Assembly: GCA_035575515.1 (NCBI GenBank) | Contig: DATLXU010000136.1 | Location: 14,850 to 78,849, forward strand | DNA length: 64,000 bases | Source of the DNA: Blastocatellia bacterium | Lineage (GTDB): Bacteria; Acidobacteriota; Blastocatellia; UBA7656 | Direction of reading: 5' to 3' | Program-made: the position numbers and the translations under genes | Shown here: positions 1 through 64,000 of the stretch, one piece after another | How positions within the stretch are numbered: position 1 is the first letter of the stretch | Layout of the letters: each line of letters begins with the position of its first letter | The notes under the pieces: model-generated | Told to the model about the DNA's origin: nothing | Database searches by the model: none | The model's input: only the letters and a program-made list of their open reading frames with translations

Positions 1-1205
1 CCCGTCAGCACGGAGATCAACAGGGTGAATAGCAGCACGAATCCGTCAATGCCGATTTCGTCGAGTCTCGGCAGCTTCGGAGGGTTCAACGCGATGAGCA
101 GCTTAATTCCCGCAAACGCAACCGCAAGCCCAAGCGCGCCGCCTGCGACGCCGAGCATAACGCTTTCCGTCAGCAACTGTCTTATCAATCGAGCGCGGCC
201 CGCGCCCAACGCTACGCGAATCGCAATCTCTTTTTGCCGCCGCGCCGCACGCGCCAAAAGCAGGTTCGCCACATTGGCGCACGCTATCAGCAGCACAAGC
301 CCGACCGCCACGAGCAGCAGAACGAACGCCGGTTTCATGTTGCCGACGATTTGCTGATGAAGCGGAACGAGCCTCACGCTGCGCCCGCGATTCGTTGCCT
401 GAAAGTCGCGCTCAAGCTGCCCGGCGATGTTCGTTAAATCCGCTTCGGCCTGATTTATGGGTACGTTCGGTTTGAGACGCCCGATGATTTGCAGGAAGCT
501 CCACTTGCGCTGCCCTGCTTCGGTTTTCAGCCGGTCGGGAGTTATGACGGAAGGCAAGCGAGCCGGGTCGCTTATGTCGAAAGACATCGGAATCCATATG
601 TCGTCATCGGCGAGTTTTTCGTCGTAAGGGGCAGGCGCGCGAAATTCTGGTCCCATCACTCCGATTACTTTGTAGTTGGCGCCGTTAATCATCAAATCTT
701 CGCCGATAACCTCTTTGCTCGCAGCAAACCGTCGCTTCCACAACCCATCGCTTATGATTGCAACGCGCTCAGCGCCCGCCTGATCTGCGTTCGAGGCGAA
801 GTTGTTGCCGAGCGCCTGCTTCACGCCAAGCACGTTGAAGAAGTTCGCTGAAACGAATGCGCCTTGAATGCGCTCCGGCACGTCGCCGCGACTTATGTTG
901 AAATCGTCATAAGAGTAGCTGGCCATCGCTTCAAGCGTGTTATTGCGGTCGCGGTAGTCCTTGAAGTCCAATATAGAAACCGGGCTGGTCGTCATCCCTT
1001 TGTTTACGTTCGTCCCCCACATAACGATGAGGCGGTCGGGTTCGTTGTAAGGGAGCGGGCGAAGCAGCACGGCGTTGACCACGCTGAAGATTGCAGTGTT
1101 AGCTCCAGTGCCAATCGCAAGCGCGAGTATGGCTACAATCGTCAGCACCTTATCCTTCATCAGCACCCTTAGGCCAAATCGAATATCTTTAAGAAAGTTC
1201 TCCAT
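1..1205 (-). CDS. FtsX-family ABC transporter permease (MacB/ADOP-like), N-terminal part; the gene continues beyond the window start
   Basis: Not in the ORF track because it runs off the edge. Reverse-complement translation from the ATG at 1205-1203 gives MENFLKDIRFGLRVLMKDKVLTIVAILALAIGTGANTAIFSVVNAVLLRPLPY..., an N-terminal TM helix followed by a MacB-like periplasmic domain. The frame stays open to coordinate 1. Confidence 0.7.
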   Translation of the reverse strand, partial: MENFLKDIRFGLRVLMKDKVLTIVAILALAIGTGANTAIFSVVNAVLLRPLPYNEPDRLIVMWGTNVNKGMTTSPVSILDFKDYRDRNNTLEAMASYSYDDFNISRGDVPERIQGAFVSANFFNVLGVKQALGNNFASNADQAGAERVAIISDGLWKRRFAASKEVIGEDLMINGANYKVIGVMGPEFRAPAPYDEKLADDDIWIPMSFDISDPARLPSVITPDRLKTEAGQRKWSFLQIIGRLKPNVPINQAEADLTNIAGQLERDFQATNRGRSVRLVPLHQQIVGNMKPAFVLLLVAVGLVLLIACANVANLLLARAARRQKEIAIRVALGAGRARLIRQLLTESVMLGVAGGALGLAVAFAGIKLLIALNPPKLPRLDEIGIDGFVLLFTLLISVLT

Positions 1206-1443
1206 AACTCCTCCAATGGAACAGCCCTGTCGCGCGCAACCTGACCTGAGCAAATGGATTATTCATATTTGCAGTTAAAGAAAGACCCAGGAGACGCATC
1301 AAACAAATCCTGCGCCAGTAAAATCGCAGAGCGCAATTTATCATTCAATGCTTCTAAAGGCAACGATGAAAAAAATGAGCCGGACGGTGAACCTTCTTCC
1401 AAATCCTCAAAGCATTTTTGATTTATAAAACGTCCATAATCTT

Positions 1444-2712
1444 TCAATCAGCATTGAGTATGGCGCTTCCAAGCGAGAGCAGGCTTGTTATAATCATTAT
1501 AGTGCCGCCGCCGATGAATACCCAAATCAGGCTGACATCGGCAACTATGCCAGCGAGCAGAAAAGACAGTGGCTCAAGCCCCGCAACGGCGAACATCATC
1601 AGACTCATCACGCGCCCAAGCATTCGCGGGTCGGCTGTCTCCTGCATCCACGAGAGTATCAAAATGTTTGCCAAGCCGCCTCCAAGTCCCATCAGGGCAA
1701 GCACTACAGCCGCCCAGATGACATGAGTGGCGAAACTGAGCATCGCAAGCCCAAGCCCTATCGTGAAAACGAGAGTAATGATTAACCTCCCGCGATGCTG
1801 TTTTATTCTTAATGAACCGGCGAGCAACATTCCTATTAACATCCCTGCGCCGAATGCGCCGAGCATCCATCCGAGTGCGCTCGCGCCTTCGTCGCCCCCG
1901 AATCTCTGCCTCGCCATGACGGCAAGGCCCACGGTCGAAGGACCGACAAATGAAAACTCTATCACGGAGACGTAAATCAACAATGGCCACACTATCTTGT
2001 GGTTAAAGGCGTAGCGCAGCCCATCGCCTATGCTCTTGATCAATCCTTCCGGCGTGGCAGACCTTATCGCGCCAGCTTGCGCGTCTTCTGCCGTCTCTTC
2101 GCGCCTGCGCTGCCTCATCAGCCACAGCGTTATGGCCGACAGAACGAAAGTGATGGCGTCAATGCCGAATGCCGCCGTAAGACTGACTGAAGTAATGACG
2201 ACCCCGGCAATCGGAGGACCTATTGACGCCATTAACCGCCTGGTTCCCCTGAGCAGCGCGTTTCCGGCGGGGAGATGGTCATTCATTATGAGCATTGGGA
2301 TTGCCGACATGTATGCCGGGTAGAAGAAGGCTTCGACTGAGCCGAATATCGCGCTGAGTACGTAAAGGTGCCAGAGTTGAGTTACGTTCAGATAAACGAT
2401 TAGCGTTATCAAAAGTGTAATGGCCGTGCGGAGAATATCAGAGCCGAGCATCAGCGTGCGCGGCGGGAAGCGGTCGCCCACAGCGCCGCCTATAAGCTGA
2501 AACAAAGCCTGCGACGCTCCTGCGACCATCAGCACAGTCCCAAGCGCCACGCCTGACCCGCTTACGTGCTGCACGAGCCAGTATAAGGCGACTAAATAAA
2601 ACTGATCGCCGAAAAGCGATATGCTCTGGCCGAGCCACAGCAATCGGAAATCGCGCACGGCAAGCGGCTGCCATAATGGCAACCGCCGCACGCGCTCAAC
2701 GGGAGCTTTCAC
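1444..2712 (-). CDS. MFS transporter
   Basis: 422-aa ORF with about 12 hydrophobic segments. It has an MFS-type loop (GAVGDRFPPRT) between TM2 and TM3 and an ATG start. Confidence 0.85.
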   Translation of the reverse strand: MKAPVERVRRLPLWQPLAVRDFRLLWLGQSISLFGDQFYLVALYWLVQHVSGSGVALGTVLMVAGASQALFQLIGGAVGDRFPPRTLMLGSDILRTAITLLITLIVYLNVTQLWHLYVLSAIFGSVEAFFYPAYMSAIPMLIMNDHLPAGNALLRGTRRLMASIGPPIAGVVITSVSLTAAFGIDAITFVLSAITLWLMRQRRREETAEDAQAGAIRSATPEGLIKSIGDGLRYAFNHKIVWPLLIYVSVIEFSFVGPSTVGLAVMARQRFGGDEGASALGWMLGAFGAGMLIGMLLAGSLRIKQHRGRLIITLVFTIGLGLAMLSFATHVIWAAVVLALMGLGGGLANILILSWMQETADPRMLGRVMSLMMFAVAGLEPLSFLLAGIVADVSLIWVFIGGGTIMIITSLLSLGSAILNAD

Positions 2713-2948
2713 TCTCGCACCTTCCTATTAATTTGATTGTTACTGCATAACACCGCGATCCGATGCTCACATGCCAATGTGAAGGCCGCTATAGAATACA
2801 AGTGAAACGTGAAAAGTGAAAAGCAAAAAAATGGCAGAGCGAGCCAGTATTTCATTGATTGTTCAAAAATACCTGATCAACCATTCGCAAACCATGCGGG
2901 GAGTTGGACGCAAAAATTTTCTTTACAACTTTTTCACTTTTCATTTTC

Positions 2949-6011
<3,063 letters not shown>

Positions 6012-6254
6012 GACAGGCCCATCGAACCGGGGCTATATTTTTTATGAATCTCAGGACAAGGCTCCCTTTGGCGCCGAATCAAATCCCACCTAAAGACGAA
6101 GGGATTCTATTGGCAGTTAATTACAAAGTCAAGCGTATCAATCTCCGCCATCGAAAGATCATCCGTAACGCATTAATACAAGCTGGAAAGATGAGCGCGA
6201 ACGCTTTTGCTCCAATCGCTGGATATACAGGTTAATAGCGGCACAGTTTGCGGC

Positions 6255-6270
6255 TGGCATATCTCTTGCA
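6255..6270 (+). promoter_or_regulatory. sigma-54 (-24/-12) promoter candidate
   Basis: TGGCAT-N5-TTGCA, with GG and GC 12 nt apart, lies 42 nt upstream of the ATG at 6312. An RBS GGAGGAG sits at 6296-6302. The site is divergent from the sigma-54 activator gene. Confidence 0.5.
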
Positions 6271-6311
6271 CTTTTCATTCGCGGATCATTTGGAATGGAG
6301 GAGAACGAACG

Positions 6312-6464
6312 ATGGGCATTTTTCAATTCTTGATATTTATCTTTTTCATACTCGTCTATGTCGGAATAGTAGGGATGCTAATAGCTCGCCTTATGGGGCG
6401 CAACGCGGCGCACCTTTTTCACAAAGGCGGCGAACGCAAGTCAGAGCTTCCGCTAAGAGGGTAA
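6312..6464 (+). CDS. small membrane protein (50 aa, single TM plus basic tail)
   Basis: Internal ATG of track ORF 6207..6464, preceded by a GGAGGAG RBS. Sequence is MGIFQFLIFIFFILVYVGIVGMLIARL... Confidence 0.45.
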   Translation: MGIFQFLIFIFFILVYVGIVGMLIARLMGRNAAHLFHKGGERKSELPLRG

Positions 6465-6468
6465 GTCT

Positions 6469-6795
6469 ATGGAGATGGAATTAAAGAACATTTCAGAAGA
6501 GGACCAGATACTGATTCGCACTCAGAACAGCGAATATCGCTTTTCGGTAACGGACCCGGAGGAGCGGCGCGGTCTGCTTTCGGGCGGTTCGCTTGGCGAC
6601 CGACAGCGCGATGCCGTGCTTGTCGGCATGCTTGGAATTACGGACGGTCTGAAAAGCGATATTTCCAGCTTGAAGACGGGTGGCCGCGCTCTGTTTTACC
6701 TCAAATCAAATTACGGCGTTGAGCGATTGATTACCTCTGTCATCACCGGCATCGCTCGCAAACAGGCGAGCGGAAACGAAAAGCGCGCGGCATAA
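6469..6795 (+). CDS. hypothetical protein (108 aa)
   Basis: Starts 4 nt after the upstream stop with an AGAGGG RBS. I recognise no motif. Confidence 0.5.
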   Translation: MEMELKNISEEDQILIRTQNSEYRFSVTDPEERRGLLSGGSLGDRQRDAVLVGMLGITDGLKSDISSLKTGGRALFYLKSNYGVERLITSVITGIARKQASGNEKRAA

Positions 6796-6866
6796 TCAAT
6801 CTCCCGCGCGCTTAATTCCCTTGAACATTCTAAAGTCGCCAAATCTTATACCGGAGGTGTGTTGAG

Positions 6867-7136
6867 ATGATTAAAGATAAAATGAAACGAACGCCCGCCA
6901 GCCGAGAAGAGAGCCTGACGACGCTCATGCGCGCAGCGGTCGAAGCGCGCACAAGGCTGAAGCGAACGCGCGAACGGCTCCGCGAGCTTGAAGCGAAGCT
7001 GCGCGGCGCGCGGCCAGTGCCTGACGATTACGACCGCAAACGCAACGAAGCGTTGCAGGACTATATTGACGCGACGGGTAAGGCGCGGGTCGCTAGAACA
7101 CGGTTAATCAAGCAACTCAAAGAACGCTCAGTCTGA
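6867..7136 (+). CDS. hypothetical basic coiled-coil protein (89 aa)
   Basis: A GGAGG RBS lies 8 nt upstream. The sequence is rich in Arg/Lys/Glu heptad-like repeats. Confidence 0.45.
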   Translation: MIKDKMKRTPASREESLTTLMRAAVEARTRLKRTRERLRELEAKLRGARPVPDDYDRKRNEALQDYIDATGKARVARTRLIKQLKERSV

Positions 7137-7157
7137 GAGCGCGAGGGGTTATCTCTT

Positions 7158-7403
7158 GTGGAGTGGCTAGGCTGGACGGCAGCAATCATTCTCGTCGTAA
7201 CTCTGTTCGCTCAGGTCAGAAAGAATCTCAAAGAAAAACGGCTCAAAGGCGTAAATCCCATGTTGTACTATGGGCAGGCCATTGCCTCGCTCTGTTTTAC
7301 GATCTACAGCATAAGCATCGGCTCGATAATCTTTGTCATCACTAACAGTCTCGTGTTGCTGAGTGCTATGATAGGCATCTACCTCGTGCACCGTTACCGG
7401 TGA
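7158..7403 (+). CDS. small 3-TM membrane protein, possibly PQ-loop/SemiSWEET-like
   Basis: GTG start, 81 aa, three hydrophobic helices. TM1 ends ...LFAQVRKNLKEKRLKGVNPMLYYGQ, resembling the PQ-motif region of SemiSWEETs. This assignment is tentative. Confidence 0.4.
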   Translation: MEWLGWTAAIILVVTLFAQVRKNLKEKRLKGVNPMLYYGQAIASLCFTIYSISIGSIIFVITNSLVLLSAMIGIYLVHRYR

Positions 7404-8164
7404 AAGAAGATTCGCAAGATGAACGGCGTTCGCAACTGATCATGATAGACAATCAATGGTACGACGAGCTTGGCGATGCGTGGTGGGATGAAGAAGGCGC
7501 GGTCGGTCCGCTGCATGAAATCAATCCCGCGCGCTTCGATTATTTCAAAAGTGTGCTCGGTCGCCTCGAAGGGTTGCAGGTTCTCGATGTCGGATGCGGC
7601 GGGGGGCTTTTAAGCGAATGCTTTGCCCGCGCGGGCGCGCAGGTTTCGGGCATTGATCTTTCGCATTCATCGCTCGTCGCGGCTGCCCGCCACAGCCGCG
7701 CAAATGGTCTTTCGATTGATTACGTGAATGCGAGCGGCGGGCGATTGCCTTTTCTCGATTCATCTTTTGATGCTGTCGTTGCGGCAGATTTTCTCGAACA
7801 CGTGTCAGACCTCAATTCGGTAATTGCAGAATGCGCCCGCCTGCTCAAGCCTTCTGGCATATTTCTCTACGACACAATCAACCGGACGCTGAAGGCGCGA
7901 GTCGTAGCAGTCTGGTTTATGGAACAAGTGCTCGGCGTTATACCCAGGCGCACTCACGATCCTCGATTGTTCATCAAGCCTGCTGAGCTTCATCAAGCTA
8001 TGGCGCGGCACGGGCTTGTGAATTGCGAGACTCACGGCCTCAGCCCCGCGCGAGGCAAGCTGGCCGCGTTCGTTTCTCTAATCAGGCGAGGTCGCACAGG
8101 TCCTTTCAGAATCACGGACGACACGGCGATCTCTTATGTAGGATACAGCCGAAAGATCGAATGA
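7400..8164 (+). CDS. UbiG-like class I SAM-dependent O-methyltransferase
   Basis: Carries WWDEEGAVGPLHEINPARFDYF, VLDVGCGGGLL, FLYDTINRT and THDPRLFIKPAEL motifs. The GTG start overlaps the upstream stop (GTGA). Confidence 0.8.
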   Translation: MKEDSQDERRSQLIMIDNQWYDELGDAWWDEEGAVGPLHEINPARFDYFKSVLGRLEGLQVLDVGCGGGLLSECFARAGAQVSGIDLSHSSLVAAARHSRANGLSIDYVNASGGRLPFLDSSFDAVVAADFLEHVSDLNSVIAECARLLKPSGIFLYDTINRTLKARVVAVWFMEQVLGVIPRRTHDPRLFIKPAELHQAMARHGLVNCETHGLSPARGKLAAFVSLIRRGRTGPFRITDDTAISYVGYSRKIE

Positions 8165-8874
8165 TGCTCACGCCAGAAAGACTTTATGAAGAAGAACTGC
8201 TCGATGCGGGAGCGGGCACGGATGAGGACGTCAGGCGGAACCTCAAAGACCTGCGCCGCGTCAATCGCTATCTCGGCGGAACAAAGACCGTTCTTCGCGC
8301 GCTCTCTTCAATCATCGAGCGAGAGAAGATAGAAGAGTTGTCGTTGCTCGATGTGGGAACAGGCTCGGCAGACATACCGACGGCTGTGGTCGAGTGGTGC
8401 GGGGCGCGCGGCATCGAGTCATTCATAGCCGCCCTTGACATAAGCGAGCGCAACCTGAGAATCGCGCGAACGAGGTTGGGCATAAGCTCTGAAGTAAAAT
8501 TAATCCGCGCTGACTCGTTAAAGCTGCCGTTTGGTGACCGCAGCTTTGATTTCATGACGGCTTCGCTCTTCATGCATCACTTTCGCGATGAAGACGTAGT
8601 GCGTTTGCTTCGAGACTTCGCTCGCGTGGCTCGTCGCGCGATTATAATAAATGATCTTGTGCGCAATCTGATTCCTTATTACTTTGCGAAGCTGACGGGA
8701 CCGCTACTTGCGACAAGCTTTTTGACTCGCAACGATGGACCTGTGTCTGTGCTGCGAGGCTTCACGGCTGATGAGTTAAAACAACTAGCTGAGCGCGCAG
8801 GCTTGCGACGCTTCACCGTGCGGCGCGTGTTTCCTTATCGTTTGCTCTTGATTGCAGAAAACAGTAGGCAGTAG
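8161..8874 (+). CDS. class I SAM-dependent methyltransferase
   Basis: The ATG at 8161 overlaps the upstream stop (ATGA). It has the LLDVGTGSADIP SAM-binding motif. The track ORF start at 8023 is an in-frame upstream extension. Confidence 0.75.
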   Translation: MMLTPERLYEEELLDAGAGTDEDVRRNLKDLRRVNRYLGGTKTVLRALSSIIEREKIEELSLLDVGTGSADIPTAVVEWCGARGIESFIAALDISERNLRIARTRLGISSEVKLIRADSLKLPFGDRSFDFMTASLFMHHFRDEDVVRLLRDFARVARRAIIINDLVRNLIPYYFAKLTGPLLATSFLTRNDGPVSVLRGFTADELKQLAERAGLRRFTVRRVFPYRLLLIAENSRQ

Positions 8875-8958
8875 GCTGAATGGAGATTGCCTTGAAAATG
8901 GCTTCCAGAGCCTGTTTCAAGCCATTCGGCTTTTCCTAACTGCTTACTGCCTGCTGCC
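8861..8958. mobile_element. MITE-like element: TIRs ACAGTAGGCAGTAGGCTG / CTGCTTACTGCCTGCTGCC flanking a 38-bp palindrome
   Basis: The left TIR supplies the last codons and the TAG stop of the methyltransferase at 8161-8874. The internal palindrome at 8888-8925 recurs at 57591-57628, and the TIR recurs at 35381-35504. Confidence 0.5.
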
Positions 8959-8974
8959 CACGGCCTACTGTTTT

Positions 8975-10138
8975 ATGAGCGATCACGATGTAATTATAAT
9001 CGGCGGCGGGCCTGCCGGTTCGTCGGCTGCGACAAGGCTGGCCGAAGCTGGCCTTCGCGTGCTCTTGCTCGAAGAGAAGCGCATGCCGCGCGGCAAGCTT
9101 TGCGGGGAATACATCACGCCGGAATGTTTCCCGACGCTTCACAGGCTCAAAGTGATGGAGCGGATCGTTGAGGCAGGAGCGCAGAAGATTACGCGGCTGA
9201 GCCTCGTCGTTTCAAAAGACAGGATTGTTCAAACTCCAATCTCAAAAATGTCTGATGTCGCAGAGTATGCTTTGAGCCTGAGCCGCGCGCGATTCGATCA
9301 TCTGTTGTTTGAAAGAGCGCGCGAGGTCGGCGCGAGTTGTCTGGAGTCAATCGCGGTGAAGCAATGCGTATTTGAGAACGGAGCGGCGATTGGGGTTGAA
9401 GCTCTGTCGCTTGAAGATGGCAATCCGGTTCGATTCGATGCGCCTCTGATAGTCGACGCATCGGGCCGAAACTCGCGATTGACTGTTCGCCGGGACGAGC
9501 GAGCCGTGGGGCGACGAGGCTCGCGGCTCTACGCGCTAAAGGCTCATCTCTCTGGCGTTGAGGGAGTCAAAGAACAGGTTGAACTCTATTTTTTCAGCCA
9601 AGGTTATGGAGGACTCTCGCTTGTCGAAGATGGGCTGGTGAACCTGTGCTTCATTGCAAGTGAAAGCACGGTGAGAGAGCTTCACGGCGACGCCCAAAAA
9701 ATTATGGGGCAGACAGTTATGACAAACAGCCTTGCGCGCGAACGGTTGCATAGCGCCGAGGTCGCGGGCAAGTGGTTCAGCGTCGGGCCGCTCGCGTTTG
9801 GGCGAAGGCGGCTCTCACAAGATGGCATAATCGCGATTGGAGATGCTTCGGGGATGATTGATCCGTTCACCGGCACGGGGATTCAAATTGCGTTGCGAAG
9901 CGGCGAGATTGCCGCCGAAGCAATCATCGAATCCTTCAGTCAAAAGGCGATGCGACTTCGAGAAGAGGTGCTGGCTCGATACAAAGCGGGCTATGAGCGC
10001 GAGTTCGGAAAGCGTATGCAGGTCGCGGGCCTGCTTCGGCGCGTGGTCTTTTCGCCGCGCGTTGCGCGCGTCATCGCAGGCGTTATGTCTCGGTCGCCAC
10101 GCCTGACTCAAATGATGCTGCGGGCAACGCGGAAGTGA
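8975..10138 (+). CDS. geranylgeranyl-reductase-family FAD-dependent oxidoreductase
   Basis: First ATG in the track ORF. The N-terminus VIIIGGGPAGSSAATRLAEAGLRVLLLE is a FAD dinucleotide fold, and a KLCGE motif is present. Length is 388 aa. Confidence 0.8.
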   Translation: MSDHDVIIIGGGPAGSSAATRLAEAGLRVLLLEEKRMPRGKLCGEYITPECFPTLHRLKVMERIVEAGAQKITRLSLVVSKDRIVQTPISKMSDVAEYALSLSRARFDHLLFERAREVGASCLESIAVKQCVFENGAAIGVEALSLEDGNPVRFDAPLIVDASGRNSRLTVRRDERAVGRRGSRLYALKAHLSGVEGVKEQVELYFFSQGYGGLSLVEDGLVNLCFIASESTVRELHGDAQKIMGQTVMTNSLARERLHSAEVAGKWFSVGPLAFGRRRLSQDGIIAIGDASGMIDPFTGTGIQIALRSGEIAAEAIIESFSQKAMRLREEVLARYKAGYEREFGKRMQVAGLLRRVVFSPRVARVIAGVMSRSPRLTQMMLRATRK

Positions 10139-10309
10139 AAGGCGAATAGTGAAGAAGGGAAGAGATCGTATTCACACTTTCTGCAGATGACTTTTCCTGA
10201 TGCGCTATACACTCTTAATTTTCTATCCACATTTTGGAACTTTTCGCCCGCCCGCGCGTGCTTGAAGGCGGAACAAATCTTTTCCCGCAAAACTCCAGGA
10301 GGTGCGCAG

Positions 10310-11338
10310 ATGCTTAGACGTTTTTATTTAATCACATCGCTTGCGACGGCGCTTGCCGTTGGCTTAGTGGTCGCACACGGCGAGACGGCCCAGAAGGACA
10401 AGCAGAAGGAAAAGGAAAAGACCGAAGAGAAGGAGAAGGATAAAGAGAAACCATTTTTCGTCTATGGCGATGGGCCGCGGGTCTTCGCCATAAACTCTAT
10501 GTTCGGGGAAGGCAGCTATCTCGGTGTATTTCTTGAAGACGTGACGCCCGAACGCATGAAGGAATTGGGGCTTTCGGAAGAGCGCGGCGCGGTCATAATG
10601 AAAGTTGTCAAAGGCAGCCCAGCCGAGCGTGCAGGGTTGAAAGAGAATGACGTCGTGGTCTCTTACAACGGGCGGAGAATTGACAGCGTGCGCGAGTTTC
10701 AGCGATTGCTCTCGGAAACTCCTGCGGGCCGCAACGTGACCATCGAAGTCATTCGCGGGGGAAGCCATCAAACAGTTGCGGCGACCTTGAGCAAGAACAC
10801 GCCGAGCACGACTTGGATCAGGCCCGAGTTCAACGATGAGTTCTGGAAGAAGAACGAAGAAGCGTTGAAGAGAGCCGAAGAAGCCAGGAAGCTGTCGGAA
10901 GAGAAGATGAAAGAGCTTCAGGAAAAGTGGAAAAAGAACCCGCCTGATTTCGGCAGCTTCGCTTTCGACGCGCCGGGCCGCTACATGTTCTTCAGCGGCA
11001 AGCGCATGGGCATAGGCGTTGAATCGCTGACACCGCAACTGGCCGAGTTCTTCGGAGTGAAGGATGGCAAAGGCGTTCTCGTGACCGAAGTCGAAGAGAA
11101 CAGCCCGGCTGCCAAAGCTGGAGTCAAAGCGGGCGACGTGATAACTGCGATTGATAACGAGCCGGTTGATAGCGTTCGCTCACTGATGAGCGCGATGTCG
11201 AAAAAACAGGAGGGCACGGTAACTCTTTCGGTGCTACGCAACCGCGCCGAGCAAACCTTCACGCTCACAATTGAAAAGCGCGAAGTGCCGCGCGCGCCGC
11301 GCGCAAGGTTGAGCGCCCGCGCTGGAGCTTTTATTTAG
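10310..11338 (+). CDS. secreted PDZ-domain protein (two PDZ-like segments, K/E-rich linker)
   Basis: A GGAGG RBS precedes the ATG at 10310. It has a signal-peptide-like N-terminus and two PDZ segments (VKGSPAERAGLKENDVV and VEENSPAAKAGVKAGDVI). Confidence 0.75.
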   Translation: MLRRFYLITSLATALAVGLVVAHGETAQKDKQKEKEKTEEKEKDKEKPFFVYGDGPRVFAINSMFGEGSYLGVFLEDVTPERMKELGLSEERGAVIMKVVKGSPAERAGLKENDVVVSYNGRRIDSVREFQRLLSETPAGRNVTIEVIRGGSHQTVAATLSKNTPSTTWIRPEFNDEFWKKNEEALKRAEEARKLSEEKMKELQEKWKKNPPDFGSFAFDAPGRYMFFSGKRMGIGVESLTPQLAEFFGVKDGKGVLVTEVEENSPAAKAGVKAGDVITAIDNEPVDSVRSLMSAMSKKQEGTVTLSVLRNRAEQTFTLTIEKREVPRAPRARLSARAGAFI

Positions 11339-11363
11339 ATTTTTAGATCAGTCTGCTTCCATC

Positions 11364-11398
11364 GGGGAGGCGCGGACTAGCGCCTCCCTTTTTTCTTT
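11364..11398 (+). terminator. rho-independent terminator
   Basis: GGGAGGCGC-GGACTA-GCGCCTCCC hairpin followed by TTTTTTCTTTTC. Confidence 0.6.
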
Positions 11399-11430
11399 TC
11401 AGGCGACTGCTTGAGGATAGCGAGAGCGAG

Positions 11431-11465
11431 GATTTGAAATATGAGATTTGAGATTTGAAATAAAC
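11431..11465. repeat. short direct repeats GATTTGAAAT / GAGATTTGA x3 upstream of the K-channel gene
   Basis: GGATTTGAAATATGAGATTTGAGATTTGAAATAAAC. Confidence 0.5.
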
Positions 11466-11520
11466 GGGGATTGCCTCAATTCTCGCGCGAGGATAACATT
11501 ACTCATCGCGCGTTAATCTT

Positions 11521-12549
11521 ATGTCACCTAAAACGAAATTTCAGCTCGCGTTGAGCGCGGTCGCCGCCCTCATAGCCTTCGGCACCATCGGCTATAAAAT
11601 TATTCTCGGCCTCGACTGGTTCGATTGCTTCTACTTCACGATAATCACGCTGACGACGATAGGCTATAACGAAGCGCCGAACATGACAGAGCCTGCGCGC
11701 TACTTCACGGCAGTTCTCGTGATAAGCGGCGTTGGAACGATTGGCTACGCTCTTTCAGTCGCCGCGCGCTCCGTGCTAGAGTTCGAGCTAGTTGCCACTT
11801 TTGGAAAGCGAAGAATGTACAAGGACATCAGCAAGCTCACAAATCATTTCATAGTATGCGGCGCTGGTCGCATAGGCTCGCGCGTCATTCGCGAGATTGC
11901 GCGCAGCGGTCAGGAGTTCGTCGTCATTGAAGGCAATGAGGCCATTGCCGATAGGCTGCTCTCGCAAGGCAATCTGGTTTTGATGGGCGACGCGACTGAC
12001 GATGACGTTTTAATAGCTGCGGGAGTCGAGCGCGCGCGCGGACTTGTGTGCGCGCTTTCGTCCGACCCTGATAATCTTTATGTCACACTGACGGCGCGCG
12101 ATTTGAATAAAGACCTGATGATAGTTGCTCGCGCAAACGACGAATCGGCAGTCAACCGCTTGCTCAAGGCAGGCGCCAATAAAGTTGTCTCGCCTGCAAT
12201 CACCGGCTCGAATCAGATGGCGCAGATGCTCCTCAGGCCTGCGGTGGCGGATTTCATCGAGCTTGCGACAATGACCGAAAAGCTTGAGCTTGAGATAGAG
12301 CAGATTGAGATCAGCGAAGACTCACCCTTCATTGGTTCCGCGCTCAAGGATACAGGCATCCGCGCCAGCCTCGACGTTATGGTGATAGCTATCCGTCGCG
12401 CCGACGGCAAGATGATTTTCAATCCTGCGGCTGACACCTTGATTGAAAAGCAGGATGCGCTCGTAGTAATCGGAAGTCACGAAAGCCTCGAAGGGCTTGA
12501 GAAGATGGCCAACTCCGCGAGCCAGTCGGTGAGGCTGCACCGCCATTGA
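11521..12549 (+). CDS. potassium-channel-family protein with RCK (TrkA-N/TrkA-C) domains; filter-like sequence TTIGYNE
   Basis: Two TM helices and a pore loop are followed by a Rossmann motif FIVCGAGRIGS and a TrkA-C-like C-terminus. Confidence 0.8.
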   Translation: MSPKTKFQLALSAVAALIAFGTIGYKIILGLDWFDCFYFTIITLTTIGYNEAPNMTEPARYFTAVLVISGVGTIGYALSVAARSVLEFELVATFGKRRMYKDISKLTNHFIVCGAGRIGSRVIREIARSGQEFVVIEGNEAIADRLLSQGNLVLMGDATDDDVLIAAGVERARGLVCALSSDPDNLYVTLTARDLNKDLMIVARANDESAVNRLLKAGANKVVSPAITGSNQMAQMLLRPAVADFIELATMTEKLELEIEQIEISEDSPFIGSALKDTGIRASLDVMVIAIRRADGKMIFNPAADTLIEKQDALVVIGSHESLEGLEKMANSASQSVRLHRH

Positions 12550-12562
12550 CCCTCGATCTCGA

Positions 12563-13684
12563 ATGACTCAGGGCGTAAGCATCGTCATACCGGCGTGGAA
12601 TGGGCTTGAATTGCTCAAGCGATTTCTTCCTTCCGTCATCCGAGCGGCAAATCATTACAGAAATCTTTCGGGTGCGCCGACGGAGATTATCGTCGTTGAT
12701 GACGGCAGTACTGATGACACGGTCGAGTGGCTGATCCGCGAACAAAAAGCAGTGGGTAATGAAAGGCCATCGGAGTTAGATGAACTGCCCGCCAGTCAGA
12801 CAACTTTGCGAGTTGTGCGAAACGAAGCGAATCTTGGCTTCGGCGAAACGTGCAATCGCGGGTTTGAAGCTGCGCAATACGGGCTGGTCTTTCTGCTTAA
12901 CAATGATGTTGAAGTGAGTGAAGACGCAATAGCTCCATTGGTTGAGAACTTCCGCGACGAATCAGTTTTCGCGGCGCATTGTCGAGTGTTTGAGCTTGAA
13001 AGCAAACGCGAGTGCGGAACCGGAAAACTAGGAGAATTTGCTCGCGGCTTCATCCGTGTCCACCGCAGCTACGCTGTCCTTGATGAATTGTATAATTTGA
13101 GAATGGCAGGCTCGCCCGGTTTAGCTGCGCTTTATTCGATCTTTGCGGGTGGCGGCTCCGCGATGTTTGATAGAAAGAGGTTTCTTGAGATTGGCGGGTT
13201 CGAGCCGCTGCTTTCGCCCTTTTATTGGGAAGACGTCGAGTTGAGCTATCGCGCGTGGAAGCGCGGTTACGTTGTTGTCTATGAGCCGCGGTCAGTCGTT
13301 CATCATCGGGTTTCTTCTACGATTGGAAAACTCAAGCCAAGCAACGTTCGCAAGATTGAGCAGCGCAACCGGCTCATCTATCACTGGGTCCACCTGCACG
13401 ATAAATGGATGCTCGCTTCGCACATCGTGTGGGTTGCGCTGCTTGCCATCACTTCGCCCCTGCGATTCAAAATAGGTTTCATATCATCGCTTGCGGCTGC
13501 GCTGAAGAGGCTGCCTGAGATTCGCAAGCGAAGAAGGGAAGAGAAGCTAGCGGCGAAGCGAAGCGATAGAGAGGTGTTTGAGGCCTTCGCAATTCTGGAA
13601 AAGCGAGATGATTTATTCGCGTATGACGATTATGCTGAGTTGGAAAGATTGAATTCTGATGTCGCCGATAGGCGCAGAGGATAA
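12563..13684 (+). CDS. family 2 glycosyltransferase
   Basis: SIVIPAWNG...IIVVDDGSTDDT GT-A signature. Confidence 0.85.
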   Translation: MTQGVSIVIPAWNGLELLKRFLPSVIRAANHYRNLSGAPTEIIVVDDGSTDDTVEWLIREQKAVGNERPSELDELPASQTTLRVVRNEANLGFGETCNRGFEAAQYGLVFLLNNDVEVSEDAIAPLVENFRDESVFAAHCRVFELESKRECGTGKLGEFARGFIRVHRSYAVLDELYNLRMAGSPGLAALYSIFAGGGSAMFDRKRFLEIGGFEPLLSPFYWEDVELSYRAWKRGYVVVYEPRSVVHHRVSSTIGKLKPSNVRKIEQRNRLIYHWVHLHDKWMLASHIVWVALLAITSPLRFKIGFISSLAAALKRLPEIRKRRREEKLAAKRSDREVFEAFAILEKRDDLFAYDDYAELERLNSDVADRRRG

Positions 13685-13744
13685 TTTCGCGCCTTCCTGC
13701 GTCAATACGCGGTTTCTGCGCGAGGTGAGCCTTAAGATGCGCAA

Positions 13745-14650
13745 TTAAACCGCGCGGGCAGCGACCGTTAAAGTCGCCCCGCTCCCCAGCGCGCTCATCA
13801 GCCAGTCGAATGGCTTGATAAACGGAATCGAAAGCAGAAACAGCGCGTGACCAAACGGGTTTGAATTGTGCAGTCGTGATTTCAGGCTTTGCCTGAGCGC
13901 GTGCGCATTGTGCGTCTTTGAGAAAAGAGTGCTTCGATAAATCTTGAATCCGGTTTCTGCCAATAATCTGCCGAGCGCCTTCGGCGTGAAATGATAGCGA
14001 TGACGCGGCGCATCGAGCGCGAACCAGTCGCCGCGAAATATTTTGGCCTGATAGCTTGCAGCATTCGGCAGTTGAATAATCACCGACCCGCCCGGTTTCA
14101 GTATTCGCCTTGCCTCTTTTAAATTTGCTCGCGGCTCGTTTGTGTGCTCAAGCGCGGACCAGAACGTCACCACATCGAACGCGGCATCAGCACAGGCTGA
14201 CTCTATGAGTGTGCCCGTGAAGACTCGCCCGACTCCAAGCGCAGCATTTGCCGCGCCCGCGGCTTGCTCGCCCATCTCGACGCCATAGCAGTTCCAGCGG
14301 CTTCGGTCGAGCGCACGAAGGAAAAAGCCTGCTCCGCAGCCGACATCGAGAATCGTCCCGCCGTTAAGCCCGCAAGATTTTATGAATGAGATTTTTTCGG
14401 CTTGAGATTGTTTGATCCAATCTTCCGATGGTGTGCCGCCCCAATATTGCTCAGGGTAAAACCATGCAAGCTCGCGGTCGGTCATCTCAGGCAATGTGCG
14501 CAGCACGCCGCAGCCGATGCATTCGACTATGATGAAAAACCGGTTCGAGTTGCGCAGCCGGTCGCGCGCGGTGTAGAGTTCGCGCGATGCGGTTTCGCCG
14601 CACAATTCACAGCCGCGCGGAAAGACTTCGGAGATTGGCTGAACATTCAT
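13745..14650 (-). CDS. class I SAM-dependent methyltransferase with N-terminal CxxC zinc ribbon
   Basis: CELCG...CIGCG ribbon followed by the ILDVGCGAGFF motif. Confidence 0.75.
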   Translation of the reverse strand: MNVQPISEVFPRGCELCGETASRELYTARDRLRNSNRFFIIVECIGCGVLRTLPEMTDRELAWFYPEQYWGGTPSEDWIKQSQAEKISFIKSCGLNGGTILDVGCGAGFFLRALDRSRWNCYGVEMGEQAAGAANAALGVGRVFTGTLIESACADAAFDVVTFWSALEHTNEPRANLKEARRILKPGGSVIIQLPNAASYQAKIFRGDWFALDAPRHRYHFTPKALGRLLAETGFKIYRSTLFSKTHNAHALRQSLKSRLHNSNPFGHALFLLSIPFIKPFDWLMSALGSGATLTVAARAV

Positions 14651-14675
14651 GAAATAAAAATTCTACCCGGCTCCG

Positions 14676-15203
14676 ATGGCTTCGACAATCCGAAGCTGCG
14701 CGCATTTTGGAGGCGAATCAGTGCTACCACAGAAAAAACAGAGAGCAATCGCTTCGGTTCTGCTAATCGTATGCGTGTTTGCAGGCATCATTGCGGATGC
14801 GGGACAGAGAGGCCTTGAACTGAAATCTGGCGCCGTCAAAGAGATTCGCGACGTTTTAGACAAACAAGTCGAAGCATGGAACCGGCGCGACCTCGAAGGC
14901 TTCATGCAGGGCTACTGGGATTCACCCGATCTGACTTTTTATTCGGGCGGCACGACAACATCTGGGTGGAAGCAGACAATTGAGCGGTACAAGATGCGTT
15001 ACCAGAGCGAAGGGCGCGAGATGGGCACACTCACATTTTCAGATTTGAAAATCGAGGTGCTCGGCCCGAAGAGCGCGTTCGTTCGCGGGCGGTGGAATTT
15101 GAAGATGACGAATGGCGAGGCGGGCGGACTGTTCACGCTCATCTTCCGTAAGATGGCCGGCGGCTGGAAGATAGTTCACGATCACACAAGCTCTACACAA
15201 TAA
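14676..15203 (+). CDS. NTF2-like/SnoaL-like (DUF4440-type) protein with N-terminal hydrophobic segment
   Basis: Sequence pattern KEIRDVLDKQVEAWNRRDLEGFMQGYWDSPD...GGWKIVHDH. An alternative GTG start at 14718 is possible. Confidence 0.6.
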   Translation: MASTIRSCAHFGGESVLPQKKQRAIASVLLIVCVFAGIIADAGQRGLELKSGAVKEIRDVLDKQVEAWNRRDLEGFMQGYWDSPDLTFYSGGTTTSGWKQTIERYKMRYQSEGREMGTLTFSDLKIEVLGPKSAFVRGRWNLKMTNGEAGGLFTLIFRKMAGGWKIVHDHTSSTQ

Positions 15204-15374
15204 TCATCACAGGCGATGCAGCGTCATTTCGCTATCAACAGGAGGGCCAAAAACATTTGCGCACGACTGCAACACCGCCTCACGTTCGGCTTGCGCTTGG
15301 GCATCAACGACCGGCGCAATCGGCGTTGAGAGACAGGTTGCGATTATGAGCGTCAATAGTATGCTTGCCATGAT

Positions 15375-15851
15375 TTACCTGACTGTGACTCTGAGCGTGT
15401 AATGCGCTGTTGGATGAGCGGTGACGGAGATATAATAATCACCCGTCAATGGAATCTTGCCGCTCCACCTCTTTCCGTTGTTTGAGTCTTTGCCGAAATC
15501 AACCGGCCCGCTGTCGAGGCCCGGCGATTGACTTATAAAGAACTCAGCGTGATTGCCGCCGAGATCAGTATCGTGCTCACGCCGCCACGAGATTTGCACA
15601 GTCATTATCTGGCCTTTGCGGGCGCGAATCACATAACTATCGTGTGACTCGCCGCCTATGAAGCCCCTGACCGTTGCAGGACTTCGCAATCGCTTTGAGA
15701 TCGTCTGCCCTAATCGCGCTTCGGTGGTAAAAGATTCGCGTTCAGGCCGCGCGAGGAAGCTCAGGAGACGCAAATGGTTGTAATGGGTTGTCAGAACGAT
15801 TGCCTGCGACCCTCTGTTGCTGTTGCTGCTCACAGGCTCGCCGGGCTTCAA
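15375..15851 (-). CDS. hypothetical protein with PPC-like C-terminal beta-sandwich motif
   Basis: The TTG start overlaps the Dabb gene stop. The C-terminus GDYYISVTAHPTAHYTLRVTV is reminiscent of pre-peptidase C-terminal domains. Support is weak. Confidence 0.4.
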   Translation of the reverse strand: MKPGEPVSSNSNRGSQAIVLTTHYNHLRLLSFLARPERESFTTEARLGQTISKRLRSPATVRGFIGGESHDSYVIRARKGQIMTVQISWRREHDTDLGGNHAEFFISQSPGLDSGPVDFGKDSNNGKRWSGKIPLTGDYYISVTAHPTAHYTLRVTVR

Positions 15852-16138
15852 TACTCGAAATCAACCGAGCCGGTCGCTTCGGTCAACTGGCGCAGCTTCA
15901 TGACTACAGCCACATGATCGTCGTGCCGCTGATAGCGTTCGAGCGTATCCAGATCATCGTAGCTTGCAACGATTGCCGCATCCCACGAGCGGGGCGAGCG
16001 CAACACGTCCTCGCCCACTTCATACTCGCGTATCACATCAATCTTATCTGGCAGCGCGCGAAGCTCGTCCAGCACAGACTTTCTTTCCGCTTCACTCACT
16101 TCGGGTTTGAACTTGAAAAAAACAACGTGCCTTATCAT
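15848..16138 (-). CDS. Dabb-family stress-responsive A/B-barrel protein
   Basis: MIRHVVFFKFKPEVSEAERKSVLDELRALP pattern; 96 aa. Confidence 0.7.
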   Translation of the reverse strand: MIRHVVFFKFKPEVSEAERKSVLDELRALPDKIDVIREYEVGEDVLRSPRSWDAAIVASYDDLDTLERYQRHDDHVAVVMKLRQLTEATGSVDFEY

Positions 16139-16169
16139 ATCTCTTGCCTCGTTTCTCTTAATTCATTCT

Positions 16170-17951
16170 TCATGTCGTTCGCGTAATCAACCCGCGCTCG
16201 CGCAGTTGCTCTTCATCAAGCCGCCTGAGCCGCGCCGCCATCACTCGTGACCTTCCGAGATAGCCGAGCAGTCGCCGCTCGTCGCCGCGACTCACGACGG
16301 GCAATCGGCCAATGTTGTTCCTGAGCATCTTCGCAACAGCATCGTGAAGAAGCTCATCCGGATAAGTCACTATGAGGTTGCCGCTTCCTGCTTCGAGTAC
16401 GGTCATATTGCCTTCGGGGTCTTGTTCGAGCGCGCGCACAACATCGCCGCGCGTTATGATGCCTGCAAGTCGCCCCTGCTCGTCAAGAATCGGGGTTGCT
16501 TGTCGAGGCGTGAGTTGCGGGTCGCCGTGCGCTATGCGATCAGAAAGCTCTGAGACCTTCATCGTCGCAGATATAGTCGGCACGTTCGTATCCATCACTT
16601 CGCCGACGCGCGTCAAAACGAGAGGGTCAATCGCATATTCGCGCGTGATGTGGTAACCGCGCCGTGCAACTTTTTCTGTGAGAATCGAGCGGCGCAGCAA
16701 AAGCACAGTCAGCGCGTGCGCTGCGATGCAACTAACGAGCAAGCCTGTGAGCAGGTTCAGGTCGTGCGTCAGCTCAAGCGTGAAGACGATAGCCGTGAGC
16801 GGCGAGCGCATTGTGCCTCCCATCATTGCAGCCATTCCGAGTGTCGCCCACAAACCCGCATCCCCGACCGGAATCCACTGAGATTCGAGCGCGCCGAGCG
16901 CCCCGCCCATAATCAACAACGGAGCAAGAACACCGCCTGATGTTCCTGATCCTAGTGCTATTGCCCACACAATCGCTTTGCCTATAATGAGGCCAATAAC
17001 TGCCGCGCCGATCAATTTGCCATTCAGCAAAGAATGAATGATGTCGTAGCCTACGCCTAAAACTCGCGGGTCAATGAGACCGCCGATGCCGACAAACAAT
17101 CCTCCGATTGTCGGCCACCACATCCAGTGAATCGGGAGCTTTTGAAATGCGTCCTCAAATCCATAGACCAGTGCCGTCAGCAACCCGGACGCGAGACCGG
17201 CAACAATGCCGACAATGAACGCGAACACAAGCCCTTCGCCATTTAGTTCCGAGTGTGGCGTGACGGGGAAGATGGGGCCAATGCCCATCAACGGAACGCG
17301 CAAGGCGGCTGCGACTGCCGATGCGAGCGCGACAGGAATGAACGAGCGCGGCCTCCACTCGAACAGCAACAATTCGACCGCAAGCAGCACGGCTGCTACA
17401 GGTGAAGCGAAGATCGCGCTCATTCCGCCAGCCGCCCCTGCGACGAGCAATGTTTTGCGCTCGGCTGACGAGAGATGAAACAACTGCGCGAATAATGAGC
17501 CGAACGCGCCGCCTGTCATGATAATCGGTCCTTCGGCTCCGAACGGGCCGCCCGTGCCAATCGAGATAGCAGACGATAGCGGCTTGAGCGCAGCCACCTT
17601 CGGCTCCATACGCGAGCGCCCGACGAGAATCGCCTCGAGCGCTTCAGGGATGCCGTGTCCGCGTATCTTTTCCGATCCGAAGCGCGCCATCAATCCTATT
17701 ACGAGTCCTCCAATCGCAGGCGCGAGCACGACCCAGTAGCCGAGATGATGACCTGACGGCGATGCAAGCTCTGCTGAATATCGCTGATAAAAGACGAGAT
17801 TTGTTATTACTCCGATGAGCCACACGAGCGCGTAAGCTACAACTGCGCTCGCTGCGCCGATTACCAGAGCCATCAATGAGAGCAATACAACGCGCACGTC
17901 GCGCGTAAAATCCGCTAACTGATCTCCAATCTCCTGAACCTTATCCGGCAT
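16170..17951 (-). CDS. ClC voltage-gated chloride channel family protein with C-terminal CBS pair
   Basis: GTGGPFGAEGP and GSGTSGGVLAPLL motifs; about 10-12 TM helices; two CBS-like repeats at the C-terminus. Confidence 0.9.
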   Translation of the reverse strand: MPDKVQEIGDQLADFTRDVRVVLLSLMALVIGAASAVVAYALVWLIGVITNLVFYQRYSAELASPSGHHLGYWVVLAPAIGGLVIGLMARFGSEKIRGHGIPEALEAILVGRSRMEPKVAALKPLSSAISIGTGGPFGAEGPIIMTGGAFGSLFAQLFHLSSAERKTLLVAGAAGGMSAIFASPVAAVLLAVELLLFEWRPRSFIPVALASAVAAALRVPLMGIGPIFPVTPHSELNGEGLVFAFIVGIVAGLASGLLTALVYGFEDAFQKLPIHWMWWPTIGGLFVGIGGLIDPRVLGVGYDIIHSLLNGKLIGAAVIGLIIGKAIVWAIALGSGTSGGVLAPLLIMGGALGALESQWIPVGDAGLWATLGMAAMMGGTMRSPLTAIVFTLELTHDLNLLTGLLVSCIAAHALTVLLLRRSILTEKVARRGYHITREYAIDPLVLTRVGEVMDTNVPTISATMKVSELSDRIAHGDPQLTPRQATPILDEQGRLAGIITRGDVVRALEQDPEGNMTVLEAGSGNLIVTYPDELLHDAVAKMLRNNIGRLPVVSRGDERRLLGYLGRSRVMAARLRRLDEEQLRERGLITRTT

Positions 17952-18235
17952 CTTACCTCCTTAGTGAGAAATTCATCGTTGGATGCAATCAGCGTGTAAG
18001 GCGAAGGGGAAGGCGGTAAAGCGTGTACGAGGCTTGTGTCTCTTAAGTATTTGTTGCGCGCTCGAATTTGTTCGAATGTAGCATCATGAAAGAATCTATT
18101 TTATATGCTGGCTTCTACATATGAAAGGTGCCGCAGGATGTTTGATGATGCGAGCGAAGAACTTGCTCGCAATGGTGGGTATGGCGGGCGCGAGGTTGGT
18201 ATAATGTTTGGGACAACTTACGTAAGGGGATAATA

Positions 18236-20152
18236 ATGTCAAAGATCAAAGTGCTGCCGGACTCGCTTGCGAACAAAATAGCCGCAGGCGAAGTCGTGGA
18301 GCGGCCTTCGTCGGTTGTAAAAGAACTGCTCGAAAACTCGCTCGACGCAGGCGCGCAAAAGATCGGCATCGAAGTCGAATCGGGCGGCAAGCGGCTCATA
18401 CGCCTGATTGACGACGGCGAAGGCATGACGCGCGACGACGCGATACTCGCCTTCGAGCGCCACGCCACATCAAAGCTGCGAACGGTTGATGACCTCGAAG
18501 CCATAACCACGCTCGGCTTTCGCGGCGAGGCCTTGCCGTCAATCGCGGCGGTCTCTCGATTGTTCCTTCGCACAAAGACGGCGAGCGATGTTGAAGGCAC
18601 TGAAGTCGAATTCAACGGCGGCAAGCTGGTTGCCGTGCGCGACATCGCGTGGCCCGGCGGAACCGAGATCGAAGTCAAGGATTTATTCTTCAACATTCCG
18701 GCGCGCAAAAAATTCCTGAAGAGCGATGCAACCGAGAGTTTTCATATCACGAATCTCGTGCAGCACTACGCGCTCGCAAATCCGCGCATTGCGTTTCATC
18801 TCATCAACAATGGTCGCGACGCCATTAGAGTGGCGACCGTCGCATCGCTCAAGGAGCGCGCCTATCAGGTACTAGGCAGTTCGCTGCTCAATAAACTCGT
18901 CGAAGTCAGTCGCGAGTCAGAAGGATTAAGAATCAGCGGCTACGTTTCCAACCCGCAGGAGCAGCGTTCATCGCGCGACGCTCAATATCTCTTCATCAAT
19001 CATCGCTTCGTGCGCGATCAATTGATTGGCCGCGCAATCACAGAAGCATACCGCTCAATGATGCCATCAGGCACTTACCCTGCGGCAGTGCTGTTCATCG
19101 AAGTCCCGCCTGCTGAAGTTGACGTGAACGTGCATCCGGCTAAGACCGAAGTCAGATTTCTGCGCGAGGGCGCGATACTCGCATTTGTGCGCGACGCGAT
19201 TGCAGAAGCCCTGCGCGCAACTCAGCCGATTACGCGCGTGCCTCAGGCAAGGGTCGGGGGTCAGGGCTCGGGGGGCGGGGCCGCCGATGAGGCGCGCGCG
19301 CAAAGGCTGAACGAAAGCGCGCAGGAGTACATCTTTCATAGCGCGTTGCCAACCGAAAGAAGACCAATAGAGCCGGTTGCTGATTCGCCAGCTTCGGATT
19401 TGATAATAGCGCCGCGCACGGAAGCCGCAGCCGCGACATCAGACTCTCAACTTCCCGCTTCCGACGATCAGATGCTGATTTCGGACTCTCCAGTTCCGAC
19501 CCTGGACGTTCAACCTGCGGATGCTACCGCTCAACCCCTGACCCCTGCCGAGCAAGCGTTGCCGAATCTCGGTCACGGCATCAAGCCGCTCGGCCAGATT
19601 CGTGACAGCTACATTGTCGCGACCGATGAAGAAGGCTTGCTGCTCGTTGATCAGCACGTCGCGCACGAGCGCGTCTTGTTCGAGCAGTTCCGCGACGAGC
19701 GGCTTGCGCGCGCGATTGATGTTCAACCGTTGCTCATCCCTGAGACGATTGACCTCAGCCCGGCAGAAGCCGATGCATTCGCAGCAGTTCAAAGCGAGCT
19801 TGAGAGCATGGGCATCGAAGCGATGCAGCTATCGGGTCGAACAATAGCGATTAAGACCGCGCCTGCGGGCCTTGCCGCAAGCGATGTGATTGCGCTTGTG
19901 CGCGAAGTGCTTTCGGTAGTCGAGCGCGAGCGGCGCAGCTTCACGCTTGAGCACATACGCGACTGCGTAGCCGCGGAGCTTGCGTGCAAGGCGGCGATTA
20001 AAGTGAATATGCCGCTCACTCAGGAAAAAATGCAGTGGCTGATTGATGAGTTGATGAAGACTCGAAATCCGATGACCTGCCCGCACGGGCGGCCAATAAT
20101 TATGCGAATGGAACTGCGCGACATCGAGCGCGGGTTCAAGCGCCCTGTATGA
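18236..20152 (+). CDS. mutL: DNA mismatch repair protein MutL
   Basis: GHKL ATPase motifs ELLENSLDAG, DDGEGM and GFRGEALPSIA; AGGGGA RBS; 638 aa. Confidence 0.95.
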   Translation: MSKIKVLPDSLANKIAAGEVVERPSSVVKELLENSLDAGAQKIGIEVESGGKRLIRLIDDGEGMTRDDAILAFERHATSKLRTVDDLEAITTLGFRGEALPSIAAVSRLFLRTKTASDVEGTEVEFNGGKLVAVRDIAWPGGTEIEVKDLFFNIPARKKFLKSDATESFHITNLVQHYALANPRIAFHLINNGRDAIRVATVASLKERAYQVLGSSLLNKLVEVSRESEGLRISGYVSNPQEQRSSRDAQYLFINHRFVRDQLIGRAITEAYRSMMPSGTYPAAVLFIEVPPAEVDVNVHPAKTEVRFLREGAILAFVRDAIAEALRATQPITRVPQARVGGQGSGGGAADEARAQRLNESAQEYIFHSALPTERRPIEPVADSPASDLIIAPRTEAAAATSDSQLPASDDQMLISDSPVPTLDVQPADATAQPLTPAEQALPNLGHGIKPLGQIRDSYIVATDEEGLLLVDQHVAHERVLFEQFRDERLARAIDVQPLLIPETIDLSPAEADAFAAVQSELESMGIEAMQLSGRTIAIKTAPAGLAASDVIALVREVLSVVERERRSFTLEHIRDCVAAELACKAAIKVNMPLTQEKMQWLIDELMKTRNPMTCPHGRPIIMRMELRDIERGFKRPV

Positions 20153-20230
20153 TTAGTGATGCGGGAACGCGGGGATTATTTGACTGACTACCCATTCGCC
20201 GCGCAGCCCCTTCTCCGAGTCTCCGCGTCG

Positions 20231-20785
20231 TCATCTACGTTGTCGCGTCCTCTGATTGAACTTCGGGAATTTCGTGCCCGCGCCTTGCTCGCTGATTCGC
20301 GCCCGCTCTTCGCCAATCAAATGGCGGCGAACCGATGCGCGCAATCGAGGACTGCGCTCGACGGTGAAATGATCCACTAGCAGCATCATCCGATGCCAGC
20401 TCGATTCCAATTCGTCTGCAATGCGTGAGATTTGAGTTATGTCGTAAGGCACAGCCACAACATCGCAACCCAATCGAGCGAAGACCGATAGATAACGAGC
20501 CGTCGCAAGATCGGGGCAGAGCAATCGGCGATTGCCGATCTTTAATTCTATTCCAAGCAGCGTGTGAAGCACTTCGACCGATGAAGTCTTTGACGGCGCA
20601 CGCATTTCATACTGGCGGGTGCGCTGCGAAAGAATCTGGTCGCGATAGATTGCCGATATGGATTGGTTGCCTATCTGGCGCATTATCTCTGCGGCGATAT
20701 CTTCGGCTTTGACCGCGCGGGCAGATTTCGATATGCGTTCCGCTATTGATTCGACGTTGTCGGACTCAGTTACCATTCGGGGCAA
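20231..20785 (-). CDS. hypothetical protein (184 aa) immediately downstream of nuoN
   Basis: The ORF starts 1 nt after the nuoN stop on the same strand. I recognise no motif, and the C-terminal tail is low-complexity. Confidence 0.35.
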   Translation of the reverse strand: MPRMVTESDNVESIAERISKSARAVKAEDIAAEIMRQIGNQSISAIYRDQILSQRTRQYEMRAPSKTSSVEVLHTLLGIELKIGNRRLLCPDLATARYLSVFARLGCDVVAVPYDITQISRIADELESSWHRMMLLVDHFTVERSPRLRASVRRHLIGEERARISEQGAGTKFPKFNQRTRQRR

Positions 20786-22321
20786 TCATTTCTTTTGCAT
20801 GGCTGCCGTTTTTGCTCCGGCGCTTTCGAGCGCGTCTAGCACCCGACCCGGCATGATGCCGAGATACAACGTTCCGAGTATCGCGAGTATCAACCCGGCT
20901 GCGAGCGAGCGAGCGACGGCAGGCGCTTTGAACTCTTGGGCTGGCTCTGCGAAGAACATCGCGACGACTATCCGCAAATAGTAGTACCATGAAATCGCGC
21001 TATTGATTACGCCAATCACAACCAGGACATGAAGCATTGAATTATTAGCCGTCGAGCCTGCGATCCATGCCTGCTTGAAGACGAGGAACTTCGCCATAAA
21101 GCCTGCGGTGAGCGGGATGCCCGCGAGGCTCAACAAAAACAGAGACAGCGCAGTTGCAAGCCCGATGGATTTGAATCCGATGCCCGCGTAATCGCTAATC
21201 TCCGTGCGCGTGTCGCCGCGCCGCGCTATGACTTCGACAATCGCGAACGCGCCTATGTTGATGATGACGTAGCTCAACAAATAAAATGCGACCGACCTCC
21301 AATCGCCCGCGATCATGCCGACGAGCGCGTAGCCTGCATGAGCAATCGAAGAGTATGCAAGCATTCGCTTGACGTTGGTCTGAACGATGGCGACCAGATT
21401 GCCGATTGTCATCGTCAGTATCGCCATCACGATGAGCGCGTTCGTCGTAACCGCTTGGAGCGAACCCATCACGCCCGTGCCTTTTGCAACCGCTGTCGCC
21501 GCAAAGGTCAAAACGAATACGCGCAGAAATGCCGCGAATGCTGCGGCCTTCGAGCCTGTCGAAAGAAACGCGGTGATCGGCGTTGGCGCGCCTTCGTAAA
21601 CGTCCGGCGACCATATGTGGAACGGAGCAGTTGCGACTTTGAACCCGAAGCCTACGAGCATCATCGCCGCGCCTGCAAGCAACATCGGCTCCGAGAATAA
21701 CTGGCCGCTTGAGATGCGGGCCGCGATGTCTTGCAGGTTCGTCGTCGCAGTCTTCATAGCCTGCGAATATGTCGCGCCGTAGATGAACGCGATGCCGTAG
21801 AGCAGAAACGCCGTCGAGAACGAGCCGAGAATGAAATACTTGACCGCCGATTCGTTGGAGCGCAAATCCGATTTGCGATAGCCGCACAGCACGTAGGTAG
21901 AGATTGAAGTAATCTCAAGCCCCAAGAAGATCATTACCAGATCGTTCGCCGCTGACATGAAGAGCATCCCTGTCGTTGCGAACAGCAGCAGCGCAAAGTA
22001 TTCGCCCGTCGGCAGGTCTTCTTCCTTCACCCATCGAAGCGAGATGAGCACAATCAGAATCGCGACGACAAGAAATATCAGCGCAAAGAACAATCGAAAA
22101 TCGTCCGTGACGATCATCCGGTTGAATGATGTTTCGCCGTTGCGCCCCCACAGGCTCACGACGGCTGCGGCAGCGGCTGCAAGCCCGACGAGCGAGATAG
22201 CGCCCGCGATGCGCCGCTCTATCTTGCGCGAGGCGGCGTCAACCATCATTATCACAATCGCGACGGTTGACGTGATTAGCTCAGGCAGTATCGAGTGATA
22301 ATTTATCCCTATCTTGTCCAT
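20786..22321 (-). CDS. nuoN: NADH-quinone oxidoreductase subunit N
   Basis: 511 aa, about 14 TM; antiporter-like subunit pattern. Confidence 0.9.
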   Translation of the reverse strand: MDKIGINYHSILPELITSTVAIVIMMVDAASRKIERRIAGAISLVGLAAAAAAVVSLWGRNGETSFNRMIVTDDFRLFFALIFLVVAILIVLISLRWVKEEDLPTGEYFALLLFATTGMLFMSAANDLVMIFLGLEITSISTYVLCGYRKSDLRSNESAVKYFILGSFSTAFLLYGIAFIYGATYSQAMKTATTNLQDIAARISSGQLFSEPMLLAGAAMMLVGFGFKVATAPFHIWSPDVYEGAPTPITAFLSTGSKAAAFAAFLRVFVLTFAATAVAKGTGVMGSLQAVTTNALIVMAILTMTIGNLVAIVQTNVKRMLAYSSIAHAGYALVGMIAGDWRSVAFYLLSYVIINIGAFAIVEVIARRGDTRTEISDYAGIGFKSIGLATALSLFLLSLAGIPLTAGFMAKFLVFKQAWIAGSTANNSMLHVLVVIGVINSAISWYYYLRIVVAMFFAEPAQEFKAPAVARSLAAGLILAILGTLYLGIMPGRVLDALESAGAKTAAMQKK

Positions 22322-23895
22322 TAACGTTTTTCAGTTGATGCTTGCATCGGCTCATTGCCCGTTTTCGTCGCCGCGACGACGGTGTTGAACCGCTCGCTCA
22401 GATTTTTAATCGTGCGGTCGCTGCGCGCTAGAAAAAGATTCGGGTAGATGCCCATCACGAAAACCAGCACGACTATTGGCGCGAGCGCGAGTTTTTCCCT
22501 GCCGTTGAGGTCAGCGAGTTTTTGGTTTTCGGGATTGTGCGTTTCGCCGAAGATGACTCGCTGGTACATCCAGAGCATATAGACCGCCGAAAGAATCATC
22601 CCCGTCGCGGCGAACGCCGTGAACGTCTTCGAGTACGGAAGCACATTTGATGTGAAGGTGCCGATGAGAATCAAGAACTCGCCCACGAAACCGTTCAGCA
22701 ATGGCAGAGCGATTGATGAGAGCGTGACGATTAAAAACAGAGCCGAGTAAACTGGCATCACGCTGGCGAGACCGCCGAACTCTTTAATCAACCGAGTGTG
22801 GCGGCGGTCGTAAATCATCCCGACGATAATAAAGAGCGCGCCTGTTGACACGCCGTGATTGAGCATTTGATAAAGCGCGCCCTGCATGCCTTGATCGGTG
22901 AACGAGAAGATGCCGAGCACGACGAATCCAAGGTGGCTCACAGACGAATAAGCGACGAGCTTTTTCATATCAGGCTGCACCATCGCAACGAGCGCGCCGT
23001 AAATTATTCCGATGACCGCAAGCGTCGAAATCAGTGTTGCCCATTCGCGCGATGCGTCAGGGAACAGCGGCAGGTTAAATCGCATCAAGCCGTAAGTTCC
23101 CATCTTCAGCAGCACGCCCGCAAGGATGACCGAGCCTGCGGTCGGCGCTTCGACGTGCGCGTCCGGCAGCCACGTGTGAAATGGGAAGAGCGGTACTTTG
23201 ATTAAAAACGCAAGCCCGAACGCCCAGAACAGCCAGCTTTGAGTTCGAGGATCAATCCTCAAGCCTCCCGCTTGGACCGCCTGCGTGATTGTCGGAATGT
23301 CAAAAGTGAAATTGCCGGTTGCGTTCCCGTGCAGGTAATAGACCGCGATTATCCCTGCCAGCATCAGCAGCGAGCCGACAACCGTGTAGATGACGAACTT
23401 GATTGCCGCGTATATCCTTCGCTCGCCGCCCCAGACGCCGATCAGGAAATACATCGGCACGAGCATCACTTCCCAGAAGAGGTAGAACAGGAACAGATCG
23501 AGCGCGATGAAGACGCCGATCATTCCCGTTTCGAGAGCGAGCATCGAGATGAGAAATTCCCGTTGATATTTATGAATCGAGTTCCACGACGAGATGAGCG
23601 CGACCGGCACGAGCAGCGTCGTCAGCATCACGAGCCACAGGCTCAAACCGTCAACGCCGACGTGATACCGCACGCCTAGATTGAAAGCCTCAATCCAAGG
23701 CCTGTCTGTGACGAATTGATAGCCCGCCGCCGAGTCGAACCCGAACGGAAGCGCGAGCGAGACAACAAAGGTCGCAAGCGCGAAGATGAACGCCGTCCAT
23801 TTTAGCGTGCTTTCGTTCGCGCGCCCGACGAGGATGAGTGCTACGACGCCGGCCAGCGGCAGGAAAGTTATTATCGAGAGCAGGTAATCGGTCAT
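22321..23895 (-). CDS. nuoM: NADH-quinone oxidoreductase subunit M
   Basis: 524 aa antiporter-like subunit. Its stop overlaps the nuoN start. Confidence 0.9.
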   Translation of the reverse strand: MTDYLLSIITFLPLAGVVALILVGRANESTLKWTAFIFALATFVVSLALPFGFDSAAGYQFVTDRPWIEAFNLGVRYHVGVDGLSLWLVMLTTLLVPVALISSWNSIHKYQREFLISMLALETGMIGVFIALDLFLFYLFWEVMLVPMYFLIGVWGGERRIYAAIKFVIYTVVGSLLMLAGIIAVYYLHGNATGNFTFDIPTITQAVQAGGLRIDPRTQSWLFWAFGLAFLIKVPLFPFHTWLPDAHVEAPTAGSVILAGVLLKMGTYGLMRFNLPLFPDASREWATLISTLAVIGIIYGALVAMVQPDMKKLVAYSSVSHLGFVVLGIFSFTDQGMQGALYQMLNHGVSTGALFIIVGMIYDRRHTRLIKEFGGLASVMPVYSALFLIVTLSSIALPLLNGFVGEFLILIGTFTSNVLPYSKTFTAFAATGMILSAVYMLWMYQRVIFGETHNPENQKLADLNGREKLALAPIVVLVFVMGIYPNLFLARSDRTIKNLSERFNTVVAATKTGNEPMQASTEKR

Positions 23896-23900
23896 AGTTT

Positions 23901-23932
23901 TGTAGGGGCAGGGCTTGTCCCTGCCCGAATGG
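23901..23932. repeat. palindromic repeat family 1, copy A (TGTAGGGGCAGGG-CTTGT-CCCTGCCCGAAT)
   Basis: Hairpin GGGCAGGG/CCCTGCCC in the nuoM-nuoL spacer. Confidence 0.7.
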
Positions 23933-23984
23933 CCGTTAGGCCATGATCAATTTCAAATTCGCGCGAATCATCGCACTTCGCGCG

Positions 23985-24013
23985 ATTCGGGCAGGGACAA
24001 GCCCTGCTCCTAC
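23985..24013. repeat. palindromic repeat family 1, copy B (inverted copy of A with one mismatch)
   Basis: ATTCGGGCAGGGACAAGCCCTGCTCCTAC. It forms an inverted-repeat pair with copy A 52 bp away and overlaps the nuoL stop. Confidence 0.7.
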
Positions 24014-26130
24014 TTCATTATGAAGTAGCCGATTATCAACAAAGCTCCGAGCACGACGAGGGCGACGTATCCGCGCGCAAGGCCCAGTTGCATGTAGCGC
24101 ATCGCGTTGCCGATACGGCTTGCGAGATAAGCCGCGCCGTTCACCGCGCCATCAATGATGCCAACGTCAATGATCTTCCAGAGCAGGTTTGTCGAGCCGA
24201 CCTTGATCGGCTGCACGATGGCGGCGTTATAGATTTCGTCAACGTAGTACTTGTCTTCGAGCAGCCGCGGCGGCTGCCAAAGCGGTTTGCGGTTGAACCA
24301 CGACCACCCGATGCCTATGCCAAGAAAAGCGATGATGACAGAAATGACGGTCAGCATAATCTCTGTGCCGTGACCTTCATCTTCTGCGGCGGGCGCAGCG
24401 TTTGCCGCGCTCGCGGCTTTCTCGTGCGCGGCAGGCTCGCCGATGATCTGACGGATGGGCGAGCCGGAATGCGCATCCTGCGGATGCGCGATTGACGGCT
24501 CAAGTATGCGCTCGAAATAATTCGGAATCTTTCCGCCCGACAAGCCTTCCGGCACGCCGAGATAGCCCGCGAAGACTGCGCCGATAGCCAGCACGACGAG
24601 CGGCACGGTCATTGAACGCGGAGACTCGCGCGGCGGCCCTGCGTGATGCTCGTGCTCGTTGGGTCCGACTCCGTGCGGGGTGACAGATTGATGCGACTCA
24701 TCGCTGTGTCGCGTGTCGTGATGCGCGGCGTGTGATTCACTGAATCGTTCGCTGCCCCAGAACGTCAGCACCATCAAGCGAGTCATGTAAACGGCTGTGA
24801 GCAGCGCGGTGATTGCGCCGACTATCCACAGAATCTTCGGCCACGCGTCGGGCAAGCCTGCGGTTGTGAATGTGCGGAAGAGAATTTCATCTTTGCTGAA
24901 GAAGCCTGAAAGCAGCGGCACGCCTGAGATGGCAAGCCAGCCGACGAGCATTGTCGCAAACGTCACGGGCATGAATTTTTTCAACCCGCCCATTCGCCGC
25001 ATATCCTGCTCGTGATGCAATCCTACAATGACTGAGCCTGAGCCTAAAAAGAGAAGGGCTTTGAAGAATGCGTGAGTGAATACGTGAAAGATGCCTGCTG
25101 CGAATGCGCCCACGCCGCACGCCAAAAACATATAGCCTAGCTGCGAGATTGTCGAGTAGGCGAGAACTTTTTTGATGTCCCATTGGGCGAGTCCGATTGT
25201 CGCGGCAAACAGCGCGGTCGCTGCGCCGATGATTGCGATTATCATCATCGCCATCGGCGCGTGGATGAATATCGAGCTTGCGCGCGACACCATGTAAACG
25301 CCTGCCGTCACCATCGTTGCCGCGTGAATGAGCGCGCTAACAGGAGTCGGGCCGGCCATCGCGTCGGGCAGCCATACGAATAGCGGTATCTGCGCGCTCT
25401 TGCCCGTCGCGCCAATGAATAACAGGATGCCTATCGTTGTTAATCCCCCGGCGAAGATGGCCGACGCAGTGAACGGATCGGCCAACTGCGTCATCGCCCA
25501 GTTGAATGCGCCCTGAGTGCCGCGCGCCGGGTCGCTGAAATAAAAGATCGTGTGCGCCTGCGAAAACAGCAGCATCACGCCGAGCGCGAATCCGAAGTCG
25601 CCTATGCGGTTGACGATGAACGCTTTCTTCGCTGCGTCGTTCGCGTAGTCGCGCAGGAAGTAATAGCCAATCAGCAGGTACGAGCAAAGCCCTACGCCTT
25701 CCCACCCGACGAACATCAGCAGGAAGTTGTCGCCAAGCACAAGCGTCAGCATCGCAAACATAAACAGGTTCAGGTAGGCGAAGAATCTGTAGTAACCCGT
25801 GTCGCCATGCATGTAGCCCGTAGCGAAGACGTGAATCCAGAAGCCGACAAATGTGACGAACAGAATGTAGATGCCCGACAGCGAATCGAGCAGCAGCGCA
25901 GCATCAGCGCGGAACTGCCCGACGCTTATCCAGGTGAACAGGTATTCGTGGATTTTCGTACCGGCTTCTAGGGCTTCGCGATTTGCAAAGAAGACGTAGA
26001 ATGAAAGAACCGCCGACACGGCGACGGTCGAGCAGGCGATGAAGCCGATGGCGCGTTCGCCCATCCGTTTGCCAAACAACCCGAGTATCAATGCGCCTGC
26101 GAGCGGCGCTAGAATTATCGCGGCTAACAT
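24010..26130 (-). CDS. nuoL: NADH-quinone oxidoreductase subunit L (with His-rich insertion)
   Basis: 706 aa antiporter-like subunit with a long C-terminal region and a His-rich segment SESHAAHHDTRHSDESHQ...HEHH. Confidence 0.9.
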   Translation of the reverse strand: MLAAIILAPLAGALILGLFGKRMGERAIGFIACSTVAVSAVLSFYVFFANREALEAGTKIHEYLFTWISVGQFRADAALLLDSLSGIYILFVTFVGFWIHVFATGYMHGDTGYYRFFAYLNLFMFAMLTLVLGDNFLLMFVGWEGVGLCSYLLIGYYFLRDYANDAAKKAFIVNRIGDFGFALGVMLLFSQAHTIFYFSDPARGTQGAFNWAMTQLADPFTASAIFAGGLTTIGILLFIGATGKSAQIPLFVWLPDAMAGPTPVSALIHAATMVTAGVYMVSRASSIFIHAPMAMMIIAIIGAATALFAATIGLAQWDIKKVLAYSTISQLGYMFLACGVGAFAAGIFHVFTHAFFKALLFLGSGSVIVGLHHEQDMRRMGGLKKFMPVTFATMLVGWLAISGVPLLSGFFSKDEILFRTFTTAGLPDAWPKILWIVGAITALLTAVYMTRLMVLTFWGSERFSESHAAHHDTRHSDESHQSVTPHGVGPNEHEHHAGPPRESPRSMTVPLVVLAIGAVFAGYLGVPEGLSGGKIPNYFERILEPSIAHPQDAHSGSPIRQIIGEPAAHEKAASAANAAPAAEDEGHGTEIMLTVISVIIAFLGIGIGWSWFNRKPLWQPPRLLEDKYYVDEIYNAAIVQPIKVGSTNLLWKIIDVGIIDGAVNGAAYLASRIGNAMRYMQLGLARGYVALVVLGALLIIGYFIMK

Positions 26131-26196
26131 TTTTCCTCAAAGAGTTGATCGTAAATCAGGACGGCATTTCTCTCGTCACGATTTACGATTCACCAT

Positions 26197-26499
<303 letters not shown>

Positions 26500-26502
26500 G
26501 CC

Positions 26503-26575
26503 TTTTGTCCTTTATCATTTGTCGCTTGTCCCTCGTCTTCTGCAAACGATCAATGACAAAGGACAAGCGGCAAAG
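26503..26575. repeat. palindromic repeat family 2 copy (TTGTCCTTTATCATTTG ... CAATGACAAAGGACAA)
   Basis: Imperfect inverted repeat filling the nuoJ-nuoK spacer. Confidence 0.6.
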
Positions 26576-26577
26576 AA

Positions 26578-27090
26578 TCAATCTCCTTCGCGTCTCGCCA
26601 ACACCATCGCGCCAACGACTGCCATCAGTATCAAGACCGATGTTACTTCAAACGGCAGCAGGTAATCTGTAAACAGCGCCGTGCCGATATTCCACGTAGT
26701 GCCGACAGCCGTATCGGCCTGCTCAGCCGGAATCGAAGGAAACGCAATTTGCTTGTCGAGCGGCAGCGCGTAAAACATCTCGGCTATCAATAACCCCGCG
26801 AACGGAATTGCGAGGTAGCGAAGCCACTTGTGCTTCTCGATGTGCGGCACATCCTTCGGCTCGTTCAAGAGCATTATAACGAAGACGAACAGCACCATTA
26901 TCGCGCCCGCGTAGACGACGACCTGAATCGCCGCGATGAACTGCGCGTGCAGCGTCAGATAGAGCGCCGACAGCGACGCGAGCGTGACAATCAACGACAG
27001 CGCGCTGTAGAGCGGGTTGCGCTGAATCAATATGTTCAGCGCGCTCGCTACGGCGATGACTGCAAAGATGATGAAGAGAGTCTGTTCCAT
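26578..27090 (-). CDS. nuoJ: NADH-quinone oxidoreductase subunit J
   Basis: 170 aa, 5 TM, NuoJ/ND6-like. Confidence 0.85.
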   Translation of the reverse strand: MEQTLFIIFAVIAVASALNILIQRNPLYSALSLIVTLASLSALYLTLHAQFIAAIQVVVYAGAIMVLFVFVIMLLNEPKDVPHIEKHKWLRYLAIPFAGLLIAEMFYALPLDKQIAFPSIPAEQADTAVGTTWNIGTALFTDYLLPFEVTSVLILMAVVGAMVLARREGD

Positions 27091-27097
27091 CTTCGAC

Positions 27098-28126
27098 CTA
27101 TCGAATGAATATTAATAAAGTCGCCGTCGCGATGATGTTGATGATCGCAAGCGGCAGCAGCCACTTCCACCCGAAGCGCATCAGTTGATCGTAACGGAAT
27201 CGCGGCAGCGTGAACCGTATCCACATCGCAATGAAAATGAGCACGAGCACCTTAATCACGAAATAGACAAGGCTCAGAATCGGCAGTTGCTCGACGCCAG
27301 GCCCGTTCCATCCGCCTAAAAAGAGCGTCGTGCCTATTGACGCGGCGGTGATGAGGTTTAAGTATTCCGCCATCTGAAAGAGCGCGAACTTCATCGAAGA
27401 ATATTCCGTGTGATACCCGGCGACCAGCTCCGAATCGGCTTCAGGCAGATCGAATGGCGTGCGATTGGTTTCCGCGAGCGACGCGATGTAGAAGATTATG
27501 AAGCCGAATGTACCGAGCGGAAAACGAAAGATATTCCATCGTGGTATGAAGCCGAACCATGTGCCGCTCTGGCTCTTGGTAATTTCTACGAGGTCGAGCG
27601 AGCCTGTCCACAACAGCACGCTCACGATTGCAAGCCCAAGCGCAAGCTCGTAGCTAATCATCTGCGCGCTCGAACGCAGCCCGCCCATCAGCGAATACTT
27701 GTTGTTTGACGACCACCCGGCCAGAACTATGCCGTACACTCCGAGCGACGTGAGCGCGAAGACGTAAAGCAATCCGATGTTCATCTGCGTGACGTGCAGC
27801 GGGATCGTGCGCCCGAACAGATGAATCTCGCTGCCCCACGGGATAACTATCAGCGACATCATCGCGGGAACGACTGAGACTGCGGGCGCGATGATGTAGA
27901 GCCAGCGGTTTGCTTCGAGCGGGATGATGTCTTCCTTGAAGATGAATTTCAGCCCGTCAGCCGCCGGTTGAAGCAACCCCCAGGGGCCTACGCGGTTCGG
28001 ACCGACGCGCAGTTGAATCCAGCTCATCACCTTTCTTTCCATAAAGGTCAGGTAGGCGACGGCTGTGACTAATGCGAAGAGAGTGATAAGGATCTGAATT
28101 GCCCATCCGAGCAGTTGGTCTATCAT
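27098..28126 (-). CDS. nuoH: NADH-quinone oxidoreductase subunit H
   Basis: 342 aa NuoH/ND1 pattern ([27 protein letters not shown]). Confidence 0.9.
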   Translation of the reverse strand: [342 protein letters not shown]

Positions 28127-28180
28127 AAGGAGTGACCGTGTATTGCCAGCTTTATGATCATCACCGCAAGCGTCTCCGGT

Positions 28181-28567
28181 TTACTTTGCGGCCCATTCGA
28201 GTATGCCCTTGCGCCAGACGTAAACAAGCCCGACGAACAGCACGACCATAAACAGCATCATCTCGCCGTAGAAGAGGTATTTCAACGTCCTGTAGGCGGG
28301 GTCGCTAAGGACGCGCGGGAAGACGACGGCCCAAGGCACTAGAAAGACAGCTTCGATGTCGAACAGCAGGAAGACCATAGCGACGAGGTAGAACTTAACC
28401 GACTGACGCTCGCGCGCTGTGCCTACCGGCTCGACTCCGCACTCGTAAGGCATGAGCTTTTCGCGCGTCGGGCGATTGCGGCCCGCGAGTCGCGAAAGAA
28501 TAATGATGGCTGTTGCCATGCCGACCGCAAAGATGAAGATTATTAAAATCGGAACGTAGTTGATCAT
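28181..28567 (-). CDS. nuoA: NADH-quinone oxidoreductase subunit A
   Basis: 128 aa, 3 TM, NuoA/ND3 pattern (PYECG). Confidence 0.85.
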   Translation of the reverse strand: MINYVPILIIFIFAVGMATAIIILSRLAGRNRPTREKLMPYECGVEPVGTARERQSVKFYLVAMVFLLFDIEAVFLVPWAVVFPRVLSDPAYRTLKYLFYGEMMLFMVVLFVGLVYVWRKGILEWAAK

Positions 28568-28761
28568 TGCTGCGGCAGTCTCTTTTTATAAGAACTTTGC
28601 CCGGCAATCTGCGCGCCCACAGACGCGAAACGGATCGCCGGCTAAGACTAGGCATCTTATCGCTTGGCGAAATTGAGTGTCAAGCAACGGTAGTGCCCTA
28701 ATCCTGTGTTGCTGTGCAAAGGATAGTAGGGGCGATTGGCGCGTGGTGCGCTTCGCGCGGC

Positions 28762-28781
28762 GCGGGCTTGTCCCTGCCCGC
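28762..28781. repeat. palindromic repeat family 1, short copy C (GCGGGCTTGTCCCTGCCCGC)
   Basis: Shares the core GGGCTTGTCCCTGCCCG with copies A, B and D. It lies upstream of nuoA. Confidence 0.55.
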
Positions 28782-29084
28782 GACCCGCAAGCGGGTTCCC
28801 CGCGTCAGCGCGATGAAAGAATGCGGTATTTACCGAATGCTTTCATTGCCTTCGGCAATCCGGGCAGCCCTTGTGGCTGCCCCTACAATCAACTGCACGC
28901 CGTCAATTAATCAGCCGCACACCTTTAGACACTGCCCAAGCAACGATAGAAGCGCAGGGCGCGGAAGACTTCACCAGACGATTCAGCGCGTTCAACAAAA
29001 ATATTGTTGCGCGGATTTGCTTCGAGTAACATCGGCGATGTAACTGCCCTCGCCTGAGGCCCTTGCCCCGCGTTGATTCGCAGC

Positions 29085-29459
29085 ATGACTTTCACTTGCG
29101 ATTATTGCAGCGCCGATTTGAACAGGCGATGGCCCGATGCGCAAACTGCGGCGCGCCGTTTGGCCGCGATAGCGGGCGTGCGCCTGAGGACCGCTCGTGC
29201 CCTTATTGCAGCCGGAAGTTACTGGCGCTCGCCAGTCTCGCTTGCAGTTATTGTGGCCGCCGCCTGCCCGAAGACTACATCAAAGCGCGAGGCAGATTTG
29301 AAACGACTCACCAAAACCGATGAGAGCAGCAGGAAAGTTGAAGAAGAGGCCAGCCAGATAGAGCGCCTGAAAGAGCGTCGCAAACGGCGCAAAGGTTCTT
29401 CTGTGGTCAATATGCTCGATATCGGAATGATATTCGATTTGACCGACCTGTTTTCCTAA
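29085..29459 (+). CDS. hypothetical protein; the reading frame is uncertain (an overlapping alternative frame at 29128..29323 encodes a Cx2C-x16-Cx2C-x10-Cx2C zinc-ribbon-like peptide)
   Basis: Two overlapping plus-strand frames are both open with similar GC3. The longer frame has a charged coiled-coil-like C-terminus. Confidence 0.3.
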   Translation: MTFTCDYCSADLNRRWPDAQTAARRLAAIAGVRLRTARALIAAGSYWRSPVSLAVIVAAACPKTTSKREADLKRLTKTDESSRKVEEEASQIERLKERRKRRKGSSVVNMLDIGMIFDLTDLFS

Positions 29460-29485
29460 AATGTGATGACTGCTGAAAGACACAG

Positions 29486-29520
29486 AGGCGCAGGGCTGTT
29501 CCACATAGCCCTGCGCCTCT
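29486..29520. terminator. bidirectional terminator-like hairpin between convergent genes
   Basis: GAGGCGCAGGGCT-gttccacat-AGCCCTGCGCCTC (13-bp perfect stem) followed by TTCGTCACTC. Confidence 0.5.
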
Positions 29521-29556
29521 TCGTCACTCACAAGCAGGAAGGGGGGCAGCGCGCGC

Positions 29557-30414
29557 TCACTGCCGCGTCGTCGCCGCATAGCGGAGCGGGTCAATGGGCT
29601 GATCGTTTTCGCGTATCTCATAATGGACGTGCGGGCCGGTTGAACGGCCTGTGCTGCCCGCATTGCCTATCTGCTCGCCGCGCTTGACGCGCTGGCCGAC
29701 CTCTACGGTTATCTTCGACAGGTGGCCGTAGCGTGTCGTGATGCCATTACTGTGATACAAAATCACGAGGTTGCCATATCCCGCGTGCGGCGCGGCAAAG
29801 ATGACCAGCCCATCGGCTGTGGCCGAAACTGGCGTTCCGAAGTCAACCGAGATGTCCAGCCCTTCGTGGCTTTCGCGTCCTTCGCCGCTGAACGGATTGC
29901 GACGCATTCCGAACCCATCGGTGATGTAACCATTCACGGGCAGACCATTCGGAACCGAAGCGAGCCTCAGCATATCAGACCGAAGGCGATAATTAATCTG
30001 GCGCACTTCGCGCTCAAGCGAGTCGGCTGCAGAATCGAGCACGGCCACGCCTTCAGGGCCGCCAATTCCTATATGCTCATCAATTTCGGCTACGTGCTCC
30101 ATCTTGGCTTGCCGGGCAAGCTCCTTAGACATATCTTCGATATATGAGAGCTGGCCCTTCAGTTTTTCGTAGTTGCTGGCGTAGGCGTTGTTGGCCTGCC
30201 TTAGTTGTTCGTTCTCGGCTTTGACGGAATTGTATTTGATGTTGAGAGCTTCGTGACCCGCCAGGCGAACGGCTGCGAGTATGAAAATCCCAAAAAGGAT
30301 GATGCCAGACCCGACTGCGATGGAAACTGTTTTGGAAGTGATGCGGAACTGCTTGATTCTGGAACTCGATGTAGATACTAACAGAAATGTGTATGCTCGT
30401 TTGTCTTTCGACAT
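29557..30414 (-). CDS. M23-family peptidase (LytM-like) with N-terminal TM and coiled coil
   Basis: HEGLDI ... GNLVILYH ... GRSTGPHVHYEI motifs. Confidence 0.85.
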   Translation of the reverse strand: MSKDKRAYTFLLVSTSSSRIKQFRITSKTVSIAVGSGIILFGIFILAAVRLAGHEALNIKYNSVKAENEQLRQANNAYASNYEKLKGQLSYIEDMSKELARQAKMEHVAEIDEHIGIGGPEGVAVLDSAADSLEREVRQINYRLRSDMLRLASVPNGLPVNGYITDGFGMRRNPFSGEGRESHEGLDISVDFGTPVSATADGLVIFAAPHAGYGNLVILYHSNGITTRYGHLSKITVEVGQRVKRGEQIGNAGSTGRSTGPHVHYEIRENDQPIDPLRYAATTRQ

Positions 30415-30628
30415 TCAGGCGTCTCCTTGGCTCTTTATCAGAGTATGGGGATGTCGCTAATGTCCCACAGCAACACCCTGATCTTACTTTTTTTTACTGC
30501 TACCCTGCTTGTTCGTGAGGGGTGTACTTGCTCAAGTCTTGATGTGCGAGGCTATCACACGAAGGGGCCAATGGCAATAGAGATGGGACAATCTGACGCG
30601 GATTTATGAAAATTGCAACAATATAGCT

Positions 30629-30710
30629 GGTCCTTTGCCCTCAGTCCCTTGTCATTAGTGGTGGGCTTTTCTGCATCAAGCAAATGACAAATGACAAAGG
30701 ACAAAGGACC
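30629..30710. repeat. palindromic repeat family 2 copy (GGTCCTTTGCCC...CTTGTCATT / AATGACAAATGACAAAGGACAAAGGACC)
   Basis: Imperfect inverted repeat with tandem AATGACA/AAGGACA units. Confidence 0.55.
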
Positions 30711-30721
30711 AGAGACGAAGC

Positions 30722-30910
30722 TTAGGTGTGGATCGAGTGGCGCGGCACCAGTATCCTGTAGATGAGATAGCCGACCAGAAGCAGAAAGCCGACGACTGTC
30801 GCTATCCATATCAGGTACAGGAAGAAGCCGACGATGTTCAACACAATCTTCAACACCCAGATGGCGACGATGAACGCCACTATGCCGAACAAAAACTTTA
30901 CGAATCCCAT
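30722..30910 (-). CDS. small 2-TM membrane protein (62 aa)
   Basis: An AAGGAG RBS lies 7 nt upstream of the ATG. Sequence is MGFVKFLFGIVAFIVAIWVLKIVLNIVGFFLYLIWIATVVGFLLLVGYLIY. Confidence 0.45.
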   Translation of the reverse strand: MGFVKFLFGIVAFIVAIWVLKIVLNIVGFFLYLIWIATVVGFLLLVGYLIYRILVPRHSIHT

Positions 30911-30981
30911 AACGAACTCCTTTCAAACTCTTGGCCGCGAAGTCCGCTCCAACAATCGCTTAGTATCGCGGTCTTTCTTGC

Positions 30982-31584
30982 TCACTCGTTGACGAGCGAG
31001 GCTGAAAATGCCTGACGAGCCGTGCTCGCTTCTTCGATATTAACGACATAAGAATCAATGCTTGCTTGATCGCCTGCCGCGTTTTCGCTGCTCAGACTCT
31101 GCGGCGCGCGAAGAGCGTGGCTTGCTGATGAATTATTGCTCAAACGATTTGCTGCCACGCCTGTGCTGATGATCAGCAGGATAAACAGCACTCGCCGTAG
31201 CGTGAAGATTCGCGGTTGCCTGCCATACTCCGCGCGGTGTGTGTAGTGCCGCACAAGCTCGACGCTTGCATAAAGAGCAAGCAGGAGAATCCAGTAGCGG
31301 CCATAGAGTTGCACCGCATTCAAATCGGGATTCGCGCGGCTGGCGAGAAAAAGTCCGCCCACGGCTACGAACACCATTCCGTCTATCGCGGTGCGAGGCT
31401 TGCGCTCGATGGCAAATCCCACGATGCGCATCGCTCCGGCGCAAATCAAAAAGACGGGCCATAATCTCGTAAAGAACATTGCCGCGCCTTCGCCCGTTTG
31501 AAGTATGAGAAAGAGTAATCCTGCGCCTATCAGCAAAAGCCCCGCCGCGAGCATTATTCGATTGTTGCGCGCAGCATCCACCAA
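30982..31584 (-). CDS. hypothetical polytopic membrane protein (200 aa)
   Basis: Four or five hydrophobic helices. It sits 5 nt downstream of the preceding gene on the same strand. Confidence 0.55.
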   Translation of the reverse strand: MVDAARNNRIMLAAGLLLIGAGLLFLILQTGEGAAMFFTRLWPVFLICAGAMRIVGFAIERKPRTAIDGMVFVAVGGLFLASRANPDLNAVQLYGRYWILLLALYASVELVRHYTHRAEYGRQPRIFTLRRVLFILLIISTGVAANRLSNNSSASHALRAPQSLSSENAAGDQASIDSYVVNIEEASTARQAFSASLVNE

Positions 31585-31588
31585 ACGC

Positions 31589-32311
31589 TCACCTCCGGCG
31601 ATGTCCCCACATTGGCTTCACTTTCTCAGACGGCTGCTCATCGAACGAGCCGGGAATCAGAGGATAAGGCGGCTGCCTGTAATCGCGCGAGTAGTCTGGC
31701 TCGCGCTTGCGCTTGAAGTATCTCGTCAAGAGGTAGCCGCCGAACAGTATCAAGGCGACCGGCAGCAACCGCGCGTAAGTTATGAAAGCGAGCGGGCGCA
31801 CAAGCTGAATCACAAGTAGCAGCCCGACAGTTATCAGGACGACTCCGATTATCGGCGCGCGCTTGATGATCATTCGCTTGAATCGTTCTTCATCGGCTTC
31901 GGGGCTTTCGCCTGCGGCAATCAATTGCGCCGTGCGGTATGAGTCCATTATCGAATAGAGATAAAACATGAAGGCCGCAAGTCCGAAGACACCTGCCAGC
32001 ACTTTGACGTGCGTAAGCTCTATCAGCCCGATGATAGTGACGAAGTAAACGACTGCTTTGATGTTTTGGCGGTTGTAAACAGCCCCCATGCCGGGAAGCA
32101 GCGCAAGCAGCGCAGCCAGCTTCGCTTTGCTACGCGGCCTTTGTTGTTCGCGATAGTATGAGCGGCGCGAAAGACCCTCGATGCCATTCACTATGCAATC
32201 CTGGCAATAAGGATAGCCCTTGATTCTATGATCACATGCGGGGCAAAGCCCGCGCGCGCAACTGCTGCACTGAACTCGCGCCGCGCTTGTTGTGTGGTAA
32301 GAGCAATACAT
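31589..32311 (-). CDS. membrane protein with N-terminal Cys-rich zinc-ribbon (B-box-like) domain
   Basis: CSYHTTSAARVQCSSCARGLCPACDHRIKGYPYCQDC is followed by 4 TM helices. Confidence 0.6.
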   Translation of the reverse strand: MYCSYHTTSAARVQCSSCARGLCPACDHRIKGYPYCQDCIVNGIEGLSRRSYYREQQRPRSKAKLAALLALLPGMGAVYNRQNIKAVVYFVTIIGLIELTHVKVLAGVFGLAAFMFYLYSIMDSYRTAQLIAAGESPEADEERFKRMIIKRAPIIGVVLITVGLLLVIQLVRPLAFITYARLLPVALILFGGYLLTRYFKRKREPDYSRDYRQPPYPLIPGSFDEQPSEKVKPMWGHRRR

Positions 32312-32428
32312 AATAGCTTCTGTCCTGAACGTGGCCCGATTAATTATTCCCCGTTAATTGAAACGATTTCGCAAGGGCGCCAGTTCTGCAAATTGCGACG
32401 TCGGGGCGCGACCTGAGTAAACAATGGG

Positions 32429-33256
32429 CTAATTCTTTTCGCGATGGTCGACGGGTTTGTTCCCGTTCGGGTGCTCTTTATGCTTATTGGTTTCCTTGTC
32501 TGCTTCATTAGCGCCGCCTAGCGTCTCCCAGATGCCGCCGATTTCTTTGCCAACCTGATCGAAACTTGCCATTACCTCGTCGGTCTTCGTCGCGCCTTCG
32601 TCGTAAAGCTCAGAGGCTTTAGTTTGAGCCTGGCGAAAGATGCCTTTCACGGAGCCGTCATCTGAAAACCCCAAAAACAAAAATGCAACTGTCGCGCAGG
32701 CAAGCCCTGCGGCGGTGACAAGCCGCCAGCGCGGATTCTGAGACGGGCGCGGAAGCATCCTTGCAACAAGAGCCGTGACGCGGTCTCGAATGCGCATTCT
32801 CATTCGCGCTCGCTTTGGCATTATTGCGACGAGGCGATTAATTAAGCTGTCAGGCGCATCCACCTCTTCGTATGTGTGAACCGAATGGCAGGCGGCTATG
32901 GCATAGACGATTTCCGTGAGCAGGCTTGAACACGCTTCGCACTGCGCGGCATGTTCTTCAAAGCGATGATAGACCGGAGCCGGAACGAACCCGTCGAGAA
33001 ACTCAGTTATCAACTCTTCAAATCCGAAGCAATCAATCGGCGCGTGCTCTGATGGAATCATCAGTAGCGCGGCTTCGAGCATCGCGGGCGCTTCGATTTC
33101 ATCTTTGCAATCCGAGAGAGCCGACTTCAACTCATCGAGGAGCGCGCGGCATGCGCGGCACTGAAGCGCGTGCTCGCGAAAGAGGCTCGCGTCCGATGGC
33201 AGAAGCGCGTCGTCAAGGTAATCGCTCAGCTTATCCTCAAAAATACTGCAATCCAT
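32429..33256 (-). CDS. anti-sigma factor with two HxxxCxxC (zf-HC2-like) segments and one TM helix
   Basis: FREHALQCRACRALLDEL and FEEHAAQCEACSSLLTEI, then a TM helix and a short periplasmic tail. Confidence 0.7.
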   Translation of the reverse strand: MDCSIFEDKLSDYLDDALLPSDASLFREHALQCRACRALLDELKSALSDCKDEIEAPAMLEAALLMIPSEHAPIDCFGFEELITEFLDGFVPAPVYHRFEEHAAQCEACSSLLTEIVYAIAACHSVHTYEEVDAPDSLINRLVAIMPKRARMRMRIRDRVTALVARMLPRPSQNPRWRLVTAAGLACATVAFLFLGFSDDGSVKGIFRQAQTKASELYDEGATKTDEVMASFDQVGKEIGGIWETLGGANEADKETNKHKEHPNGNKPVDHREKN

Positions 33257-33426
33257 AACTGTTCAAAACGATGGCAAACCAATCGTCCTCACGAAACAAC
33301 TTCGCTGTGACCGACCATTACTACGATTGGTCAGCAGCGAGCCGATTTTCTTGGGCGCAGTTTCGCGGCCATTGCGCGTTGGCACGGTTGGCCCTCGTAC
33401 TAGCAGCCTCCGGCCAACTGGCCGAG

Positions 33427-34014
33427 CTAATCGGGATTAACCTTCATCCTGCGCAGCACCTTGGCCAGTTCTATGCGGCCCCTGTTAATTCGACTCTTGA
33501 CGGTGCCTTCCGGTATCTTCAGAAGATTAACGATCTCCTGGTACGTCAATTCCTCTATATCGCGAAGAATGACGCACTCGCGCAGGTCTGGCGACAGCTT
33601 ATTAATCGCAGCAAGCACCTGGAGCCTTCTTTCCTGGCGTTCGAGCGTGCGTTGCGGGCTGTCGCTCGCAGACGGCAGGTGATACTCGTGATTGGCCAGG
33701 TCGTCGCCCGTGTCCGTAGGAGTCCGCTGCCGTTTGCGGTAATCATCAATAATCAGGTTGCGCGCAAGCCGCATCAACCAGTTCGATAGGTCGCCCAGGC
33801 TGGGATCGTACTGACCGAGCGAGCGATATACGCGAATGAAGACCTCCTGCGTCAGGTCTTCAGCCGCAGCATGGCTCGAAGTGAATCGGTAAGCGAGGTT
33901 GTAGATGCGGCGCGAGTACTGGCGCACGATCTCCGACCACGCCTGCTGGTCCCCCTCCAGACAACGCTGAACGATTTCAGCATCGTTTGATGTCAACGCA
34001 AGTCTTGCTCCCAC
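33427..34014 (-). CDS. ECF-family RNA polymerase sigma factor
   Basis: Region 2 (DLTQEVFIRVY) and region 4 HTH (LTYQEIVNLLKIPEGTVKSRINRGR). Confidence 0.85.
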   Translation of the reverse strand: MGARLALTSNDAEIVQRCLEGDQQAWSEIVRQYSRRIYNLAYRFTSSHAAAEDLTQEVFIRVYRSLGQYDPSLGDLSNWLMRLARNLIIDDYRKRQRTPTDTGDDLANHEYHLPSASDSPQRTLERQERRLQVLAAINKLSPDLRECVILRDIEELTYQEIVNLLKIPEGTVKSRINRGRIELAKVLRRMKVNPD

Positions 34015-34298
34015 CTGTCGCCTTCTCGCTTGCTTTCTGGTTTAACCTCAATCCAAGTAACTAATGTCTTCCAAACTCGCTAAACGAGATGATGACAGAA
34101 AATGTTTCACCAGAACCGACGCACCGAACTGCCGCCGCCTCTCGGCTGTCCGAACGGCGTGCGCAGGCTCTATATTTTGTGTTAGAATCCCCGCTCGACC
34201 GTGTATATAGGCTGTCTGCTCCGGGTTGCTCCGAAGTCGGGGATCGTAACGCGCCCTTGATTTCAAAAATAGTATAACACGAGGAAAATATCACGGCT

Positions 34299-35396
34299 GT
34301 GAGCGCGCGGCTCAAAACATTTCTAAGCATCGCCATCGGCGCTTTGTTCGTCTACTGGTTCGCGCACAAGCTCAACTGGGGCGAAGTCTGGGCCGAAGTG
34401 CGCAAAGCCAACTGGCTGCTGCTCGGCGCGGCTGTCGCTCTGCTGGTTGGGACGTATTTCGTCAGAGTTCTGAGATGGCGCGCCCTGCTTGCGCCTATGG
34501 CCCGCCCGCCGCTGCGCGCTCTGTTCCGCGCCACGATGATTGGCTTTTCGGCCCTGTTCGTCATGGGCCGTGCGGGCGAGATGATAATCCGCCCGGCTGT
34601 GCTTTCCGTGAAAGAGCGCGTGCATCCATCGGCGAGCTACGCGACCGTTATGATCGAGCGCGTCTTTGACATGGTGATGGTAGTCATTTTCTTCGCTGTG
34701 AACCTCGCATTCTTCGAGTACGGCGAGCACGACGCGGAAGCGATGCGGATGTTCGGATGGATAAAGGCAACAGGCATCATTTTATTGTTCGTCTCGGCTG
34801 CGGGAATCTATGGACTTTCGGCTTTCAGCCGTCATCGCGCAGGCGTGCTGGCCTATCTTGAAAGAAAACTCGCGAGGCTGCCCGAGCGTTTGTCTGAAGG
34901 GATATTGAGCCTGCTGCGCCATATATCGGAAGGGCTTGGCGCATTGCACGACGCGCGCGAGCTGACGATAACGGTTTCATACACGGTTCTCATCTGGCTG
35001 ATGGTTTCGGTTGCGCATCTTGCGGTCGTGCGGGCATTCGGGATTGATTACAACCTCGTGCCTTTCACGGGCGCGGTCTTCGTGATGGGCCTTTCGATGC
35101 TTGGCTCGGTAGTTCCAACGCCGGGCGGAGCAACGGGACCGTTTCACCTTGCGACGGCTGCTGCCCTTACCTTCTTAGGCGTCGAGCAGGACAAAGCCGC
35201 ATCCGTTGCAATCATCCTTCACCCGATAATCTTCGCGCCCGCGACCGTCTTCGGATTGTATTACATCGCAAGAGAAGGATTATCGCTTGGAAGACTCAAG
35301 CGCATAGGCACGCGTCGAAGGGCCGAAGTCGACCGGCTCGCTGAAATCGAAGAAAAGAAAGAGCAGGAAGCAATTCTAATAGGCAGCAGGCAGTAG
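34299..35396 (+). CDS. UPF0104 / lysylphosphatidylglycerol-synthase-TM-like (flippase-like) membrane protein
   Basis: GTG start, 8 TM. The N-terminal pattern FLSIAIGALFVYWFAHKLNWGEVWAEVRKANWLLL is typical of this family. Confidence 0.7.
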   Translation: MSARLKTFLSIAIGALFVYWFAHKLNWGEVWAEVRKANWLLLGAAVALLVGTYFVRVLRWRALLAPMARPPLRALFRATMIGFSALFVMGRAGEMIIRPAVLSVKERVHPSASYATVMIERVFDMVMVVIFFAVNLAFFEYGEHDAEAMRMFGWIKATGIILLFVSAAGIYGLSAFSRHRAGVLAYLERKLARLPERLSEGILSLLRHISEGLGALHDARELTITVSYTVLIWLMVSVAHLAVVRAFGIDYNLVPFTGAVFVMGLSMLGSVVPTPGGATGPFHLATAAALTFLGVEQDKAASVAIILHPIIFAPATVFGLYYIAREGLSLGRLKRIGTRRRAEVDRLAEIEEKKEQEAILIGSRQ

Positions 35397-35504
35397 GCAG
35401 AAATCAGTGATAGGGGGGAGACACGGCGATGCGGAGTAATAAATCTGACTCCGCTACGCGCCGCGTCGCCGTGTCTCCGTATCGTTCTTGCCTGCTGCCT
35501 GCTG
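35381..35504. mobile_element. MITE-like element: terminal inverted repeats AGGCAGCAGGCAGTAGGCAG / CTTGCCTGCTGCCTGCTG flanking an internal palindrome
   Basis: The internal palindrome is GGAGACACGGCGATGCGGAGT ... ACTCCGC...CGTCGCCGTGTCTCC. The left TIR supplies the last codons and TAG stop of the upstream gene. The TIR is related to the element at 8861-8958. Confidence 0.5.
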
Positions 35505-35526
35505 AAAAGGTGGACGAGATAGAACT

Positions 35527-35997
35527 ATGAAATGCCCTTTCTGCGGTTACATGGAAGACAAGGTCGTTGATTCGCGCGAGAGCCGCGAAGGCGACGTGAT
35601 TCGCCGTCGTCGCGAGTGTTTGAAGTGCGAGCGGCGGTTCACCAGCTACGAACGGATTGACGAGATACCTTATATGGTCGTCAAAAAAGACGGCACGCGC
35701 GAGCCGTTTTCGCGCGAGAAAGTCCTCAGCGGCATCTTGAAAGCCACAGAGAAGCGGCCAATTCCAATGGCCAAGATAGAGGCGCTTGTCAACTCGGTCG
35801 AAAAATACGTTCAGGAATCGCGCGAGCGCGAGCGATCAACGGAAAAGATTGGCGAGCTGATAATGCGCCGCTTGAAGGAACTCGACAAAGTTGCCTACGT
35901 CCGCTTCGCATCTGTGTATTTGGACTTCAAAGATGTATCGGAATTCATGAGCGAGCTGAGGACGCTCGTGCGCTCAGGCCGCGCGCGTGAGAAATAG
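35527..35997 (+). CDS. nrdR: transcriptional repressor NrdR
   Basis: MKCPFCG...CLKCERRF zinc ribbon plus ATP-cone; 156 aa. Confidence 0.95.
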
Positions 35998-36300
35998 AGA
36001 GATCGAGAGAATCATAAACGAGCGAATCCCGTAAAAACACCCGCGACGGGTTTGCCTCTTGTTCATTAACCCCCTTTCTCAACAATGATGATCGTTACGT
36101 AATTCGATGGTGTTCGGCTCTGCAATCCCCTCGAATTCGCTCGCTGCGCTGAACAAAAACGCTCTGCTGCGCCTGCGGATTAGAGATTCACGCCTTTGAT
36201 GAGTCCAGAGGCTTGATGAAATCCGACGAAGAGCGATTGCTCAGGTCACACTTTTAACGAAGTCACGTCGTTAAACGCTTCCTTCATCATCGCGCATCGC

Positions 36301-36329
36301 TTGTAATTGTTACAATAGAAACTTACAAT
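36301..36329 (+). promoter_or_regulatory. sigma-70-like promoter candidate upstream of lon, inside palindrome TTGTAATTGTTACAA
   Basis: TTGTAA-N17-TACAAT lies about 30 nt upstream of an AAAGAGGA RBS and the ATG at 36362. Confidence 0.4.
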
Positions 36330-36361
36330 CTTCTTTTCAGAAAAGAGGACTACTGCTGAAT

Positions 36362-38728
36362 ATGTCATCATTGATAGAGCGAGAAGAGGTAGAGATAGAG
36401 CAATCCGAAGAGCAGGTGAAGCTGCCCGGCTCGCTGCCGGTTCTGCCGCTGCGCGACATTGTAATCTTTCCTTATATGATTGTGCCGCTTTTCGTCCAGC
36501 GCGAGCGGAGCATTCGCGCCGTCGACCAGGCGCTGGCCGAAAACCGTATGATTATGCTCGTCGCGCAACGCGATCTCGAAAAAGAGGAACCCGTCGGGCC
36601 TGACCTTTACAATTACGGAACGGCGGCGGCCATCATGCGAATGCTCAAGATGCCCGACGGGCGAATTCGCATACTCGTGCAGGGACTCGCGCGCGCGCGT
36701 GTGCTCCGCTACGAAGAGAATCAGCCGCATCTGGTTGCGCACATCGAGCCGCTTCAAGATACGGAACCAGATGCTGACGAGCTTGAGCTTGAGGCGCTGC
36801 TTCGCAACGTGCGCGCTTCGCTTGAGCGCGCCATCACGCTCGGCAAGGCCATCTCGCCCGAAGTGATGGCAATCGTCGCCAATCTCGAAGACCCCGGCCG
36901 CTTGGCCGATGTTGCCGCATCGAATCTCGAATTAAAAGTCGCAGATGCGCAGAGCGTTCTTGAAAAACTTAATCCAGCAGACCGCCTCAGACGAGTGAAT
37001 GAGCTTCTTGCGCGGGAGATAAACGTACTGCTCGTTCAGCAGGACATAAACACGCAGGCCAAAGGCGAGATTGATCGCACGCAGCGCGAGTTCTTTCTGC
37101 GCCAGCAGCTCAAGGCGATTCAAGCGGAGCTGGGCGAAGGCAACGAACTTGCCGAAGAGATTCAGCAGTACCGCGAAAAGATGATTGCATCTCGGATGCC
37201 CGAACCGGTTGAAGAAGAGGTTGATCGCCAGATTAAAAAGCTTGAGCGCATGCACCCGGACGCTGCGGAAGCCGCCACGCTTCGCAATTACCTTGACGTG
37301 ATGGTGAACCTGCCGTGGTCTGTCGCCTCTGAAGAGAATCTGGATCTGAAACGGGCGCAGGCAATACTCGATGAAGACCACTACGGGCTTGAGAAGGTCA
37401 AAGAACGAATAATCGAATCGCTCGCCGTCCGAAAGCTCAAGGACAAAGTCAAGGGACCGATACTTTGTCTGGTCGGCCCGCCCGGCGTTGGAAAGACAAG
37501 CCTCGGACGTTCCATCGCTCGCGCCCTCAACCGCAAGTTTCAACGATTGAGTCTCGGCGGTCTGCACGACGAAGCAGAGATTCGCGGACACCGCCGCACA
37601 TACATAGGCGCGATGCCGGGACGCATCATTCAAGCGATTCAGCAGGCGGGGACGAACAACCCGCTCATCATGCTCGATGAGATTGACAAAGTAGGCGCGG
37701 ACTTTCGCGGCGACCCGTCGTCGGCTCTGCTCGAAGTCTTGGACCCTGAGCAGAATTTTTCATTCCGCGATAACTATCTCGGCGTGCCGTTCGATCTATC
37801 CAAAGTCATGTTTATGACTACGGCAAATGTTCTGGATACGATACACGCTGCGCTGCGCGACCGAATGGAAGTGATTCGACTCGCGGGCTACACCGAAGAG
37901 GAAAAGATCGAGATCGCGCGCCGCCACATTATCCCGAAGCAGATGGAAGCGCACGGCATCACGCCACGTCATCTGGCAATCAGCCGCTCGGCCTTGAGAG
38001 CCATCATTCTACAATACACGCACGAGTCGGGCCTGCGACAGTTCGAGCGCGAGATTGCAAGCATTGCGCGCAAGGTCGCTCGCCGCGTTGCCGAAGGTGA
38101 TGACAGACTCGTTCGCGTGACGGTGAATAATCTGCAGGATTTTCTCGGAGTCCCGCACGTTCACGCCGATGAGGTGTTGAAGAAAGATCAAGTCGGCGTC
38201 GCAACGGGTCTTGCATGGACACCTGCGGGCGGAGACGTTCTATTCATCGAAGCATTGCTGACGGCGGGGAAGGGCGCGCTTTTGCTCACGGGCCAACTCG
38301 GCGACGTAATGAAAGAATCGGCGCAGGCAGCTTATTCGTGGGCCAAAGCGCGGGCCGAAGAACTGGACATTGACCCCGAAAAGTTCAACAAGTACGACAT
38401 ACACATTCACGTGCCCGAAGGAGCAATTCCCAAAGACGGTCCCTCGGCGGGCGTGACGCTTGCGGCTGCGATGGTGTCGGCCCTGTCGGGCAAGCCCGTA
38501 AAGCGGTCGGTCGCGATGACGGGCGAGATAACGCTGCGCGGAAACGTGCTGCCCGTAGGCGGAATAAAGGAAAAAGTGCTGGCCGCGCGTCGCGCCCGCG
38601 TGAATACAATAGTGCTTCCACAGCAGAACCGCCGCGACCTCGATGAAGTCCCGAAAGAATTGATGAAAGAGCTTGAATTCGTATTCGTTGAATCTGTCCG
38701 CCAGGTGCTCAAGACCGCGTTCGCATAA
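36362..38728 (+). CDS. lon: ATP-dependent Lon protease
   Basis: N-terminal LON domain, Walker [10 protein letters not shown], protease motif PKDGPSAG; 788 aa. Confidence 0.95.
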
Positions 38729-38744
38729 ACGCTCGCGCGTCATA

Positions 38745-38802
38745 TGTCCTTTGTCGTTTGCGGGTAGAGGGCAATCTCTCAACCAATGACAAAGGACAAA
38801 TG
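38745..38802. repeat. palindromic repeat family 2 copy downstream of lon (TGTCCTTTGTCGTTTG ... CAATGACAAAGGACAAATG)
   Basis: Inverted repeat beginning 17 nt after the lon stop; a likely terminator-like hairpin. Confidence 0.6.
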
Positions 38803-39000
38803 TTTCAATTTTCTTGCGGGCCCGGCCTTTTATTGACTCTCACTTTTTCAGCGTGTTATAAACTCGACACTCGGCAGGAATGCGGAACCCAAGTGTTCGA
38901 GATGCGACTTGGCAGCCCCGCGTGACCGTGGAGCTTGAGGCGGTCACCGAAGTCGCAGCCCTCTGGACCGCATAAGAGAATCGAAAGGATAGAATTAAGG

Positions 39001-40617
39001 ATGAGGCTAACAAAAGCGGCGAGTCGCGTTACTGTTGTTCTGCTCCTCTTGATAATATTCATAGCGACAGCCGATCCGGTGAAAGCCTTCAGCCAAACGC
39101 CGCGGCAAGCCTCACCTCAATCGCCCCAGCCAGACTCTCAATCAATCATTGACCGTGCCGAAGCCATCTTTCATCAAGGCGAAGAAGCGCACGCGAACGG
39201 CCAACTCGATACGGCCCGCAAGCTGTTCGATGAAGCTATCAGCATTATTCACGAGTCGGGCATAGACCTGAGCAAAGATGCCAGGCTCGACGCTTATTAT
39301 CGCCAACTTCTCGAACGCATTCACAAGTACGAAGCGCAGCCCGGAGATAATCACAATGAGCAGCAGCGGCCCGAAATTGTAGAGCCATCGGTTCTCGATG
39401 AGTTGTCGAACATCAAAGACGACGAGCTTGCGATGATCACGCCCGAAGGAATCAAGATTTATGGAAAGTACGATTTTGATTTCTCGGTCGCGCCGCCCGT
39501 CTTTCAATTTATCAACTTCTTTGTGACGGGTCGCGGGCACTCGACTATGGAAGTAGGGCTTCAGCGCGCGGGCCGCTACCGCCAGATGGTAGAAAAGATT
39601 TTCAAAGAAGAGCGAGTGCCGCAGGATTTGATGTGGCTCGCGCAGGCTGAATCGGTCTGGAAGCCGAATGCGCTTTCGCGCGCGGCGGCCAAAGGCATCT
39701 GGCAGTTCATCCCTTCAACGGGCCTTCGCTTTGGCCTTCAGCAAACGGCGTGGATTGATGATCGCTCGCAACCCGAAAAATCAACGCGCGCGGCGGCTCG
39801 CTATCTGCGATGGCTTTACGATCATTTCGCGGGCGATTGGCTGCTCGCAATGGCTGCGTACAATTCGGGCGAGAATCGAGTTGATTCCGCAATTGCAAAA
39901 TGCGGCTACGCCGATTTCTGGGAATTGTATAAACGCAATCTGCTTCCGCAAGAGACTCGCAATTACGTTCCGATCATTCTGGCCATTACCATCGTCAGCA
40001 AGAATCAGAAGCGGTACGGCTTCAACGTCACGCCCGACGCGCCGATTCAGTTTGAAATCTATGAGCTTCCCGCGCAGACAGATTTGAAAGTCGTGGCGGA
40101 TTTAATCGGCGTGCCTTTCGAGACTATGCAGGACCTCAATCCTGAGCTTCGTCACGGCACAACGCCGCCGGGCCAGCACTACACAATCAAGCTGCCAAAA
40201 GGCATGAAGAAGCAGTTCGAGATTGCTTATGCGAATCTGCCCGAAGACCAGCGCGTGCGCCGCGTCATCATTCCGAGAGAAGAGATTGCCGAAGCGCGCG
40301 GCCCACGCTATCAAACGCAGTACGCATCGTATCAGGTCCGTCGCGGCGATACGATTGCCAGCCTCGCGCGCCGTTACGGGGTTTCGTCGCGGGAGCTTGC
40401 GCGGGCGAATGGCTTAGGCAGGCGAGGCGCGTTGCGCGCGGGCCAGACCGTCCGCATACCGAAGGCCGTCAGGGCGAGCGCGAGGGGGCGATACAGAGAA
40501 TCGAAAGCGACTCGCACGCGCTTGCGTGGCCGTGATGCCCGCTCTCAATTGCGAACGCGAGACAGAGGCAGTCGCGCTACTTCGCACAGCCGTTCATCGC
40601 GCCGCCATCGCAGGTAG
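39001..40617 (+). CDS. membrane-bound lytic murein transglycosylase (MltD-like: SLT domain plus C-terminal LysM)
   Basis: Signal peptide MRLTKAASRVTVVLLLLIIFIATADPVKA. The SLT motifs are ES-WKPNALSRAAAKGIWQFIPSTG and AYNSGENRV. A LysM segment YQVRRGDTIASLARRYG is present. The track start at 38935 is an upstream extension. Confidence 0.85.
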   Translation: MRLTKAASRVTVVLLLLIIFIATADPVKAFSQTPRQASPQSPQPDSQSIIDRAEAIFHQGEEAHANGQLDTARKLFDEAISIIHESGIDLSKDARLDAYYRQLLERIHKYEAQPGDNHNEQQRPEIVEPSVLDELSNIKDDELAMITPEGIKIYGKYDFDFSVAPPVFQFINFFVTGRGHSTMEVGLQRAGRYRQMVEKIFKEERVPQDLMWLAQAESVWKPNALSRAAAKGIWQFIPSTGLRFGLQQTAWIDDRSQPEKSTRAAARYLRWLYDHFAGDWLLAMAAYNSGENRVDSAIAKCGYADFWELYKRNLLPQETRNYVPIILAITIVSKNQKRYGFNVTPDAPIQFEIYELPAQTDLKVVADLIGVPFETMQDLNPELRHGTTPPGQHYTIKLPKGMKKQFEIAYANLPEDQRVRRVIIPREEIAEARGPRYQTQYASYQVRRGDTIASLARRYGVSSRELARANGLGRRGALRAGQTVRIPKAVRASARGRYRESKATRTRLRGRDARSQLRTRDRGSRATSHSRSSRRHRR

Positions 40618-40809
40618 CTTTTAAGAACTGGAAACAACCTGACCTTTTCATCAGCGCGAGTCTCAATATCGTTAAAGAAGTCGACTTTATAAGCCTGCGC
40701 GTCAAATCTTAATCGTATTGTTTCTTCCATCCTGGCTCTGCCCGAAATCAATTGACTATAGCTCCCGCTTCTAGTAAACCTGCGTCAGGTTGTATTGGAG
40801 GTGGGGCGA

Positions 40810-41372
40810 TGAAAATCAAAGGCAACATTCTGCTTTCACGATTAGCGTTTGTAAAAGAACACTTCGGCGAGGAGGCGCTCGACAGGGTCATCGAATCCTT
40901 GCCTGCCGAAGACCGGGCGACGCTCAGGGGAATGATTAGCAACGTCGGCTGGTATTCATTCGACATTGGCAAGCGGCTCGATGAAGCTATAGTTAAAGTC
41001 CTCGGCAAAGGCGACATGAAAATCTTTGAAGATATAGGCGCATCTTCTGCCGAGCAGAATCTCACGACCGTTCACAATCTCTTTCTCAAGCTCGGAAATC
41101 CTCAAGCCTTTCTCGCTCAAACGCCAGTGCTATATCGCCTCTATTACGATATCGGCAGGAGAGAGTACGAGCCGACGGGACCAACTTCAGGCGTGATGAC
41201 GACTTACGATGCAGAAACCTACTCTACTGCGGATTGCTTGACAGTCATCGGATGGTACAAGAAAGCCCTCGCGATGTGCGGCGCTAAAAACGTAGTGATG
41301 ACGGAAGAGACCTGTCGCGCAAGAGGCGGTGACTTTTGCCGTTATCGAATATCGTGGCAGATGGATAGTTGA
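40810..41372 (+). CDS. hypothetical protein (187 aa); family unresolved
   Basis: A GGAGGTG RBS precedes the ATG at 40810. I cannot assign a family confidently from the sequence alone. Confidence 0.5.
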
Positions 41373-41437
41373 ACAGATAATCCCGTTCGCCGAGTGGTGG
41401 GGTAATAATGTGTAGAGGAAGGAACAGAGGCCGAATC

Positions 41438-41470
41438 TGTAGGGGGCAGGGCTTGTCCCTGCCCCCTACA
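41438..41470. repeat. palindromic repeat family 1, copy D: perfect hairpin TGTAGGGGGCAGGG-CTTGT-CCCTGCCCCCTACA
   Basis: 14-bp perfect stem with a 5-nt loop, preceded by CCGAATC; likely a terminator-like element. Confidence 0.7.
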
Positions 41471-41548
41471 ACTTTCAACTCGCCATTACCCGCTACCGTT
41501 CGCCGATTTGACTGATGACGGCGCGCCGGTTAAGTCTACTAATCGAGA

Positions 41549-43381
41549 ATGTCAACCAGACGAAAAAACAAACCGGCGCTTGAAGAACACGAAAAAGAAA
41601 AACAACGAGGCTCGCCGCGCGACCTGCTGAGACTTCTGGCTTACGCCCGCCCTTATCGTACCCGGCTCGCGCTTGCGCTTGTGAGCCTCATCATTGCAAG
41701 CGCGCTCGGACTTGCGTTCCCTCAAATTGTCCGGCTGTTGATTGATGCCTCATTCGTCGAGCGCGATGCGAGCAAGCTCAATCGCTATGCTGCATTCCTC
41801 ATCGGATTGTTCGCCTGCCAGGCGGCGTTCAGCTTCCTTCGCTCTTACCTGCTTTCCTATACCGGCGAGCGAATAGTGGCGGACGTGCGTACAGAGCTTT
41901 ATAGCCATCTCGTAAATCTTCCAATCGGATTTTATGCTAGTCGGCGCGTCGGGGAATTGACCTCGCGCCTTGCGTCTGACGTGAGTGTGATTCAAACGGT
42001 CACGACGGGCAGCATCACTGAGCTTCTACGACTGACCCTAATTCTAACGGGCGGCATCGCAATCATTGCAGTCACAAATCCGCGACTGACACTTCTGATG
42101 CTCGCAGTCGTTCCGGTCGTGATCCTCTCAGCAACATTTTATGGTCGCTATATTCGCCGCTTGAGCACTCGGGTTCAGGACAAACTTGCTGACGCGAACT
42201 CCGTGCTTGAAGAGGCGCTTTCCGCGATTCGCATAGTCCAATCCTTCGTCCGCGAAGACTACGAGCGCAAGCGTTACGGCGAGCGCATTCTTGAATCTCT
42301 TAGGATGGCCGTCAAACGCTCAGTCGCGGGCGCGGGCTTCATCGGCTTCATCATTCTTGTAGTCTATAGCGGCATCGTCGTAGTGCTGTGGTTCGGCAGC
42401 CGAATGGTTTTGTCGGGCGCGATGACCGCAGGCGAGTTGATTGCCTTCGTGCTCTACACGTTCGTCGTGAGCGGCGCAATAGGCGGAATGAGCGAACTCT
42501 ACGGACAATTTCAAAGCGCGATTGGAGCTACGCGCCGCGTATTTGAATTGCTCGATACCGAACCTGAAATCAAAGACCCCGAAAGTCCTCAGCCGCTTGA
42601 AACAGTCGCTGGCCGCGTCGAATTGATTGACGTGCATTTCACCTACCCGGACGAGCGCGGCGTCGAGGTTTTAAGAGGCGTGACGATACGGGCCGAGCCG
42701 GGAGAGATAATCGCGCTCGTTGGACCGAGCGGCGCGGGCAAATCAACGCTGGTCGCCCTAATCCCGCGCTTTTATGATGTCACGCGGGGCGCGATTTTGG
42801 TCGACGGCCACGACATAAGAACTGTCCGGCTTAAAGACCTCAGGCAATCCATCGGAATGGTGCCACAGGAAACTACGCTGTTCGGCGGGACTATCAGAGA
42901 GAATATCGCTTACGGAAACCTCGATGCGACTGACGACGAAATCGAAGCGGTAGCGCGAGCCGCGCATGCTCACGAATTCATAAAAGAATTTCCCGACGGC
43001 TATAACACTATAGTTGGCGAGCGCGGCGTGAAGCTGTCGGGCGGGCAGCGCCAGCGAATTGCAATCGCTCGCGCGCTCCTCAAAAATCCCGCAATATTGA
43101 TTCTCGATGAAGCGACAAGCTCGCTTGATTCGGAATCAGAGCGGCTCGTTCAGGATGCGCTCGAAACTTTAATGCGAGGCCGCACGACTTTCGTCATCGC
43201 TCACCGTCTTTCAACCGTTCGCCGCGCAGACAGAATCGTCGTGCTTGATGGCGGTTGTGTGATTGAAGAAGGCACGCACGAAGGACTGATTGCGAGAGGG
43301 GGATTGTATAAACAGCTTTACGAGATTCAATTTAGAGATTATCCGGCTTCGCCTATGACGAATATCTTAGACGTTGGCTGA
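41549..43381 (+). CDS. ABC transporter ATP-binding/permease protein (MsbA-like exporter)
   Basis: 6-TM exporter domain; Walker A GPSGAGKST, signature LSGGQRQRIAIARAL, Walker B ILILDEATS. Confidence 0.9.
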   Translation: MSTRRKNKPALEEHEKEKQRGSPRDLLRLLAYARPYRTRLALALVSLIIASALGLAFPQIVRLLIDASFVERDASKLNRYAAFLIGLFACQAAFSFLRSYLLSYTGERIVADVRTELYSHLVNLPIGFYASRRVGELTSRLASDVSVIQTVTTGSITELLRLTLILTGGIAIIAVTNPRLTLLMLAVVPVVILSATFYGRYIRRLSTRVQDKLADANSVLEEALSAIRIVQSFVREDYERKRYGERILESLRMAVKRSVAGAGFIGFIILVVYSGIVVVLWFGSRMVLSGAMTAGELIAFVLYTFVVSGAIGGMSELYGQFQSAIGATRRVFELLDTEPEIKDPESPQPLETVAGRVELIDVHFTYPDERGVEVLRGVTIRAEPGEIIALVGPSGAGKSTLVALIPRFYDVTRGAILVDGHDIRTVRLKDLRQSIGMVPQETTLFGGTIRENIAYGNLDATDDEIEAVARAAHAHEFIKEFPDGYNTIVGERGVKLSGGQRQRIAIARALLKNPAILILDEATSSLDSESERLVQDALETLMRGRTTFVIAHRLSTVRRADRIVVLDGGCVIEEGTHEGLIARGGLYKQLYEIQFRDYPASPMTNILDVG

Positions 43382-44157
43382 GGCGAGCCGCCTTCAGGCT
43401 CAAGCGTGATTGCCGCAAAGACAGGTTTGATGTTATTCGAGGGACCGGGAACTACGGCGACGACGCGGCCCGACTCGCTGGCCTTCATAGTGCCCGCGCT
43501 TATCTTCGCATCTTGGGTGACGAACCAAAGCTGATAAACCTTTCCGGCAGGAAGCGGAGGCAAATCCGCGTTGACTATCCAGCGGTTCGTCTGCACATCC
43601 CATAAGATTTCGCCCGATGCTTGTGGCGCACCTTCCTGCCCCGCCAGCTTTATCACGCGAGGCTGCGCTGCGGCGACGGTTGTCGAGGTTTGCGCTGCTT
43701 CTTCTTTGCTCTTATCAAGCGCGGCCTGAAGCGCGCGGCGGTCCGATTGCCACAGAAATACGCTCACGATAAAAGCAACAAATATTGAGGCCGCAATGGC
43801 CCAGGGGATGAATGCGCGCGCGGGCGCTGGTCGAGATGGTATTTGTCTTGTTAGGGTCGGGTGTTCAGGGAATCGCAGCACGTCGGCCTGTTGACCGATT
43901 ATTTGCGGCGATGTTTTAGCTTCGTTCGCAATGTTATTGATGAGCCGTTCGCGCAAGTTGGCAGGAGGCGACACGGGCGGCGCGGTCGAGCCAATTAATC
44001 CAACGACCTGCTCGAATTGATTGACTTCGATTTCACAAGCGGGACAGCCGTCGCGCAGGTGGCGCTCGAAGGCGCGAGCCTCGTGTTGAGAGAGCGCGCC
44101 CAGGACATATAGCGCGGCGGCCTCCTGGCTCTCCTCGTTTACTTCATCATGCCTCAA
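43339..44157 (-). CDS. anti-sigma factor, RskA-like (N-terminal Cys/His anti-sigma domain, TM helix, RskA-type periplasmic domain)
   Basis: ALYVLGALSQHEARAFERHLRDGCPAC at the N-terminus, then a TM helix, then a C-terminal domain beginning VYQLWFVTQDAKISAGTMK. Confidence 0.75.
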   Translation of the reverse strand: MRHDEVNEESQEAAALYVLGALSQHEARAFERHLRDGCPACEIEVNQFEQVVGLIGSTAPPVSPPANLRERLINNIANEAKTSPQIIGQQADVLRFPEHPTLTRQIPSRPAPARAFIPWAIAASIFVAFIVSVFLWQSDRRALQAALDKSKEEAAQTSTTVAAAQPRVIKLAGQEGAPQASGEILWDVQTNRWIVNADLPPLPAGKVYQLWFVTQDAKISAGTMKASESGRVVAVVPGPSNNIKPVFAAITLEPEGGSPQPTSKIFVIGEAG

Positions 44158-44184
44158 TTCGGTGTGCCCTTCCTGCCTGCAAAT

Positions 44185-44793
44185 TCAGCGAGCTTCCAGA
44201 ACTTCGTAACGCTCCGGCGCTATCAACAAGAACAACGTCCCCTCAACCGTGTATGTCTCATCGTGAATGCTCCCCGCCGCCGCTCGGTGATAACCGCCCG
44301 GTCCGAGCCTCTCGCCGCAAACGTTGCAATCGCCTTCGAGAATATAAAACTGCTCGACTCCCGTATGGCGATGACGGGGCAGCCTCGCCCCCGGCTTCAT
44401 TCTCACAAGCGAAGTCGCAAGCCCGCTCTGCTTGTCCACAAACAGCAACTTGAACGAAACGCCTTCGCAAGCCTGCACCCACTGGCCTCCGTCTGCGTGA
44501 ATCGAAACGAACTCATCTGAGCTTGCCTGCCCATCAACTGACTGCGCGCTTGCCTCTTCAACATTAATTCTAGATAGCAGATCATCGCGCACCTTCAGAG
44601 ACGGCTTTGCTTCTACGGTTTCGTAGGAGAGCGCCTCAAGCGTCATCTCGAACGACTCAAGCTCTTCTCTACAAGCGTCGCAACCTTCGGCCAGATGCTC
44701 TTCAAACGTTTTCGCTTCATGCTGAGAGAGCGCGCCAAGCGCGTATAGCGCCGCCATCTCGGTCATCTCATCGGTCATTGCGAGATGCTTCAT
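44185..44793 (-). CDS. anti-sigma factor, ChrR-like (N-terminal anti-sigma domain plus C-terminal cupin)
   Basis: ALYALGALSQHEAKTFEEHLAEGCDAC at the N-terminus. The cupin-like C-terminus has HRHTGVEQFYILEGD. Confidence 0.75.
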   Translation of the reverse strand: MKHLAMTDEMTEMAALYALGALSQHEAKTFEEHLAEGCDACREELESFEMTLEALSYETVEAKPSLKVRDDLLSRINVEEASAQSVDGQASSDEFVSIHADGGQWVQACEGVSFKLLFVDKQSGLATSLVRMKPGARLPRHRHTGVEQFYILEGDCNVCGERLGPGGYHRAAAGSIHDETYTVEGTLFLLIAPERYEVLEAR

Positions 44794-45386
44794 AACTGAC
44801 CCTCCATGACGGGACGAAGCATCTCGCGCAGCTTTATCATTCCAAGCCGCGTGCGCGTCTTCACGGTGCCGAGCGGCTGACCCAGCTTCAGCGCAATTTC
44901 GCTGTGGCTGAGACCGCCGTAGTAGGCAAGCTCGATGACCTCGCGCTGTTCGGGCGACAACTGATCGAGCGCCGCCCGCACCAATCGCTGCCGCTCGGAA
45001 TAGACCGTAGCATCTTCCGGGCTGATCGAAGAGCTGCTCACTTCAGCAATGTTGTCAAGCGATTCTTTATTCTGCTCGTGCTTGCCTGCACGGAGCCTGT
45101 CAATTGCGCGGCTGCGCGCAATCGTCAGCAGCCAGGCGAGCGGCGCGCCTCGCTTCAAATCGTAAGTCGCGGCCTGCCGCCACACCTGCGTGTAAACGTC
45201 CAGCAGCACCTCTTCGGCGATTGACCGGTCGCTGACGATGCGCAGAATCAATCCGAACACCAGGCGACTGCTCGTGTCATAGAGCGCCGTCAGGGCAGAC
45301 TGATCCCCGTCGGCGACCTTTTCAATGAGCGCAATCAGATCGTGATCGCGCGTGCGAGGTGCTATTGAGTCTTGGGGTGATCCCAA
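44790..45386 (-). CDS. ECF-family RNA polymerase sigma factor
   Basis: Region 2 (EEVLLDVYTQVWRQA) and region 4 (LSHSEIALKLGQPLGTVKTR). Its stop overlaps the start of the downstream anti-sigma gene. Confidence 0.85.
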   Translation of the reverse strand: MGSPQDSIAPRTRDHDLIALIEKVADGDQSALTALYDTSSRLVFGLILRIVSDRSIAEEVLLDVYTQVWRQAATYDLKRGAPLAWLLTIARSRAIDRLRAGKHEQNKESLDNIAEVSSSSISPEDATVYSERQRLVRAALDQLSPEQREVIELAYYGGLSHSEIALKLGQPLGTVKTRTRLGMIKLREMLRPVMEGQL

Positions 45387-45979
45387 CCTTGTCTCTCCGT
45401 TTACCCGTTTGATTCTACGCCATCCCGCCTGCCGTCGGATTTACCGAGCGGCGCGAATAAATCGCGGCTTCTGGCAATTGCAACATTGCGGGAAGGTGAT
45501 AATACAACAAGAGCCTCGTCCCGCTAAAGTAAAATTTCTCGCCTCCGGCAAGACGCTGCTTATCGGCGTTTGCGGCTTTTCTTCATTGGCATTGTGATTG
45601 ATCATTGAGATTTGCAGTCAGTGTTTCACTAATCACCGTTTCAACTTCAACAGGCTCGTTAGAGAGCTTCGCCGATGTGCAGTTGACCAGTGGAGATTTG
45701 CCTGACCCGCAAAGCGCAAGCATGTAGTTTTAGTCCCCACCCAAGCAATTGGTGGAATGCTTTGATCATCGAAATAGTGGATCGTTTTGGCAGCACGTTT
45801 TTTTTTCTACCCCATCAAGGTAGCAATTCCGGCAATACAAAACCATAAGGTTCAATGGCATATCAATTGACTTGCGCAAGATGATGCTCTGGTTACTTTG
45901 CTATTCATAGAGGCTCAGAATCGGGATGCGCGAGACATGCAGTTTGACTCATATCTTTAACGGGCGAGCAGGAGGACTT

Positions 45980-48226
45980 ATGAGGAATAGAAGAGTTGTC
46001 ATGGGAATAATAGTGCTGTTGATCTTTGTTATGAATCTGAGCGTTGTGCAGTTTACTCCCCAGTCCACAGCCAGCGGTCAATTCAGTAGAATAGATGCAC
46101 AGTGGGATTTTGATGGCGACGACTTCGATCCGAGAGCGGCCAAGTTGCCCCGCGACCTGCGCGCGATGATTGATGCAAACCGTGGCAAGGACGCTGATCA
46201 GGTCCAGAATGTCATCGTGCAATCCGCAGGCACTCTGCTGGGCGATAGAGCAAGATCGGTCCAACAGCACGGCGGTTCTGTCAAACACTACTTCAAGAAC
46301 ATCAACGCCATGCTTGTAGAAATTCCTATAGCGCGTATCGAAGAGCTTGCATCTGAAGGCGACATCGAATTCATCACGCCAGACAGGGAAGTCATCTGTG
46401 CGATGGACGCCACAACCAAGTTGATAGGCGCAGATCAGTTGTTGCAACCCGGCGCAAGCACCTACGGCGGCCTTTACCCGGCAGTTGATGGAAGCGACGT
46501 TGCGGTTGCGGTCCTCGATTCCGGCATTGATTTGAATAATCCCGATTTCTATACATCGAAACAAACGAGCCGCGTGGTTGCCTTCAAAGATTTCGCTGGC
46601 GATTCGAAAGGCAAGATTCAAAAGGGCGCGTATGACGATTACGGGCATGGCACGCCTGTGGCTGGCGTGATTGCAGGCTCTGGCTCGGCTTCGCAGATGC
46701 GCGACAAAAAAGGCACGGAGTGGTATCCGGGCAATTATGGCGATTTCACAGGCGTTGCCCCTAATGCAAAGATAGTCTCGCTGAAAGTCATAGACGCGAA
46801 CGGCACTGGAAAAATCAGCAACGTCATTCAGGCGCTCGATTACGTCGTTGCAAACAAATCACGCTACAACATACGGGTCGTCAACCTTAGCCTCAGCGCG
46901 CCAGTGATGCAGAGCTACAAGATTGATCCACTTTGTCAGGCGGCAGAACGCTGCGTTGACAGCGGAATCGCAGTGGTCTGCTCTGCCGGAAATTTCGGCC
47001 ACAACGATGTCATCACTGCTTATGACAAAGACGGCAAGCCAATTTATCAAACCGTCTATGGCGGCATAGGCAGCCCTGCAAACGATCCGAAAGTCATCAC
47101 CGTTGGAGCAACTAAAGACCCTGCGCAATCGGTCCTGAGCTGGCCCGACAGCACAACTCCGCCGACCATTGATCCAAGTCCCGCTCCGTTGCGCCGCACC
47201 GATTTGCAGGTTGCCTCATACAGCTCGCGTGGCCCGACGCTCGTTGATGGAATCATCAAGCCCGATCTGGTCGCGCCGGGAACGAAAATCATAACAACAG
47301 CATCAAGAGAAGGGACGCTCACAGAGTTGACTTTGCCCAATGCGATTGTGCCGCCTTCATCCTCGTCGGCGACAACAAAGGTTTACTGTCAACTGACGGG
47401 CACGTCGCTATCGGCTCCGGTTGTGTCGGGCATCGCAGCCTTGATGATTCAGGCCAATCCAAAAATTTCGCCTCGGATGATAAAAGCGATTTTAAGGATG
47501 ACCTCAGAGCGATTGCCCTCGCTCGCTTCGGCGAGCGCGATAGAGAGAGTGCTGACGGAAGGAGCCGGGCTTGTGAACGCCCGGGCGGCTGTTCGGTTGG
47601 CTCAGAACCTGCGAGCGGATGTTGATGCTGCGCAGGCAGGTCAAAGCCTGCTTCGTCAGGGCGTGACGCTCGGCGGGTTGAGCCGTGACCTGACTTTGTT
47701 GATTAAGGACCAGAGCGGCAATGTTGTTGATCGCGGAGTCTTCAACAGCGGATTCCTCCTGGCAGACGGTTTCCTGCTCGCTGATGGTTTTCTTTTGGCA
47801 GACGGGTTTTTGCTGGCAGATGGTTTCCTGCTCGCAGATGGATTCCTGTTAGCCGACGATTTCCTTCTTGCTGATTCAACTGTTTGGCCCGACGGATTCC
47901 TGCTTGCCGACAGTTATGTTCAGACTAGCTGCCTGCAAAGCGTAAGCGGGTCGCTCGTGGCAAATGAATTGCCAATATCAAGAGCCGTTCGCGCCCGCAG
48001 CTTCTACGCCGACGGCATAGTCGCGTCAACCGGAAACGCGCATGGAAGGATGATCTTTTCGCATGAGTCTATGGTCTTGTGGGGAAACGCAGTGCTCGAC
48101 CCGAATTCTGTTTCCCTGTCCGCGCAGTCGGTCAATTCCGGCGCGCTAACATTGGATGACAATGCTCCGATAAGCGGCTTGCGATTCATCACAATCAACA
48201 GCCCCTTTTATCCGAAGCAACGATAA
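45980..48226 (+). CDS. secreted subtilisin-like (S8) serine protease with C-terminal GFLLAD hexapeptide repeat region
   Basis: An AGGAGGA RBS precedes the ATG at 45980, with a signal peptide. Catalytic residues are Asp (AVLDSGID), His (HGTPVAG) and Ser (GTSLSAPVVSG). GFLLAD x6, DFLLAD and GFLLAD repeats lie at nt 47749-47909. Confidence 0.85.
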   Translation: MRNRRVVMGIIVLLIFVMNLSVVQFTPQSTASGQFSRIDAQWDFDGDDFDPRAAKLPRDLRAMIDANRGKDADQVQNVIVQSAGTLLGDRARSVQQHGGSVKHYFKNINAMLVEIPIARIEELASEGDIEFITPDREVICAMDATTKLIGADQLLQPGASTYGGLYPAVDGSDVAVAVLDSGIDLNNPDFYTSKQTSRVVAFKDFAGDSKGKIQKGAYDDYGHGTPVAGVIAGSGSASQMRDKKGTEWYPGNYGDFTGVAPNAKIVSLKVIDANGTGKISNVIQALDYVVANKSRYNIRVVNLSLSAPVMQSYKIDPLCQAAERCVDSGIAVVCSAGNFGHNDVITAYDKDGKPIYQTVYGGIGSPANDPKVITVGATKDPAQSVLSWPDSTTPPTIDPSPAPLRRTDLQVASYSSRGPTLVDGIIKPDLVAPGTKIITTASREGTLTELTLPNAIVPPSSSSATTKVYCQLTGTSLSAPVVSGIAALMIQANPKISPRMIKAILRMTSERLPSLASASAIERVLTEGAGLVNARAAVRLAQNLRADVDAAQAGQSLLRQGVTLGGLSRDLTLLIKDQSGNVVDRGVFNSGFLLADGFLLADGFLLADGFLLADGFLLADGFLLADDFLLADSTVWPDGFLLADSYVQTSCLQSVSGSLVANELPISRAVRARSFYADGIVASTGNAHGRMIFSHESMVLWGNAVLDPNSVSLSAQSVNSGALTLDDNAPISGLRFITINSPFYPKQR

Positions 48227-48279
48227 CCAAAAATCGCGCAGCCTGAAAGGAGCACCTCAACAACTTTGATGGAAAAGGA

Positions 48280-50784
48280 ATGAGCGTGGAAGTCAACAGC
48301 AAACAGCGCCTCGCGCAGCCGTACATGCGAGTGGTGATCGCCATCGGCATGGCCGCGCTTGCCTGGTCGCTGTGGCGACTGAAGGCTTCCACGCTCGACT
48401 GGCGCTTTCTGGTTCTCGCTTCGATCACGGTAGCCACAGGCTCACGCTTCAACATCAACATTCCGCGATTCAAATCGAACGTATCCATCTCTGACGTGTT
48501 CATCTTCCTCGCGATGCTTCTCTTTGACGGAGAAGCTGCTATAGTGCTTGGCGCAATTGAAAGCTATTGCTCGTCTTTTCGCATCACGAAAAAACGACTG
48601 ACAAGGCTTTTCAACGCTGCGGCGATGGCCTGTTCGATGTCGCTTACCGTGTTGATGCTGCGAGTTGCTTTCGGCAACATCGTCGAGATTGCTTCGGGCG
48701 ATTTCCTGAAACTGGTAATGGCTACATGCGCAATGGCTGTCGTTCAATACTTCATCAACTCCTGCTCGATAGCAATTGCAGCGGCTTTGCGCGCGAATCA
48801 GCCCGTTTGGGATACCTGGAAGACGTACTATCTGTGGACAGCCATCAGTTATTTCAGCGCGGCGCTCGCCGCAGGCGTGATAGTCAGGCTGAGTTCGATT
48901 TATGGCCTATACACCTTTGTTGCGGCTGCTCCAATCTTAGCCATCGTCTATTTCACATACCAGACCTACCTCAAGAACATAGAGGCCTCAATGGCGCAGG
49001 CGGAGCTTGCCGAACGCCATCTGGCCGAGTTGCAGGAGAGCGAAGAGAGATTTCGCAGCGCTTTCGACCATGCGCCGATAGGCATAGCGATTGTCTCGCC
49101 CGAAGGCCGCTGGCTCAGCGTCAATCGCTCGCTTTGCGAAATCGTTGGCTACTCAGAAGAGGAATTGCTTGCAACTAATACTCAGGCGATCACTCACGAA
49201 TCAGACTTCGGGCAGTTCATGTCGAAGGTCAATGAAGTGCTTGATGGAAGAACGCTGACCGAGCAGATGGAGAAGCGCTATATCCACAAAGCCGGTTACG
49301 AGGTCTGGGTGATGGCGAGCATCTCGCTCATACGCGAGCCGCGCAGCAAGGCATCGAATCTTATATTTCAGGTTCAACACATCTCCGACCGAAAGCGGGC
49401 CGAGGAGCAACTGCGCCACGAAGCTCTCCACGACATGCTTACTGGACTGCCGAACCGCGCAAATTTCATGCAAAAACTGAGAGGCGCGCTTGATCGTGTG
49501 AAAGCAGGCGGGGATGCCGCTTTCGCAGTGTTGTTTCTGGACCTGGACCGATTCAAGGTAATCAATGACAGTCTCGGCCACATGGCCGGCGATCAGTTGT
49601 TGATAGGCATAGCGCGCAGGCTACGCAACTGCCTCAGGCCGGGCGATGTGGTTGCGAGGCTTGGCGGCGATGAGTTCACTATTCTGCTCAACAACATTAA
49701 GGACAAGAGCGACGCTGAGCATGTCGCCGACCGCGTTCAGAGAATGATTTCTCAACCGTTCACGCTCGGCGGCTACGAAACAAGCACAACCGTCAGCATA
49801 GGCATCGCCTTTCCGAGCCCAGAATATCAGCAGGCCGAAGATTTGCTCCGCGATGCCGACACGGCAATGTATCAGGCCAAATCTCTTGGCAAGGCCCAGT
49901 TTGTGATCTTCGATAAGAAGATGCACACGCACGCGATGAGCATTATGCAAATAGAGTCTGACCTGCGCCGCTCCATTGACCGCCATGAGTTTCTTATCCA
50001 TTACCAGCCGATAATCTCACTTCAAAATGGAGTGCTGGCAGGATTCGAGGCTCTGATTCGCTGGCGGCATCCGGAGCGTGGGCTTATCTCTCCATCTGAT
50101 TTCATACCAGTGGCGGAAGAGACAGGTTTGATAGTTCCGATAGGCGAGTGGGTCTTAAAAGAATCTTGCAGGCAGATGCGTCGGTGGCAGAAGAGTTTTA
50201 ATTCAAGCCCGCTATTTATCAGCGTCAACCTTTCGAGCAAGCAGTTTGCGCACTCAACTTTGCTTGAACAAATTGTCGAGACACTCGACGCCACGGGTCT
50301 TGACCCGTGCTCGCTCAAGTTAGAGATAACCGAAAGCGTTGTGATGCAGAACATCGAAGTCGCAACAGGCATGCTCGAACACCTGCGCTCTATCGGCGTG
50401 CAACTGAGCATTGATGATTTCGGCACAGGCTATTCGTCTTTGAGTTATCTCTATCGCCTGCCGATTGACACGCTGAAGATTGATCGCTCATTTATCAGCC
50501 ACTTGTCTGGCAATAACGAAAACCGCGAGATAGTGCGAACGATCATCACTCTCGCTAAAACTCTCGGAATGGGCGTCGTAGCAGAAGGGATCGAGACGCA
50601 GGATCAACTCGACTTGCTCAAAAACCTAAAATGTGACTACGGGCAGGGATACCTGTATTCAAAACCGCTCGAAGCCAATGCTGCTGAACAACTGATAGCC
50701 GCGATGCAGTCTCAGGTGGCCATTTCCACGGAAATTTCTGGGGAAGTATTCCTGGGTCCACTCAAAACCGAGTACAGGATGTGA
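48280..50784 (+). CDS. membrane-anchored PAS-GGDEF-EAL protein (diguanylate cyclase/phosphodiesterase)
   Basis: About 230 aa of polytopic N-terminus, then a PAS domain, GGDEF (RLGGDEFTIL) and EAL (EALIRW, DDFGTGYSSL) motifs, all intact. Confidence 0.9.
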   Translation: MSVEVNSKQRLAQPYMRVVIAIGMAALAWSLWRLKASTLDWRFLVLASITVATGSRFNINIPRFKSNVSISDVFIFLAMLLFDGEAAIVLGAIESYCSSFRITKKRLTRLFNAAAMACSMSLTVLMLRVAFGNIVEIASGDFLKLVMATCAMAVVQYFINSCSIAIAAALRANQPVWDTWKTYYLWTAISYFSAALAAGVIVRLSSIYGLYTFVAAAPILAIVYFTYQTYLKNIEASMAQAELAERHLAELQESEERFRSAFDHAPIGIAIVSPEGRWLSVNRSLCEIVGYSEEELLATNTQAITHESDFGQFMSKVNEVLDGRTLTEQMEKRYIHKAGYEVWVMASISLIREPRSKASNLIFQVQHISDRKRAEEQLRHEALHDMLTGLPNRANFMQKLRGALDRVKAGGDAAFAVLFLDLDRFKVINDSLGHMAGDQLLIGIARRLRNCLRPGDVVARLGGDEFTILLNNIKDKSDAEHVADRVQRMISQPFTLGGYETSTTVSIGIAFPSPEYQQAEDLLRDADTAMYQAKSLGKAQFVIFDKKMHTHAMSIMQIESDLRRSIDRHEFLIHYQPIISLQNGVLAGFEALIRWRHPERGLISPSDFIPVAEETGLIVPIGEWVLKESCRQMRRWQKSFNSSPLFISVNLSSKQFAHSTLLEQIVETLDATGLDPCSLKLEITESVVMQNIEVATGMLEHLRSIGVQLSIDDFGTGYSSLSYLYRLPIDTLKIDRSFISHLSGNNENREIVRTIITLAKTLGMGVVAEGIETQDQLDLLKNLKCDYGQGYLYSKPLEANAAEQLIAAMQSQVAISTEISGEVFLGPLKTEYRM

Positions 50785-50966
50785 TTTACGACGCAAGTCC
50801 GCTGCCTTCTTTCAATCTTTCCATCGTTTGACTTGAAGATCAAATACATCTCTTTGTTTGACGAAGATTTAATTGAGTCAAGAAGTGTGGATCATGCCGC
50901 GATTGACTTGATTGACACTGCCATAGGGCATTTCGTAAACTCAAATTTAACGACAGGGGGATTGAT

Positions 50967-51581
50967 TTGATAGCGCAACTATCCGGCAAACTTATTCATA
51001 AACAGCCTAACACAATTATCATTGATGTCGGAGGCGTTGGTTACGAAGTTACGATTCCGCTTTCGACATTCTATGAATTGGGCGAGCCGGGCGCGGACGT
51101 TACGCTCAAGATTCACACGCACGTTCGCGAAGACCTCATTCAGCTATTCGGTTTCTTTACCGCTCTTGAAAAAGAACTATTCTTGAAGGTAACAACCGTG
51201 AGCGGCATAGGCCCGAAGCTCGGCATCACGATGTTATCAGGGATGCCTGCTGCTGAATTAATTCAGGCGATTCGCAACAACGACCTTGCGCGGCTCACGG
51301 CGATTCCAGGGGTCGGGCGCAAGACGGCTGAGCGAGTCGTCGTCGAGTTGCGTGATAAGCTCGGCGCAATTGCCATCGAAGAGACTGTGAGCGCGGCAGC
51401 CGCGAGCCGCGAGCTTGTCGTGACGGAAGCCGTGGTGCGCGACGACACGATTGCGGCGCTTATGTCGCTCGGCTACCCGAAGCCCGTTGCTGAAAAAGCA
51501 GTCTCAGCCGCAATGCGCGAAGAAGGCGAGCGCACAATAGAATCGGTTTTGAAGCGCTCGCTCATGCGACTCTCGCGTTGA
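50967..51581 (+). CDS. ruvA: Holliday junction DNA helicase subunit RuvA
   Basis: TTG start with a GGGGGA RBS; MIAQLSGKLI...; HhH motifs GIGPKLG and IPGVGRKTAERV. Confidence 0.9.
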   Translation: MIAQLSGKLIHKQPNTIIIDVGGVGYEVTIPLSTFYELGEPGADVTLKIHTHVREDLIQLFGFFTALEKELFLKVTTVSGIGPKLGITMLSGMPAAELIQAIRNNDLARLTAIPGVGRKTAERVVVELRDKLGAIAIEETVSAAAASRELVVTEAVVRDDTIAALMSLGYPKPVAEKAVSAAMREEGERTIESVLKRSLMRLSR

Positions 51582-51669
51582 AACATTTAGCGTTAAGGAA
51601 GCAATGTCGAGATTATGTTCGCGGTAAAGTTTCAGGTTAAAAAAGTGTTTCAAAAGAGTGTCTTTATGA

Positions 51670-51698
51670 TTGCTTTTTCATGAGGGCTTCCATATAAT
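51670..51698 (+). promoter_or_regulatory. sigma-70-like promoter candidate (TTGCTT-N17-TATAAT)
   Basis: Lies in the AT-rich ruvA-downstream spacer, 60 nt upstream of the ATG at 51758. Confidence 0.4.
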
Positions 51699-51757
51699 GC
51701 CGAACGTTTGATAGCAGGGAGCCTCAGTGCCTTAGGTTTTAAGCAGGGAAATACTGG

Positions 51758-52495
51758 ATGTCAGCAGAGTCGGCAAACTTAAATCTTGCGCCGTGTCCGG
51801 ATTGCGGCGGCACCGGATGGGAGTTAGTCGAAGGTCGCGGCGTTCGTCCCTGCCGCTGCAAAAAAGCGGCGCGTTCGGAAGTTCTTCTCTCGCAGGCGCG
51901 CATACCCGCCCGTTTCATGCATTGCTCGTTCGATAACTTCGAGCCGCTTCAACCGTCGCTCTATCGCGCGCTGATGAACGCGCGCAAGTTCGTCGACGAG
52001 TACCCGCTCGTTGATGTCGGGCTGTTATTTTTGGGAAGCTGTGGGGTGGGGAAGACTCATTTAGCGGTTTCTGCCTTGAAGGAGTTAATCAAGAAAGGGA
52101 TTCCCGGACTTTTTTACGACTTCCGCGATCTGCTCAAAGAGATTCAAGACAGCTACAACCCGAACACGCACACTTCGGAATTGAAGATTCTGACTCCCAT
52201 CTTCGACGCAGAGGTGCTCGTGCTTGACGAGCTTGGCGCAAGCAAGCCGACCGAGTGGGTACAGGAGACTATCACTCACATCATCAACAAGCGATACAAC
52301 GACAAGAAAGTAACCATCTTCACCTCGAACTACCTCGACATGCCAATCGGCACAGCTTACGGCGAGACGCTCACGGAACGCGTGGGTGTGCGATTGCGTT
52401 CGCGCCTTTATGAGATGTGCCGCCGCATTCTCATTGAAGGCGACGACTACCGCAAGATTATGGACAGCAAGCGCGGCGGGCGCTTCTCGTCATAG
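51758..52495 (+). CDS. DnaC/DnaI-like AAA+ ATPase (putative helicase-loader-type protein) with N-terminal zinc ribbon
   Basis: CPDCGGTGW...CRC ribbon; Walker [11 protein letters not shown]; Walker B VLVLDELG. Confidence 0.7.
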
Positions 52496-52531
52496 TAACT
52501 CGAAACCATTCCGACAATTTTGATCAGACCC

Positions 52532-54292
52532 TCATCGCTGCGACGTAGCTGGCTTCAGCTCGACATTGGCCGTTGTCAAGGTCGTGCCCATCACGCGCTG
52601 AAGCTCGGCAACGGCTTTGTTGTAATCTGTCATTGCGCGAAGCTCGCGGCCACGCGCTTCAGACAGAGCGTTTTGCCGTTCAAGCACAAAATAGGTCGTC
52701 GAAAGCCCTGCTTGAAATCGGCGCACTTCGCTTTCGTATTGCTTCTCGGCAGCCTCGCGCGAAGCCTGCGCTGTCTCGACCCGCTGCCGCGCAGTCTCAA
52801 CAGCTTGAATTGCGTTTCGCACTTCCACCTCGATTGATTGTTCGAGCAATTTGCGCTGCGAATCAATCTTGCGCCCTTCCGCAAGCGCGCGCCCCAATTG
52901 CCCTTCAGCAGTTCTATTCTTCAACGGAAAGCCGAATGAGACGCCGAAGCGAAACGTGCGAAAGTCGTTGCTAAATAGATTCTTCAAGCTCTGCGTGTAT
53001 CCGCCGATTAGAAAATCGGGCAGCGGCGCAGTCGGCGGTACAATTATCGGTGGAACGCCTGCAAGTCCCGACAACTCGTTGACGCGGTCAAGCAGTAAAC
53101 CGGTCGTTGACGAGAACGGATTGCCTGTGAGCGAGCGCGTTCCGCTCAGTCCCGTCGAAGTGTACGACGCAATCAAATCAACCTGCGGCTTCGTCTGGTT
53201 CTCGAAAAACTTCGTGTCAGTCTGATTGATCTCTTTTTGCAATTCGTTCTGAGCAAGCTCAGGGCGATTAGCAAACGCCGCGCGAGTGGCTTCGTTCAAA
53301 TCCAATGTCACATCGCGCAGGTCGGGCGTTTCAGTTGGGATGATCGGCTGATTCCACTGCTTCGCCTGCCGATCTCCGAGTATCAACTGTTTGAGCGCGT
53401 TTTCGGCTCGCGTGACCGCTTCGAGCGCGGTCAACACAGCTTCGTTCCTTCTCTCCAATTCAACTTCGACCGACACAAGCTCGATAGGCGCAAGCGTGCC
53501 TTCGTTGACTTTGCGTTGATTCGTCTCAAGCTGCGTGCGCGCCAGATCAACCGCTTCACGGCGAATCTGAACGTCTTTCAACGCGAATACTAAATCCCAA
53601 TAAGCGCGCTCGACGCGCGAGACTATGTCAATTGCGCGCTGGCGAAATTGACTGTCCGAAAGATCGAGCCTGCGATTCGCAATGCGAATGCGGCGGCGCG
53701 CATCGTCAATCGAGAAGTTGCGAAGTATTGGCTGACGAATCTGAATGTTGAGCGCAGTGTTGTACTGCGGGTTGAGCGAGACAAACTGGCTGTTTGTGTC
53801 AGACCGCGAGTTCGTGAATTGCGCGAGCCACTGGCCGCCCGTCGGCAACAACTGCGTCGCGGCAAAATCATAATTAAGCGTGCTCGTCGTCAGCGTGCCG
53901 TTTGCGCCGCCCGCGAGCACAGAGCCTACGGGCACAGTCCGATGCTCGTAGAAAATCGAGGCAGTCGTGCCGATGTCTCGCGCGCCGCGCGCCGCGAACA
54001 GATCGTAATCGGCCTGCTGCACGTTTATGCGCTCGACTTCGAGTTCGCGATTATTTTCGAGCGCCATCTTCACGGCATCAAACATCGTGAGCGCGAGCGG
54101 CTGGCTCTCGTCCACGCCGACGCGCGGCACGACTGGCGTTTGCGTGGTTGCAGGAGCCGCTTGCTTTGCCTCTTGCGATGGCTTCTCGGCGAGCTTGACG
54201 ATTTGCGCCGCGCTCGTCATCGGCAATGAAATGCAAACCAATGACGCAATTGCAAATGCGCGATAAATGAATGCCTTCTGATTAATCCACAT
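52532..54292 (-). CDS. outer membrane efflux protein (TolC-like OMF) of the RND system
   Basis: Start chosen at the ATG at 54292, preceded by an AAAGG RBS. The signal peptide is MWINQKAFIYRAFAIASLVCISLPMTSAAQ. The track ORF's first 135 codons overlap the RND gene 3' end and are rejected. Confidence 0.8.
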   Translation of the reverse strand: MWINQKAFIYRAFAIASLVCISLPMTSAAQIVKLAEKPSQEAKQAAPATTQTPVVPRVGVDESQPLALTMFDAVKMALENNRELEVERINVQQADYDLFAARGARDIGTTASIFYEHRTVPVGSVLAGGANGTLTTSTLNYDFAATQLLPTGGQWLAQFTNSRSDTNSQFVSLNPQYNTALNIQIRQPILRNFSIDDARRRIRIANRRLDLSDSQFRQRAIDIVSRVERAYWDLVFALKDVQIRREAVDLARTQLETNQRKVNEGTLAPIELVSVEVELERRNEAVLTALEAVTRAENALKQLILGDRQAKQWNQPIIPTETPDLRDVTLDLNEATRAAFANRPELAQNELQKEINQTDTKFFENQTKPQVDLIASYTSTGLSGTRSLTGNPFSSTTGLLLDRVNELSGLAGVPPIIVPPTAPLPDFLIGGYTQSLKNLFSNDFRTFRFGVSFGFPLKNRTAEGQLGRALAEGRKIDSQRKLLEQSIEVEVRNAIQAVETARQRVETAQASREAAEKQYESEVRRFQAGLSTTYFVLERQNALSEARGRELRAMTDYNKAVAELQRVMGTTLTTANVELKPATSQR

Positions 54293-54390
54293 AGCTTTTA
54301 CCTTTAAACCACAGAGAACGCGCGTGGGTCGCCGAACAAACCATCTCTGTGTCTTCTCCGTGCCTCTGTTACTCGGTAGTTCTTCTGCCA

Positions 54391-57300
54391 TTATCTGAAC
54401 AAACTTAGAAACGTTGACGTTGCGGATGCCAGCTTGCGACGCGCCCACGCGAACGGCATTCGCGCGCCTCGCGCGATGCGACCCCATACAGTCGAATTCG
54501 CCCAGTCGTCGAAGATCGAATAAGCCACTGGCGTCACGAGCAGCGTCAGCAGCAAACAGAGCGTCTGCCCGCCGATGATCATTATCGCAACCGACCGACG
54601 CGAGCCTGAGCCGGGTCCCGTACCAAATGCCATCGGAATCATCCCTGCGACAAGCGCAAACGTTGTCATAAGTATTGGTCTCATACGGTCGCGGCACGCT
54701 TGAATTATCGCGTCGTATCGCGGCATGCCTTCTCTTCGACGCAGGTTGTTCGCATGGTCAATCTGCAAGATCGAGTTCTTCTTGACGATTCCGAACAGCA
54801 CGAGCACGCCGATTGACGAGTAGATGATCGAAAAGTTCTGGCCCGTCGCGAAGAGCGAGATGATCGCGAACGGTATCGAAAGCGGCAGACTCAGCAAGAT
54901 GGTCACCGGATGGATGAAGCTCTCGAACTGCGCCGCCAAAATCATGTACATCAGAATCAGCGACAGCCCAAACGCCATCAGGAACGCGCCCGCAGCGCGC
55001 CCCATCTCGCGCGAGCGCCCGCTGAACTCCGCCTCATATCCGTGATCCATCTGAACCGAGGGCAATTGCTTCATCAATCCCGCCATCACTTCCGATGCCG
55101 AGTGCCCGCGCGCGACGTTAGTCGAGATTACGACCTGCCGCTGCCGATTGTAACGATCAATCTGTGCCGGACCCGTGCCTTCGCTGAGCGAGACGACGTT
55201 ATCGAGCCGCACGTTTCCGGCCTTCAATGAGGGGACATAGAGTTGCGCGACGCCGCTCGCGTCAGCGCGATACTTTTCATCAACGCGCAACCGAACGTCG
55301 TAACGATCATCGCCTTCTTTGTATGAAGAGATGACCTGCCCGCCGACCATCGTGCGCAGCGCGCCCGCAATTGAGCCGACTGATACGCCAAGATCGCTCG
55401 CCTTGTCGCGATTGATGTTGACGCGCACTTCGGGCTTGCCCTCTTCGAGCGTCGTGTCAGTGTCGACAGCGCCCGGCGTGTTGCGCAGAATCTCGACAAC
55501 CTTGTTTGAATACTCTTTCAGTTTGGCAATCTCTGGCCCGCGAATGACGAACACAACGTCGGCGTTCACAAAGCCGCCGCCAGAGATTGCGCCGGGAACC
55601 TGCACAGCAGGGTGATAGGGCAAATATTCAGGATTTGATTGGAACCAGTTGCGCGCTGCCGCAATCAATTGCTGCTGCGAGACACTGCGCTCCTCCATCG
55701 GGACAAGATCGAAGAATATCGAAGCGCGATTGACTCGCTGCTGCTGGTCAGCGCCTACCGATGTGAGGATATGACCCACAACGCCCTGCGGAAAATCATT
55801 CTTCATCCTCTCGCTCAACTCGCGAACAACTTTGTCCGTCGTATCAAGCGATGCGCCTTCAGGGAGTCTCAGCGTCACTTCCATCTGCGCTTGATCATCC
55901 TGCGGCAAAAAGTCTTTTCCGATCCACTGGAAGAGCCAGAACGAAGAGATAGTCACAAGAAACGCCGCCAGAACAATCGTCTTGCGATGTGCCATTGACC
56001 ACTTGAGCATCGCCGTGTACGGGCCGTCAATGTAGCGGTACAGCTTCGATTCTTTCGACGAGTGTTTGCCTTCCTTCTTCCTGATGAACCGCGAAGCAAG
56101 CATCGGAGTGATCGTAAAGCTCACAAACAGCGACACGGCTATTGCAAACGCAGCAGTCCATCCGAAGCCCGCCATGAAGCGACCGACTATTCCGGTCATA
56201 AACGCGAGCGGCAGGAAGATGATTATCAGCGAAAAGGTCGTCGCCATGACCGCAAGGCCAACGTCTTTCGTGCCAGCTATCGCAGCGGCAATCGGAGACA
56301 TGCCCTTTTCTTCGATGAAGTGGTAGATGTTTTCAAGCACAACTATTGCGTCGTCTATTACGATTCCGACGCACAGCACGAGCGCGAGCATCGTGATGTT
56401 GTTGAGCGTAAGGTTCAAATACCACATCAGCGCGTAGGTGGCGATGATTGAGGTCGGAATCGCTATGCTTGAAATGATCGTCGCGCGGAAGTTGCGAATG
56501 AAAACGAGCACGACGAGCGCGGCAAAAAGCGCGCCCATCAACAGGTGCTCCTGAATCGCGTGGAACGAACCTTTTATGAACGTCGACTGATCGCGCACGA
56601 CCTGCACGTTGAAGTCAGGCGGCAGATTCTTTTTAATCTCTGCGAGCCGCTGCTTCACCGAGTCAACAACCTGCACAGTGTTTGTGCCTGACTGCTTGCG
56701 AATCTCAAGCACGACGGCCTGCTCGCCATCGAGTCGCGCTATAGTGCGAGGTTCTTCAACGCCGTCTTCAACATAAGCGATGTCGCGCACGCGAACAGGA
56801 GCCGAGCCGACATTGGCGACGATGATGTTGTTAAAATCTTCGACGCGCTCAACACGGCCCATCGTGCGCAGTGTCATCTCATTTGCGCCCTGCTCCAATC
56901 GCCCGCCAGGAATCTCGATGTTCTGCGAAGCGATGCCCTGCCGCACCTGATCAACCGTCAGGTTGTAGGCGCGCAACTTGTTCGGGTCGAGAACAATTTG
57001 AATCTCGCGCTTGCGGTCGCCGATGAATCGGACCTGGCCGACGCCGGACATTGACTCGATGTTCTGCTTAACCTGCTTGTCTACTATTTCAGTTATCTCG
57101 CGCAGGCTACGCTTGCCCGACACGGCTACAGACATCACGGGCGCGGCGTCAACGTCGAGCTTTTCAATCACAGGCGGGTCGGCGTCTTCGGGCAGGTCCC
57201 TGAGAATGCGGTTGACGCGGTCACGCACGTCTGAGGCTGCCTCATCCCCGTTTCGCTCAAGCACGAAAGTGATGAAGACCTGCGACACGCCTTCAGCAGA

Positions 57301-57552
57301 AACTGATCGAAGCTCGTCAATGCCTTCAATCGTGTTGACAGCTTCTTCAATCTTCTTCGTGACCTGCGACTCGATCTCTTCGGGCGACGCGCCTTGCACA
57401 ACTGTCGTGATGGTGATGGTCGGGAATTCAACCTTCGGGAAGAGGTCAACGCCCAGCTTCAGATAGGCGAATCCGCCAATCACGATCATGGCAAGCCCAA
57501 TCATCGTCGCGAAAACTGGCCGTTTAATACATATCTCTGCGAGCTTTTGCAT
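54391..57552 (-). CDS. RND multidrug efflux transporter permease (AcrB/AcrD/AcrF family)
   Basis: 1053 aa, 12 TM, two large periplasmic loops; MQKLAEICIKRPVFATMIGLAMIV N-terminus. Confidence 0.95.
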   Translation of the reverse strand: MQKLAEICIKRPVFATMIGLAMIVIGGFAYLKLGVDLFPKVEFPTITITTVVQGASPEEIESQVTKKIEEAVNTIEGIDELRSVSAEGVSQVFITFVLERNGDEAASDVRDRVNRILRDLPEDADPPVIEKLDVDAAPVMSVAVSGKRSLREITEIVDKQVKQNIESMSGVGQVRFIGDRKREIQIVLDPNKLRAYNLTVDQVRQGIASQNIEIPGGRLEQGANEMTLRTMGRVERVEDFNNIIVANVGSAPVRVRDIAYVEDGVEEPRTIARLDGEQAVVLEIRKQSGTNTVQVVDSVKQRLAEIKKNLPPDFNVQVVRDQSTFIKGSFHAIQEHLLMGALFAALVVLVFIRNFRATIISSIAIPTSIIATYALMWYLNLTLNNITMLALVLCVGIVIDDAIVVLENIYHFIEEKGMSPIAAAIAGTKDVGLAVMATTFSLIIIFLPLAFMTGIVGRFMAGFGWTAAFAIAVSLFVSFTITPMLASRFIRKKEGKHSSKESKLYRYIDGPYTAMLKWSMAHRKTIVLAAFLVTISSFWLFQWIGKDFLPQDDQAQMEVTLRLPEGASLDTTDKVVRELSERMKNDFPQGVVGHILTSVGADQQQRVNRASIFFDLVPMEERSVSQQQLIAAARNWFQSNPEYLPYHPAVQVPGAISGGGFVNADVVFVIRGPEIAKLKEYSNKVVEILRNTPGAVDTDTTLEEGKPEVRVNINRDKASDLGVSVGSIAGALRTMVGGQVISSYKEGDDRYDVRLRVDEKYRADASGVAQLYVPSLKAGNVRLDNVVSLSEGTGPAQIDRYNRQRQVVISTNVARGHSASEVMAGLMKQLPSVQMDHGYEAEFSGRSREMGRAAGAFLMAFGLSLILMYMILAAQFESFIHPVTILLSLPLSIPFAIISLFATGQNFSIIYSSIGVLVLFGIVKKNSILQIDHANNLRRREGMPRYDAIIQACRDRMRPILMTTFALVAGMIPMAFGTGPGSGSRRSVAIMIIGGQTLCLLLTLLVTPVAYSIFDDWANSTVWGRIARGARMPFAWARRKLASATSTFLSLFR

Positions 57553-57590
57553 ATTTCCTCAGTAGTCTATGATCAATGGTTAGTTATCTG

Positions 57591-57628
57591 AGTACTATTG
57601 CCTTGAAAATGGCTCTGGAAGCCTGTTT
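57591..57628. repeat. 38-bp imperfect palindrome ATTGCCTTGAAAATGGCT-CTGGA-AGCCTGTTTCAAGGC; second copy of the element at 8888-8925 with the loop inverted
   Basis: Near-identical arms to the copy at 8888-8925, with loop CTGGA versus TCCAG. It lies in the RND-MFP spacer. Confidence 0.65.
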
Positions 57629-57663
57629 CAAGGCAACAGCCACCCTGGCCCCCGACCCTTATT

Positions 57664-58875
57664 CTATGATGCAGCCACGCTTGCTCCATCGTGGAGCTGT
57701 TCGGTGTTGCTCGTTATAACACGGTCGCCGAGCTTGACACCCTCAACAATCTCGACCAGCGAGCCGTCGTGCGTTCCTAATTTCACCTGCCGCTCGACTG
57801 CTTTGTCGCCTTCGACAACGAAGACTTTGTTTATGCCCGCGAGCGATACGACTGCTTTTTCAGGAACCATCAGCGCCGTGCCCTTAGCGTTCGATACGAT
57901 CTGCGCGCGGGCGAACATGCCGGGTCGCAACTGACCTGATTCGTTCGGCACTTCGGCTTCCGCGATGAGCGAGCGATTCTTTTCGTCAACCGAAGGGTTG
58001 ATGCGTCGGATTATGCCTTTGAACTCGCGGTCAGGGAATGAATCAACCTTAAGCGTCACGGTCTGGCCCTGTCCAATGTTTGCCGCGAAGGTTTCCGGCA
58101 CTTCGAGCCTGAGCCTGAGCGGATGTATTTGAACGATGGTCACGATTGGCTTGCCCGGCTGAAGGTACTCGCCACGCGAGGCAATCTTCTCTTTAACAAC
58201 GCCGTTGATCGGAGAGATGATGGCCGTGTCGGTCAACTGCTTCTTTGCAAGGTCGAGCGCGGCGCGCTTTTCTTCGAGCACAGCTTCGAGATTGCGCACG
58301 TTTTCAAGCGCGGCTTCGTAACGCGCTTCGGCCTGCTCGAACGTTCGCTGATAAACGTCTAGCTGCTGCCTGGAAATATCGCCAGTCTCTGCCAGCTTCT
58401 CGGCGGCGTTCAGATCGTAGCGGGCGCGCTCAAGCCCTGACCGTGCCTGTCGCACGTCGGGCTGCTTTTCGCGGTTGAGCTTCTCGCCCCGCTTCACGCC
58501 AAGTCTAGCTTCGGCCTGACGCAGCGCAGCTTCAGCCTGTTCGACCTTCAATCGAAGCTCGCGCTCATCAAGGCGGCCAATCGTCTGCCCGCGATGCACG
58601 GGCGAGCCTACGTCAACCGTGATCTCATCGAGGTTGCCCGATGCCTGGCTCGACACAGTCACTTCGTCTTCAGCTTCGAGCGAGCCTACGACTTCGAGAC
58701 CGCGCTGAATGTCGCGTTCTACGACCTGCGTCGTCGAAACCTGAATGGGCGCGCCTTGCGCGCTGTTCATATTCTTAGTGTTCGCCTCCTGCTTGCTGCC
58801 CGAACAGGCTGCTAGCAGGGTGAGCGACGAAAGCAGGAAAACAGCAGCGAGTTTCTTTGCATTCCTTTTTATCAT
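57664..58875 (-). CDS. RND efflux membrane fusion protein (periplasmic adaptor, HlyD family)
   Basis: Start placed at the ATG giving lipoprotein signal MIKRNAKKLAAVFLLSSLTLLAAC. It has a coiled-coil hairpin and a beta-barrel. Track start 58914 is an alternative. Confidence 0.85.
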   Translation of the reverse strand: MIKRNAKKLAAVFLLSSLTLLAACSGSKQEANTKNMNSAQGAPIQVSTTQVVERDIQRGLEVVGSLEAEDEVTVSSQASGNLDEITVDVGSPVHRGQTIGRLDERELRLKVEQAEAALRQAEARLGVKRGEKLNREKQPDVRQARSGLERARYDLNAAEKLAETGDISRQQLDVYQRTFEQAEARYEAALENVRNLEAVLEEKRAALDLAKKQLTDTAIISPINGVVKEKIASRGEYLQPGKPIVTIVQIHPLRLRLEVPETFAANIGQGQTVTLKVDSFPDREFKGIIRRINPSVDEKNRSLIAEAEVPNESGQLRPGMFARAQIVSNAKGTALMVPEKAVVSLAGINKVFVVEGDKAVERQVKLGTHDGSLVEIVEGVKLGDRVITSNTEQLHDGASVAAS

Positions 58876-58946
58876 TGCGGTGGTCATCTTGTATCTCATT
58901 ACTAAGTTGCTCATTAGTGAGCGGGGTAGGGAACATGTCTTCTTAG

Positions 58947-59612
58947 TTAAACGGATTTTCGCCTGTTGCTCTTGTGTTCGGGCGCGCGAATGCCGCTCAT
59001 GAAAAGCTCAACGAAGCGGTCTGCAATCGCGCGGTTAGAGAGTTTTACGTCATCGAATTGGAACAGGTTCCGAACCTGCACCTGATGCAGAACCATTCCA
59101 ACGAAAGCGCGCGCGGCCACCGCCGGGTCTACCTTGCGGAACGCTCCGTCGGCGATGCGCTGTTTGATATAGCGGCGTATGTGATTTTTTGTTTCGCGGG
59201 CGCTCGTGTGAAAAAATATCTCAGACAGGTCGTGCCCTTCGAGCGCGCTGAAGAGCAGCAGCCGCATGAAGGTCTTGTCTTTCTCATGAAACTCAAGCAT
59301 TTCGAATGCGAGCGTGCCGAAAAAGGCGGCGTCGTCTTTGCGACTCGCGGCTTCCTTCAGATGGACTTGGAGTCGCTCGGCGCTCTGCCGGACCTTGTAA
59401 TCTAAAATCGCTGTGTAGAGATCGTCTTTTGTGGCGAAGTGGCGAAAGATGATGGCTTCGCTTACGCCCGCGCGGTCGGCAATCTCTTTAGTAGTCGTGC
59501 CGCTGAACCCCTTTTGAGAGAAAAGCTCCGCAGCGACATTGACAATCTGAAGCCGCCTGTCGCGGGCCGTCATGCGCGCGCCTGCCGCCCTGCTCGCAAT
59601 TGCAGTGACCAT
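58947..59612 (-). CDS. TetR/AcrR-family transcriptional regulator
   Basis: HTH TTKEIADRAGVSEAIIFRHFATKDDLY. It is the first gene of the efflux operon. Confidence 0.85.
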   Translation of the reverse strand: MVTAIASRAAGARMTARDRRLQIVNVAAELFSQKGFSGTTTKEIADRAGVSEAIIFRHFATKDDLYTAILDYKVRQSAERLQVHLKEAASRKDDAAFFGTLAFEMLEFHEKDKTFMRLLLFSALEGHDLSEIFFHTSARETKNHIRRYIKQRIADGAFRKVDPAVAARAFVGMVLHQVQVRNLFQFDDVKLSNRAIADRFVELFMSGIRAPEHKSNRRKSV

Positions 59613-59632
59613 ATGAATCCCCCGATTGAAGT

Positions 59633-59646
59633 AAGTAAGTACTTAC
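59633..59646. promoter_or_regulatory. putative TetR operator: perfect 14-bp palindrome AGTAAGTACTTACT
   Basis: Lies 21 bp upstream of the tetR start codon. Confidence 0.45.
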
Positions 59647-60053
59647 TATAGCAAGCCGAACGAACCAAAGCAAATTTAAGTTCGATTTTTTTCGCTGCCG
59701 GCCTCTTTGTCGGGGAAGATGAAGCTTTGTTATTATCATCCCGCTTTTACTAGGGGGAGCGAAAGGACGAACAATACGGAGCGATTCGCAATGGCACTGA
59801 CTCAGGCGGCAACCCGATAAACGGCACGCCGCGAGCGAAGAACTCTGTGACGACTTGACGAAGCAGGCGAGATCGTCATGAGGCGAAATGGCGCTCAATC
59901 GGAGGATATGAGTGCACTAAAACGCTCATCCTCTTTCCTGTTTTTCCTTTTCGCCTCATTTCTTAACACGCTCTATTTGACATGCGATGGACGGTCGAGT
60001 ACCATCCTCGCGCCTGTTAAGGGTTGTATTGAGCCTTACGCGTTCAATCTGAA

Positions 60054-60548
60054 ATGGCTATGGAAACGGCGACAAACGATTCTGTGCGGTTGCGACGTGC
60101 AACGGCGGATGACGAATCTTTTCTGTTTGAGTTGTATCGAAGCGTGCGAGCCGAAGAGATGGCCGCATGGGGATTAGATTCAGCGCAGCAGGAGATGATT
60201 TTGAAGTTACAGTTCACGGCTCAACAGCGCCACTACGACATAGCTTTTGCGGGGGCCGATCACCAAATCATAATTCTCAATGAGCAGCCAGCCGGAAGAA
60301 TTATGGTTTATCGGTCTGAGAGCGAGGTTCGGCTCGTTGACATCGCTCTTTTGTCGGAGCACAGAGGAAAAGGCGTTGGGGCTATGATAGTCAGTTCACT
60401 GATTGAAGAATCGCGGGCGGCCAGCAAGCCTGTCACGCTCCATGTTGCAAAGGATAATCGCGCCGCTCGGCTCTATGAGCGGCTTGGGTTTCAAATAACG
60501 GGCGATACTGGCAGCCATTATAAAATGGAGTGGTGGCCTAAAGATTAA
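60054..60548 (+). CDS. GNAT-family N-acetyltransferase
   Basis: 164 aa. The acetyl-CoA-binding motif region is RGKGVGAMIVSSLIEES...RLYERLGF. Confidence 0.8.
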   Translation: MAMETATNDSVRLRRATADDESFLFELYRSVRAEEMAAWGLDSAQQEMILKLQFTAQQRHYDIAFAGADHQIIILNEQPAGRIMVYRSESEVRLVDIALLSEHRGKGVGAMIVSSLIEESRAASKPVTLHVAKDNRAARLYERLGFQITGDTGSHYKMEWWPKD

Positions 60549-60579
60549 TCAATCGAGTTAATCAATCGAGCGGGGATTT

Positions 60580-60885
60580 ATGAATATGCCGGAGCGTTTT
60601 TCTATTGATATGTTCTCAGATTGCGTGAATACGAAGTTCGTGGTGCATTACGGCGATTCGCAAACAGCGAATCTTGAGCTTGTTAGCGTGACAGATGTCG
60701 GATCGTCGGCTCGCCAGGTTCAGTTCTCTCTGGTATTTGTGGGGCGCATCAATGGCGCAATCGAGCAGAGAATTTACCGCCTTGAGCATGAAAAGCTCGG
60801 CCAGCTCGACCTGTTTCTTGTTCCCATCGGCATGGACAAAAACGGCGTGCAGTACGAAGCCATTTGCAATTACGTGATTGAATAG
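60580..60885 (+). CDS. hypothetical protein (101 aa); cytoplasmic paralog of the Tat-secreted protein at 61509-62006
   Basis: Shares the pattern Y-x-L-E/Q-H-E/A-K-L-G-x-L/F-x-L-F-L/I-V-P with the 165-aa minus-strand ORF. Confidence 0.5.
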   Translation: MNMPERFSIDMFSDCVNTKFVVHYGDSQTANLELVSVTDVGSSARQVQFSLVFVGRINGAIEQRIYRLEHEKLGQLDLFLVPIGMDKNGVQYEAICNYVIE

Positions 60886-60886
60886 C

Positions 60887-61426
60887 ATGGAAATCGGACA
60901 AAAGAGAATCGCGCTCGATGATTCACGGGTCATAAGTTTCAGGCCCACAGCGCCGGAGGACGAACCGTTTCTCCAATCAGTCTATGGCAGCACGCGACTT
61001 GAAGAGCTTGCGCTCACGAACTGGAGCGAAGAACAACGTAATGCCTTCATTAAGATGCAATTCAACGCTCAGCAGATTCATTACCGCGAGTATTATCCGA
61101 GCGGCGAGCAATTCATCATTCTCGCAGATGGCAATGCTGTAGGACGTCTATACGTCGCCGAGATTGAAAAAGAGATACGCATACTCGACATAACCGTTCT
61201 TCCCGAACGCCGAAGCGCAGGCATAGGAACGCCAATCATTAGAGAATTGATGAACGAGGCGACGAGGATCGGAAAGCCGCTTCGCATTTACGTCGAAAGC
61301 TACAACCGCTCGCGCGGATTGTTCGAGCGGTTGGGGTTCGTGAAGTCGGGCGAGAGCGGCTACAGCTACCTGATGGAGTGGCGGGGGGAGAGACCCGCGG
61401 CAGCGCGCGAAGAGCGCGAGCAATGA
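60887..61426 (+). CDS. GNAT-family N-acetyltransferase (paralog of 60054-60548)
   Basis: The ATG lies 2 nt after the upstream stop. Motif region is RRSAGIGTPIIRELMNEA...GLFERLGF. Track start 60878 is a TTG extension. Confidence 0.75.
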   Translation: MEIGQKRIALDDSRVISFRPTAPEDEPFLQSVYGSTRLEELALTNWSEEQRNAFIKMQFNAQQIHYREYYPSGEQFIILADGNAVGRLYVAEIEKEIRILDITVLPERRSAGIGTPIIRELMNEATRIGKPLRIYVESYNRSRGLFERLGFVKSGESGYSYLMEWRGERPAAAREEREQ

Positions 61427-61508
61427 CGACTCCATCGCTAGTGACAGCTACGCCTGCGCTCTTCGCATGATCTATTACTGCCTTCGCTGCGAGCGATAGT
61501 TTTGTGGA

Positions 61509-62006
61509 TCAGGGATTAACGCGATTGATGATCGCCGTGCAGGTCGTCCCTGATCCTGCGCTCGCATCGCCCGGCACTATGAACAACTGAAACTTGCCGA
61601 GCTTGGCGTGCTGCACCGCATAAGTGTTCTGTCGCAAAGAGAGGGCTTGTGAGCCTGCGAATTTGAGGGCAAAGCATTCTTTTGTGCTCCTGCCCGTTCC
61701 CTTGACATAAGGCGGGTTGAGGTTCTGCACCTCAATTAAAATAAGGTCTCCAAGCTTCACATCGTTTGAAGAGAAGCTGTAGGTTGTCATAAGGGTATTT
61801 GTGAACATCTCCCTTGTGATATTTGCGAGCGGATCCTTGAGCGACTCTGCGGGAATCTCCGAGCCGATACCTGATCCAAGACGTTTCTTGTAGCCGCCCT
61901 GAGCAAAGGCTGAAGCGCTGAATCGCCCCGTAGCCAGTGCCGTTAAACCCATAATGCTGCCTGCTCTGAGAAAGCTGCGTCTCGAAGTTATCATTTTCCC
62001 CTCCAA
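61509..62006 (-). CDS. Tat-signal secreted hypothetical protein (165 aa)
   Basis: Twin-arginine motif SRRSFLRAGSIMGLTALATGRFSASAFA. The C-terminal 100 aa are homologous to the ORF at 60580-60885. Confidence 0.6.
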   Translation of the reverse strand: MEGKMITSRRSFLRAGSIMGLTALATGRFSASAFAQGGYKKRLGSGIGSEIPAESLKDPLANITREMFTNTLMTTYSFSSNDVKLGDLILIEVQNLNPPYVKGTGRSTKECFALKFAGSQALSLRQNTYAVQHAKLGKFQLFIVPGDASAGSGTTCTAIINRVNP

Positions 62007-62097
62007 AGAGATTTAGGATGCCTGATGCCTCGTGGACATTGTTGCGAGTCTAAGGCTTCAGTCGCGAGCATTCAACCCAAATTATTCTCACCAAGTA

Positions 62098-62126
62098 TTG
62101 ACTTATCTTGTATCAATGTATAGAAT
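62098..62126 (+). promoter_or_regulatory. sigma-70-like promoter candidate (TTGACT-N17-TAGAAT) for the tail-collar gene array
   Basis: Lies in the AT-rich divergent spacer, about 160 nt upstream of the ATG at 62284. Confidence 0.4.
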
Positions 62127-62283
62127 CGCTGCCACTGAAAGTAGTATTACATGAAGTGATGTATTGAAGACCTCCGGTTGGGGATAAGTTCAAGCAGTCC
62201 ATCAAGGCGTTAGGTCACGTCTGGCCTCGTTAGGTCTTTCTGTTGTTTAGCGGTTGGGCAAATAAGCTAGGAGGAAAAAGATA

Positions 62284-62787
62284 ATGGCTGAACCTTTCCT
62301 GTCAGAAATCAGAATCATGAGTTTTGTCTTCGCGCCCAAAGGCTGGGCGCTTTGCAATGGGCAACTTCTGCCCATCAACCAGAACCAAGCGCTGTTTTCG
62401 CTGTTGGGCACGACCTATGGCGGCGATGGTCGTGTGAACTTCGCATTGCCCGACCTGCGCGGGCGAGTCCCCATTCACATGGGCAGCGGGCACACGCTTG
62501 GCGAACGAGGCGGCGAACAGGCGCACACGCTTTCGATTTCCGAATTGCCGACGCATACGCATGTGCTGGTTGGAAGCAACAACGCCGCAACAACCGACAC
62601 ACCCGCAGCGAACCTCGTCTTGGGTCAGCCCGGTCTGGATCTGTATCGCGCGCCTACCAGCCTCGTAGGCATGGACCCCGGCACCATCGCAAATGTCGGC
62701 GGCAGCCAGGCGCATCTCAACATGCAACCGTTTCTGACGCTGTCGTTCTGTATTGCGCTTCAGGGCATCTTCCCCAGTCAGAATTAA
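62284..62787 (+). CDS. phage tail collar domain protein (Mdp/microcystin-dependent-protein-like), paralog 1
   Basis: AGGAGG RBS. The N-terminus MAEPFLSEIRIMSFVFAPKGWALCNGQLLPINQNQALFSLLGTTYGGDG and C-terminus GGSQAHLNMQPFLTLSFCIALQGIFP are conserved collar-domain blocks. Confidence 0.85.
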   Translation: MAEPFLSEIRIMSFVFAPKGWALCNGQLLPINQNQALFSLLGTTYGGDGRVNFALPDLRGRVPIHMGSGHTLGERGGEQAHTLSISELPTHTHVLVGSNNAATTDTPAANLVLGQPGLDLYRAPTSLVGMDPGTIANVGGSQAHLNMQPFLTLSFCIALQGIFPSQN

Positions 62788-62797
62788 GGAGGAAACA

Positions 62798-63298
62798 ATG
62801 GCACAACCTTATGTTGGAGAAATCAGAATGTTCGCCGGAAACTTCGCTCCGGCAGGCTGGATGTTTTGCGAAGGCCAATTGCTGCCTATCTCCGAAAACG
62901 AGACGTTGTTTCAATTGATAGGCACGACCTACGGCGGCGACGGAGAGTCAACCTTCGCATTGCCCGACCTGCGAGGCCGCATCCCGATTCATCAGGGCAA
63001 TGGCTTCGTGCTTGCCGAGACGGGAGGCGCGGAAGAGATTACGCTTACCGTGCAACAAATTCCCGCTCATAGTCATGCATTGCTTGCTTCAGCCGATCCA
63101 TCCAGCGCCCGCTCGCCGCAAAATAACGTTCTTGGACGCACAGGCGCAGAGGCTTACGCTTCTGAGTTCACGCCGCAAGTCTTGTCTCCGCAAAGCATGT
63201 CGGCAGTAGGAGGCAGCCAGCCGCATACGAACTTCCAGCCGTACCTTTGCATTGACTTCATCATCTCGCTGTTCGGAATCTTTCCGAGCCAGACGTAA
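62798..63298 (+). CDS. phage tail collar domain protein, paralog 2
   Basis: An AGGAGG RBS precedes the ATG at 62798. It has the same conserved N- and C-terminal blocks and a divergent middle. The track start 62753 is an extension. Confidence 0.85.
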   Translation: MAQPYVGEIRMFAGNFAPAGWMFCEGQLLPISENETLFQLIGTTYGGDGESTFALPDLRGRIPIHQGNGFVLAETGGAEEITLTVQQIPAHSHALLASADPSSARSPQNNVLGRTGAEAYASEFTPQVLSPQSMSAVGGSQPHTNFQPYLCIDFIISLFGIFPSQT

Positions 63299-63379
63299 AA
63301 AGAAGCTTTGCAGTTGAAAGCACACAGGTGATCGTTTCGATGTTCGAGGTTCATAAGGCAAAAGATAAGGAGAACTTTC

Positions 63380-63892
63380 ATGGCAGACCCTTTTGTAGCT
63401 GAAATTCGCATCTTTCCTTTCAACTTTGCTCCGCAAGGCTGGGCCTTTTGCGATGGCCAGATACTTCCGATTTCACAAAACACGGCGCTGTTTTCGCTGT
63501 TGGGCACAACCTACGGCGGCGACGGCAAATCGAATTTTGCGTTGCCTGATCTGCAGGGGCGCGCGCCGATGCATCCGGGACAGGGGCCAGGACTCTCATT
63601 GCATGATCTCGGAGAGACGGGCGGAAGCGAGACAGTTACTCTCCTGGAATCTGAGATACCATCGCACAGCCACGGCGTCAGCATGTCGGTGCGACCCGCT
63701 GATAATCTCGATCCCGGCGGACTTGCTCTCGGCACGGGCAACAACGTCTATGTCGCGCCGGGTAATCAGGTCTCTTTCTCGGGCAACGCGTTAGCGCCAG
63801 CAGGCGGCGATCAGCCGCACAACAATATGCAGCCGTACCTGACGTTGAATTTCTGTATCGCGCTGCAAGGCGTCTTTCCGCCTCGCTCCTGA
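63380..63892 (+). CDS. phage tail collar domain protein, paralog 3
   Basis: AAGGAG RBS; MADPFVAEIRIFPFNFAPQGWAFCDGQILPISQNTALFSLLGTTYGGDG ... GGDQPHNNMQPYLTLNFCIALQGVFP. Confidence 0.85.
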   Translation: MADPFVAEIRIFPFNFAPQGWAFCDGQILPISQNTALFSLLGTTYGGDGKSNFALPDLQGRAPMHPGQGPGLSLHDLGETGGSETVTLLESEIPSHSHGVSMSVRPADNLDPGGLALGTGNNVYVAPGNQVSFSGNALAPAGGDQPHNNMQPYLTLNFCIALQGVFPPRS

Positions 63893-63897
63893 TCGGG

Positions 63898-64000
63898 TGC
63901 TGGATCATTCATGCGCCGCTGTTACTGGGCGACGCCAACGGCATCGTGCTGACGAACACGGGCGGCAGCTTCACTATCACCGGCAGCGGCACGGCTGACA
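63898..64000 (+). CDS. partial ORF of a Gly/Thr-rich protein with no canonical start codon in the window (..APLLLGDANGIVLTNTGGSFTITGSGTAD), truncated by the window end
   Basis: This is the only open frame at the right edge. It has no in-frame ATG/GTG/TTG after the stop at 63763-63765, and the frame is shifted relative to collar paralog 3. Confidence 0.25.

What the first reader, a model, noticed from the sequence alone, without database searches (positions are those of the whole stretch)
60054..62006. GNAT - small DUF - GNAT block with translational coupling, plus a divergent Tat-secreted paralog of the DUF
Two paralogous GNAT acetyltransferases flank a 101-aa ORF, and the second GNAT starts 2 nt after its stop. 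That arrangement recalls antitoxin-GNAT toxin pairs. But the 101-aa protein is homologous to the C-terminal 100 aa of a neighbouring 165-aa protein with a clear twin-arginine signal (SRRSFLRAGS...AFA), which is atypical for an antitoxin. One domain therefore exists in a cytoplasmic and an exported version next to the tail-collar array.
Basis: partly seen in the sequence, partly recalled or inferred. Interest (0 to 1): 0.5.

Follow-up and report, generated by a model that had tools for sequence, protein, structure and literature searches.

The report
GNAT–DUF6916 arm of tail-collar cassette
The GNAT–small ORF–GNAT block is not a toxin–antitoxin pair but one arm of a widespread, undescribed gene cassette that links acetyltransferases, a small beta-barrel domain made in both a cytoplasmic and a Tat-exported form, three phage-tail-fibre-like 'collar' proteins and a giant surface protein.

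Summary
Two paralogous GNATs (37% identity) flank a 101-aa ORF. GNAT2's ATG lies 2 nt after that ORF's stop. The ORF and the C-terminal ~100 aa of the divergent 161-aa twin-arginine-signal protein are both Pfam DUF6916 (E 2e-24 and 3e-14; 29% identity to each other).

The toxin–antitoxin reading is not supported.
- DUF6916 is a six-stranded beta-barrel, not an RHH/DUF1778 antitoxin.
- Its commonest arrangement with the GNAT elsewhere is convergent.
- In three lineages it is fused to the C-terminus of the GNAT1-type enzyme, including one locus otherwise syntenic with this window.

In 50 loci from about ten phyla, DUF6916 lies within 300 bp of this GNAT subfamily in 45. It lies within 4 kb of tail-collar genes in 49, and 45 hold three or more. 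A very long ORF, an Ig-repeat surface protein where checked, usually lies alongside. At least 23–32 of 80 loci also carry a Tat-signal DUF6916.

Inferred mechanism: DUF6916 is an adaptor for the collar heterotrimer. In the cytoplasm it delivers the GNATs, possibly for N-terminal acetylation. The Tat form escorts or binds the signal-less trimer outside.

I found no description of the cassette. Function is unproven.

The parts
59977..60005 (+). Sigma-70-like promoter candidate (TTGACA-17-TACCAT) upstream of GNAT1
   Evidence: Consensus scan, 10 of 12 matches. This is a pattern match only; 6 sites were found against 3.0 expected in the region.
60054..60548 (+). GNAT1, 164-aa GNAT acetyltransferase of the cassette-specific subfamily. 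It is the paralogue that is fused to DUF6916 in other genomes.
   Evidence: Pfam Acetyltransf_1 E 3e-11. It keeps the R-x-x-G-x-G AcCoA motif (R104/G107/G109), N135 and RLGF143-146. The fusion proteins P0076, P0121, P0132, P0215 and P0216 all score closer to GNAT1 than to GNAT2.
60545..60570 (.). Perfect 13-bp tandem duplication (TTAATCAATCGAG x2). It spans the GNAT1 stop codon and the spacer before DUF6916.
   Evidence: TRF score 52, 100% match. Significance unknown.
60580..60885 (+). Cytoplasmic DUF6916 protein (101 aa; probable true start 60586, 99 aa). A short helix plus a six-stranded beta-barrel.
   Evidence: PF21880 E 2.2e-24. AF2 pLDDT 89, pTM 0.80. The family has 8143 representative clusters at E<=1e-3. 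No signal peptide.
60887..61426 (+). GNAT2, 179-aa paralogue of GNAT1. Its start lies 2 nt after the DUF6916 stop, consistent with translational coupling.
   Evidence: Pfam Acetyltransf_1 E 9e-9. 37% identity to GNAT1. It keeps the subfamily-conserved residues. Single GNATs of other phyla are more often closer to GNAT2 (32 against 16).
61509..61994 (-). Tat-signal DUF6916 paralogue (161 aa). The predicted signal peptide is residues 1-31, encoded at 61902-61994. The DUF6916 domain lies at about 61557-61820.
   Evidence: PF21880 E 2.6e-14. 29% identity to the cytoplasmic copy, E 4e-10. Signal features: SRRSFLR motif, h-region, AFA|Q. Orthologues with RRxFL signals sit in syntenic loci L001, L002, L007, L009 and L091.
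62098..62126 (+). Sigma-70-like promoter candidate (TTGACT-17-TAGAAT) in the divergent intergenic region upstream of the Collar genes
   Evidence: Consensus scan, 10 of 12 matches. Pattern match only.
62284..62787 (+). Collar protein 1 (167 aa), a tail-fibre-knob-like protein with no signal peptide
   Evidence: PF07484 E 6.5e-28. PHROG tail protein E 9e-26. Position-specific orthology across phyla, 82%.
62798..63298 (+). Collar protein 2 (166 aa)
   Evidence: PF07484 E 1.6e-29. PDB hits to a long tail fibre (8kec, E 7e-8) and to the T4 gp12 short tail fibre (1ocy, E 6e-5). Position-specific orthology 84%.
63380..63892 (+). Collar protein 3 (170 aa)
   Evidence: PF07484 E 1.6e-29. Position-specific orthology 92%. 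In the same genome, beyond the window end, lie a 105-aa fragment, a Y1_Tnp gene and a giant (>2600 aa) Big_9/CLIPPER/HYR protein.

Best explanation
SHOWN (about 0.9 confidence): the GNAT1-DUF6916-GNAT2 block and the divergent Tat-DUF6916 gene are components of one conserved multi-gene cassette. It occurs in about ten bacterial phyla. Its core is:
- three position-specific orthologous tail-collar genes;
- one dedicated GNAT (two in Blastocatellia-type loci);
- a ~100-aa cytoplasmic DUF6916 beta-barrel;
- very often a Tat-signal DUF6916 paralogue;
- usually a very long ORF alongside, which is an exported Ig/cadherin-repeat surface protein in the five loci whose domains were examined.

DUF6916 is linked to the GNAT by gene fusion. 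It is linked to the Collar genes by abutting or overlapping gene ends (4-nt overlap or gaps of 6-31 nt).

INFERRED (about 0.3 confidence):
- DUF6916 is the adaptor that recognises the collar heterotrimer.
- In the cytoplasm, tethered to or partnered with GNAT1 and GNAT2, it presents the collar subunits for acetylation. The most likely target is their invariant mature Ala/Ser N-termini (M-[A/S]-[E/Q/D]-P-[F/Y]).
- The Tat-signal paralogue binds the same folded trimer. The trimer has no signal peptide and probably carries a metal (HxH motif). The paralogue either carries it across the membrane by hitchhiking or holds it outside, where the giant surface protein resides.
- The two GNATs are a lineage-specific duplication. 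They may be specialised for different collar subunits.
For: Cassette conservation:
- Of 50 genome loci with at least 4 kb on both sides, this GNAT subfamily lies within 300 bp of DUF6916 in 45.
- 45 loci hold three or more Collar genes, and a Collar gene lies within 4 kb in 49.
- An ORF of at least 700 aa lies within 1.5 kb of a Collar gene in 39.
- Synteny identical to the window is seen in L001, L002, L007, L009, L010 and L091.
- Annotated isolates carry the cassette: S. meliloti LMB1 plasmid pB and the Ruegeria TM1040 megaplasmid.

GNAT-DUF6916 link:
- GNAT(N)-DUF6916(C) fusion proteins exist in three lineages that are 34-40% identical to each other (P0076/P0215/P0216, P0121, P0132).
- P0121 sits in a locus otherwise identical in order to the window.

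DUF6916-Collar link independent of the GNAT:
- DUF6916 overlaps the next Collar gene by 4 nt in L003-L005.
- Tat-DUF6916 lies 6-31 nt upstream of Collar 1 in L073, L064 and L085.

Tat paralogue:
- Found in 23 of 80 loci by an automated rule and about 32 by inspection. These include Actinomycetota, Chloroflexota, Myxococcota, Verrucomicrobiota and Proteobacteria.
- Tat-like signals are enriched inside cassettes (21 inside against 3 in the flanks).

Collar proteins:
- Position-specific orthology of 82/84/92%.
- The start Met lies exactly 4 residues before the Collar motif in 163 of 198. Residue 2 is always A, S, T or G, and residue 4 is Pro in 97%. None of these has a signal peptide.
- An HxH motif is present in 173 of 198.
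- Three consecutive Collar proteins of a virophage were shown experimentally to form a 1:1:1 heterotrimer that binds cells (PMC12724248).

GNAT character:
- The best PDB profile hits are 'N-terminal acetyltransferase, GNAT family' (6wqb, E 6e-12) and RimI-type enzymes.

Giant neighbour:
- It is an autotransporter in S. meliloti.
- It has Sec-like N-termini in L088 and L091.
Against: - No physical interaction was tested. All links are genomic.
- The AF2 model of the natural fusion has two confident domains but a disordered linker and pTM 0.61. No fixed GNAT-DUF6916 interface is predicted.
- GNAT structural neighbours also include small-molecule acetyltransferases, so a protein substrate is not established.
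- A small residue at position 2 is common in bacterial proteins generally.
- More than half of the fetched loci have no recognisable Tat-DUF6916. Thermoanaerobaculia carry an unrelated Tat protein in that slot.
- In diderms, Tat export reaches only the periplasm, whereas an autotransporter passenger is on the cell surface. The proposed meeting place is therefore unclear.
- The loci were retrieved with one peptide pattern ([LM]GxLDLFLVP). The statistics describe that DUF6916 subfamily, not all 8143 clusters.
- The count of ORFs of at least 700 aa (39 of 50) rests on six-frame ORF calls, which are inflated in high-GC genomes. Domain content of the long neighbour was examined in only five loci (L001, L049, L086, L088, L091).
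Confidence: 0.4

Rival explanations
1. Type II GNAT toxin-antitoxin module. DUF6916 would be an antitoxin neutralising GNAT2, a tRNA-acetylating toxin.
For: The small ORF lies immediately upstream of GNAT2, with the start 2 nt after the stop. GNAT2 is about the size of the known GNAT toxins.
Against: - DUF6916 is a beta-barrel with no RHH/DUF1778 hit.
- The DUF->GNAT co-directional order is the minority (11 pairs). Convergent is commonest (49 pairs).
- DUF6916 is fused to the upstream GNAT1-type enzyme in three lineages.
- An exported paralogue and near-obligate linkage to Collar genes (49 of 50 loci) have no place in a TA module.
- No PADLOC hits.
Confidence: 0.03
2. DUF6916 is a ligand-sensing regulatory domain, a PilZ-like barrel. 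It would control GNAT activity in the cytoplasm, and its Tat paralogue would bind the same small ligand outside. The GNAT substrate could be a small molecule or protein unrelated to the Collars.
For: - Sensor domains fused to GNATs have precedent, for example cNMP-binding-GNAT protein acetyltransferases of mycobacteria (my own knowledge).
- The flexible linker in the fusion model fits a regulatory module.
Against: - The PilZ Pfam model does not hit.
- The RxxxR and D/NxSxxG c-di-GMP motifs are absent from the conserved columns.
- This reading does not explain the direct DUF6916-Collar coupling in loci without a GNAT, or the near-obligate Collar linkage.
Confidence: 0.15
3. Immunity or neutralisation module. 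The Collar trimer, with the giant protein, would be an antagonistic lectin-like or tailocin-like weapon. The two DUF6916 copies would be immunity proteins for the cytoplasm and the periplasm or wall. The GNATs would keep the weapon inactive by acetylation until export.
For: - Compartment-matched immunity proteins are typical of exported toxins (my own knowledge).
- The Tat paralogue evolves faster than the rest of the cassette: 48-53% identity against 60-78% in the four closest loci.
- Collar paralogues show positive selection in the acidobacterium Solibacter usitatus (PMC3174227).
- The patchy distribution, including rhizobial megaplasmids, suggests horizontal transfer.
Against: - Pfam found no toxin domain in the giant neighbours of L049 and L086 scanned here, and none appears in the precomputed domain lists for those of L001, L088 and L091. 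All show Ig/cadherin/HYR repeats, and the S. meliloti protein also has an autotransporter barrel.
- No PADLOC hit.
- Collar knobs are binding modules, not known to kill.
- Fusion of an immunity protein to an enzyme would be unusual.
Confidence: 0.15
4. DUF6916 is only an assembly or folding chaperone for the Collar heterotrimer, analogous to phage tail-fibre assembly proteins. The GNAT would act on something else, for example the giant protein or a glycan.
For: - Phage fibres such as T4 gp12 need dedicated chaperones (my own knowledge).
- DUF6916 genes abut or overlap the Collar genes in many loci.
Against: - DUF6916 is absent from 50,697 phage records and from the IMG/VR scan.
- It has no significant structural match in BFVD.
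- A pure chaperone role does not explain the recurrent fusion to the GNAT, or why a chaperone would be Tat-exported.
Confidence: 0.12
5. The GNATs are drug or metabolite resistance enzymes that belong with the adjacent TetR-RND efflux operon. The DUF6916 and Collar genes would be unrelated neighbours.
For: - TetR, MFP, AcrB-like and OEP genes lie immediately upstream at 52532-59612.
- There are weak sub-threshold NCBIfam hits to ArsN1 and AAC families.
Against: - The efflux operon is not next to the cassette in L001, L002 or L091.
- GNAT-DUF6916-Collar linkage persists across phyla.
- All NCBIfam hits are far below their cut-offs.
Confidence: 0.03

Closest known systems
GNAT-RHH type II toxin-antitoxin modules (TacAT, AtaRT, KacAT, ItaRT; PMC9431474)
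   Same: A small ORF lies directly upstream of, and translationally coupled to, a GNAT of about 170 aa.
   Different: - The small protein is a DUF6916 beta-barrel, not RHH/DUF1778.
- No detectable similarity to the toxin GNATs.
- The gene order is not conserved.
- The small protein is fused to a GNAT in some genomes and exported by Tat in a paralogue.
- The module is tied to Collar genes.
Tripartite tail proteins of virophage DSLV2 and the T4 gp12/gp37 fibre knobs (PMC12724248; PDB 1ocy, 1pdi, 8kec)
   Same: - Three consecutive PF07484 Collar genes. Those here are ~165-175 aa; the virophage heterotrimer has a theoretical mass of 58.3 kDa.
- The virophage trio forms a 1:1:1 heterotrimeric fibre that binds a cell surface.
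- An HxH motif is present in most of the bacterial Collar proteins, as I recall it for T4 gp12 (my own knowledge).
   Different: - Here the trio is chromosomal or plasmid-borne in bacteria, with no virion genes nearby.
- It is accompanied by a GNAT, DUF6916 (cytoplasmic and Tat forms) and a giant Ig-repeat surface protein. None of these is reported for the virophage or phage systems.
- DUF6916 was not found in phage collections.
rhiABC (Rhizobium leguminosarum) / MrpAB (Microcystis) 'microcystin-dependent protein' COG4675 loci
   Same: - A bacterial, non-phage Collar-domain protein (RhiB; PMC13133039).
- From my own knowledge: it sits in a small operon with a signal-peptide partner (RhiC), and its function is still unknown.
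   Different: - One Collar gene rather than a conserved trio.
- Quorum-sensing regulators flank rhiABC.
- RhiA and RhiC have no Pfam domain, so they are not DUF6916.
- No GNAT.
Bacterial and archaeal protein N-alpha-acetyltransferases (RimI/RimJ/RimL, Ard1/Naa-type)
   Same: - The predicted mature N-termini of all Collar proteins are Ala, Ser, Thr or Gly. Ala and Ser are the residues RimI, RimJ and RimL acetylate (my own knowledge).
   Different: - Scores are far below the RimI equivalog cut-off (39.6 against 86.4 bits).
- The cassette GNATs have a distinctive conserved N-terminal segment (D..FL..LY...R..E...W...Q...MQF.AQ...Y) and a dedicated DUF6916 partner.
- The substrate is untested.
Tat 'hitchhiker' co-export (for example hydrogenase small/large subunits, DmsAB; my own knowledge)
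   Same: One subunit carries the twin-arginine signal. Folded, metal-containing partners without signals would be carried along.
   Different: Purely inferred here. No complex has been shown. The signal-bearing protein is a ~130-aa cofactor-less barrel with a cytoplasmic paralogue in the same locus.

Membership tests
Pfam DUF6916 (PF21880) | Match to the family HMM above the gathering score (27 bits) | tested here: met
   101-aa ORF: 85.8 bits, E 2.2e-24. Tat protein: 53.5 bits, E 2.6e-14.
GNAT superfamily acetyltransferase | GNAT fold HMM match and the AcCoA-binding motif A (Q/R-x-x-G-x-G/A) | tested here: met
   [not shown]
GNAT-RHH type II toxin-antitoxin | Antitoxin with an RHH/DUF1778 domain | tested here: not met
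   Only PF21880 hits at E<=0.01. The model is a six-stranded beta-barrel.
GNAT-RHH type II toxin-antitoxin | Toxin related to TacT/AtaT/KacT/ItaT | tested here: not met
   [not shown]
GNAT-RHH type II toxin-antitoxin | Conserved antitoxin->toxin bicistronic operon | tested here: not met
   Orientation classes of DUF6916/GNAT pairs: convergent 49, GNAT->DUF 24, DUF->GNAT 11, divergent 7. GNAT-DUF6916 fusions exist.
GNAT-RHH type II toxin-antitoxin | Toxicity of the GNAT and neutralisation by the small protein | not testable with these tools
   Needs expression assays.
Twin-arginine (Tat) signal peptide | S/T-R-R-x-F-L-K motif, moderately hydrophobic h-region, c-region with A-x-A cleavage site | tested here: met
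   MITSRRSFLRAGSIMGLTALATGRFSASAFA|QG. The motif is SRRSFLR, with a basic R in the c-region and AFA|Q. Equivalent signals occur in orthologues from many phyla. Judged by motif inspection, not by a trained predictor.
Twin-arginine (Tat) signal peptide | Tat-dependent export | not testable with these tools
   Needs fractionation in wild-type and tat mutants, or a reporter fusion.
PilZ / YcgR-N c-di-GMP effector domains | PilZ HMM match and the RxxxR plus D/NxSxxG binding motifs | tested here: not met
   [not shown]
Heterotrimeric tail-collar fibre (as in virophage DSLV2) | Three consecutive PF07484 genes of similar length | tested here: met
   167, 166 and 170 aa, 49-55% identical to each other. 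Position-specific orthology of 82-92% across 56 loci.
Heterotrimeric tail-collar fibre (as in virophage DSLV2) | 1:1:1 heterotrimer formation and surface/LPS binding | not testable with these tools
   Shown only for the virophage proteins (PMC12724248).
Conserved Collar x3 + GNAT + DUF6916 cassette (defined here) | DUF6916 adjacent to the subfamily GNAT and within 4 kb of a Collar triplet, with a large surface-protein gene nearby | tested here: met
   The window holds all parts except the giant gene. That gene lies just beyond the window end in the same genome (L088). Frequencies in 50 loci: 45, 49, 45 and 39.
Known anti-phage defence systems (PADLOC) | Any component matching a PADLOC model | tested here: not met
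   0 hits for all seven proteins at E<=0.01.

The most novel reading that the evidence does not exclude
Bacteria of many phyla have domesticated a phage tail-fibre knob as a heterotrimeric recognition tip. The tip folds in the cytoplasm. A GNAT enzyme carrying a dedicated DUF6916 adaptor checks or marks it by acetylation. A Tat-signal DUF6916 escort then exports it fully folded by hitchhiking, and it is mounted on, or works with, a giant Ig-repeat surface protein. This would be a new kind of modular cell-surface recognition apparatus, and a new Tat hitchhiker class with paired cytoplasmic and exported adaptors.
Probability: 0.2. Interest if true: 0.8.

Novelty: categorically new. Interest (0 to 1): 0.6.

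Why it matters
- DUF6916 is a large family with no assigned function: 8143 clusters at 50% identity.
- COG4675 'microcystin-dependent'/tail-collar proteins are common in soil bacteria and are detected in soil metaproteomes (PMC5579227). Their role outside phages has been obscure since rhiB and mrpB.
- This analysis ties both families, a dedicated GNAT subfamily and giant surface adhesin-like proteins into one cassette. It gives concrete, testable roles.
- Culturable, tractable hosts carry the cassette: Sinorhizobium meliloti LMB1, Ensifer adhaerens, Ruegeria sp. TM1040, Nocardioides soli, Humibacillus xanthopallidus and Conexibacter arvalis. The function is therefore directly testable.
- If the adaptor/escort model holds, it would reveal a new use of protein acetylation and of Tat export, and show how phage receptor-binding modules are reused for bacterial surface biology.
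- Caveat on novelty: it rests on the absence of any description in the libraries and databases searched. Function is not demonstrated.

Tried and rejected
- Toxin-antitoxin reading: rejected on fold, homology, gene order and fusions.
- Defence system: no PADLOC hits.
- Phage or prophage origin of DUF6916: rejected for lack of hits. No tblastn hit in 50,697 phage records. No relative in the IMG/VR scan. No PHROG. No significant BFVD fold match.
- Link to the adjacent TetR-RND efflux operon: not conserved in relatives.
- Riboswitch or other RNA elements in 59000-64000: no Rfam match at E<=1.
- The ~260-aa Tat protein of Thermoanaerobaculia cassettes as a hidden DUF6916: hhalign probability 0.6%, rejected.
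- Single-linkage clustering of six-frame ORFs to find further conserved partners: confounded by overlapping spurious ORFs in high-GC loci. It was useful only for spotting the giant-gene region and the extra Tat protein.
- AF2 on the natural fusion, to learn the GNAT-DUF6916 interface: the domains are confident but their orientation is undefined (pTM 0.61).
- Literature searches for DUF6916, PF21880, COG4675 and tail-collar combinations: no description of the cassette.
- NCBIfam: no family-level name for any component.
Full report
**Observation**

The ORFs are as described.
- GNAT1 lies at 60054-60548.
- A 101-aa ORF lies at 60580-60885.
- GNAT2 has its ATG at 60887, one base after the TAG stop.
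- A minus-strand gene lies at 61509-61994. Its product begins MITSRRSFLRAGSIMGLTALATGRFSASAFA|QG.

Pfam assigns both GNATs to Acetyltransf_1. It assigns both small proteins to DUF6916 (PF21880): E 2.2e-24 for the 101-aa ORF and 2.6e-14 for residues 63-150 of the longer protein. Pairwise BLAST gives 37% identity between the GNATs (E 3e-36) and 29% between the two DUF6916 domains (E 4e-10).

Three Collar (PF07484) genes follow at 62284-63892. No further copies of any component exist in the window. The identical 101-aa protein is recorded from a Blastocatellia (Acidobacteriota) MAG.

The small ORF probably starts at its second ATG (60586, 99 aa). This is judged from the Shine-Dalgarno spacing and from the homologues.

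**What DUF6916 is**

A profile search of 1.84 billion representative proteins finds 8143 clusters at E<=1e-3. Most are stand-alone proteins of about 100 aa.

DUF6916 has no PADLOC, PHROG or NCBIfam match. It has no tblastn hit in 50,697 phage records, no relative in the IMG/VR scan, and no significant BFVD fold match. No paper in the library mentions DUF6916 or PF21880.

**The block is part of a conserved cassette**

Contigs carrying close homologues repeat the whole arrangement. The order is GNAT-DUF6916-GNAT, a longer DUF6916 on the opposite strand, three Collar genes, then a giant repeat protein (L001, L002).

A scan of one genome per species returned 80 loci. They come from Acidobacteriota, Actinomycetota, Chloroflexota, Gemmatimonadota, Myxococcota, Verrucomicrobiota, Abditibacteriaceae, and Alpha- and Gammaproteobacteria. 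I called six-frame ORFs and searched them iteratively with the window's proteins.

Among the 50 loci with at least 4 kb on both sides:
- the same GNAT subfamily lies within 300 bp of DUF6916 in 45;
- at least three Collar genes are present in 45;
- a Collar gene lies within 4 kb in 49;
- an ORF of at least 700 aa lies within 1.5 kb of a Collar gene in 39.

RefSeq-annotated examples exist in S. meliloti LMB1 plasmid pB and the Ruegeria sp. TM1040 megaplasmid. There the genes are named 'hypothetical protein', 'N-acetyltransferase', three 'tail fiber protein' genes, and a giant Ig-domain or 'choice-of-anchor D' protein.

In the window's own genome the giant gene lies just past the window end. It encodes more than 2600 aa with Big_9, CLIPPER and HYR domains. 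It follows a 105-aa fragment and an IS200-like Y1_Tnp gene.

The long neighbour was examined in five loci:
- In S. meliloti it is a classical autotransporter with seven He_PIG repeats.
- In Humibacillus it is a Big_5/cadherin protein.
- In L001 it is a 2664-aa Big_9/HYR protein.
- In L088 and L091 it has a Sec-like N-terminus.

Caveat: the loci were retrieved through the peptide pattern [LM]GxLDLFLVP. The frequencies therefore describe that subfamily of DUF6916.

**GNAT and DUF6916 work as a unit**

Three lineages encode single polypeptides with the GNAT at the N-terminus and DUF6916 at the C-terminus. They are P0076/P0215/P0216 (267 aa), P0121 (286 aa) and P0132 (311 aa).
- The lineages are only 34-40% identical to each other.
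- In all of them the GNAT part is closer to GNAT1 than to GNAT2.
- In all of them the barrel is closer to the cytoplasmic DUF6916 than to the Tat paralogue.

P0121 sits in a locus with the window's exact order: fusion, GNAT2, Tat-DUF6916 on the opposite strand, three Collar genes, giant Cadherin_5/Big_9/HYR protein. P0216 is likewise followed by a GNAT2-type gene. GNAT1 plus the 101-aa ORF is therefore a split version of a two-domain enzyme.

An AF2 model of P0076 gives two confident domains (mean pLDDT 92). They are joined by a disordered linker (residues 156-167), and pTM is 0.61. The barrel looks tethered rather than integral to the active site, although the paired alignment was shallow.

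The subfamily keeps the AcCoA motif R-x-x-G-x-G, N135 and RLGF, plus a characteristic N-terminal segment. Both window GNATs retain these. GNAT1 and GNAT2 form orthologous pairs among Blastocatellia-type loci. Single GNATs elsewhere are more often nearer GNAT2 (32 against 16).

**DUF6916 is independently tied to the Collar genes**

In L003-L005 a 108-aa DUF6916 overlaps the next Collar gene by 4 nt, with no GNAT between them. In L064, L073 and L085 the Tat-signal DUF6916 lies 6-31 nt upstream of Collar 1 on the same strand. DUF6916 is thus the common partner of both the GNAT and the Collar genes. This is the basis for calling it an adaptor.

**The exported paralogue is a recurrent feature**

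An automated rule finds a twin-arginine signal on a DUF6916 protein in 23 of the 80 loci. Twenty-two of those also hold a signal-less copy. Inspection raises the number to about 32. Some are very divergent proteobacterial forms, with GxYxL...LxLQP in place of YRLEH..LG.LDLFLVP.

Tat-like signals are concentrated inside cassettes: 21 inside against 3 in the flanks. Representative proteins elsewhere carry Tat signals on one or two DUF6916 domains (P0125, P0131, P0193, P0068).

In the four closest syntenic loci the Tat paralogue is the least conserved component. It is 48-53% identical, against 60-69% for the cytoplasmic copy and 54-77% for the Collars.

Thermoanaerobaculia cassettes carry a different ~260-aa Tat protein in the equivalent slot. 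It is not detectably DUF6916. This is unexplained.

**The Collar genes**

The three genes are ancient paralogues with conserved order. For 56 clean triplets, the best hit in another locus occupies the same position in 82, 84 and 92% of comparisons.

They match the T4 gp12 short tail fibre and a long tail fibre in the PDB. They also match phage tail proteins in PHROGs.

In 163 of 198 Collar proteins the start Met lies exactly four residues before the Collar motif. This gives M-[A 61%/S 31%/T/G]-[E/Q/D]-P(97%)-[F/Y]. None of these has a signal peptide. An HxH motif is present in 173 of 198.

In virophage DSLV2, three consecutive PF07484 proteins were shown by co-purification, native PAGE and EM to form a 1:1:1 heterotrimeric fibre that binds Synechococcus cells (PMC12724248). 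By analogy the bacterial trio most likely forms a heterotrimer. That step is inferred.

**Test of the toxin-antitoxin idea**

GNAT toxins pair with RHH antitoxins in a bicistronic operon (PMC9431474). That pattern is not seen here:
- The small protein has a different fold.
- The GNATs have no detectable relation to TacT, AtaT or KacT.
- Across the loci the DUF6916/GNAT pair is convergent in 49 cases, GNAT->DUF in 24, DUF->GNAT in only 11, and divergent in 7.
- The two are fused in some genomes.
- The module never leaves the Collar genes.

I give the TA reading about 3%.

**Mechanism**

Shown: cassette membership, the GNAT-DUF6916 fusion link, the DUF6916-Collar coupling, the two-compartment paralogues, signal-less Collars with fixed N-termini, and an exported giant neighbour.

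Inferred:
- (a) DUF6916 binds the Collar trimer.
- (b) The GNATs, guided by DUF6916, acetylate the Collar subunits, most plausibly at the exposed Ala/Ser N-termini.
- (c) The Tat paralogue exports or receives the folded trimer.

For (c), Tat is the pathway for folded, oligomeric, metal-bearing proteins, and signal-less partners can hitchhike (established knowledge). No complex is demonstrated, and the topology problem in diderms remains.

Rivals retain appreciable probability. They are a ligand-sensing regulatory barrel, an immunity pair for an antagonistic fibre, and a pure assembly chaperone.

**Comparison with known systems and novelty**

The nearest described things are:
- GNAT-RHH TA modules, which share only a superficial gene-order resemblance;
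- virophage and phage Collar fibres, which match the trio but not the accessory genes;
- rhiABC/MrpAB, which have a single bacterial Collar protein of unknown function (PMC13133039);
- RimI-type N-terminal acetyltransferases;
- Tat hitchhiker pairs.

None contains DUF6916, and none combines these parts. I found no description of the cassette in Pfam, NCBIfam, PADLOC or the searchable literature. I therefore rate it as an undescribed kind of system. Its function is unproven, and papers outside the library may exist.

Collar proteins of this COG are detected in soil metaproteomes (PMC5579227). They show signs of positive selection in another acidobacterium (PMC3174227). The system is therefore expressed and evolving.

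**Other features**

Promoter-like hexamers lie upstream of GNAT1 (59977-60005) and of Collar 1 (62098-62126), each matching 10 of 12 positions. These are pattern matches only. No Rfam family matches in 59000-64000. A perfect 13-bp tandem duplication spans the GNAT1 stop and the spacer before DUF6916.

Noticed in passing
window 60545-60570: Perfect 13-bp tandem duplication TTAATCAATCGAG x2. It covers the GNAT1 stop codon and the spacer before the DUF6916 gene. In relatives L090 and L091 this junction is an open linker of a GNAT1-DUF6916 fusion protein. Removing one copy would put DUF6916 in the GNAT1 frame, but the in-frame TAA would remain.
   Followed up: partly
window 63946-64000 (+), continued in L088 13367-13684: An ORF starts 54 nt after Collar 3 and runs off the window. 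In the same genome it is a 105-aa fragment rich in N/T/G, which looks like a beta-helix repeat by eye. A Y1_Tnp (IS200-like) gene follows, and only then the giant Big_9/CLIPPER/HYR gene. An insertion may have disrupted the 5' region of the surface-protein locus.
   Followed up: partly
window 52532-59612 (-): A TetR regulator (58947-59612), an RND membrane-fusion protein (57664-58914), an AcrB-like pump (54391-57552) and an outer-membrane factor (52532-54292) lie directly upstream of GNAT1, transcribed divergently. This operon is not next to the cassette in the related loci L001, L002 and L091.
   Followed up: partly
window 48280-52495: A PAS-GGDEF-EAL protein (48280-50784), RuvA (50967-51581) and an IstB_IS21 gene (51758-52495) with no adjacent IstA listed in the public gene calls. 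DUF6916 has a PilZ-like fold, so the nearby c-di-GMP enzyme caught my eye. Nothing links them.
   Followed up: no
L046 10766-11560, L051 10762-11553, L077 10773-11552, L061 8638-9375 and others (alignment A2): Thermoanaerobaculia versions of the cassette carry a conserved ~260-aa protein with a twin-arginine signal (RRRDFLALGSAG...) between the GNAT and the Collar genes. It has no Pfam domain and no significant profile similarity to DUF6916 (hhalign probability 0.6%). It may replace the Tat-DUF6916.
   Followed up: partly
L086 8989-9767 and L087 8968-9818; many loci: In most single-GNAT cassettes the DUF6916 gene and the GNAT gene are convergent, and their 3' ends overlap by 10-25 bp. This implies separate transcription of DUF6916 and possible antisense interference at the gene ends.
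   Followed up: no
L087 9815-11032 and 7773-8666; L086 16498-17815: The Ruegeria TM1040 cassette has extra hypothetical proteins with no Pfam domain (405 aa between the GNAT and the Collars, and 297 aa upstream of DUF6916). In S. meliloti, PUD1_2-like and DUF6895 proteins follow the autotransporter. These may be lineage-specific accessories.
   Followed up: no
window 61902-61994 (-) and orthologues in L001, L002, L007, L009: The mature N-terminal ~30 residues of the Blastocatellia Tat-DUF6916 proteins share a motif, LGSGIG..IPK..L.DPL, between the signal peptide and the barrel. It may be a separate interaction segment.
   Followed up: no

Follow-up and report, generated by a model that had tools for sequence, protein, structure and literature searches.

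In phages, the collar domains of T4 gp12, T4 gp37, and A-1(L) gp34 are receptor-binding (LPS-binding) tips, and in T4 gp12 the residues H445 and H447 bind metal on the threefold axis. Non-phage bacterial Collar-domain proteins are also known, i.e. RhiB, encoded in the Rhizobium rhiABC genes, and MrpB or "MdpB" from Microcystis (COG4675, "microcystin-dependent protein"), from which the name "Mdp-like" derives. In the PilV-tail collar fusion of a conjugative-pilus shufflon, a phage collar now serves bacteria as the variable tip on one of their surface appendages (NAR 2023, PMC9881135). Lastly, three consecutive PF07484 proteins of the virophage DSLV2 co-purify as a 1:1:1 complex of ~55 kDa (J Virol 2025, PMC12724248), and these tripartite tail proteins bind Synechococcus cells or LPS (PMC12724248).

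The window analysed here, a stretch of 64,000 nucleotides from a Blastocatellia bacterium, ends in a locus with collar genes of this family (Table 1). An earlier sequence-only reading described three tandem plus-strand collar genes encoding 166–170 aa, each with its own ribosome-binding site and with conserved N- and C-terminal blocks. We find the three genes, which we call ColA, ColB, and ColC, where that reading placed them; AGGAGG/AAGGAG Shine-Dalgarno-like sequences lie upstream of all three ATGs, and alignment of the proteins bears out both blocks. The strong sigma-70-like promoter that it proposed is present as a site, with 10 of 12 consensus positions, but its strength does not follow: TTGACT-17-TAGAAT before ColA is a consensus match only, and a consensus scan returns 3 such sites in 2.6 kb, where shuffled sequence gives 1.5 ± 1.2. 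The leader RNA before ColA has no structure (z 0.9) and no Rfam match, and Rfam gives zero matches over 59400–64000.

Table 1. Features of the collar locus (positions within the window).
Feature	Position	Strand	Details
GNAT acetyltransferase 1	60054..60548	+	164 aa; Pfam Acetyltransf_1/7/10/3
DUF6916 protein without signal peptide	60580..60885	+	101 aa
GNAT acetyltransferase 2	60887..61426	+	Pfam GNAT families; 179 aa by the gene call on an identical contig; ORF opens at TTG 60878
DUF6916 protein with twin-arginine signal	61509..61994	-	161 aa; PF21880 E 2.4e-14, residues 59-146
Tat signal of the 161-aa DUF6916 protein	61902-61994	-	MITSRRSFLRAGSIMGLTALATGRFSASAFA, then Q; S-R-R-x-F-L-R motif, hydrophobic region, and AxA site all visible in the sequence itself
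Sigma-70-like promoter match	62098..62126	+	TTGACT-17-TAGAAT; divergent intergenic region; 10/12 consensus positions
ColA, collar triad subunit A	62284..62787	+	167 aa; PF07484 96.9 bits; first in A-B-C order
ColA PxHxH motif, H91-T-H93	62554..62562	+	equivalents: ColB H91/H93, ColC H96/H98
ColA hypervariable centre, aa 94-137	62563..62694	+	column entropy, orthologue identity, omega
ColB, subunit B	62798..63298	+	166 aa from the ATG giving MAQPYV; PF07484 102.1 bits; hypervariable centre 63077-63208
ColC, subunit C	63380..63892	+	170 aa; C-specific GPGLS insertion; PF07484 102.1 bits; hypervariable centre 63674-63802
105-aa ORF crossing the window end	63946..64000 (start portion)	+	piece of a giant adhesin gene, from its beta-helix part

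All three proteins match the Pfam Collar family far above the cut-off of 24 bits (E 6.5e-28 to 1.6e-29), and at such profile scores the matches cannot be attributed to chance. Pairwise, ColB and ColC are 49% and 57% identical to ColA, in that order of listing. The shared N-terminal block reads MAxP[FY]xxEIR...FAPxGW...LLPI...GTTYGGDG...FALPDL, and the C-terminal one GG[SD]QxHxNxQP[YF]L...F.I.L.G.FP. Between them, just ahead of the divergent centre, lies a PxHxH motif that is invariant in ColA, ColB, and ColC, is present in 238 of 244 orthologues, and coincides in position with PSHQH of A-1(L) gp34. The resemblance to gp12-like tips suggested by the sequence-only reading is upheld by profile searches, in which the best structural matches are PDB 8kec (A-1(L) long tail fibre, E 1.4e-8) and 1ocy (T4 gp12, E 1.4e-3). 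Specifically, the 8kec profile alignment takes in both the PSHQH and the C-terminal QPYL blocks; PHROG tail families also match the collar proteins, ColC weakly matches Gp10_C as well, and RhiB, a distant homologue, matches the ColA profile with 95% probability and keeps an HxH motif. Judged by these motifs, the order expected of a gp12/gp37-type tip (collar, then HxH, then a C-terminal strand back to the collar) is present. NCBIfam holds no model for either the collar or the DUF6916 proteins, and an AF2 model of the ColA monomer built from 40 sequences (mean pLDDT 45, pTM 0.27) was left out of the fold search.

The collar scaffold is strongly conserved. ColA orthologues are 72–87% identical across phyla, and scaffold identity among orthologues reaches 89% for ColA, 89% for ColB, and 91% for ColC, compared with 56–62% between the paralogues. 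Each of the three also carries paralogue-specific scaffold residues that are conserved across phyla.

By contrast with this scaffold, the centre is hypervariable. A middle of 60 aa had been reported to differ completely among the three proteins; the divergence is real, its extent smaller, as the truly divergent segment covers ~44 aa (ColA residues 94–137) and retains P107 and Y121, and the adjoining PxHxH had been missed. Among the 120 closest homologues, mean column entropy is 1.75 bits in the ColA centre and 0.27–0.33 in the flanks, and orthologue identity in the centre drops to 33%, 30%, and 30% for ColA, ColB, and ColC. As such, comparison of sequences indicates that the centre is a hypervariable patch on a conserved scaffold, between orthologues as well as between paralogues. 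The further claim of diversifying selection is not sustained by pairwise Nei-Gojobori omega, which is 0.15 in the scaffold vs 0.88 in the centre for ColA, 0.13 vs 0.98 for ColB, and 0.12 vs 0.76 for ColC, with synonymous sites saturated at most distances and a centre that aligns poorly; because of this saturation and poor alignment we make no claim of positive selection. An omega of ~1 in the centre would be equally well compatible with relaxed constraint, mixed site classes, or segment exchange, and the centre could simply be a loop under weak constraint. A shufflon or DGR was rejected as the source of variation, as inverted repeats are absent in 59800–64000 and the only direct repeat reflects paralogy; the identical protein recurs on 15 contigs.

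The locus belongs to a gene set found widely across bacteria. Relatives of the collar proteins occur in at least 581 species-level genomes, and 84 related loci span at least 7 phyla (9–10 when plasmids and a published cyanobacterial cluster are included). Subunit order is A-B-C in 78 of these and B-C-A in 1; 77 of the 84 have a GNAT gene no more than 5 kb from the triad and 67 a DUF6916 gene, and in 66 a neighbouring ORF of at least 1200 aa encodes a giant Sec-exported cadherin/Ig/beta-helix protein. We define a module as tandem A-B-C orthologues that have GNAT and DUF6916 genes in a distance of up to 5 kb and are adjoined by an ORF of 1200 aa or more containing a shared Big_9/beta-helix region. 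At the present locus we find two GNATs, two DUF6916 genes, the A-B-C triad, and a giant gene 1.5 kb past ColC. Across genomes, the sequences indicate that ColA, ColB, and ColC are three ancient orthologous groups kept 1:1:1 in fixed order. The picture of a free-standing set of paralogues in the sequence-only reading does not hold, since these groups come with GNAT, DUF6916, and giant partners, and four partner genes directly upstream had been overlooked.

Isolates with the same gene set include Aminobacter (pANY103a) and Paenibacillus (pART37). Far-red low light induces the Acaryochloris genes AM1_3684-3690 together, by 8–16 fold; they encode an acetyltransferase, hypothetical proteins, and three tail-collar proteins. 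COG4675 proteins are detected in soil metaproteomes. We found no described function for the module in the literature searched.

The giant proteins of different loci have Sec signals and a common region of ~900 aa (Big_9 plus beta-helix). A plus-strand giant ends no more than ~410 nt upstream of ColA in 33 loci, and in 14 the giant starts no more than ~500 nt after ColC. Beyond position 64000 the contig carries the 105-aa fragment, an IS200-like transposase, a 2634-aa Big_9/CLIPPER/HYR protein, and CstA, and residues 100–1000 of this local giant match giants of other loci. The 105-aa ORF was considered as a new partner and rejected: it is 55% identical to residues 752–854 of the 2634-aa giant located 1.1 kb further on, from which the IS200-like Y1 transposase separates it, and so represents a giant beta-helix fragment beside an IS200-like gene.

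Collar modules are also found joined in one chain. Single-chain fusions of three collar modules (~500–560 aa, e.g. B-A-C) occur, as do two-module chains; some of the latter in metagenome gene calls are possible frameshift artefacts, and the three-module chains that we read show proper linkers. Giant cadherin/FG-GAP/Calx-beta proteins hold collars in sets of 3, 6, or 12, and one fused B-A-C protein has a Sec signal peptide and adjoins T9SS-type and FG-GAP proteins. Taken from gene neighbourhoods and fusions, the link between the putative trimer and the giant is genetic rather than physical.

The two GNATs are 37% identical and give generic GNAT matches, with a weak, sub-threshold NCBIfam rimI-like match for GNAT 1 and nothing more specific. 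The DUF6916 protein with a Tat signal is 29% identical to the short one, and Tat-type copies also occur in Acidobacteriota, Chloroflexota, Gammaproteobacteria, Verrucomicrobiota, and Actinomycetota; such a second copy is frequent in module loci and present in about one-third of them. Tat-signal ORFs are enriched near triads: 42 of the 84 loci have such ORFs within 4 kb (48 in all), vs 8 ORFs further away. Among the separate-subunit collar proteins none has a signal peptide, and ColA, ColB, and ColC start with MA[EQD]P and lack a twin-arginine signal.

From this comparative evidence and from the sequence motifs we infer a heterotrimer with a metal site. Overall, it seems somewhat probable that ColA, ColB, and ColC each supply one subunit to a domesticated phage receptor-binding tip of three, which would work as a heterotrimer together with the giant adhesin as a surface recognition unit. 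Each chain would form a collar domain from its N- and C-terminal blocks, with a short projecting excursion that has PxHxH at its start and the ~44-residue hypervariable loop at its end. One A, one B, and one C chain would most likely assemble into a heterotrimer of ~54 kDa; their six histidines may hold a metal on a pseudo-threefold axis, as in tips of the T4 gp12/gp37 type, and the three variable loops would jointly make a distal ligand-binding face. The fixed stoichiometry and order, together with the three-module fusions, indirectly support one 1:1:1 complex, and the single-chain fusions, the collar sets within giants, and the published virophage heterotrimer support a 1:1:1 heterotrimer with the giant protein. 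The trimer is probably the recognition or tip unit, at the cell surface, of the giant Sec-exported cadherin/Ig/beta-helix protein encoded by the neighbouring gene.

In this scheme, the GNATs and DUF6916 proteins would be dedicated accessory factors. More speculatively, the Tat-signal DUF6916 protein may take the folded trimer over the inner membrane by hitch-hiking, an idea prompted by collar proteins that lack a signal peptide and must fold in the cytoplasm. Equally speculatively, the N-terminal Ala, invariant in all three chains, may be acetylated by a GNAT. Given that a Tat-signal neighbour is found in only about half of the loci, and Tat-DUF6916 in only about one-third, hitch-hiking cannot be the general route. 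A more far-reaching version, which we hold tentatively and consider rather unlikely as a whole, would have a captured phage tip become an obligate A-B-C heterotrimer whose symmetry was broken because its partner, by docking or by incorporation, is a single-chain giant adhesin whose beta-helix has three faces, instead of a trimeric shaft. This folded, metal-stapled trimer would be exported via Tat-signal partners such as DUF6916, on which it hitch-hikes, and matured by a dedicated GNAT, in what would be a widespread, undescribed surface-recognition organelle whose three hypervariable loops would set kin, prey, host, or substrate specificity.

The heterotrimeric surface unit has to be weighed against four other explanations. 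The one that survives best, and which we still find unlikely, places the collar proteins, the GNAT, and the signal-less DUF6916 protein in the cytoplasm, as an intracellular module for maturation, quality control, or regulation of the giant protein, or for a stress or light response like that of the RhiB/MrpB relatives. The need for acetyl-CoA means that GNATs act in the cytoplasm, which counts against a surface unit. However, a hypervariable loop on a frozen scaffold is hard to square with housekeeping, collar sets lie inside Sec- or T9SS-exported giants, one fused triad has a Sec signal of its own, Tat-signal partners are enriched, and no relationship links the module proteins to RhiA, the rhi operon's cytoplasmic marker.

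It is slightly less probable again that the triad encodes three homotrimeric lectins or adhesins that act independently and are each specific in their own way, instead of one heterotrimer. All solved collar proteins are homotrimers, each gene here has its own ribosome-binding site, and some genomes carry several triads (L008, L033, and L089). Independent lectins should nevertheless differ in copy number and order, and this is not what we observe: A-B-C is kept 1:1:1 in nearly all loci and across phyla, extra copies arrive as whole triads, and each paralogue has its own invariant scaffold residues. In addition, three different modules are fused in one chain in many lineages, giants hold collars in sets of three, and the virophage triad is a heterotrimer by experiment.

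Bacteriocin-like or contact-dependent antagonism, with the trimer targeting competitors, the giant delivering a toxin, and GNAT/DUF6916 acting as a toxin-immunity or self-protection pair, appears distinctly improbable. The recognition loops are variable, the giant exported partners recall CdiA/RTX-type systems, a type I secretion system adjoins one locus (L005), DUF6916 evolves fast (28–70% identity), and GNATs serve as self-immunity enzymes in some systems. Against this, the giants scanned contain no toxin domain and end in a conserved, non-polymorphic C-terminus, PADLOC matches no module protein and there is no other hint of a conflict system, the GNAT is conserved and generic, and an array of orphan immunity genes is absent.

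Finally, the idea that the triad consists of ordinary tail-fibre or tailocin genes from a prophage or phage remnant, to which we give almost no weight, would fit the typical use of the Collar domain in phage fibres, the full-length relatives (~35% identity) annotated as minor tail proteins in isolated phages, and the NCBI gene name "phage tail protein", but this reading is already refuted for the locus by the absence of sheath, tube, baseplate, capsid, terminase, and integrase genes across ~32 kb upstream and 10 kb past the window end, by one non-phage gene set around the triad across the 84 loci, by chains that begin 6 residues before the collar and lack the N-terminal shaft for baseplate attachment, by the rarity of triads in IMG/VR, where true phage contigs have single collars, and by a GC content equal to that of the window. 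The upstream flank contains an RND efflux operon, TetR, Lon, NrdR, and RuvA. The sequence-only reading had seen no other phage genes in the window and had named a prophage or tailocin continuing rightwards as what would overturn it; the sequence past 64000 agrees with it, as no tail genes follow.

In soil, water, and rhizosphere bacteria, such genes go under the annotation "phage tail protein" or "microcystin-dependent protein", which inflates prophage calls. Should the giant adhesins owe their specificity to the trimer, their choice of targets would be explained. The heterotrimeric surface unit would, if true, also show clearly how cells can turn a viral receptor-binding device to their own use, and binder engineering would gain a small stable scaffold on which three loops can be exchanged. 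Cultured carriers are available in Aminobacter, Mesorhizobium, Flavobacterium maritimum, Chiayiivirga flava, Deinococcus, Paenibacillus, and Acaryochloris.

Of the known systems, RhiB and MrpB are lone collar genes, and the rhi region has no GNAT, DUF6916, or giant gene. Neither RhiA nor RhiC is related to Collar or DUF6916 or similar to any module protein, for which reason rhiABC was rejected as a module member. The PilV-tail fusion shares the bacterial re-use of a phage collar as a variable tip (PMC9881135), but it is one fused domain diversified by programmed inversion, whereas the present locus has neither inverted repeats nor a recombinase. T4 gp12, T4 gp37, and A-1(L) gp34 (1ocy/1h6w and 8kec) share the collar, the HxH after it, and the returning C-terminal strand; in phages, however, these are homotrimers of one gene product on long baseplate-attached shafts, and here we find three distinct chains that are short, lack a shaft, and carry a far smaller head (~44 variable residues). 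The genes of virophage DSLV2 adjoin capsid genes and encode virion parts, in contrast to a chromosomal locus with GNAT, DUF6916, and giant-adhesin partners and no virion genes. In gene arrangement, DSLV2 and the present locus are alike: in each, three PF07484 genes of similar size (~170 aa here) follow one another in the same orientation, with a conserved collar, a less conserved head, and a combined mass of ~54 kDa for ColA, ColB, and ColC vs 58 kDa for the virophage proteins.

The three tandem collar-domain genes at the right end of the window (ColA, ColB and ColC, together the triad) encode proteins that match Phage Tail Collar PF07484 in Pfam (E about 1e-28), with a weak Gp10_C match in ColC. 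The proteins are 49–57% identical, and their 70 invariant columns cluster in an N-terminal block (~93 residues) and a C-terminal block (~30 residues), hereafter the scaffold. Between these lies a divergent centre, directly preceded by an invariant P-x-H-x-H motif. The sequence-only reading had described three tandem collar paralogs with their own ribosome-binding sites, alike ends and unlike centres, and the ORFs, Shine-Dalgarno-like sequences, PF07484 matches and alignment confirm this; the middle it put at 60 aa measures ~44 residues (ColA 94–137). The sigma-70-like promoter it called strong is present as a consensus match.

Features at and around the triad (window positions; L001, contig running past the window end; L103, second set of coordinates for the same gene)
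Feature	Position	Strand	Remarks
748-aa protein	about 45981-48226		no Pfam match; near IstB-like gene
PAS-GGDEF-EAL protein	48280-50784		near IstB-like gene
IstB-like IS21 helper ATPase gene	about 51918-52496 (L103:20370-20948)		solitary, no adjacent IstA transposase
TetR regulator and RND efflux operon	52532-59612		membrane fusion protein, AcrB-type pump, outer-membrane factor; directly upstream of module
DUF6916 copy	61509-61994	-	textbook twin-arginine signal
Sigma-70-like TTGACT-17-TAGAAT	62098-62126		consensus match only
ColA	62284-62787	+	167 aa ORF, Shine-Dalgarno-like sequence 5' of start
ColB	62798-63298	+	166 aa ORF, Shine-Dalgarno-like sequence 5' of start
ColC	63380-63892	+	170 aa ORF, Shine-Dalgarno-like sequence 5' of start
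105-aa ORF	63946-64000, continuing to L001:10567-10884		right after ColC; 55% identical to giant residues 752-854
IS200-like Y1 transposase	L001:10957-11280		between 105-aa ORF and giant gene

The exact sequence is present in Blastocatellia (Acidobacteriota) MAGs, and the GC content of the triad region is that of the remaining window. Upstream lie two GNAT acetyltransferase genes, two DUF6916 genes (small-protein family PF21880), the TetR/RND operon and housekeeping genes (Lon, NrdR, RuvA and ECF sigma factors), while the contig beyond the window holds the 105-aa ORF, the transposase, a 2634-aa Big_9/CLIPPER/HYR protein and CstA. These are non-phage genes, as had been claimed for the surroundings, and neither a prophage nor a tailocin, which the sequence-only reading had named as refuting its finding, appears in the roughly 10 kb past 64000. 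The 105-aa ORF resembles a duplicated or detached portion of the beta-helix region of the giant, the large adhesin-like protein encoded beside the triad, whose gene lies 1.1 kb further downstream; this similarity suggests that the giant gene originally stood directly 3' of ColC, as in other loci. The TetR/RND operon is not kept with the module elsewhere and is thus probably unrelated to it, and the IstB-like gene, having no IstA, is probably an IS remnant.

A ColA search using one genome per species found 581 or more relatives. Identity is 72–81% for the best 80, which belong to Acidobacteriota, Gemmatimonadota, Chloroflexota, Verrucomicrobiota, Bacteroidota, Actinomycetota and Alpha-, Beta- and Gammaproteobacteria; among them are Mesorhizobium, Flavobacterium maritimum and Chiayiivirga flava isolates. 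ORFs called in 84 loci and classed against the window proteins follow the order ColA-ColB-ColC in 78 loci (B-C-A in one), with a GNAT within 5 kb in 77 and DUF6916 in 67. In 66 loci the triad has a neighbouring ORF of 1200 aa or longer, mostly in the same orientation. Searches begun from DUF6916 return to collar triads. Isolates are annotated with the same gene set: Aminobacter plasmid pANY103a carries a 4158-aa protein, three "tail fiber proteins", a 494-aa protein, a GNAT and a 91-aa protein, and Paenibacillus pART37 an Ig-like 1592-aa protein, a GNAT and three "tail fiber proteins". In Acaryochloris marina, AM1_3684-3690 (acetyltransferase, hypothetical proteins and three tail-collar genes) are co-induced 8–16 fold under far-red low light, and soil metaproteomes contain COG4675 proteins. 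The triad is almost certainly part of a conserved non-phage module. The three collar genes are a real finding, and a more interesting one than "three paralogues". Neither the collar protein family nor the concept of a trimer made of three collar proteins is new. What seems not to have been described so far is the chromosomal combination with GNAT, DUF6916 and giant adhesin, along with its persistence across phyla and the evidence from fusions; our literature search found no papers describing the bacterial module or its function.

Judging from sequence and gene arrangement, ColA, ColB and ColC likely form one heterotrimeric A:B:C unit, not three homotrimers. The three genes keep a fixed ratio and order, every paralogue shows scaffold residues that are peculiar to it and retained from phylum to phylum (such as the ColC GPGLS insertion and the N-termini MAEP, MAQP and MADP), and extra copies elsewhere are whole triads (loci L008, L033 and L089). 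Further support comes from a search of 1.84 billion representatives, which yielded 7128 relatives (E <= 1e-30). Many of these join three collar modules in a single chain (about 500–560 aa, e.g. B-A-C), others join two, and there are giants whose collars, grouped by 3, 6 or 12, are interspersed with cadherin, Big_9, FG-GAP, Calx-beta or PATR repeats (proteins P0257, P0214, P0235, P0187 and others). A fused B-A-C protein with a Sec signal peptide is flanked by a T9SS-type protein and an FG-GAP giant, and another such fusion adjoins a 1657-aa Ig/RTX protein; both argue for a single trimer, as do three consecutive PF07484 proteins of virophage DSLV2, which co-purify as a ~55 kDa heterotrimer binding cyanobacterial cells (PMC12724248).

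Amplification is in units of three. Tandem runs of two or three full A-B-C triads occur in some genomes (L008, from Gemmatimonadales, L033, L088 and L089), and one IMG/VR contig has nine consecutive collar genes. P0187 (4832 aa), P0293 (4616 aa) and P0273 (5991 aa) contain up to 12 collar modules per chain, in threes between other repeats, such that several pseudo-trimeric tips would line one fibre.

The profile of the three Col proteins matches cyanophage A-1(L) long tail fibre gp34 (8kec, E 1.4e-8) across the collar, PSHQH motif and C-terminal QPYL block, and also T4 gp12, which bears out the proposed resemblance to gp12-like receptor-binding tips. In gp12/gp37, a metal on the threefold axis is held by HxH histidines contributed by the three chains, with the receptor-binding head beyond. 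If the Col proteins follow this pattern, their variable centres would make up the distal binding face, a step we infer since the predicted ColA structure has a pLDDT of 45.

Median identity within orthologous groups is 89–91% for the scaffold and 30–33% for the centre, and 56–62% and about 22%, respectively, between paralogues. Column entropy among the 120 closest ColA homologues is 0.27–0.33 bits in the flanks and 1.75 bits at residues 96–135, while centre length is kept at 41–50 residues, plus a few fixed positions. The picture is one of a hypervariable patch set in a scaffold that hardly changes. In the scaffold, synonymous substitutions have reached saturation (median pS 0.72) with dN about 0.1, so scaffold conservation reflects purifying selection, not recent transfer alone. 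Omega, from less saturated pairs only, is 0.12–0.15 in the scaffold and 0.76–0.98 in the centre. Of the earlier suggestion of diversifying selection, hypervariability holds, but an omega near 1 is no proof of such selection. Synonymous divergence is also raised in the centre, which leaves room for segment exchange or misalignment. The locus has no repeats of the DGR or shufflon type.

The giant ORF ends within about 410 nt of ColA in 33 loci and starts within about 500 nt after ColC in 14. Repeats differ between giants (cadherin, Big_9, Calx-beta, He_PIG), yet they have about 900 residues in common, comprising a Big_9 domain and a beta-helix-like stretch; this part is N-terminal in the window-type giant and C-terminal in the other type. 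Giants ending just upstream of ColA (e.g. L023:3531-9944, L028:3923-9967, L078:3610-9987) conserve their last ~100 residues, with the pattern …RLRQRQSTTVRLPGYGG..NDN.AV…GGG[YF].GG.C P.P terminating in Cys-x(0-3)-Pro, a possible sorting or docking signal; the window-type giant ends in …NACNCSVP. Giants have Sec signal peptides, that of Flavobacterium also a T9SS-type C-terminus, and secretion routes may differ between phyla. In a Burkholderiaceae MAG (L005:1-6129) the triad adjoins a full type I secretion system with two ABC proteins, one HlyD-like and one TolC-like protein, and in Aminobacter (L101:18092-18889) it adjoins a SapC-family gene.

DUF6916 copies of the Tat type are found repeatedly, in five phyla. 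Loci that lack them often have an unrelated protein of about 250 aa with a Tat signal 3' of ColC, and ORFs with Tat signals are enriched around triads (48 within 4 kb vs 8 further off). Proteins of a second Tat-signal family, about 235–285 aa long and without Pfam match, follow ColC at L017:11631-12416, L006:11698-12501, L043:11571-12281 and about 10 others, in Thermoanaerobaculia and Proteobacteria loci without Tat-type DUF6916. The Col proteins have no signal peptide, and phage fibre tips fold in the cytoplasm, which makes Tat hitch-hiking of a folded trimer attractive; a Tat-signal partner occurs in only about half of the loci, and we consider this route doubtful. Both window GNATs are generic by family matches and 37% identical to each other. 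Invariant Met-Ala N-termini and a weak rimI-like match suggest that a GNAT acetylates the Col N-termini, a speculation we rate as rather unlikely. We infer the function of the module, and lean slightly towards the full surface-recognition model with the giant adhesin.

Four known systems come closest. The tripartite tail proteins of the virophage share the three-gene architecture, there in the context of a virion. The phage gp12, gp37 and gp34 tips share fold elements with the Col proteins, but each is a shaft-borne homotrimer. RhiB and MrpB are each encoded by a lone, distantly related collar gene with unrelated partners, and the PilV-collar fusion is another bacterial re-use of the collar domain.
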